Shown here: positions 1 to 32,000 of the stretch, piece by piece
Layout: the number at the start of each line of letters is the position of its first letter
Numbering within the stretch: position 1 is the stretch's first letter
From: Candidatus Nitrospira inopinata
Lineage (GTDB): Bacteria; Nitrospirota; Nitrospiria; Nitrospirales; Nitrospiraceae
Direction of reading: 5' to 3'
DNA: 32,000 nt
NCBI RefSeq assembly: GCF_001458695.1
Contig: NZ_LN885086.1
Span: 2,910,001-2,942,000 of the forward strand
The notes under the pieces: generated by a model
What the model was told of the DNA's origin: nothing
The model's database searches: none
What the model saw: only the letters and a program-made list of their open reading frames with translations
Made by a program: the position numbers and the translations under genes

Positions 1-1
1 C

Positions 2-1498
2 TTTAGCGCGGACGGCCAGACCCATCGTTGGAACCCATTGGATGCGGTCGATCGGGACCCGAATCGCCGTGTAGGTGAGATCCAAGCCATCGGGCAGGTG
101 CTCTATCCCACGGAGCAGATCAAAGACGCCTTTTGGAATGAGTCTGCCCGCAACCTCTACCTCGGCCTGACCCTCTCTATCATGGAGACTCCCTCCTTAC
201 CCTGCAGTCTCGGAGAAGTGCTCCGCCAGGCCTCCGGCAAGGGTCAGCCCATCAAGGACTATCTGCAAGACCTCATTGCCACCAGAGCCAAGAGTGACGC
301 CCCGTTGAGCGACGACTGTACGGCGGCCCTACACCGGTTCTGCGCCACCAGCGAGAATACGATGGCGAGCATTCTCGCGACCCTGACCGCCCCACTCACC
401 ATCTTCAGTAATCCCATTGTCGATGCGGCGACGAGTGCGACGGATTTCGACCTGAAACAGATGCGCGCGCAGCGGATGTCGATCTATGTCGGCATCCCCG
501 CCAATCGGCTCAGCGATGCGGCGCTGCTGGTCAACCTGTTCTTCTCCCAACTGATTCACTACAACACCGTCGACTTGCCCGCGACGAATCCCCGCTTGAG
601 GCACCAGTGCCTCGTGATCCTGGATGAGTTCCCTGCCCTCGGGCGGGTCAATATTCTCGCCAAGGCCGTCGGCTTCATGGCCGGCTACAATCTACGTCTG
701 CTCCCGATCATTCAGAGCCTCTCCCAGCTCGAATCGGTCTACGGGGAAAAGGACGCGCGCACCTTCGTCACGAACCATGCCTGCCAGATCCTCTTTGCGC
801 CTCGCGAACAACGAGATGCGCAGCACTATTCCCAGATGTTGGGCACCTATACGGCCGAGGCGATCTCGACCGGCACGAGCCGACCCCTCGCCTGGGGAAG
901 CGGTAAGCAGGCCTCATCCAGTTCCACCCACTCCGAACAAGCACGGTCTCTGCTGCTACCACAGGAATTGAAGGAACTGGGAGACCAGCGGGCGATCATC
1001 AACCTCATGCATACGAAGCCGATCCTCTGCGACAAGGCCCGCTTCTATGCCGAGCCGGTCTTCATCGATCGGTTGAAGCGCATCAGTCCGTTCCTTGCGT
1101 CGGTCGGGAAGCGGATGCCGACCCAAACGGAACTCGAAGAGGCGGCCTTTGTACGCCGAGAGCTGTCCGTGGAGATTCCCCGGCTCGATTTGGACCTCCA
1201 TCGCGCGAAGGTCGAAAGACGAGTGCGTCCAATACAACCAGATGAGCCGATGGACCTGTCGAAGCTGGCAATGGACCTCACCACCCTCCCGCCGGTCCTG
1301 GCGCACGACACACCGACGCCTGAAGAAGTGAACAATCTGGTCGATGCCTTTGTCGCCCAGCTGCAATGGACCGACAAGGTCGATGACGACATCTCAGAGA
1401 AGATGAGTTCCGTGAGGGAAGAAGGAAGAGCCCAGAGAACAGAGAGGAACGTTGATCGATCCTTGGTGGATCGAGACAGAGAAGAGAGGGACATATGA
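2..1498 (+). CDS. traG: Type IV secretion coupling protein (TraG/VirD4 family), 5'-truncated by the window edge
   Basis: The frame is open from position 2 (FSADGQTHRWNPLDAVD...). It has a Walker B-like motif LVILDEFPALGR and a conserved T4CP C-terminal region (QILFAPREQRDAQHYS, RSLLLPQELKEL). The stop overlaps the next gene's start (ATGA at 1495-1498). Confidence 0.85.
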   Translation, partial: FSADGQTHRWNPLDAVDRDPNRRVGEIQAIGQVLYPTEQIKDAFWNESARNLYLGLTLSIMETPSLPCSLGEVLRQASGKGQPIKDYLQDLIATRAKSDAPLSDDCTAALHRFCATSENTMASILATLTAPLTIFSNPIVDAATSATDFDLKQMRAQRMSIYVGIPANRLSDAALLVNLFFSQLIHYNTVDLPATNPRLRHQCLVILDEFPALGRVNILAKAVGFMAGYNLRLLPIIQSLSQLESVYGEKDARTFVTNHACQILFAPREQRDAQHYSQMLGTYTAEAISTGTSRPLAWGSGKQASSSSTHSEQARSLLLPQELKELGDQRAIINLMHTKPILCDKARFYAEPVFIDRLKRISPFLASVGKRMPTQTELEEAAFVRRELSVEIPRLDLDLHRAKVERRVRPIQPDEPMDLSKLAMDLTTLPPVLAHDTPTPEEVNNLVDAFVAQLQWTDKVDDDISEKMSSVREEGRAQRTERNVDRSLVDRDREERDI

Positions 1499-2472
1499 CG
1501 ACATCTATGAAAAGACAGGCGCGACTTCATGTGCTTGTGATTCTGATCGCCTGCACCACTACGCTGGCTTGTGTGCAGAAACCAGTCGTGCCATCCGGTG
1601 CGGCTCGCGTGCCCATCAACAGCGACGAGCTGATTCAGCAATACCGCGAGCGGGTGAAGAGCGACCAGCGCGAGAAGCAGGAGCGGAGTCTCCTCACCAG
1701 GCAGCTGGACAGCCTCACCCAACAGGTCCAGGAGTTGAATACCGCACTGACGCTCGTTCAACTCCAACAGCAAGAACTGGCCAAGGGCAAATCTCGGTTT
1801 AGCCCCACGATGACAAAAACAGCACTTACGAGCAACCCACTTTCCCCAGAGTCGAGAGGGCCACTGACGAACACCCCGCTACCCGGTGAAGGTGACAATT
1901 CTCCGTCTACCTCTGATCAGAGCCTGTCACGGACCGAGGCAACGCAGAGTGAAGAGGAGCGATCAACCTCGGTGGGGCCAGCTTGCAGCGCTGGACCATC
2001 AGCAGCACCATCCCCCTCCCCTCCACATCAGATACACAAAGAGCAGAACGGCTCGTGGAGGCCGCGCGTTGTTGAATTGAGTGAACGAGAACAGGTCGAA
2101 TTACATCACCACAGTATCATCTTCCGTGTGTCGGAACGGACAGGTCGGTCTGAGTTTCATCCCAGCAAGCCTCTGCAATCCCACCTGAAACAGATCATGA
2201 GCCGTGGTCCTTGCCTCCATGTGCGCGGGTACACGGACGGAGACAAGGATCTCTGGATCGAACGTGAGACAGCCAAGCAGCGGGCGTACAAGGCCCGCGC
2301 CTATCTCATCGCGCAGGGCTATGACGCAAACCACATCGAGATCACCATCGTCCCGATCGGGGAACATGTGGCCGACAATGCGACGAAGAAAGGTCGGGCA
2401 AAGAACCGACGGGTGGAGATTGAAGTGAAGGAGCAGAATCCGGCGTCCATCTGGCCACAATGGTACGGATAG
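1495..2472 (+). CDS. OmpA-family lipoprotein (peptidoglycan-binding C-terminal domain)
   Basis: ATG with an upstream purine-rich RBS. Lipoprotein signal VLVILIACTTTLAC. A low-complexity P/S-rich linker. C-terminal OmpA-like motifs VRGYTDGDKD...AKQRAYKARAYL...NRRVEIEV. Confidence 0.8.
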   Translation: MTTSMKRQARLHVLVILIACTTTLACVQKPVVPSGAARVPINSDELIQQYRERVKSDQREKQERSLLTRQLDSLTQQVQELNTALTLVQLQQQELAKGKSRFSPTMTKTALTSNPLSPESRGPLTNTPLPGEGDNSPSTSDQSLSRTEATQSEEERSTSVGPACSAGPSAAPSPSPPHQIHKEQNGSWRPRVVELSEREQVELHHHSIIFRVSERTGRSEFHPSKPLQSHLKQIMSRGPCLHVRGYTDGDKDLWIERETAKQRAYKARAYLIAQGYDANHIEITIVPIGEHVADNATKKGRAKNRRVEIEVKEQNPASIWPQWYG

Positions 2473-2490
2473 GAGAGAGGAAGGGACACC

Positions 2491-3594
2491 ATGAATGAAA
2501 TAGGTGTAGACGAACCGCAAGAGACCAAGCGGGCCGATGAGCCGAAGCCTGCGGAAGGAATAAAGGACGAGGGTCCTGACCAACCAAGACTCAATCAACG
2601 TCGTGATGCCGCCGATTCCTTGCGGAAGCGCTTCATCGAAGCCGGCGAGCAATTCTATTACCGCACGGCGCCCGGTGAGCCCACGAAGATTGCGTTTACG
2701 GATCACGGGAGGCGCCTAGTCACGGAACATGAGGACCCAAGCGTCATTCAGGGGATGGTGCTCCGGGCGAAAGCCAAGGGTTGGACCACCGTGCGGGTGA
2801 ACGGCACCCCTGAGTTCAAAACGGAAGCCTGGGTGCAAGCGACGATCACCGGACTCGATGTGGAAGGCTATACGCCGCGTGGGATCGACTTAGCGCGAGC
2901 AGAAGACCGAAAAGATCACCGTCCGGTTCATGGCAAGACGGCACAGCACCCTGTCGATCGCGAAGCTTCGCATGATCGGGCGACTGATGATCATTTCAGA
3001 AGACCGGAAAAGACCTTGAGCGCCGGCCAACAGGTCGCGGTGGCTACACTTGAAGCCATTCTGAAGGCGCGGGGAGATTCTCCCACCATGATCGCTGCGG
3101 CCGTCGAGGAAGCGAAGGCGCGTTTGCAGGGTGAACGAGTCGTGGTGGGTACCGTCGTGGACCATGGTATCGATCACTACAACCACGATGTCCAGAACGC
3201 CAAGAGCCATTTCGTGAAGGTGGCGACAGACCGTGGTGAACAAGAGATCTGGGGCGTCGACTTGGGCCGCGCGTTTGAACAGGGGAAGGTGCAGCGCGGT
3301 GATGCAGTTGCGTTGGTGCAACAGGCCCATGAGCCAGTGACCGTCAAGGTCCCGGTACGGAATGATTCTGGTACATCAATCGGGACGGTTTCACAACCAG
3401 CGACTCGCAATCGCTGGGAGGTCATTAGACTGGACTCCATCGGGGTCCGTGAACAGCATCAACTGAAAGATGCCACACGGGTCGCAACTCAGGAGCCCGT
3501 GGTGCCGCGCTTTGACCACGCGGCGGCCCGAACCGATCGCACGCCGAATGTCACCAGGAGCCCTGTCTTAGAGCGGACCAGAGGTGGCCGGTGA
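2491..3594 (+). CDS. Conjugative-element protein with an LPD7-like (large polyvalent protein-associated) domain and a KfrB-like C-terminal domain
   Basis: Strong RBS aggagagaggaaggg before the ATG. The block FTDHGRRLVTEHEDPSVIQGMVLRAKAKGWTTVRVNGTPEFKTEAWVQATITGLDVEGYTP matches my memory of LPD7. The later block HFVKVATDRGEQEIWGVDLGRAFEQGKVQRGDAVAL resembles KfrB-type repeats. The family names are unverified. Confidence 0.65.
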   Translation: MNEIGVDEPQETKRADEPKPAEGIKDEGPDQPRLNQRRDAADSLRKRFIEAGEQFYYRTAPGEPTKIAFTDHGRRLVTEHEDPSVIQGMVLRAKAKGWTTVRVNGTPEFKTEAWVQATITGLDVEGYTPRGIDLARAEDRKDHRPVHGKTAQHPVDREASHDRATDDHFRRPEKTLSAGQQVAVATLEAILKARGDSPTMIAAAVEEAKARLQGERVVVGTVVDHGIDHYNHDVQNAKSHFVKVATDRGEQEIWGVDLGRAFEQGKVQRGDAVALVQQAHEPVTVKVPVRNDSGTSIGTVSQPATRNRWEVIRLDSIGVREQHQLKDATRVATQEPVVPRFDHAAARTDRTPNVTRSPVLERTRGGR

Positions 3595-3640
3595 CTCATG
3601 TCGTCGAGAACATGTCCCCGAATCGTACGGAGGTGAGCCC

Positions 3641-3919
3641 ATGAATTGGTGGAAGAGACGCGACTGGATCATGGTCCTTGTGGGAGTGGGCCTCCTCGTC
3701 ATGGCCCACGATGCACCGGCACAAACGGCGCCCAAAATATCCTTCTTGGAAGGCGACGCCAGGCTGGCCTGTGAATGTCTGCTATGCTTAGCAGCGGGCC
3801 CCCAGGCGCCGAAAGAATGTCAAGCCGCGCTCACCAAGTACTACATGATCCAGGCAGGGAGCCCCTTCAAAACCATGGTCATGCGAAGAAACTTCCTACA
3901 GCTCTGCCCCAAGCAATAG
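3641..3919 (+). CDS. TrbM/KikA/MpfK-family conjugal transfer protein (small secreted Cys-rich protein)
   Basis: ATG at 3641 is preceded by the RBS ggaggtg. Signal peptide WIMVLVGVGLLVMAHDAPAQ. Family-typical motif GDARLACECLLCLAAG...ECQAALTKYY...RRNFLQLCP. Confidence 0.75.
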   Translation: MNWWKRRDWIMVLVGVGLLVMAHDAPAQTAPKISFLEGDARLACECLLCLAAGPQAPKECQAALTKYYMIQAGSPFKTMVMRRNFLQLCPKQ

Positions 3920-4292
3920 TCCATTCAACAGGACTTCTAGCTATCAGCACGGCGCCTCCGGACGTGTGCCACAGAGTAGCCCTCGCCAAGGACAAGCCTC
4001 TCTCCCCAAATGCCGTTTTTGTACGCCTACGCTACGGTTAAATTACATACTAGTGTTAACTATTTCGTTATTTATACCTCATTAGTGCTACAGACTTAAA
4101 TTTTCCCCTCTTGCGTAGAATACCTCCTACCTCAAGGGGATGGTCTCAAAACCTGGTCTTCCTCATAAGTACCACGGCGCCACGCGCCTCCCGCATCTGC
4201 TGTCTGGGCCACGACACGGAGCAGAGGGGCGCTCGTGTGGCGCGAGGATTCCCGAGTCAACACCTATCGGAGGAAAGGAAGGACGCACCATT

Positions 4293-4925
4293 ATGCAGAA
4301 AGATCGATTAGCGACACTCACGATGGACATTGTCGTCAACCATCCAACTAAGCGCACGGCCCTCGACGCAGCCTATAGTCGGCTCAGTCCCTGGGCACAG
4401 TCCGAGTGGGACAGCGCAAGTGATGGCGTGTCCATCACCGAACGAGCAGCCCGCCTTGATCACTCGATCCGGGAACAGCGTCGCTGCGACGAGAGTCTGA
4501 TCGAACACATCTTTGCTGCCCTTAATGGACGAACTTTCGTGGTCCTCGACGCCACCTATTGCTTCATGACGCAACGGATGCTGGACCGGAAGACGGGACG
4601 CCGTATCCCTCCTGACGCGGTTCGGCGCTTTGCGTCACAACCCATCGCGAGTCTGCTCCTCAGCGCCCGCGCGCACCAGGATCTGAATCGGCGGGGCATC
4701 GACACGATCGGCGACCTCCTGCCCCATGCCTATGAATGGTTATCGCCGAAGCGCTTAGCACCGGGCAAACCGGTGATGAACGTCCGGCTTTCGGTGCGAC
4801 GTTGTCTACGGATTCTCGGCGTGGAGATTGTCTTTCCCGAGATCAGACAGCGGGCAATCTATTGCCCCTGCTGTGCGCACACCGAGACGGATGTGATGAA
4901 GATCGTCGCCTTGGCGGGTGTATGA
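4293..4925 (+). CDS. Hypothetical protein with an RpoA-alpha-CTD-like helix-hairpin-helix segment and a C-terminal CPCC motif
   Basis: ATG at 4293 is preceded by the RBS ggaggaaaggaagg. The segment IASLLLSARAHQDLNRRGIDTIGDLL resembles the alpha-CTD HhH (L.LS.R..N.L...GI.T.G.L). No other recognisable domain. Confidence 0.6.
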   Translation: MQKDRLATLTMDIVVNHPTKRTALDAAYSRLSPWAQSEWDSASDGVSITERAARLDHSIREQRRCDESLIEHIFAALNGRTFVVLDATYCFMTQRMLDRKTGRRIPPDAVRRFASQPIASLLLSARAHQDLNRRGIDTIGDLLPHAYEWLSPKRLAPGKPVMNVRLSVRRCLRILGVEIVFPEIRQRAIYCPCCAHTETDVMKIVALAGV

Positions 4926-5326
4926 GTCACTGTTGGAAAGATGCAATCATGTGGAATTCCTACGAGGCCGCGAAGAACGAGCAGAGCCATACACCAACAT
5001 TGTGGAAGAACTATAAGAGATACGGGAAGATCCTGTGGAACTGGTGAAAGACGCGGTGAAGGAACACCGCGGCGCGTATGTCTTGGGCATTACCGCAGCG
5101 AAGGGAATGCGTCTCTGACGATTCAAGCAGTACGGGATGCGCTACAGGTCGCGGACATATAAGCGTTGCCAGTTCCGTTTTGATTCGTCCGAAAGCATAG
5201 TTTAGAAGGCACCATCATCGCACACCAGTTATTGAATCACGTCGCATAATCTACTCGTTGAGCTGGACAGCACCTCCGTCCGGGAAGGGCCCAAGGCGGG
5301 GTGCGATTTTCGGAAGGTCATTCCGT

Positions 5327-6253
5327 TTACCGCTGCACCGGTTGCTGCTGCCGATGCAGGAAGTCGGCGGCGCGTTGCGCATGGGCTGCGGCGCGGAAGA
5401 TCGCGCACTTGTCGTTCTTCAGGACGGTGAGCCAGTGCGCGATATACGAAGCGTGATCCTCGCGCGGTGTCAAGGACAGTTCGAGGTCGGCGCACAGGAA
5501 GGCCGCACCCAGCTCAGCGACAAGTTCTTCCTCGGCATAGCCTTCGTCGCCCCATTTCTTTCGCCCGAACTCACGGGCCAGGCGCGAGGGGTGTTTGGTC
5601 CAATGCGTAGATTCATGAGCAAGAGTCGCGTAGTAACTGCCGGCGTCGGTGAACGCCTCGAACGGCGGCATCTGGATGTAATCGGGCTCCTGCGCGTAAT
5701 ACGCCCGCGTCCCGCCGCGCCGGATGTCGGCCTGGAGACTGCCGAAGAAGGTTTCCGCGTGCTCAATGCGTTGTATCGGCGAAAAGCGCGGTTCCGGCTT
5801 GACGTAATAATGGGCGGGCAGACCCTCGACCTGCTCGACGTTAAAGACCGTGTAGCCCTTCATGAAGTGGATTTCACGGTCGATTTCTTCGCCGGTTTCA
5901 CCATCGGTTTCCTTGCGCGTGATTGAATTCGCATAAACGACGAGGGAGCCTTTCTCGCCCTTGCGGACATGCGCGTTCAGCTCCAAGGCTTGCTTAAATG
6001 TCATCCAGATGGGGGCCGCGAAGCCTCCGGCCACGGCAGCGCTCCATAACATCAGGATATTGATGCCGGAATAGGGCACGCCATTGTGCCGCAAGGGGCG
6101 AGTGATCTTGCCTGCGGCGTGTTCAGCGTTCCACGGCTTCACCCATGTACGGACGCCCCGTTCAAGATCAGCCACAATTCGGTCGGTGACGCGGGTATAC
6201 ACGTCCTGCCGCGTGATCCCGTCTTTGTGATGGTTGCCGGTGCTGGTGTTCAT
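5327..6253 (-). CDS. ardC: ArdC-like antirestriction protein (N-terminal ssDNA-binding domain plus zincin metalloprotease domain)
   Basis: ATG at 6253 with the RBS aaaaggagga. N-terminal block VYTRVTDRIVADLERGVRTWVKPW...RPLRHNGVPYSGINILMLW. C-terminal HExxH site in YYATLAHESTHWTKH and the acidic block YAEEELVAELGAAFL. Confidence 0.85.
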   Translation of the reverse strand: MNTSTGNHHKDGITRQDVYTRVTDRIVADLERGVRTWVKPWNAEHAAGKITRPLRHNGVPYSGINILMLWSAAVAGGFAAPIWMTFKQALELNAHVRKGEKGSLVVYANSITRKETDGETGEEIDREIHFMKGYTVFNVEQVEGLPAHYYVKPEPRFSPIQRIEHAETFFGSLQADIRRGGTRAYYAQEPDYIQMPPFEAFTDAGSYYATLAHESTHWTKHPSRLAREFGRKKWGDEGYAEEELVAELGAAFLCADLELSLTPREDHASYIAHWLTVLKNDKCAIFRAAAHAQRAADFLHRQQQPVQR

Positions 6254-6984
6254 GATGTCCTCCTTTTCGATGTTGATGTTGGCTCTCTCACGAAAGCTGG
6301 AGAGCCAACTCAACCCGGCAGGAGAAAAGGAGGACGGCGCGAGCTGAACGGCGGGCGTGCCGGAGGGACCGATTTGCACAGGGTCAACCGTGACAGAGCT
6401 GCTTCAGCTCTGGCGCGGCCCGTGCGGGACCCCCGGCTGAAAAGCCCGCGGGGGCTGCTCGCACATCAGCACCAGGCGAACCGCATAGGAGGACAGGATT
6501 AGAAAAGATGAATCTCAGCCTGAATGAGAGGGAATAAGGGCAGCCAAAACGGCGCCAAGCAGATCGAAAGCCGTCTTTTCGTTCGATTTTTTGCACGGGT
6601 GGCGCTATAAAGGCAGGGCATCGGCTCAGGAAATGGGTTGATTTGCGATTTAGCAGTAGATCATCCAATACCCACACTGGATTTAAGGGAAAGCAGCTCG
6701 TTTATACCCACTACCTGACAGTTCCTTTCCGGCAGCTGAACGTGGATGCGAAGAAATCTTTCACGAAAGGCGAGAAGACAAGTCCTGTTAACCGAGTACC
6801 ATGAAACTGCTATGTCGCAGGGTACGGTCGACCTGAAGGACGGAAAGAGTCATGCTCTTTCGTTGACCATCTTGAAGGAAGGGGATTAGCGGGAGACTTA
6901 TAATCAGTTGAAGGGGGAGTACGCGCTTGTCTAGGAAGAGAGCCTTGATAATGGCTGTAATCGGACAGGTCGCATTCTGGTGAG

Positions 6985-8424
6985 ATGGAGAACCGCACAG
7001 CGATTTTCATCAGTCACGCCAATCCTGAGGACAACGAGTTTGCAATATGGCTCGGCGCTCATCTTAGCGCGGCAGGATATGAAGTGTGGGCTGATGTTCT
7101 CAAACTTCGCGGCGGAGAAGATTGGGCCCGGAAACTAGAGAAAGCTATGCGGGAAAACGCGCGCAAGGTGCTCCTGGTTGGAACAGCCAGCGGAGTTGAA
7201 AAACAGGGGGTTCGGAATGAAATTCAAATTGCGAGCGAAGTAGCGCGGATTATCCGCGATGACGCTTTCGTGATCCCTCTCAGACTTGAACCTTATCAGT
7301 CGCCCTTCCAGATTGTTCAGGCTCAATTCATTGATTTTATGAACGGGTGGGGCCAGGGACTGAGCTGCTTATTAGAAACGCTGGAAGGGTATAGCATCCC
7401 GCGGCATGAATCTATCCACGAGGAAAGTGTTCAGAACTGGCGAGGAGTCCAGCTAGCCAAATCGCGAACGATTCAGCAAGTACCTCAAACGCTGATTTCC
7501 AGCTGGCTGCGGATAGTCGAATGGCCTAATGCCATCAGATATTATGAGTTCCAGGGAACTGGAGCTGAAGATCAGGCGAAAGCGCTTTCAGCGCAGTCTG
7601 CATGGCCGATAAGTCTCTTTGGACGAGGATTTTTCGCCTTTGCCGACATCCAGAATTTCATCTGCGGTCAAGATGGCACGCCGCGACTATCACAGGAAAA
7701 GCAATGGTGGGTTCCACACTTCCTTGACAATGGTGATCAGGACAGGAGGATTGGCAAGCGAGAGGCAGAGAATATCGTTAGCAATTTAACGAAATTGGCG
7801 GTGGAAAAGAAACTAAGTGATAGCCAATTGGCACGCTATGATTTATCCGCAGGTGTTTCGGCGTGGTGGGTTCCAACAGGCCTAATTGCCGATGAAAAAG
7901 TGTCTTTCAAATGGCAGGAAGGTCCCTCAGGAAGGAGAAATCTGACTGGAGAAGTAACTTCAGGAACCAGAAAGCACAAATGGCATTATGGCATCTCTGT
8001 AAAGCCTAGGGTAAGCGACAACCCTCATGTGAAAATCATTTCCAGGGTCATCTTCTCAGAAGATGGCCTTATGGCCCTGGATGACGCCAAGGCGATGCAC
8101 CGCCTGCGACGTTCCGTTCCGAAATCCTGGCGGAATGATCGTTGGAGGGACATGTTACTGGCGTTCCTCTACTGGTTGGGCAAAGGAGAGCGACACATAG
8201 TTTTTTCTACAGGGTCATCATCGGGCATTAAGGTGGAAGTGCCGCCTATTTCTATGGTGTGCCCGGTTAGCATCAAGGCAGAAGAAACGGGAATGACTGA
8301 ATATATCGATGCAGAAGCCGATGATCCGGTTTTCGCCGCTAGCTTCGATGACGAAGACACTGAGGAAACTGAAAACGTGATCGAGTCAGATGATGAGGGA
8401 CGACCACTGCAGGGAAGAGATTAA
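6985..8424 (+). CDS. TIR-APAZ protein (SPARTA effector subunit; predicted NAD(P)+ hydrolase)
   Basis: N-terminal TIR signature AIFISHANPEDNEFAIWLGAHLSAAGYEVWADV. Candidate catalytic Glu E79 in GVRNEIQIA (codon 7219-7221). APAZ-like remainder with KWHYGIS...SWRNDRWRDMLLAFLYWL. Acidic C-terminal tail. The stop overlaps the pAgo start (TAATG). Confidence 0.9.
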   Translation: MENRTAIFISHANPEDNEFAIWLGAHLSAAGYEVWADVLKLRGGEDWARKLEKAMRENARKVLLVGTASGVEKQGVRNEIQIASEVARIIRDDAFVIPLRLEPYQSPFQIVQAQFIDFMNGWGQGLSCLLETLEGYSIPRHESIHEESVQNWRGVQLAKSRTIQQVPQTLISSWLRIVEWPNAIRYYEFQGTGAEDQAKALSAQSAWPISLFGRGFFAFADIQNFICGQDGTPRLSQEKQWWVPHFLDNGDQDRRIGKREAENIVSNLTKLAVEKKLSDSQLARYDLSAGVSAWWVPTGLIADEKVSFKWQEGPSGRRNLTGEVTSGTRKHKWHYGISVKPRVSDNPHVKIISRVIFSEDGLMALDDAKAMHRLRRSVPKSWRNDRWRDMLLAFLYWLGKGERHIVFSTGSSSGIKVEVPPISMVCPVSIKAEETGMTEYIDAEADDPVFAASFDDEDTEETENVIESDDEGRPLQGRD

Positions 8425-9950
8425 TGCAGCTGGATTTTGTCATTGAACCGAGGCTTGAATTCGCTTTCGGTCAAGAGGAGGAGTATCCGCGTGACGGACT
8501 ATTCCTGTTCGGCCCGATCAAGGATAGCGCGACGCCCGATATTATCCGCTATGGAGTGATTGGAACACGAGACGGGATACAACGTTTCAAAACCTGGTCA
8601 AGATCAGTAAGCGGCTATATCAAGCGGTTTTCTCCGAGAAAGAACCCTGACGCACAGCATCATACGTCTTTCCCTGGTTTCGAGAGTGTGTTCAGGGCGA
8701 AGTGGCCAGCAGAACCGTTGGCCGAAATCGAGGTATCCGAAACCGAGATCGAGAGAACGCTCAGGATTGCCAATCGCCATGAGGCGGTAAAGCGGGCGGT
8801 AGATCAGTACGTAAACAGGCTAATAGAGTTTTCAAAAAAGGAAGAGACCGAACCCGCTCTATGGTTCGTTGTAATACCGGAACTTGTTTATCGGCTTGGA
8901 AGGTCCACATCAAAAGTCAGCGCACAGGAAAGAGTACAAGGCGCTGTGCGAATCTCACGTCAAAGGGCAAGAGATATCCGTACAGCCCCGACTCTTTTTG
9001 GGGATGAGGAGGAAGAAGCGGAAGTGTATTTGTATGCGAAAAACTTCCGCAGGCAATTGAAGGCACGATTGCTAAAGGACAAGATTGTGACGCAGATCGT
9101 GCGCGAAACAACACTGGTCCCAGAAGATTTTAAGACTTCCTTTGGGAGCTACATGAGACGGGTCGAGGATCCCGCTACTATCGCCTGGAAGCTTTGCACA
9201 GCCGCCTATTATAAAGCGGGCGGAAAACCCTGGATTTTGTCGAACGTCCGGCCAGGGGTCTGTTATGTCGGATTGGTGTATAAGCAAACCGATCCTGAAA
9301 GCGAAGATCCCAATGCCTGTTGTGCAGCTCAGATGTTTCTATCATCCGGCGACGGGATTGTCTTTCGAGGCGCGGCCGGACCTTGGTACACCCCTTCAAA
9401 CAAGGAATACCATCTGGAGGAAGAACCCGCACGAAAGCTAATGGCTCTTGTCGTATCCGAATACCGGCGGCTTCACAATGAAGATCCGAAAGAACTTTTC
9501 ATCCATGGGCGCTCGAGATTTAACAGGGATGAATGGTCAGGTTTTTCCTCTGCTGTTCCGGCTACTACAAACCTAGTGGGTGTTCAGATTCGTGACGCAA
9601 AATACGAATTGAAGTTGTTTACACCGGGTAGATATCCGGTAGTTCGAGGGACAGCCCTCAAAGTATCAGATCGGGCAGCTTATTTATGGACCAGCGGTTA
9701 TATACCGAGATTGAACACATACCTCGGTCCGGAGACTCCAAACCCTGTATTCGTGCATGTTCAGAAAGGGGACTGCCCGTTGGATACGGTCCTCGCCGAC
9801 GTGATGCGACTTACAAAGCTGAATTTCAACAGCTGTCTGTTTAATGACCGCCTGCCTGTCACAATCAAATTTGCAAATGCAGTGGGAGAAATCCTGATTG
9901 CCGCGCCTCAAACGGAAGAACCAAAGCTACCCTTCAAATACTACATCTGA
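8424..9950 (+). CDS. Short prokaryotic Argonaute (MID-PIWI only, predicted catalytically inactive; SPARTA sensor subunit)
   Basis: 508 aa, too short for the N/PAZ lobes. MID pocket-like motifs NFRRQLKARLL, VTQIV and YYKAGGKPWIL. A PIWI region where the first catalytic Asp strand reads CYVGLVY. Ago-typical C-terminus FKYYI. Translationally coupled to the TIR-APAZ gene. Confidence 0.92.
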   Translation: MQLDFVIEPRLEFAFGQEEEYPRDGLFLFGPIKDSATPDIIRYGVIGTRDGIQRFKTWSRSVSGYIKRFSPRKNPDAQHHTSFPGFESVFRAKWPAEPLAEIEVSETEIERTLRIANRHEAVKRAVDQYVNRLIEFSKKEETEPALWFVVIPELVYRLGRSTSKVSAQERVQGAVRISRQRARDIRTAPTLFGDEEEEAEVYLYAKNFRRQLKARLLKDKIVTQIVRETTLVPEDFKTSFGSYMRRVEDPATIAWKLCTAAYYKAGGKPWILSNVRPGVCYVGLVYKQTDPESEDPNACCAAQMFLSSGDGIVFRGAAGPWYTPSNKEYHLEEEPARKLMALVVSEYRRLHNEDPKELFIHGRSRFNRDEWSGFSSAVPATTNLVGVQIRDAKYELKLFTPGRYPVVRGTALKVSDRAAYLWTSGYIPRLNTYLGPETPNPVFVHVQKGDCPLDTVLADVMRLTKLNFNSCLFNDRLPVTIKFANAVGEILIAAPQTEEPKLPFKYYI

Positions 9951-10131
9951 ACTAGCGGTTATTCAGCAATGCCGCCCGGCTCATCTTCAAAATCACCGGT
10001 ACTAAGCAAGGCAACACTTGAAGAATAAAATGTGTGCTTGAGCAGGACCGCTATGACGTGATGATGGTCTTAGGCGATTCCGAGAGCTACGACCGCCGCT
10101 GTGGTTGTGTTCCTATCATTGGTCGCTAGCT

Positions 10132-10295
10132 TAGAACCTATCTCAAAATTGATTTACGAGAAGATTGATGTCTAAAGGCGTAGCCATACGCATCGGAAAG
10201 GATCGCATTTGGCTGAAAATACGCGTGTTGGTTGCTCAGTATCACGGGTCTGCGCTCGTTCGGGACTTCGGGTTTCAATTTTGAGATAGGTTCTA
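10132..10295. repeat. Perfect 21-bp inverted repeat pair (tagaacctatctcaaaattga / tcaattttgagataggttcta) flanking a 122-bp spacer; a MITE-like or long-hairpin element
   Basis: The arms at 10132-10152 and 10275-10295 are exact reverse complements. The pair lies in the AT-rich gap between the convergent pAgo and relaxase genes. Confidence 0.7.
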
Positions 10296-10398
10296 GTCTC
10301 GCTTACTAGGCTGTTGAGCGCATTCCCGAACTGCTCGGCCTCTAGCATTCGCTGGGAGAGGCATTCTCTAACTGCGGGAAGGTACCGTGCGGATATTT

Positions 10399-11382
10399 TT
10401 ATCGTTCACGATCTTTCCCTCGGTCCCGCTCCGTCTCCGGAGTCCGGCCTCGTCCCTCCAGATAGCGGACGAGGTCCACCGCCAGTTGTCGGTCTTCGCC
10501 TCGATCGGATCGTGCTAACGTTCTCATGACTTGCTGATAGTGATGCATCACTTCCCGCCGTTTCCCCGGCATGTGCGTCTGCCGTTTTTGGCGATCCACG
10601 AGCTTCTCGCGGGTGGTGCGATCGCGGAGATGTTGGATTTTCCATCGTTCGTGCGTCGTGCGATGAATTCGGCTCGTCGTCGTGGCCTCAATGCCATGCT
10701 CCCGGAGGGCCTCCGCAAACCCCTCTCGCCAGCGTTGGAGATCGGCCTTTCTTGGATTCAAGCGAATCCCGTCGAGACCCGTGGCTTTGACCGTCAGGTG
10801 GACATGCGGATGCGGAGATGGATTCGGGTCCGGATCGGTCTCGAAGGTATGGAGCACCAGCGCGTACTGAAATCCTGAAAACTCTCGCGTCGCGAAGTCC
10901 CGTGCCGCGCGCTGCACCACCAGCGGATCGGTCCGTGTCGGCATGGAGAGGACGAGATGAAAGGCATCGCGCATGGTCGAATCCGCCGCGATCGGCATGC
11001 CGCCATCGCGCCATTCGGCTTTCAGATCAGCCACGGCCTCCTTCCCGAGAATCACTTGGCCATCCTGATCCTCGATCTCGAGTTGGCCATCACGCGAAAT
11101 GTAGGTGAGATTGTTCGAGATGCCCTTCATCCCTTTCGGCGCCCTGACGAGTTTCACCACCACTTGTGGCGCACGGCGGACCATGGCTTGCAGTTTCTGT
11201 CGGACATAATTCGCACGAGCCTGTCGGCTACTCAGCCGTCCGCCGGTACTCACAGGCTTGGCTGAGCCAAGAGGATTGCGCGTACTGCGACGCGGCCGTG
11301 GAAGGGTCTCCGTCGATATATTGAATAGCCGACTCCCCCACGCATCCAACTTCTCGTCGATGTGGCTGATTGGTGGTGTCAT
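10399..11382 (-). CDS. Relaxase/mobilisation nuclease (VirD2/MobA-like, MOBP/Q-type relaxase domain)
   Basis: The ATG overlaps the mobC stop (ATGA). Motifs VVVKLVRAPKGMKGISNNLTYISRDG, FHLVLSMP and the histidine triad region HTFETDPDPNPSPHPHVHLTV. Confidence 0.85.
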   Translation of the reverse strand: MTPPISHIDEKLDAWGSRLFNISTETLPRPRRSTRNPLGSAKPVSTGGRLSSRQARANYVRQKLQAMVRRAPQVVVKLVRAPKGMKGISNNLTYISRDGQLEIEDQDGQVILGKEAVADLKAEWRDGGMPIAADSTMRDAFHLVLSMPTRTDPLVVQRAARDFATREFSGFQYALVLHTFETDPDPNPSPHPHVHLTVKATGLDGIRLNPRKADLQRWREGFAEALREHGIEATTTSRIHRTTHERWKIQHLRDRTTREKLVDRQKRQTHMPGKRREVMHHYQQVMRTLARSDRGEDRQLAVDLVRYLEGRGRTPETERDRGKDRER

Positions 11383-11936
11383 TGGAGCTGCCAGCGCGCC
11401 ACCGTCCCGCGCAAGACATCGGAGACCTTATCGGTATGGGCTTGAATCACGCGGGAGAGTTCAGTGATCGCTTCTACCCGAAACGCGGAGCGGTTCTGGG
11501 GCCCGGTATTCAAGACCTTCGCAATCTGGTTCAAATTCCTTCCCAAGGCGAGGAGCTGTTGATTCGAGCGGGTCAGCGCGGCGAGTTCTGGCTGTCCCAC
11601 ATGCGGCTCCCCAGTCAACTTGGTGCGGATCATCGCGACCACCCAGGCCGTCGGCTGATAGCCCTCAAGCTGGGCACAGGTTCGCAGCGCGGTGAGTTCG
11701 GAGGGTGTCACATTCACTTTCATCCGGGCGGTGGCTCGCTCTCGTCGGCGAGTGACCCGCTGCCGAGGGGGAGCGGACTGTTTCCGATGCCCGTCCAGGG
11801 CCTGCCGTAAGACCTGCCGAAAGGCGTGGCTCGGTGTCACGGCCTGCTGCTGACACCAGGCCAGCCAGGGAGCTTTCAGCTCACCGAGATCCACCGTGAT
11901 CGTCGTGGTCCGTTTTTCAGAAGAGGCAGTAGGCAT
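11379..11936 (-). CDS. mobC: MobC-family relaxosome accessory protein
   Basis: N-terminal RHH-like segment KRTTTITVDLGELKAPW. Hallmark MobC motif LALGRNLNQIAKVLN. Located directly upstream of the relaxase and coupled to it. Confidence 0.85.
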   Translation of the reverse strand: MPTASSEKRTTTITVDLGELKAPWLAWCQQQAVTPSHAFRQVLRQALDGHRKQSAPPRQRVTRRRERATARMKVNVTPSELTALRTCAQLEGYQPTAWVVAMIRTKLTGEPHVGQPELAALTRSNQQLLALGRNLNQIAKVLNTGPQNRSAFRVEAITELSRVIQAHTDKVSDVLRGTVARWQLQ

Positions 11937-11964
11937 GGGATTGGAGCATACAACAGATTCATGA

Positions 11965-12021
11965 TGTAAGACAAATGGGGCTCACAGCCATATCCTGCAA
12001 CCTCTTAAAATCGGTCTTACA
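11965..12021. other. Candidate oriT: 8-bp inverted repeat (tgtaagac / gtcttaca) enclosing a P-type nic-like core TATCCTG|C
   Basis: tatcctgc at 11991-11998 matches the YATCCTG|Y nick-region consensus of RP4/Ti-type relaxases. It lies about 30-85 bp upstream of the mobC start, the usual oriT position. Confidence 0.45.
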
Positions 12022-12247
12022 CCATCCCTATGCCGACACGGATCCAAGACACCAGATGAACCCATCATGCTGTGCGAAAGACGCCAGAAACGGGCCGGGA
12101 TCGGCTGGTCCGTGGAGCCTCCGACGAGGTGGGCAAGCCGGAATCCCCAAGGTGACTGGTCCAGTTTCTAGCAATTCAGGGGTACCCGAGTCCTCTTCTT
12201 GTTATCCTGTGACAGAGCACACCCTGCGCGTTGTTGAGGCGACACCC

Positions 12248-13063
12248 ATGCGCCTGAATTGGATGAACAGTCTTCGAGGCATTCTGGCCATCGGCTTGAT
12301 GAGTGGGGTCGTGGCCTGTGGCAGCCTGGCCAATTGCTTCAATAGTGGGTTCGCTTCCGTCGCCTGTGGCGGGGGGTATGGCGATCGCGACTCGTCTTCA
12401 CTACCACAGCCCACGACCACCTCGGCGGAAGGTCGCTGGACGGGCACGACTTCTACAGGCCGCGCCGTCGCTGGACTGGTCCTCGAGGACGGCTCGTATT
12501 GGCTGTTCTATACCGCAAGAGACAATCCCAACATCCTGGCAGAACTGGTTCAGGGCACTGGCACCTCACACTCCGGCTCCTTCGGTTCCTCAAACACCAG
12601 AGCTTTCAATCTGGAAGGCGCTGGCATTCGTGCAGCGACAATGCGTGGCCGCTATGTCCCGAACAAAAGCTTTGACGCGACGATCGCGTACGTGACTGGC
12701 GAGACAGAGAGCTTCACCAGTTCCTACGATGCGGACTCTGGATCAGCCCCGAACCTGACTCTGGTGGCCGGATCCTATGTTGGGCTCCGTGCAGACAACC
12801 ACACGGCCACAGTGACCATGGATGCAGCCGGGACGATTTCCGGTCATTCGACAGATGACTGCACCGTTGTTGGAACCTTGTCTCCTCGTGCGAAGGGCAA
12901 TGTGTTTCATACCTCGATGACATTGGAAGGTGGCGCCTGTCGCCAGGGACCCGAGACGCTCACGGGGGTGGCCTTCTACGATGCCACCACCAACCGGCTC
13001 TACAGTGCGGCGCTCAACCCTGCCAGAACCAGCAGCTTTATCTTTCTTGGCACGAAGCAGTAG
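12248..13063 (+). CDS. Hypothetical lipoprotein
   Basis: The internal ATG at 12248 gives MRLNWMNSLRGILAIGLMSGVVACGS (signal plus lipobox). The remainder is G/S/T-rich and looks like a beta-rich secreted protein. The upstream part of the tracked ORF (from 11975) overlaps the oriT region and looks non-coding. Confidence 0.65.
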   Translation: MRLNWMNSLRGILAIGLMSGVVACGSLANCFNSGFASVACGGGYGDRDSSSLPQPTTTSAEGRWTGTTSTGRAVAGLVLEDGSYWLFYTARDNPNILAELVQGTGTSHSGSFGSSNTRAFNLEGAGIRAATMRGRYVPNKSFDATIAYVTGETESFTSSYDADSGSAPNLTLVAGSYVGLRADNHTATVTMDAAGTISGHSTDDCTVVGTLSPRAKGNVFHTSMTLEGGACRQGPETLTGVAFYDATTNRLYSAALNPARTSSFIFLGTKQ

Positions 13064-13151
13064 GTCTCACCGGTTCAATATTCTATCTGCTTATCCTTTT
13101 TGAGGGGAGCATGATCGCAACACATCATGCCCCGTCAATGGATCGACGAAG

Positions 13152-13580
13152 TTACGGGGACAGGATCTCGCGAACCGCGGTGCGGGCAAAGAAGCCCTGC
13201 TCTCGAAGCGTGGCAAGCCAGGCCCGGGCAAACTCCTTTAACTCCTGTTTCAGCGAGGGCACGACGTGCGTACGTCTGCCCGTCTCGTCATACCGATAGA
13301 CCTCCTGAACGATCCCCAGGTAGTCATTCCTGAAAGACACCGGTTCGGCTGCCGCGCCATCGGGTAAATTGTGAAACAGAAACACGATGTCGGGATCTCG
13401 CATGAGGTCGCCGTTCTGTTCGCCGTAATGGCACAATGACACAAGCCGGTATCCGTCTCCACTGGATCCAATCTCCTCGACCGAGAGTGGCATATAGCCC
13501 GGCACGGTTATACGCACCGCGCGTGCGCTGTTCAGCAATTGATTCAAATCCGTCGCAAAGGCTTGATACAGTTTCATCAT
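13152..13580 (-). CDS. Conserved hypothetical protein of conjugative elements (resembles DUF6908-type proteins; from memory, unverified)
   Basis: ATG with the RBS aaagga. Balanced composition. The block LCHYGEQNGDLMRDPDIVF is typical of a family I recall next to ArdC/ParB-type genes on ICEs. Confidence 0.65.
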   Translation of the reverse strand: MMKLYQAFATDLNQLLNSARAVRITVPGYMPLSVEEIGSSGDGYRLVSLCHYGEQNGDLMRDPDIVFLFHNLPDGAAAEPVSFRNDYLGIVQEVYRYDETGRRTHVVPSLKQELKEFARAWLATLREQGFFARTAVREILSP

Positions 13581-13643
13581 CGTGTTCCTTTCTTCAGGTG
13601 AAGGAAGCCCCCGGCGCGAGGGCCGGAGGCTTCCACACTGCGA

Positions 13644-13886
13644 TCAGCGTTCCGACCGCTCCGTGACCCAGAGTTTCGCCTGTTGGGCGACGACTAAGAG
13701 TGCTTCAAGGTCGGCCAAGCCGAAGGACTCGGAATTCTTCCAGACTCCATCCTGGCCCTTGTACGAGCGGGTCACGGTTACGTTGTAGAACGGACCATTC
13801 ATGCCCTCGTTCTTCCAGATGCTCGCCTTGATGCCGCTGCATCGAAGCGTGGTGACCGGCTTGGGTTTCTTGTCTTGAGGTGCCAT
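13644..13886 (-). CDS. Small hypothetical protein (80 aa)
   Basis: ATG at 13886 is preceded by the RBS aaaggagac. The sequence MAPQDKKPKPVTTLRCSGIKASIWKNEG...FYNVTVTRSYKGQDGVWKNSESF is protein-like. The longer tracked ORF start (14054) adds an R/P/G-rich, non-protein-like extension. Confidence 0.6.
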   Translation of the reverse strand: MAPQDKKPKPVTTLRCSGIKASIWKNEGMNGPFYNVTVTRSYKGQDGVWKNSESFGLADLEALLVVAQQAKLWVTERSER

Positions 13887-14493
13887 GTTGTGTCTCCTTT
13901 GGTTAGAGTTGATGTGTTGGCCTCTCACCAGGCGTGGAGGCCACACAGCGACGACAAAGGAGACAGAGAGGCCGCCGCCACCTGGCGGGCCGGTGGGCGC
14001 GAAGCGGAGGAATGACCGCAAAAGCCGACGCGATCGATCGCGGCGCGCGGGCATGATCGACGCAGCCCGCCGGTGGAAAGCCAGGGCGGAGGCCGGATGC
14101 GCACAGGCACCGGACCTGATACCACAAGCCGGCCCCGCTCATCACCAGCACGGCATGACAGAGCAGATTCAATGGACGAGGCGAGAAGGTCCTATTCAGA
14201 TAGACCGAAGCGATCAAGCCCATTCGCCACGGCGGAAGAGAGTCAACGAGTCGGCTTCGAGACGTTCTTGAGCTTGTTGCAGTTGTCGGCCAGCAGGCGA
14301 CGGCCTCATCCAGATGGTTGCTGAACGCAGTGGAATGCTGAACGGCTCTCGCGAGGCTGCCGGGTAACATCCTGTGAATGGCGGCGAGAGATGGTGGGGC
14401 AGGGTGTCCGTGTAGCCGCTGGGGTGAGATCATCATCAGCCGACAGCCCAAGCCAGAGTCGATGACGACTGCCAATGTATCGCGAACGGGGAT

Positions 14494-14522
14494 TTGACAA
14501 TTATACCTGTTCAGGTATAATT
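14494..14522 (+). promoter_or_regulatory. Consensus sigma70-type promoter (TTGACA-16 nt-TATAAT) overlapping a 24-bp palindrome; probable HigA operator
   Basis: ttgaca at 14494-14499 and tataat at 14516-14521. The palindrome aattatacctg-tt-caggtataatt spans 14499-14522. The ATG of the toxin gene is 7 nt after the -10 and has no SD. Confidence 0.6.
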
Positions 14523-14527
14523 TCCCC

Positions 14528-14905
14528 ATGGGGCGTCAGGAACGGCCGCTCGAATGGATTGGCAGTAGCTATAAAGATTTGATGGCGTTACCGGTTGCCG
14601 TTCGGCGATTCTTCGGGTACGCGTTGTCGCTGGCTCAGGCCGGCGATCAACATGATGATGCGAAGGTGCTCACGGGTTTCGGCAGCGCCGGTGTGCTTGA
14701 AGTGGTCGAAGACGACAGGAGCGGCACCTATCGAGCGGTGTATACCGTGAAGTTCAAGGAGGCGGTCTTCGTCCTGCATTGTTTCCAAAAAAAGAGTAAG
14801 CATGGTATCGCCACGCCGAAAGAGGATCTTGCCATCATCCGCGCCAGGCTGAAAGTGGCTGAGGCGCTGGCCAAGGAGCGACGACATGAAAAAACGAGTC
14901 ATTGA
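14528..14905 (+). CDS. higB: Type II toxin, RelE/ParE superfamily (HigB/Gp49-like, DUF891-type)
   Basis: 125 aa. Motifs PLEWIGSSYKDLMALP, RAVYTVKFKEAVFVLHCFQKKSKHGIATPKEDL. The toxin-first gene order overlaps a downstream XRE antitoxin by 20 nt. Confidence 0.8.
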   Translation: MGRQERPLEWIGSSYKDLMALPVAVRRFFGYALSLAQAGDQHDDAKVLTGFGSAGVLEVVEDDRSGTYRAVYTVKFKEAVFVLHCFQKKSKHGIATPKEDLAIIRARLKVAEALAKERRHEKTSH

Positions 14906-15221
14906 AGGGATTGAGGTCTTTCGCGGGTCTGGCAATGTCTTCGCCGACTTGGATCTGCCAGATGCCGATACGCTCCAGATCAAGACCGGGCTGGTGATCG
15001 AGATCCGGAGAGCCATTCGCCAACAAGGGCTGACCCAGCAAGCCGCGGCCACACGGATGGGGCTCACCCAACCGAAGGTCTCCAGCATGATGCGAGGGGA
15101 CTTCTCCAATGTGTCCGAACGCAAACTGATGGAGTGCCTGAATCGGCTCGGCTACGATATTGAAATCAAAGTTCGGCCAGCCTCCGCTCGCATCGGACAT
15201 CTGATGCTGGCGCTACCGTGA
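14886..15221 (+). CDS. higA: XRE-family HTH antitoxin (HigA-like)
   Basis: 111 aa. N-terminal GSGNVFADLDLPDA. HTH segment GLTQQAAATRMGLTQPKVSSMMRG. C-terminal KLMECLNRLGYDIEIKV is typical of HigA2-like antitoxins. Confidence 0.8.
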   Translation: MKKRVIEGIEVFRGSGNVFADLDLPDADTLQIKTGLVIEIRRAIRQQGLTQQAAATRMGLTQPKVSSMMRGDFSNVSERKLMECLNRLGYDIEIKVRPASARIGHLMLALP

Positions 15222-15621
15222 TTGTGGGACGTTGTCTCGCGAAGGTGATCGCGCTCCTGGAAAAGAACCGGACGTTCACTATCATTCCTGAGAGGAAGAA
15301 CCATCCCCCTCCTCCCCTTTCTTCACGAATACTGACGATTCAGCGCATCAGAACCCCAGGCGTCACGGGCGGCCTGTCGGGACTACAGATACCAATCACG
15401 GGATACGGCCTTGATGTCTCCCTTGAGGACCCGGGTTCGGGTCTGTAAGGAGAAAGTACGCCCTTTCGGGCATCCACTGCACCTGTTGTGTTTCACGAAG
15501 CAATTGCTGACCACTTGATTGATGGTCGAGTCGAGATCGAAGACACACGTTCGAGATACTCCAACGCCGCCTCGACGTTGTCATACCACAGGCGTTGCGT
15601 CACACCGTATAGATAGGAGTT

Positions 15622-15813
15622 GCAGCACGACGCGACGTTCGCCGTTCTTCGCCCCCGTGATGGTGTCCCACAATCCGCCCCTGGATCACCCTCGAAGAGC
15701 CGAGCCGACTATGAGCGAACTCAAACGCCTGACAGGCGCACCAACTTCTTTTCAACACGTTGCTGCGCCCCTCACTGACGCTGGGGGCGCAGCACATCAC
15801 CTGAGCCTGTGGC
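15622..15813. repeat. Copy A of a 192-nt diverged repeat ending in a GC-rich 11-bp hairpin (candidate structured RNA or element end)
   Basis: Shares the ordered blocks gcagcacgacg, tcgccgttc, gtgatg, gatcaccctcgaa-agccgagccgac-atga, ggcgcacc, aacac-ttg, the hairpin 15761-15794, and agcctgtggc with copy B. Confidence 0.6.
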
Positions 15814-15824
15814 AGGGCGTCCTG

Positions 15825-16043
15825 CTAATAGTATCCAGGCTGGCTCCGGCTATAAGGATCACGTTGTGAAGCCGGCGGAGGTTCGTCGTAACGATGCTGT
15901 TGGCCAGGCTGCGACGATCCCATATTAACGTTGTCATAGCCAGGCGCGGGGCGTTGCCGACCCGAAAAAGAATCATCGGCACAGCCAGCGATCATGGCAC
16001 CCGCCAGAAGGGCAAAGGGCAGCGCGCATAGAATACGAATCAT
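15825..16043 (-). CDS. Small lipoprotein (72 aa)
   Basis: ATG at 16043 with the strong RBS aaggagg at 6-nt spacing. Signal plus lipobox MIRILCALPFALLAGAMIAGC. P/Q/G/Y-rich mature part. Confidence 0.6.
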   Translation of the reverse strand: MIRILCALPFALLAGAMIAGCADDSFSGRQRPAPGYDNVNMGSSQPGQQHRYDEPPPASQRDPYSRSQPGYY

Positions 16044-16385
16044 ACGAAACCTCCTTCGTCATTCGGAATTATTACGATGCATTTCTCATCCAACCAGTCT
16101 GCTGTACGTACAGGATACCGCTACCTTACAAGCCTTCTTCAACCTGCGAAGAGTCACGTGATCATTTGAACTCAGCCAACTGGGGAAGTAAATTGGTGTG
16201 CCCCTATTTGTTGCCACGCATCGTCTTCTCAATTTTGCCATGCATCCCATCCACTGCGCAAAGGTAGATGTGCGAACTCATTTTCGGAAAGGATAAATGG
16301 GACGAGAATTGGCCATTCACCACTTCTCACAACGACGTCGCCGTAAGCATACAGCACCGCCATCTTTCTAACGTGGCACGGAGTG

Positions 16386-16577
16386 GCAGCACGACGTGTC
16401 ACTCGCCGTTCCTTGCCCCAGTGATGCTGCCCCTCACTCTGCTCTTCGATCACCCTCGAAAAGCCGAGCCGACCATGAACGGCCTCACACAGCGGATTGG
16501 CGCACCGACCTCTTCGTAACACATTGTTGCGCCCCTCACCGACACCGGGGCGCAACAGAATCCCCCCAGCCTGTGGC
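16386..16577. repeat. Copy B of the 192-nt diverged repeat (hairpin 16525-16557)
   Basis: Same block order and same overall length as copy A. The stem differs from copy A by one compensatory pair (C-G in A, T-A in B). Confidence 0.6.
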
Positions 16578-17154
16578 CACGCACGGCTGCAGGCGTGACA
16601 CCGCCCTCGGTGGCGCGGTTGCTTTGGGCGTGCCACACCCCTTAACGGGCGACGGCTGTTCTCTTGGCACGGTCGTGTCGCATTGCGCGACGCGACGGTG
16701 CCGGACTCCACCTGGCACGGCGTCTCCCGACGCGGTGCCTCAGATGCGTGCCTGCCGAAGCCCCTCGCCGAGGGTAGCCTGCAGTGCAATTCCTATAGCT
16801 TGGATGGTCAAGCATGCAGAGCAGAACTCTTTGCTGGACATCCGGAACTCGAAGAGGAAGGGGGTGGTGAGTGACTACCCATGGGGCACACGAGCCGACC
16901 AGACAGGCGAAAGAGCAACCGCGCCAGGGAACGGCGAACCGAGCGCGTCCGCAGACGGTAAAGGAAGCCTCGGCAAAATCTAACTTTTCTAGAGAAAAAC
17001 CCTACGTGTTACCGGCGTGTTATCGCCACAGCAAAATTGGACCTATTTCCCCTAAACTGGACTGAGCTAAACTGAACTCAAAAATAGCCACACGCCGCTC
17101 CTGGAGCACTATTTCACAGTTTTCACAAGGAGATAGGGGGGAGGGCTCGGAACG

Positions 17155-17195
17155 GCTTAGAAGGCTGATGCTCTATCCAACTGAGCTACGGGCGC
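17155..17195 (-). pseudogene. Truncated tRNA-Arg(UCU): 5' half only (acceptor 5' arm, D-arm, anticodon stem 5' arm and loop)
   Basis: The minus strand reads GCGCCCGTAGCTCAGTTGGATAGAGCATCAGCCTTCTAAGC. The following bases cannot pair with the anticodon stem. No T-arm or 3' acceptor arm follows. Confidence 0.7.
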
Positions 17196-17437
17196 AGAAG
17201 CTTGAGGCGTTTATCGGCGCGCGGCAATCACGATATTGCCCGGACACGACATCGCACGGATAATGCAATGAAGAGCGCGCCGTCCACACGAAGTGCGGTG
17301 TGGTCGGGGCAAAAGGATGTGGCCTCCGGCCCGGCGTCCTCGCTGACGGTCGCATAAGCAATACGACCTTGTCCTCCTCGCCGTCGGCGCTCAGCCACTT
17401 CAAATCCTCTCGACGGTCTCGTTTGATTGTCACCGTA

Positions 17438-17514
<77 letters not shown>

Positions 17515-17581
17515 ACGGTTTGACCACGCTGTTTGCTCCTTTTCCGTGCCAACCTGTGGCCACGGCTTCCGGGCTGCTTTT

Positions 17582-18175
17582 TCACGCCCGGCTCTGCAAC
17601 AGGTCTCGCAGTTTCAAGAATGCCTTGGCTCGGTGGCTGATCCGATTTTTCTCTTCCGGCGTCAACTCGGCCAACGTTTTTTCAAGCTCCGGAACATAGA
17701 AAACCGGATCATAGCCGAACCCCCGTTCTCCCCTACATCGATCGGCAATCGCTCCTTCCAGGACACCGTGCGCCGTTTGTATCTCACCCGACGGAGAGGC
17801 CAAGGCCGCCACCGTCACGAATCGCGCCGTTCGACGCTCCTGGGGAATCCCCTCCAGTTCGTGGAGTAATTTTCGGCAGTTGTCTTCATAGGTCGCGCCG
17901 GGGCCCGCGTATCGAGCCGCGTACGCGCCGGGCCTCCCGCCCAAGGCATCCACCTCCAACCCCGTGTCATCCGCCACGGCGTAACGACCTGTGGCGCGGG
18001 CGATTTCCGTCGCCTTCTTGATGGCGTTGGCTTCGCACGTGGCCCCGTCTTCAACGACGTCCGGCGCCTGAGGGAAATCGTCCAGTGTTCTGATCCGAAA
18101 CGCCAACCCGTTCAGCAGAGCCGTCAACTCACGAGCCTTGTCACGATTTCTGGTTGCGAGCACGAGCTCGGTCAT
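17582..18175 (-). CDS. rdgB: Non-canonical purine NTP pyrophosphatase RdgB/HAM1 (dITP/XTP pyrophosphatase)
   Basis: MTELVLATRNRDKARELTALL..., DDTGLEVDALGGRPGAYAARYAG, RGERGFGYDPVF, SHRAKAF. The ATG at 18175 is preferred. A TTG at 18193 is the longest-ORF alternative. Confidence 0.9.
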   Translation of the reverse strand: MTELVLATRNRDKARELTALLNGLAFRIRTLDDFPQAPDVVEDGATCEANAIKKATEIARATGRYAVADDTGLEVDALGGRPGAYAARYAGPGATYEDNCRKLLHELEGIPQERRTARFVTVAALASPSGEIQTAHGVLEGAIADRCRGERGFGYDPVFYVPELEKTLAELTPEEKNRISHRAKAFLKLRDLLQSRA

Positions 18176-18185
18176 CGCGGCTCGA

Positions 18186-18932
18186 TCAGTCAAGCGGCCC
18201 GATCAATTCTTTTTGAAGAGCCGTGAGCCCTTGGATGGCCTGCCAGCCGAGGGCGAGAAATTCGTCCATGTCCTGTTTGGCGAACGGCGTACGCTCGGCG
18301 GTGCCTTGCACCTCGACGTACCGCCCGCGGCCGGTCATGACGAGATTCATATCCACCTCCGCCATCGAGTCTTCCGTGTAGGCGAGATCGACCATCACCT
18401 CTCCGCCCACCTTGCCCACGCTGACGGCGGCCAGATAATCGATGAGCGGCAGGTTCTTGATCATGTCCTTTTGCTTAAGGGCCTGAAAGGCGTCGGCCAG
18501 CGCGATGAACGATCCGGTGATCGAGGCGGTTCTGGTGCCCCCGTCGGCCTGGATCACGTCGCAGTCGATCCAGATCGACCGTTCGCCCATTTGTGAGAGA
18601 TCCGTCACGGCCCGCAACGCACGCCCGACCAGCCTCTGGATTTCCAAGGTCCGCCCGCCTTGTTTGCCTTTCACGGCCTCCCGCGGAGACCGTTCGTGCG
18701 TCGCGCGCGGCAACATGGCGTACTCGGCCGTCACCCAGCCGGTCCCCTTGCCTTTAAGAAACGGAGGCACCTTTTCCTCGACCGAGGCCGTGCAGACGAC
18801 CTTCGTATCGCCCATTTCGATGAGGACGGACCCTTCGGCATGTTTGATGAAGCGCCTGGTGATTTTGACGGGACGCACCTGATCTCTTCGCCTACCGTCG
18901 AAGCGCACAAGGCCCGTCATCCCGCTCATCAT
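18186..18932 (-). CDS. rph: Ribonuclease PH
   Basis: [72 protein letters not shown] and [18 protein letters not shown] are classic RNase PH blocks. The RBS gaaggagg lies upstream. The exact start among the clustered ATGs is uncertain. Confidence 0.93.
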
Positions 18933-19199
18933 GCCTCCTTCATTTTTCTCAAAGCAGCGGAATTATAGTGAAGAGACGAACAAAGCGCAAACCAGCCGAC
19001 GGGACTCCCGCCGCCCCCCTTCGTGCAACTCTTTTCAGCCCCATTCCGCCTTATCCGCCATAAACCGCCAGAGACAAAAAACAATATGCCGTGCAGTTAG
19101 GATTTTTTTCCTTAGGATTTGCCGAAATCGACCGATACAGGTCTGTCGCGACGAACAGCGAACGTCTTTCAACACGATCAACGGAACGTCGGGAACATT

Positions 19200-20342
19200 A
19201 TGGACCTCTTGTTGGATCACAACGCAAGACAAGCTCTGCTGGACAACCGAAACATTCTGGTGGTGGATGACGAAGAGCCGGTCCGCCGCTTGATCGGCTA
19301 CCTGCTTCAGACCCACGGCTACCCGGTATTTCTCGCGGCCGACGCCCGTGAAGCGCGCCGGCAACTCAACGAGCAGCCAATCGCTCTCATGTTGTGCGAC
19401 GTGAATATGCCGGGTGAAACGGGCATGGACCTGGTCCGCGCCACCCTGGCTGAGTATTCCGAAACCGCCGCGATCATGGTAACGGGACTCGACAGCCCCG
19501 TCCTTGCCAACGCGGCCATCGAGGTCGGCGCGTTCGGCTACATCGTGAAACCGTTCGGCTCGAACGAAGTCCTGATCGACGTCGCCAACGCCCTCCGCCG
19601 CCGCCGTCTCGAACTGGAAAACCGTTTCCACCGCGAACATCTGGAAGAAATCGTGGCTTCCCGCACGATGGCCTTGCAACAGGCGCTGGAATGGTTGGAG
19701 CGCAGCGAGAAAGAATTGCGTCTGTCGCGGGAAGAGACCATTCAACGGCTGGCCATCGCCGCCGAATTTCGCGACTGTTCGACGGCCCAGCACATTCAGC
19801 GAATGAGCCGTTACTGCGAATTGCTCGCCCGTAAGGCCGGCCTCTCACCCGAACAGTGCGATCTGATTCGCACGGCCAGCCCCATGCACGACATCGGCAA
19901 AATCGGCACCCCCGACCAGGTGCTTCAGAAGCCGGGCCGTTTCACGCCGGAAGAGTTCGACGTCATCGCCCAACATGCCGAGATCGGCTACAAGATCCTG
20001 TCGGGATCGGATTCTGAATTGCTCAAAGTCGCCGCCACCATCGCCTACACCCATCACGAACGATATGACGGCACCGGCTATCCCCGACGGCTCAAAGGCG
20101 AGGAGATTCCGCTCGAAGGCCGCATCGCCGCCATCGCCGACAATTTCGACGCGCTCACCACCGAGCGCGTCTATAAACCGGCTTTTGATTTCGAGCATGC
20201 CAAGGAGCTGATGCTCAAAGAGCGAGGCAAACACTTCGACCCGGTCCTGCTGGACCTGTTCCTCGCCGAGGAAGACGAACTCCGCCGCATCCACCATCAA
20301 TTCGCCGATCACGCCCCTTCGGCCTGGCCCCGCGCGGCGTAA
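19200..20342 (+). CDS. Two-component response regulator with an HD-GYP c-di-GMP phosphodiesterase output domain (RpfG-like)
   Basis: Receiver domain ILVVDDEEPVRRL...LMLCDVNMPGETG. HD-GYP motifs PMHDIGKIG and HHERYDGTGYP. The ATG at 19200 is preferred over the longer tracked start at 19119. Confidence 0.88.
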   Translation: MDLLLDHNARQALLDNRNILVVDDEEPVRRLIGYLLQTHGYPVFLAADAREARRQLNEQPIALMLCDVNMPGETGMDLVRATLAEYSETAAIMVTGLDSPVLANAAIEVGAFGYIVKPFGSNEVLIDVANALRRRRLELENRFHREHLEEIVASRTMALQQALEWLERSEKELRLSREETIQRLAIAAEFRDCSTAQHIQRMSRYCELLARKAGLSPEQCDLIRTASPMHDIGKIGTPDQVLQKPGRFTPEEFDVIAQHAEIGYKILSGSDSELLKVAATIAYTHHERYDGTGYPRRLKGEEIPLEGRIAAIADNFDALTTERVYKPAFDFEHAKELMLKERGKHFDPVLLDLFLAEEDELRRIHHQFADHAPSAWPRAA

Positions 20343-20478
20343 ACCCACATAGACTCCATCAGCAGCAGGTCATCTGGCCCGGCCCATTTGGGAGCATCCT
20401 CGGCGAATTATAAGTATAAGTATCTAGAACCGTCGCTGAACTGGTTGTTAGTTGTCAGTGACTTTCTTGGAAAGAACG

Positions 20479-24183
<3,705 letters not shown>

Positions 24184-24325
24184 GATTCGGTGACGATTGA
24201 GGCCTTTCGTTCATCACTCACAGAAATTCCGGAAAACCTGTTCGATCATACTGGAAGGCCCGGGGCCGGGCAAGCCGGACCCGCTTCCTTGACTTGAATT
24301 CCTCTTCGCCGATAGGATCATTTCA

Positions 24326-25123
24326 ATGCGGACCGGGTCGTTCAGCCTTGCAATCTCACGCCGTGCCTGCTTCGTCGCGGCTCTGGCTTTCGTTTTGTGG
24401 GGAGCGAATCCAAGAACGCCCGCGGCAGAGCCGTATTTCGAAGACGGCTTCCTTGGGCTGACGCAAAAAGAACTGCACGAAAAACTCGGCATGCCGCAGG
24501 CGGTCCGCGACCGGAAGTCGGCGCTGCGCGTCTTCACCTATTACCCCGTCACGGATTGGAAATCGTATTTCAGCAAACTCGTGTCGCCGGAAAACGGCGA
24601 AGACGTGTACTCCTTCAAGCGGGGCGACATCGACGTGCGCTATTCATTCAGCTACGCGGTGGACCCCAACGACGAGCGCGAGGACCGGCCGCTGGTCGTT
24701 CGATTGGTCGACATCGAATTCTCGTCCCCCGTCCCGATCGGCAGGGTTCCCTCGTTGGTTCCGGAATTCCGACCCTCGACCGATCCTTCCAATCCCGCGT
24801 TCCGTTCGAACATCTGGATTTTGTTGTTCAAAGGATCGCCCTCCCCGGCGGCACGCTTCATCGTGAAAGAAAAGGGCAAGGAACAGTTGGACTGGACCTT
24901 GGCCTTTCAGCTTTTCTCCCTGCAGGGCTTGCCTGATCGACTCACGCCCAAGGCCACGATCGATCGCATGGAAATCGGTGCCCAGAGCCTGCAACTGGTG
25001 CGGCAACGACAGCAACACACTCATGAGCCGATGCCGAACCCCTACTCCGCCGAATTTCTTCGTCAATCAACGGAGCCGGCTAAAACGGTGAAGCCTATCC
25101 CGGTCCCTCGATATGCCGAATAA
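24326..25123 (+). CDS. Hypothetical secreted protein
   Basis: ATG start. Signal-like N-terminus RRACFVAALAFVLWGANPRTPAAEP. Protein-like composition. Divergent from metH. Confidence 0.65.
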   Translation: MRTGSFSLAISRRACFVAALAFVLWGANPRTPAAEPYFEDGFLGLTQKELHEKLGMPQAVRDRKSALRVFTYYPVTDWKSYFSKLVSPENGEDVYSFKRGDIDVRYSFSYAVDPNDEREDRPLVVRLVDIEFSSPVPIGRVPSLVPEFRPSTDPSNPAFRSNIWILLFKGSPSPAARFIVKEKGKEQLDWTLAFQLFSLQGLPDRLTPKATIDRMEIGAQSLQLVRQRQQHTHEPMPNPYSAEFLRQSTEPAKTVKPIPVPRYAE

Positions 25124-25140
25124 ACCGCCCCAGCCATACC

Positions 25141-25169
25141 TTGACTCAGTATCGCCCCGTTGTTAGCAT
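25141..25169 (+). promoter_or_regulatory. Candidate sigma70-type promoter (TTGACT-17 nt-TAGCAT) for the 25191 gene
   Basis: ttgact at 25141-25146 and tagcat at 25164-25169, 22 nt before the ATG. Sequence match only. Confidence 0.3.
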
Positions 25170-25190
25170 TTCCGTAGTTCACACGTTGCC

Positions 25191-25631
25191 ATGATGAGCG
25201 CCTCTTCCCCCTCCCAATTTGATTCACCGCCTGAGACTGTTTCCTTCATTCGGCGACCCGAGGTGCGGGCCGTCATCTATGGGGGGCTCGGATTATTCGC
25301 CGCGATGATGGTGATCTGGCCGTTGATCAATCAACTGCTGGACCCGGATTTCAAACGGCACATCGAACAACATCGCGTCATGGTCGGCATGACGAAGGAG
25401 CAGGTGCTGGAAGCCTGGGGCGGCCCCCAAACGATTCATACCACCTTCACAAAAGACGGCATCCGGCAAGAAGAGTGGATTTTCGAGGATTGGGAAGACG
25501 CCGCGACCGTCCGTCATCGTTATCTGTACTTCGAGGAAGGGATTCTCGTGGGAGGATGGTACCAGGGATCGAGAGAACGGGACGCGCGGAATCTTCCGTC
25601 ATCGAAACCGAGGCCCAGATCCGAGTCTTAA
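25191..25631 (+). CDS. Hypothetical membrane-anchored protein with a BamE/SmpA-OmlA-like segment
   Basis: One TM helix (VIYGGLGLFAAMMVIWPLI) followed by MVGMTKEQVLEAWGGPQTIH...EEWIFEDW, reminiscent of the BamE-like fold. Unverified. Confidence 0.6.
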   Translation: MMSASSPSQFDSPPETVSFIRRPEVRAVIYGGLGLFAAMMVIWPLINQLLDPDFKRHIEQHRVMVGMTKEQVLEAWGGPQTIHTTFTKDGIRQEEWIFEDWEDAATVRHRYLYFEEGILVGGWYQGSRERDARNLPSSKPRPRSES

Positions 25632-25781
25632 CCCTGAACCGCCTCAGTGATTGTAACATTCGCGCGCGGGACGCTGCGCCGCCTTGCCACGCAGTCGTCT
25701 CTCTCTTCTCACACAACGTGATTGACGCTGAGCCTTGTCCCGCTCGCGCAACCGGGTTATTCGTAGAGCGCCGGACGGTCG

Positions 25782-26045
25782 TCAGTCCGAAGTTTCGCGA
25801 ATCGAGAGTCTGAGCCTGCTGAGAAGCACCTCCGCGCGAGCCCGATCCAATTCATCGACCATCACCCTCCCCACGAAAAACGGCACGCCCGGATACAGCG
25901 TGCTCATATGTTCGCCATGAATGACGTACGCAATCCGGTTTCCGTCCAGCAAACTCTTAATGATGGCCAACTCTCCCGCGTCCTGCGCGTTGGTGAGGTG
26001 CACCATCCTCACGCGCGCGTTGCCGTCCATGTCTTTCTTATTCAA
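25782..26045 (-). CDS. DUF2007-like small protein (putative signal-transducing, PII-like fold)
   Basis: MVHLTNAQDAGELAIIKSLLDGNRIAYVIHGEH...VMVDELDRARAEVLL fits the DUF2007 pattern as I remember it. The longest ORF starts with TTG. Internal ATGs at 26030 and 26006 are alternatives. Confidence 0.55.
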   Translation of the reverse strand: MNKKDMDGNARVRMVHLTNAQDAGELAIIKSLLDGNRIAYVIHGEHMSTLYPGVPFFVGRVMVDELDRARAEVLLSRLRLSIRETSD

Positions 26046-26100
26046 TGGAGATCCCCGAGGAATTGCGGTTTCTCCCCCGCCCCGTTACACTCGGAACCAG

Positions 26101-26436
26101 TCATGGAGTTTCGGTGATCCGGACGCGCCGTTCTTGATCGGGACCGCCGGAAATGGTGAGCACGCGCTTCCACTCGCGCACCTGATAAATCGCCCAGGCA
26201 TTGGGCCGGCCTTTATAAAAGGCCGAGGGGTCTTCGCCGCTGGCATTGAGGAAAATCGGCTCGGTAAAGCCCTCTTCGAGCACGTAATCGAGAAGCGATT
26301 CCGTCGTAAATCCCTTCCCCCGGAGCGAGATGTCGGCCAACACATTCAAAATCTCGTCCGGATTCTGCACGGTGATCGGATTCATGGCGATGGGAATGAA
26401 TTCTAACGACAGCCCGACGAAGAAGGCAAGACGCAC
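26101..26436 (-). CDS. Hypothetical protein
   Basis: Protein-like composition (NPITVQNPDEILNVLADISLRGKGFTTESLLDYVLEEGF...). The longest ORF starts at the GTG at 26436, with an alternative ATG at 26385. The competing plus-strand ORF 25921-26406 looks non-coding. Confidence 0.5.
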   Translation of the reverse strand: MRLAFFVGLSLEFIPIAMNPITVQNPDEILNVLADISLRGKGFTTESLLDYVLEEGFTEPIFLNASGEDPSAFYKGRPNAWAIYQVREWKRVLTISGGPDQERRVRITETP

Positions 26437-27442
26437 GAGGACTCACCCCGTAAAGGCGGCCTTGCGGCACGACGTCGTGACCGCCTTCACAAAGAGTACG
26501 GGTCTCCTGGCGAGACTGCCGGGCGAGAGTCGTCCACGGTTACGGGATCGAGAGAGCGCCATCGCCGATTTCTTTGCGACGGCCTTGATCGTGCTGGTCC
26601 TCTGCCACGCGCCGATTGTTTCCGCCTCGTCGCCCCCCGACGAGACGGTTTTGATTCCAGCCGGAGAATTTTTCATGGGGAGTCCGGAGGACGGCTCGAG
26701 CTTCGACGACGAACGCCCGCAGCGCAAAGTCTTCGTCGGTTCGTTCCGTCTCCATCGCCACGAGGTCACGAACGCCCGCTATAAACGGTTCACGGACGAG
26801 ACCGGGCATCGAACGCCGAGTCACGAAAAACCGGCGTTGACGTTATGGCTCAACGGCGAGCCGTTTCCCGGCAGCGAGCATCATCCGGTCGTCAACGTCA
26901 GTTGGGATGATGCGCTTGCTTACTGCCGATGGCTGGGCATGCGCCTGCCGACCGAAGCGGAATGGGAAAAGGCCGCGCGCGGGACGGACGGGCGTCGCTA
27001 CCCGTGGGGAAACGAATGGGACCCGCATCTTGCCAACAGCGCCAGTTACTGGGCCGATCGCACGATCGAATTCAAGGACGGAGGGGAGTGGAAAGCTTTT
27101 TGGATGACCGGCGACGGCGCGCGTATCGCGCGTGAGCGCGGTCTCAACGGCGAAGTGCTCACGTTGCCGGTCGGAAGTTTTCCGGAGGGAGCGAGTCCGT
27201 ACGGCCTCTTGGACATGGCGGGGAACGTATCGGAATGGGTGCAGGATTGGTACGAGCCCTATTCCTATCTGCAGGCGCCCCTCTCCGACCCTCCAGGCCC
27301 GGACGGACGGCTCCTGAAGGTTGTCCGCGGGGGATCGTGGCTCAAACCGGCAAGAAACCTGAGAACCTCCGATCGCGACTACGGCTCTCCGACGGATCGC
27401 GCCACCGGCATCGGCTTCCGCTGCGCCCAGGACGTCTGGTAA
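26384..27442 (+). CDS. Formylglycine-generating enzyme family protein (SUMF1/FGE-sulfatase domain)
   Basis: VLIPAGEFFMGS, HPVVNVSWDDALAYCRWLGMRLPTEAEWEKAARG, GNVSEWVQDWY, VVRGGSWL, GFRCAQD. The stop is firm. The start is uncertain (26330, 26384, 26396, or TTG 26462 / GTG 26477) because the 5' end overlaps the divergent 26101-26436 ORF. Confidence 0.85.
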   Translation: MAMGMNSNDSPTKKARRTRTHPVKAALRHDVVTAFTKSTGLLARLPGESRPRLRDRESAIADFFATALIVLVLCHAPIVSASSPPDETVLIPAGEFFMGSPEDGSSFDDERPQRKVFVGSFRLHRHEVTNARYKRFTDETGHRTPSHEKPALTLWLNGEPFPGSEHHPVVNVSWDDALAYCRWLGMRLPTEAEWEKAARGTDGRRYPWGNEWDPHLANSASYWADRTIEFKDGGEWKAFWMTGDGARIARERGLNGEVLTLPVGSFPEGASPYGLLDMAGNVSEWVQDWYEPYSYLQAPLSDPPGPDGRLLKVVRGGSWLKPARNLRTSDRDYGSPTDRATGIGFRCAQDVW

Positions 27443-27546
27443 GGCGTCTGGTGATTCAGGGTGCCAAGACGCCATTGAGCCGGTCGCGAAGCAACGTCAA
27501 GACTGCCTTGTCCTGACGGACCGTGCGACGACAATCCTTGCGCCGG

Positions 27547-27870
27547 CTACTCCGGTGAGGCAGCCATGGCTCGGTGAAACGAGGCGGAGAGACGAGCCAC
27601 GGCCTGATGGTCTGAAGCCAATACACCGCTCTCAACCAACAGGGCCACGCGGGGGGCCGGATCAAGCCGACGCAGCCCTGAACGAGTCAACCCCTCGAAG
27701 GTGAGCACCCGTTCATATGTCTCGATCCAAGATTCCGTCACGGCCTGCAAACCCGCATCCGTGGGCTTGAGACGACCCAATCGAACCTGGTGGATCAGCT
27801 TGATTAACGGATCGACCTGCGCGATGGTCGAGATGGCGCGCTGCAACACCTGCTCGCCGGGATTGTCCAT
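27547..27870 (-). CDS. Hypothetical protein
   Basis: ATG with the RBS gaagaagg, 8 nt downstream of the FmdB-like gene stop. The sequence is plausibly helical. Confidence 0.55.
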   Translation of the reverse strand: MDNPGEQVLQRAISTIAQVDPLIKLIHQVRLGRLKPTDAGLQAVTESWIETYERVLTFEGLTRSGLRRLDPAPRVALLVESGVLASDHQAVARLSASFHRAMAASPE

Positions 27871-27877
27871 ACCTTCT

Positions 27878-28102
27878 TCAGTTCATGGAGCAGGCGCCCG
27901 GCCCCCGTGGATCGCCGCACGTGCCGCAGGACCCCGGCCCTCCGGGCGACGCCCAACTCGATGTCGCTCCGACTCCGAAGGCCGAAAACTGCTTCTCGAT
28001 CTTGGTGGTCTTGCACTGAGGACACGCGACTGGCGTCGATCCCTGAACCAACAGCTCAAATCGATGATTGCATTCCCGACAGACATACTCGAAGATAGGC
28101 AT
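27878..28102 (-). CDS. FmdB-family zinc-ribbon protein
   Basis: ATG at 28102 with the RBS ggaggg. The hallmark MPIFEYVCRECNHRFELLV...CPQC...KQFSAF has two CxxC pairs. Confidence 0.8.
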   Translation of the reverse strand: MPIFEYVCRECNHRFELLVQGSTPVACPQCKTTKIEKQFSAFGVGATSSWASPGGPGSCGTCGDPRGPGACSMN

Positions 28103-28168
28103 GTGTACCCTCCATCTTGCGGATCTCATTATAAAGTCGAGTCACCGTCATCGCAACGAGAGGATCCC

Positions 28169-28435
28169 ATGTATCATGAAGAAAAGACGTTCCTTCTACG
28201 ATTCAGCCTGGAAGTCCGGTTCCCCGACGATTACGAAGGCGAAGAGGACCACCACGTCTGGCTGCGTGCCTGGGAATCGCGCGTCAAACCGGAACTGATC
28301 AAATCCGTCTTTGAATCGCTGAGACGGACCGGGGGGTGGGCCGTGCATACCCGTAATCGCGGCAAATCGCCGGAAGACGAAATCGAAATCGTGCTGGAGC
28401 GGGACTACTCGGCCTCTCCTTCTTTTCTGCCATGA
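28169..28435 (+). CDS. Small hypothetical protein (88 aa)
   Basis: ATG at 28169 after the RBS gagagga. Acidic, protein-like sequence. The stop overlaps the hemW start (ATGA). The long tracked ORF from 27701 is antisense to two better genes. Confidence 0.55.
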   Translation: MYHEEKTFLLRFSLEVRFPDDYEGEEDHHVWLRAWESRVKPELIKSVFESLRRTGGWAVHTRNRGKSPEDEIEIVLERDYSASPSFLP

Positions 28436-29568
28436 CCATGCGACCGCGACGCCCGATCGGCGTCTACATTCACGTCCCCTTTTGCAGACAACGCTGCCAC
28501 TTCTGCGCGTTTTACCTGGAAGCGGCGAAACCCGAACGGATGGAAGCCTTTTGCTCCGCACTGGCGCGGGAAATCGATTTCCATGACAGCCGCCACGTGA
28601 CGGGTGGACGTCCGCTGCGAAGCCTCTACATCGGCGGCGGGACACCGACGACGCTTCCCGCGACTCAATTGGTCGCGTTCCTGAAACGGGCGCAAGAAGC
28701 CTGGTCCATGGAAGATTTCGCGGAAATTACGGTGGAAGCCCATCCCTCCACCGTCACTCTCAAGGATCTGAGCATTTTGGCGGAAGCAGGATTCAATCGC
28801 CTGAGCATGGGCGCTGAATCCATGGATCAACGCGACTTCATCCCGATCGGTCGTCCCGGTCTGGTTGACGAGACGGAGCGGGCAGTGAAGGCGGCGCGAG
28901 CGGCCGGCTTTCGGAACGTCAATCTTGACCTGATGTACGGACTGCCGGGACAGACGCTGGAATCATGGATGGACACCCTGCAAGCCACGCTTGCTCTCGA
29001 GCCGACCCACGTCTCCTGCTATGCCTTGACCGTCGAAGAAGGCACGAGGCTCGCCCGCGATATCGCCAAGAACCTGATTCCCCCGCCAAACGAAGCGCTG
29101 CAAGTGGAGATGGAATCGGCCGCGGAAGCGTTTCTGCAAGCGGCCGGATTTGAACGGTACGAACTCTCCAATTACGCTTTGCCGGGCTTCGCGTGCCGAC
29201 ATAACAAACTTTATTGGACCGACGGGGATTACCTGGGACTGGGCCCGAGCGCCCAGTCCTATGTCAACGGCGTGCGGTTCGGCAATATCGACGACCTCAC
29301 CGCCTATGTGGATTGCTTGTCCGCGCGTCGCCTCCCCGTCGCGGAACGCACCGAGCTCACGGACGGCGAGCAACGGCGTGACGCACTCGTCTTCGGCCTC
29401 AGGCTGATCGAGGGAGTTCCTCTCCGCGTCGTCCGCCCCGGCACACCGCAACATCGGGCGCTCACCGCCTTGGTCGGCCGGGGATTCATCGAATGGAAAG
29501 AAGATCACGTTCGACTCACCCGGCTCGGCAGACGATACGCGGACTCGGTGGCCGAACAGTTGTACTAG
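28432..29568 (+). CDS. hemW: Radical SAM heme chaperone HemW (HemN-like coproporphyrinogen III oxidase family)
   Basis: Radical SAM cluster motif HVPFCRQRCHFCAF, GGGTP motif (LYIGGGTPT), NLDLMYGLPGQT, and a length of 378 aa typical of HemW. Confidence 0.88.
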   Translation: MTMRPRRPIGVYIHVPFCRQRCHFCAFYLEAAKPERMEAFCSALAREIDFHDSRHVTGGRPLRSLYIGGGTPTTLPATQLVAFLKRAQEAWSMEDFAEITVEAHPSTVTLKDLSILAEAGFNRLSMGAESMDQRDFIPIGRPGLVDETERAVKAARAAGFRNVNLDLMYGLPGQTLESWMDTLQATLALEPTHVSCYALTVEEGTRLARDIAKNLIPPPNEALQVEMESAAEAFLQAAGFERYELSNYALPGFACRHNKLYWTDGDYLGLGPSAQSYVNGVRFGNIDDLTAYVDCLSARRLPVAERTELTDGEQRRDALVFGLRLIEGVPLRVVRPGTPQHRALTALVGRGFIEWKEDHVRLTRLGRRYADSVAEQLY

Positions 29569-29596
29569 CGACGGCACCCGGCCGAACAAAACGGAC

Positions 29597-29926
29597 ATGA
29601 TCTCACCGCCGGAGTCTGCTAGAATTTTCGCCGCGATGGCTGCGACACCTCAAACCATCCCGGAAACGACCGAAGACGTTCGGACCGGCAGCGGGAGCGG
29701 TCTTGAATCCCGAGTCGTTGTCTTCAATTGCGATTGCCACACTTACCAGCAGGTCATCGACCTGTTCTGCCGATTTATTCCGGGAATGACCCCTCCCAAG
29801 GCATTCGAGCTGGCTTATCGTATCGACCACGAGGGACAGGCGGTCGTGTACAGCGGACCGCTTGAGCACGCGGAGGATATCGCGGGCAAATTGGCGGGCG
29901 GAGGGTTACGGGTGGTGGTGCAGTAG
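29597..29926 (+). CDS. ClpS-like ATP-dependent Clp protease adaptor family protein
   Basis: The core VVVFNCDCHTYQQVIDLFCRFIPGMTPPKAFELAYRIDHEGQAVVYSGPLEHAEDIAGKL follows the ClpS pattern (V.L.ND..T...V...L........A......H..G.AVV.....E.AE). An alternative start is at 29636. Confidence 0.55.
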   Translation: MISPPESARIFAAMAATPQTIPETTEDVRTGSGSGLESRVVVFNCDCHTYQQVIDLFCRFIPGMTPPKAFELAYRIDHEGQAVVYSGPLEHAEDIAGKLAGGGLRVVVQ

Positions 29927-29951
29927 TCTCTTGCGGGGGGCGGAGGACTTG

Positions 29952-30314
29952 TTATTTGCGTTTGACCTTGCGCTTTTTGACCGTGTGGGTTTTGCCCGGC
30001 TTTCCGTTCGACGATTTCACGGAATGTTTCATACGCTCTTTCGGAGACACTTTCGCCGGTTCTCTTGTTCCAGGCCTCGCATCTTTGGACGTCCGACGAG
30101 AGGCGGATTTTTCGGCTTTCGTGGACGAGACCGGAGCCGTATAGGCCGCGGTGCGGTTGATTTTCGCAAGCTGCTCCCCGCTTAGGATGCGGACCTGATA
30201 GAGCTCAAACAGCTTGCTGATGGCTTTCGTATCCCCCCGTCTGGCCGCGTTCAACAGTTTGCGGCGTTGATTCATTTCCTCTTCTTCGGTATGAGAAGCT
30301 ACGCGCCGTTCCAT
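29952..30314 (-). CDS. Hypothetical highly basic protein with a Lys/Arg-rich C-terminal tail
   Basis: ATG with ggatggagg upstream (alternative ATG at 30275). Helical N-terminal part, then a K/R/S/T-rich tail ending KKRKVKRK. No family recognised. Confidence 0.5.
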   Translation of the reverse strand: MERRVASHTEEEEMNQRRKLLNAARRGDTKAISKLFELYQVRILSGEQLAKINRTAAYTAPVSSTKAEKSASRRTSKDARPGTREPAKVSPKERMKHSVKSSNGKPGKTHTVKKRKVKRK

Positions 30315-30578
30315 CCTCCATCCTTCCTACGTCTCCGGAAACGCCGATCGGATAAAACGTCCCCCACCCGGTCTGTGCCGATAAAAATTGGTCGAGTATA
30401 CCAAAGTCGCGGTGAATTTGGGAATCCGCATGAAAAACTTCTGAGTAGTAACCCCATTCTACTTTTCTACTTTTTCACTTTATTGATCATCCAGTAATGA
30501 CCGGCTTTTTCCCGAGCGGACCAGTGTAAATTCGGAGAGTTCGCATGCGCACCGACGACCGTCCGTCATTGAGCATAT

Positions 30579-30607
30579 TTGAGCCTATTTCGTACCGTGT
30601 GTATAAT
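30579..30607 (+). promoter_or_regulatory. Candidate sigma70-type promoter (TTGAGC-17 nt-TATAAT) for the 30648 gene
   Basis: ttgagc at 30579-30584 and tataat at 30602-30607 in an AT-rich divergent intergenic region. The RBS aaggagg at 30630-30636 precedes the ATG at 30648. Confidence 0.45.
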
Positions 30608-30647
30608 CTGATCTCCATGCTCTTTATCCAAGGAGGCCGTTCCCATC

Positions 30648-31322
30648 ATGAGCGAACACACCCAGCACCAGCCGACCGTGTCCGACGACCCCAAGGCGCG
30701 TGATCTGCTTCGCAAGGCCTTTGAAGCCACCGCCCGATGGCCGAAAGACTTCGCCGGCTTCACCGCCAACCTGACCGTAAACGTCAACGGGAAAGAAATC
30801 GTCGGCTCCGTTATGGTCAAGAGCCCGCGGGAAGTCTCCGTCCAACTCGGCGACGCCGACACCCAAAAGTGGGCGCAGGAACAACTCGGCATGATCGCCG
30901 TCCATCGGGGACCTCGCAGCTTCGAGGAGTCCGACGGCAAATATCTGTTGACCATGGAAGAAGACGGGCACCCAATGGGGACCAAGCTCGTCATCCATGG
31001 CTCCAATTCGTTTTACCGCATCAAGGACAATCGCATCACTCAGATCAACCGCAGCATGGCGCATCCCGGCATGGCTCCGTTCGCCTTTACAATCAACGTC
31101 GAGGACGGCGCCGTGACCCAAGACGGAAAGAACCTCACGACCAAATACACGGTCTATTACTACTCGCCGACCGACGGCAAACTGAACAACGTCGAGAGCT
31201 TCACCGATACTCACGTGCGCGTGGGCTCATCCGATCTGCCGGCAACCCGCCGGATCATCTCGTTTGAAAACGGTACCGTCGTCGTCAAGAGCCTCACGTT
31301 CAAAAACCATACGCTCATCTGA
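30648..31322 (+). CDS. Conserved hypothetical protein (DUF3386-like; name from memory, unverified)
   Basis: Strong RBS. Protein-like 224-aa sequence. The N-terminal block ARDLLRKAFEATARWPKDFAGFTANLTVNVNGKE resembles DUF3386 proteins. Confidence 0.75.
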   Translation: MSEHTQHQPTVSDDPKARDLLRKAFEATARWPKDFAGFTANLTVNVNGKEIVGSVMVKSPREVSVQLGDADTQKWAQEQLGMIAVHRGPRSFEESDGKYLLTMEEDGHPMGTKLVIHGSNSFYRIKDNRITQINRSMAHPGMAPFAFTINVEDGAVTQDGKNLTTKYTVYYYSPTDGKLNNVESFTDTHVRVGSSDLPATRRIISFENGTVVVKSLTFKNHTLI

Positions 31323-31324
31323 CG

Positions 31325-31786
31325 ATGGACTTGCGAACGGGCTTTCCCCGCAGCATGAAGGTCATGATCGCGGGCCATGTGCATCTGGCCCGCATGATCG
31401 ACAAATGCCGGGCCGTTCTCGCCGGTACCGAAGGCGAATACATCTACCCTTGCCCCATGGATGACCGGCTGTTGGAGTTTGCTGGCCTCACGGCGGAACA
31501 GTTCACGGCGGCCGTGAAGGCCAATCCGACCGATGAAGGGATGGAGGCCTGGTTCCGGCAGGCGGCGAGGCCGCACACACCCGCCGAATTGGAAGAATGG
31601 AATCGGAAGCTGCTGACACGAGGGCCAAGCTCGCCCGAAAGCGCGGCCCGATTCAAGAAATACCTCGACGCCATCGATCCCGCGCGCACCGACATCACGG
31701 CCTGGTCGGACCTCCAAGACTTAGAAGAAGGGCGGGTCGTCCCCAGACGAGATTCGAGAACGTCCTATACCGGTATCAGTAGGTGA
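31325..31786 (+). CDS. DUF5069-like protein
   Basis: FPRSMKVMIAGHVHLARMIDKCRAVLAGTEGEYIYPCPMDDRLLEFAGL fits the DUF5069 signature as I remember it. It starts 3 nt after the previous stop. Confidence 0.7.
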   Translation: MDLRTGFPRSMKVMIAGHVHLARMIDKCRAVLAGTEGEYIYPCPMDDRLLEFAGLTAEQFTAAVKANPTDEGMEAWFRQAARPHTPAELEEWNRKLLTRGPSSPESAARFKKYLDAIDPARTDITAWSDLQDLEEGRVVPRRDSRTSYTGISR

Positions 31787-32000
31787 GTGCCGGATACTTG
31801 CCGAGGCACGTCGGGTGTTCCGCCTCAGTCACCATGAAGTGGGCCACATCGGCACGGGAAATCGAGTCGATCTGCATTCCCTTTGTCAGTTCAGTCAAGA
31901 CCTGATACCGACCCGTCAGGGGACCATTGGTCAGCCGACCGGGACGGACGATTTCCCACCGCGAATAGCCTGCGGCTATCACACGTTCTTGCTCCGTCTT
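31776..32000 (-). CDS. NAD(P)H-binding (atypical SDR / flavin reductase-like) protein, C-terminal part; the 5' end is outside the window
   Basis: The frame is open to the window edge (KTEQERVIAAGYSRWEIVRPGRLTNGPLTGRYQV...). The W.IVRPG.LT.GP.TG.Y block is typical of the NAD(P)-binding NmrA/BVR-B-like C-terminal region. Confidence 0.6.
   Translation of the reverse strand, partial: KTEQERVIAAGYSRWEIVRPGRLTNGPLTGRYQVLTELTKGMQIDSISRADVAHFMVTEAEHPTCLGKYPALTY

Follow-up and report, generated by a model that had tools for sequence, protein, structure and literature searches.

The two overlapping genes at positions 6,985 to 9,950 of the window (the 32,000 nucleotides of Candidatus Nitrospira inopinata contig NZ_LN885086.1 analysed here) very probably form a functional SPARTA system of clade S2A, consisting of a short Argonaute (pAgo) and a TIR-APAZ protein; we assign this reading a probability of roughly 0.88. 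A SPARTA-type operon had been proposed in an initial annotation made from the sequence alone. It is borne out for gene 1 and gene 2, respectively, by PADLOC (E = 3.5e-150 and 4.8e-211) and PDB searches (1.1e-54 and 1.2e-136), and the best Foldseek matches are all SPARTA proteins. The PADLOC matches to pAgo class I cover the full length of the profiles for both genes. The system is an intact, ordinary copy of a known, well-studied family, and standard defence-finder profiles would detect it automatically. About 40 structures of the family have been solved. The host is a nitrifier of the phylum Nitrospirota. In the literature we found no paper that cites the accessions of either protein or connects Nitrospira with SPARTA, in keeping with the earlier remark that nothing shows the locus to have been characterised.

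Operon layout

The ORF listing gives the two genes the sizes noted initially, 479 and 508 amino acids, each with an ATG start, and the stop/start overlap that had been pointed out between them can be read directly in the sequence (8420-8429, attaatgcag):

6985..8424 (+), gene 1, TIR-APAZ (PADLOC Aga_TIR-PNTD1-PNTD2, residues 3-451; PDB 8ifk_A 1.1e-54, 8fex_A 1.2e-50)
~8412-8419 (+), SD-like GGGAAGAG ahead of the overlap
8422..8426 (+), TAATG overlap joining both genes
8424..9950 (+), gene 2, short pAgo with MID and PIWI only (PADLOC pAgo_I, residues 2-508; PDB 8ifk_B 1.2e-136, 8fex_B 3.5e-133)

The stop codon TAA (8422-8424) and the start codon ATG (8424-8426) share one A, and the same head-to-tail overlap is present in related Nitrospira loci (L001-L005, see below). 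By exact-sequence look-up, the proteins are identical to WP_062486946.1/CUQ67968.1 (TIR-APAZ) and WP_062486948.1/CUQ67969.1 (pAgo) of Candidatus Nitrospira inopinata; their RefSeq entries bear only generic names. All motifs quoted in the initial annotation are found in the translations, namely AIFISHANPEDNEFAIWL, GYEVWADV, GVRNEIQIA, KWHYGIS and SWRNDRWRDMLLAFLYWL, as well as NFRRQLKARLL, VTQIV, YYKAGGKPW, CYVGLVY and the C-terminal KYYI.

The TIR-APAZ protein

A phmmer search against the PDB aligned residues 4-460 of the protein with a SPARTA chain (E = 1.1e-54). The TIR domain expected at the start of gene 1 is recognised by Pfam TIR_2, and both it and the APAZ region that had been surmised behind it are collinear with CrtTIR-APAZ and MapTIR-APAZ. 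The following features were mapped:

7003..7362 (+), TIR domain, residues 7-126 (Pfam TIR_2, 2.2e-21, residues 7-126)
7219..7221 (+), GAA codon of the predicted catalytic E79 (aligned to E77 of CrtTIR-APAZ and MapTIR-APAZ)
7285..7338 (+), shortened TIR DE-loop region, residues ~101-118 (HMMER and MAFFT alignments)
7420..7461 (+), TIR-APAZ bridging helix, residues ~146-159 (AF2 helix 146-159)
7462..8274 (+), APAZ domain, residues ~160-430 (collinear alignment to Crt/Map APAZ)
8275..8421 (+), acidic C-terminal tail, residues 431-479, 49 aa, ~39% Asp/Glu (composition)

E79, singled out early on as the candidate catalytic residue, is invariant across 119 TIR-APAZ homologues and aligns with the experimentally proven E77, whose exchange (E77A) removes NADase activity in Crt/MapSPARTA (PMC9097488). 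Residue mapping equates G44 and D46 of the BB loop, together with R56 and G75, with G42, D44, R54 and G73 of Map; these four are invariant or present in at least 118 of the 119 homologues. In the bridging helix, the role of which has been described (PMC10474274), W152 and L157 take the places of Map Y154 and L159, and the basic channel-entry helix of APAZ retains R375, R376 and K380 (R361, R362 and K366). The AF2 model (pLDDT 78.8) has SPARTA TIR-APAZ chains as its best 35 Foldseek matches (E = 2e-34), and the matches confined to APAZ have a TMt of 0.77-0.80. Residues 433-479 are disordered in the model (pLDDT <50). Acidic tails have a median length of 44 aa and a median of 49% acidic residues across the family; by analogy with the Crt, Bab and Map tails, for which the function has been demonstrated, the tail is predicted to be an autoinhibitory nucleic-acid mimic.

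The short Argonaute

That gene 2 encodes only MID and PIWI agrees with its collinearity with the 507-aa Argonautes of Crt, Map and Bab at 45% identity. In the PDB, phmmer matched residues 2-508 to a SPARTA chain (E = 1.2e-136), and the AF2 model (pLDDT 80.8, pTM 0.82) superimposes on SPARTA Agos with Foldseek TM values of 0.86-0.93. Of the profile searches that the initial annotation had proposed, the one with TIR_2 (Pfam) was positive for gene 1, and PADLOC was positive for both genes; for Piwi the outcome was negative, gene 2 having zero matches in Pfam-A and NCBIfam. This reflects the limited reach of these libraries, not missing homology. Its residues of interest are:

9048..9215 (+), MID 5'-phosphate pocket: R209 (9048-9050), K213 (9060-9062), Q224 (9093-9095), K264 (9213-9215) (mapping)
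9276..9278 (+), V285, first slicer Asp position (TtAgo D478) (hhalign; Val in 127/128 homologues)
9366..9422 (+), PIWI sensor loop, residues 315-333, with W321 (= Map W320) (mapping; Trp invariant)
9507..9512 (+), G362-R363, third slicer residue position (TtAgo D546) (hhalign)
9876..9878 (+), N485, fourth slicer residue position (TtAgo D660) (hhalign; N or D in family)
9936..9947 (+), C-terminal KYYI (mapping to Map/Bab K504, Y505, I507)

The three motifs initially read as MID-pocket-like hold exactly the four 5'-phosphate residues: NFRRQLKARLL contributes R209 and K213, VTQIV contributes Q224, and YYKAGGKPW contributes K264. They represent an RK-type variant of the pocket described for CrtSPARTA (H207/K211/Q222/K263) and are invariant across the 128 nearest pAgo homologues. 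For the slicer site, a 129-sequence family alignment was compared by hhalign with PDB-verified TtAgo 418-685. The strand CYVGLVY, previously regarded as a dead slicer strand, indeed aligns with the first Asp of TtAgo. An intact DEDX tetrad was also considered and is absent, D478/E512/D546/D660 of TtAgo being replaced by V285/~Y329/R363/N485. Y329, in the sensor loop (for its role see PMC10474274), aligns approximately with E512; the placement of G362-R363 fits the end of the AF2 beta-strand 357-362, and none of the homologues has Asp or Glu at the R363 position. K[F/Y]YI terminates 125 of 129 family members. In view of the known roles of Map/Bab K504, Y505 and I507 (SPARTA structural papers), K505 and Y506 are probably part of the pAgo-pAgo interface, of which Y263 is likewise present, and the I508 carboxylate is predicted to act as the Mg2+ ligand for the 5'-phosphate of the guide.

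Relation to known systems

The initial annotation had also suggested alignment to the pairs of Crenotalea thermophila (CrtSPARTA; PDB 8ifk, 8isy, others) and Maribacter polysiphoniae (MapSPARTA; PDB 8fex, 8i87, others). Gene order is the same, and both N. inopinata proteins are collinear with their counterparts along the full length (pAgo 508 versus 507 aa; TIR-APAZ 479 versus 450-452 aa), at a moderate identity of 45% for pAgo and 30% for TIR-APAZ. Shared are the catalytic Glu, BB-loop G/D, R54 and G73 equivalents, bridging helix, basic entry helix and acidic tail on the TIR-APAZ side, and the K-Q-K of the MID pocket, sensor-loop Trp, pAgo-pAgo interface Y/K/Y and C-terminal KYYI on the pAgo side; the DEDX tetrad is missing in all three systems. 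The N. inopinata proteins differ from Crt/Map in the first MID-pocket position (Arg instead of His) and in the DE loop of TIR; their APAZ has an insertion of 13 aa (residues ~304-330), the flexible MID loop lacks 7 aa, and the acidic tail is longer (49 versus ~33 aa). Unlike Crt/Map, they come from a Nitrospirota nitrifier and are carried by an ICE. BabSPARTA (Bacillales bacterium; PDB 8qlo, 8qlp) has the same architecture, and its tail-channel and interface residues are mostly retained (R227, R245, K397, E437, Y263, K505, Y506). Bab R72, H251 and D133 are replaced by H80, T252 and E141; the remaining differences are those noted for Crt/Map.

SPARDA, SPARHA and SPARSA share the short MID-PIWI Argonaute with an APAZ sensor module (Foldseek TM ~0.8 to SPARDA Agos) and the logic by which guide-dependent oligomerisation switches on an effector. 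Their effectors, however, are a DREN nuclease, HNH or SIR2 domain instead of TIR, and the pAgo scores against them are far lower (SPARHA 175, SPARDA 144-153 and SPARSA 75 bits, versus 450-460 for SPARTA Agos).

It is the DE loop, through which the TIR domains of MapSPARTA assemble with one another, that gives reason to consider a SPARTA-like system whose TIR assembly or signalling is unlike that of Bacteroidota-type SPARTAs, with another stoichiometry, activation threshold or interface. The loop is four residues shorter than in Crt/Map, with Q109 in place of Map D111 and Q112 in place of R114; aromatic Y104 is retained near Y105, in a column that is F or Y in the family. As the R114Q, R114E and D111A variants of MapSPARTA are inactive or weakened (PMC10474274; PMC10899771), the oligomer interface of the N. 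inopinata system must, judging from the alignments, differ in detail from that of MapSPARTA. The deletion together with His or Gln in place of R114 characterises 114 of the 119 nearest TIR-APAZ homologues, Arg occurring in 5/119. Likewise, the RK type is found in all 128 nearest pAgo homologues, as against the HK type of Crt, Map and Bab; since TtAgo R418 aligns with R209, the RK pocket might alter guide preference, for instance towards 5'-P DNA as in TtAgo. Functional differences between SPARTA lineages were judged possible by Koopal et al. We nevertheless consider such a deviating mode of action unlikely, because every feature of the catalytic site, BB loop, bridging helix, sensor loop, pAgo-pAgo interface and acidic tail is kept, interface residues often co-vary with the mechanism unchanged, and short pAgos with an RK motif as their canonical 5'-P pocket are already known (PMC6299218).

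Genomic context and selection

The SPARTA pair is cargo in the defence-gene slot of an ICE (conjugative element) that is integrated next to tRNA-Pro. Two features were mapped here:

6450..10400 (no strand), SPARTA-specific cargo segment of the ICE, 50.0% GC versus 59.2% in the rest of the window
10125..10302 (no strand), AT-rich 178-bp element with 28-nt inverted repeats at its ends (repeat search)

In comparison with 79 related Nitrospira ICE loci, DNA homology breaks off at ~6449 (in locus L068) and at ~10399-10401 (relaxase stop), and none of the 79 has a match inside the segment. The segment lies in a variable interval of the ICE backbone, between the relaxase gene and a 261-aa backbone ORF (4140-4925); in related Nitrospira ICEs the equivalent slot is occupied by CBASS, by IetA/IetS, by an RM-like methylase or by another SPARTA. 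The SPARTA pairs of the Nitrospira loci L001-L005 (e.g. MEQ1679692.1, plasmid CP060502.1) belong to the same subclade (80-95% identity for pAgo, 61-83% for TIR-APAZ) and are likewise found on mobile elements, but their flanking genes are entirely different, one set comprising TrbM, HipA, PIN-MazE and an integrase, the other a plasmid defence island. The settings in which the overlapping gene pair recurs thus include a conjugative element and this defence island, which sits on a 273-kb plasmid and has GmrSD, an Eco57I-type RM system and Gabija beside the pair.

Both genes are under strong purifying selection, as dN/dS relative to the L001 orthologues is 0.13 for TIR-APAZ and 0.037 for pAgo. This bears on the idea of a decaying or silent cargo remnant, in which the genes would be intact but have lost their expression or activity in N. 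inopinata. In its favour, the segment stands out as foreign DNA by its unusual GC content, neither a sigma-70-like promoter upstream of gene 1 nor upstream sequence conserved among related loci was found, and Gln occupies the R114 position at which R114Q kills MapSPARTA. Yet the promoter scan was limited to the sigma-70 consensus, and the Gln/His state is common to the whole subclade and hence no private lesion. Since, moreover, both ORFs are full-length and follow active homologues collinearly, no catalytic residue is altered and dN/dS is as low as 0.13 and 0.04, we regard a remnant as very improbable.

Directly 3' of gene 2 we found no clear intrinsic terminator. The 178-bp element lies within the cargo segment, flanked by the stop codons of pAgo and the relaxase gene, contains a perfect 21-mer on both strands (0 expected by chance) and has a predicted RNA fold of -66 kcal/mol (z -3.5). 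It is absent from the 84 loci compared and may be a terminator hairpin or a MITE-like scar.

Proposed mechanism

By homology to CrtSPARTA, MapSPARTA and BabSPARTA (PMC9097488, PMC10474274, PMC10899771, bioRxiv 10.1101/2023.07.12.548734), we infer that TIR-APAZ and pAgo would form a 1:1 heterodimer in which APAZ provides the missing N-lobe and the MID domain holds TIR. The pAgo would load 5'-phosphorylated small RNAs from highly transcribed DNA, the guide being held in the R209/K213/Q224/K264 pocket with Mg2+ bound by the C-terminal carboxylate of I508. The Argonaute itself would be unable to cut, because the three acidic slicer residues are all absent. Pairing of the guide with complementary ssDNA of a multicopy invader over at least 15 bp would expel the acidic tail, shift the sensor loop (W321) and uncover the pAgo-pAgo interface, whereupon the heterodimers may oligomerise and their TIR domains build composite active sites. 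E79 would then hydrolyse NAD(P)+ to ADPR(P) and nicotinamide.

A cyclic product would not be expected, since G75 (CrtSPARTA G73) stands where cyclising TIRs have an aromatic residue. Thoeris-like signalling, in which a cyclic or isomeric ADPR messenger serves a separate effector and NAD is not depleted, could draw on weak matches of the TIR domain, in PADLOC to models of ThsB, Thoeris and SAVED-TIR (E = 0.027 to 2.4e-5) and in NCBIfam to ThcB4 (1.9e-4, far below its cut-off), but is hardly credible given this glycine, the non-cyclic ADPR produced by CrtTIR-APAZ (PMC9097488), best full-length matches to APAZ-fused SPARTA proteins and the absence of a ThsA-like or other effector gene from the 6450-10400 segment.

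For the SPARTA system proposed here, NAD depletion would lead to cell arrest or death and thereby exclude the invader at the population level. Against the phages tested, MapSPARTA was barely protective (PMC9097488), so that natural targets can be named only tentatively. As the pair is ICE cargo, its natural role is likely the protection of the host and of the ICE from competing plasmids and other multicopy elements.

The two-gene operon and its assignment to SPARTA

The locus consists of two genes on the forward strand:

6985–8424, + strand: gene 1, TIR-APAZ protein, ATG start, 479 aa
8424–9950, + strand: gene 2, short prokaryotic Argonaute (pAgo), ATG start, 508 aa

Both ORFs were read in the sequence at these positions, and so was the translational coupling proposed in the initial annotation. 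In the stretch 8420–8429 (attaatgcag) the gene 1 stop codon TAA and the gene 2 start codon ATG have one A in common, i.e. a 1-nt overlap with the motif TAATG at 8422–8426, and a purine-rich GGGAAGAG is located 5–12 nt upstream of the gene 2 ATG. The TIR-APAZ gene lies directly upstream of the short pAgo gene, co-oriented and in one operon, which is the gene order of SPARTA systems. The same two-gene unit is present again in five other Nitrospira loci (L001–L005).

The gene 1 product is identical to WP_062486946.1 ('toll/interleukin-1 receptor domain-containing protein') and the gene 2 product to WP_062486948.1 ('argonaute/piwi family protein'), both RefSeq/GenBank entries of Candidatus Nitrospira inopinata. 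The RefSeq, GenBank and UniProt accessions of the two proteins were not found in the literature, in line with the earlier remark that nothing pointed to a characterisation of the locus. The sole co-mention of Nitrospira, Argonaute and TIR in the literature search was an unrelated 2013 survey of the HEPN superfamily, and all experimental SPARTA papers found deal with the systems of Crenotalea thermophila (Crt), Maribacter polysiphoniae (Map) or a Bacillales bacterium (Bab).

We consider it highly probable (about 0.88) that the pair is a canonical SPARTA, composed of a short pAgo of clade S2A and a TIR-APAZ protein, and that it works in outline as Crt, Map and BabSPARTA do. The proposed SPARTA identity has held up in the following features: the operon order, the TIR domain with its catalytic Glu, the APAZ fusion, a MID-PIWI Argonaute, the lack of a catalytic tetrad, the 5'-phosphate pocket and the acidic tail were all found. 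Architecture, homology, fold, residue conservation, selection and genomic context were observed on the locus itself. The mechanism is extrapolated from the three characterised systems: the products of genes 1 and 2 would form a 1:1 heterodimer, which would oligomerise upon binding of guide RNA and target ssDNA (guide type and oligomerisation both being those of Crt, Map and BabSPARTA), and the oligomerised complex would hydrolyse NAD(P)+.

The TIR-APAZ protein

The TIR domain of gene 1 was detected with the Pfam profile TIR_2 (2.2e-21, residues 7–126), as the initial annotation had led us to expect. Over its length, the protein matches the PADLOC model Aga_TIR-PNTD1-PNTD2, which describes TIR-APAZ proteins associated with class I pAgos (3.5e-150, profile positions 1–433 of 443). 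Its best sequence matches in the PDB are SPARTA TIR-APAZ chains (Crt, 8ifk group; Map, 8fex group; Bab, 8qlo; 1e-54 to 1e-50, residues 4–460/468), with 30% identity to the characterised proteins in aligned columns. The PADLOC match together with the PDB alignment reaching residue 460 bears out the APAZ region that had been recognised from motifs C-terminal to the TIR domain. An AlphaFold2 model (pLDDT 78.8) gave SPARTA chains exclusively as top Foldseek matches (E 2e-34), APAZ-only chains reaching TMt 0.77–0.80.

Functional residues from the SPARTA papers were placed on both proteins via HMMER alignments and then compared with homologues, for which sets of 119 TIR-APAZ and 128 pAgo sequences were taken from a large protein collection. 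Codon 79 of gene 1 (7219–7221) is GAA, and the Glu that had been put forward as the candidate catalytic residue aligns with the catalytic E77 of Crt and Map and is invariant in the 119 homologues. In SPARTA, the exchange E77A abolishes activity (PMC9097488). Also kept are the BB-loop residues G44 and D46 (G42 and D44), R56 (R54) and G75, which corresponds to G73, a position that is occupied by an aromatic residue in cyclising TIRs. W152 and L157 of the bridging helix correspond to Y154 and L159, and R375, R376 and K380 of the basic entry helix are retained. The C-terminal tail (residues 431–479) is disordered according to the AlphaFold2 model, and 19 of its 49 residues (39%) are Asp or Glu. 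In these respects it corresponds to the acidic tail conserved in clade S2, which acts as an autoinhibitor in Crt, Bab and MapSPARTA by blocking the channel for nucleic acid.

The short Argonaute and its slicer site

Gene 2 matches the PADLOC model pAgo_I end to end (4.8e-211). Its best PDB sequence matches are the short-pAgo chains of SPARTA (8ifk group, 8fex group and 8qlo; 1e-136 to 1e-133, residues 2–508), and the identity to the characterised SPARTA Argonautes amounts to 45% in aligned columns. Bit scores against PDB chains were 446–460 for SPARTA versus 175 for SPARHA, 144–153 for SPARDA and 75 for SPARSA, which, judged by bit score, would place the protein nearer to the S2A pAgos than to the other short-pAgo clades. 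The AlphaFold2 model (pLDDT 80.8, pTM 0.82) likewise retrieved SPARTA chains exclusively as top Foldseek matches (TM 0.86–0.93, rmsd 2.4–3.4 Å). The only profile check that failed was that for Piwi, as gene 2 gave zero matches of any kind, Piwi included, in Pfam-A and NCBIfam. We ascribe this to a sensitivity limit of these libraries, because the PADLOC, PDB and fold searches are decisive. Both families are well populated: among the candidates scored, 3713 pAgo and 852 TIR-APAZ relatives were found at E<=1e-5, so the SPARTA-type family is large.

As proposed, the protein is too short for N and PAZ lobes. It comprises MID and PIWI only, and its 508 residues align end to end with the 507-aa Argonautes of Crt, Map and Bab. 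All peptide motifs quoted in the initial annotation were found in the two translations, including the C-terminus KYYI. The putative 5'-phosphate pocket R209-K213-Q224-K264 corresponds to H207-K211-Q222-K263 of Crt, so that both the H/R-K-Q-K signature of the MID pocket and a C-terminal carboxylate (I508) suited to bind Mg2+ are present. In SPARTA pAgos, the terminal carboxylate binds the Mg2+ which holds the 5'-phosphate of the guide. Likewise conserved are the sensor-loop residue W321 (W320) and, at the pAgo–pAgo interface, Y263, K505 and Y506.

To locate the slicer residues, residues 418–685 of the Thermus thermophilus Argonaute (TtAgo; 100% identical to PDB 3dlb_A) were aligned by hhalign with the 129-sequence family alignment of the pAgo (E 1.2e-3, 235 columns).

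Table. Slicer residues of TtAgo and the aligned positions of gene 2 (hhalign)
D478: V285, within CYVGLVY
E512: ~Y329, approximate (low-confidence loop, E328 adjacent)
D546: R363, or G362 if shifted by one residue
D660: N485

The strand CYVGLVY had been assigned to the first catalytic Asp, and D478 indeed aligns with V285 there; an intact DEDX tetrad is absent, its place being taken by V285/~Y329/R363/N485. The strands 279–288 and 357–362 and the helix 479–491 of the AlphaFold2 model fit these assignments, and at the positions equivalent to D478 and D546 acidic residues are lacking in every pAgo homologue. The prediction that the Argonaute is catalytically dead as a slicer is supported by the tetrad mapping, the modelled secondary-structure elements and the lack of acidic residues among homologues, along with the finding that SPARTA does not cleave its target in experiments (PMC9097488).

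Other Argonaute and TIR systems

A long, catalytically active pAgo is rejected on the grounds that gene 2 has 508 aa, no N or PAZ lobes and no DEDX tetrad. SPARSA, SPARDA and SPARHA do not apply either, as there is no SIR2, DREN/DUF4365 or HNH effector and TIR is the only effector domain of gene 1; the SIR2-type and other Aga models of PADLOC did not match gene 1. The Mrr-TIR-APAZ subclade of SPARTA, which has an Mrr/REase domain N-terminal to TIR, was likewise discarded, given that the TIR domain begins at residue 7 and that the match to the REase-TIR model does not set in before profile position 155.

Differences from the characterised systems

Crt, Map and BabSPARTA have His as the first MID-pocket residue, whereas gene 2 has Arg (RK type instead of HK type). 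Arg occupies this position in all 128 nearest pAgo homologues and also in TtAgo, and RK is one of two canonical pocket types in short pAgos (Ryazansky et al., PMC6299218). The RK pocket is thus a known variant, yet the solved SPARTAs in the PDB copy searched are all of the HK type.

The second difference concerns the DE loop of the TIR domain, which is four residues longer in Crt and Map than in gene 1. D111 and R114 of MapSPARTA are replaced by Q109 and Q112, so the residues of TIR–TIR tetramerisation are not retained. This is the sole mechanistic feature of the characterised systems that we did not find in the pair, and it is mechanistic rather than family-defining. MapSPARTA carrying R114Q, R114E or D111A loses oligomerisation and NADase activity altogether or in large part (PMC10474274; PMC10899771). 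Of the 119 TIR-APAZ homologues, 114 have His or Gln at position 112, a subclade-wide state; next to where the adenine-stacking Y105 would lie, an aromatic side chain is preserved (Y104; Tyr or Phe in 118 of 119). From these alignments we read the DE-loop state as a putative co-evolved variant of the TIR–TIR interface and not as an inactivating lesion. Further differences are a 13-aa insertion in APAZ (~304–330) and a longer tail in gene 1, and a 7-aa deletion in a flexible MID loop of gene 2.

Since the DE loop is four residues shorter and His or Gln stands in for Arg114, the contacts between the TIR domains may be made at another interface. That the subclade differs materially in TIR assembly or in guide preference is nevertheless unlikely in our estimation. 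The same low standing is given to a wider proposal, according to which the pair would stand for a large subclade (RK pocket, DE loop shorter by four residues, His/Gln for MapSPARTA Arg114) without structural or biochemical characterisation. Its TIRs may assemble by a different interface, possibly with another oligomeric state, activation threshold or guide preference, and in Nitrospira it would be exchanged as cargo of a hotspot dedicated to defence on an integrative conjugative element (ICE), an ICE-borne weapon against competing plasmids. The pair belongs to a populous subclade (RK pocket, short DE loop, no Arg114 equivalent) without a representative among the solved SPARTAs of the PDB copy that was searched, and so could offer a test case for the generality of the published TIR tetramer interface.

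The lost D111/R114 pair might also be taken as a sign that the system has decayed, which we rate as very unlikely. Compared with the orthologous pair of a Nitrospira MAG (L001), dN/dS is 0.13 for the TIR-APAZ and 0.037 for the pAgo gene; both SPARTA genes are therefore under purifying selection. Thoeris-like signalling through the TIR domain is the least credible of the alternatives, as ThsB/ThcB4 matches were marginal and far under the cut-offs and no ThsA-like ORF lies nearby.

The two genes diverge at different rates. Relative to L001, the TIR-APAZ proteins share 83% and the pAgos 95% amino acid identity (dN 0.105 versus 0.022), so that TIR-APAZ evolves much faster, and the same asymmetry is seen toward Crt and Map (30% versus 45%). 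A promoter and terminator scan of 6300–10500 yielded nothing beyond shuffled expectation and no sigma-70-like site upstream of gene 1, and an alignment of the upstream regions of the pair, L001, L002 and L004 revealed no conserved element.

The cargo slot of an integrative conjugative element

The SPARTA pair is embedded in an ICE to which positions 1 to ~17,400 belong, with backbone at 38–4925 and 10399–~17200.

Table. Features of the ICE and its insertion site
38–1498, + strand: T4SS coupling protein
2491–3594, + strand: LPD7 protein
4140–4925, + strand: 261-aa backbone ORF; weak, sub-threshold RNA_pol_A_CTD match only
5327–6379, − strand: ArdC anti-restriction protein (ArdcN and zincin metallopeptidase domains)
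6985–9950, + strand: SPARTA pair
10399–11382, − strand: MOB relaxase
11379–11936, − strand: NikA/MobC
13152–13580, − strand: DUF6908
14528–15221, + strand: Gp49/HTH_37 toxin–antitoxin pair; Gp49/HigB-like gene (PF05973, 1.5e-23) overlapping an HTH_37/XRE antitoxin-like gene (4.5e-27)
17438–17514, − strand: tRNA-Pro(UGG); the ICE abuts its 3' end

In a relaxase-seeded scan of GTDB genomes, this backbone was met again in 79 loci, almost all of them in Nitrospira. DNA homology of the related ICE loci stops at ~4925–4930, the end of the 261-aa ORF, and at ~10399–10401, the relaxase stop; L068 shares the ArdC region to position 6449 and diverges beyond. None of the 79 loci has a match inside 6450–10400, and a megablast of 6500–10400 against PLSDB plasmids gave no match. 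The segment 6450–10400 has 50.0% GC (GC3 51%) versus 59% (GC3 63–82%) in backbone and chromosome. In this ICE family, the region 4930–10400, between the relaxase stop and the 261-aa ORF, is a hotspot with variable cargo.

Table. Content of the cargo slot in related ICE loci
ICE of the window: ArdC and SPARTA pair
L034: CBASS cyclase and CapH/CapP-like regulator
L017: CBASS patatin effector
L014: methylase and IetA/IetS
L047: AAA/Ppl-like protein and Schlafen-domain protein
L055: different SPARTA (HK, long DE loop, Arg114 type)
L036: almost nothing (1.1 kb)

The location in this slot independently supports a defence role of the SPARTA pair, and a defined slot in which SPARTA, CBASS, Iet and RM-like modules are swapped illustrates neatly how conjugative elements exchange defence genes in nature. 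ArdC directly adjoins the SPARTA cargo, so that counter-defence for the ICE and a defence system stand side by side in the slot. The GTG at which the ArdC ORF begins is far upstream of the conserved domain, and an internal ATG may be the real start. The nearest relatives of the SPARTA pair sit in unrelated mobile contexts, one of them another conjugative element and a second the 273-kb Nitrospira plasmid CP060502.1 (L004/L005), and the pair therefore behaves as a self-contained mobile defence module. On this plasmid, a related SPARTA with 61% (TIR-APAZ) and 80% (pAgo) identity resides in a dense defence island with GmrSD, Fic, DUF3800, an Eco57I/XamI-type RM system and Gabija (OLD-TOPRIM ATPase and UvrD helicase).

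The pair would be recognised automatically by PADLOC-type tools and would come as no surprise to a specialist, and the practical gain is small because SPARTA is mechanistically well understood and the locus fits it. Modest interest arises from the host, from the ICE hotspot and from a subclade whose TIR interface is altered. With the pair, a SPARTA that is complete and maintained by selection is placed in a complete-ammonia-oxidising (comammox) Nitrospira, an organism of environmental importance in which genetic manipulation is difficult, and an NAD-depleting anti-plasmid system bears directly on attempts to bring replicating plasmids into such organisms.

Non-coding elements and the tRNA-proximal end

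Between the convergent pAgo and relaxase genes we noticed a 178-bp AT-rich element (10125–10302) with 28-nt inverted repeats at its boundaries and, on both strands, a perfect 21-mer, TAGAACCTATCTCAAAATTGA. Its fold has -66 kcal/mol (z -3.5), and no copies were found in the 84 loci compared or elsewhere in the window. A bidirectional terminator hairpin and a MITE-like scar are two candidate identities of the element.

At the other end of the backbone, tRNA-Pro was the only Rfam hit in the whole window at gathering thresholds. It is followed by housekeeping genes, namely Ham1, RNase PH, metH, a gene for an FGE-sulfatase-domain protein (sulfatase-modifying factor type) and one for a HemN-like radical SAM enzyme. 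None of the ORFs in 13500–18200 encodes an integrase beside the tRNA gene; the ICE integrase is presumably encoded at the other ICE end, outside the window. Near the tRNA-proximal end, a direct repeat of 171 nt with 78% identity occurs at 15616–15786 and 16380–16550. Rfam gave nothing at E<=0.1 on 15200–17440. The ~2 kb from 15250 to 17200 have no convincing ORFs, and their DNA is conserved in many related Nitrospira ICE loci; for this ORF-poor stretch, a role as att, oriT or regulatory region is conceivable, or one as a non-coding RNA gene.
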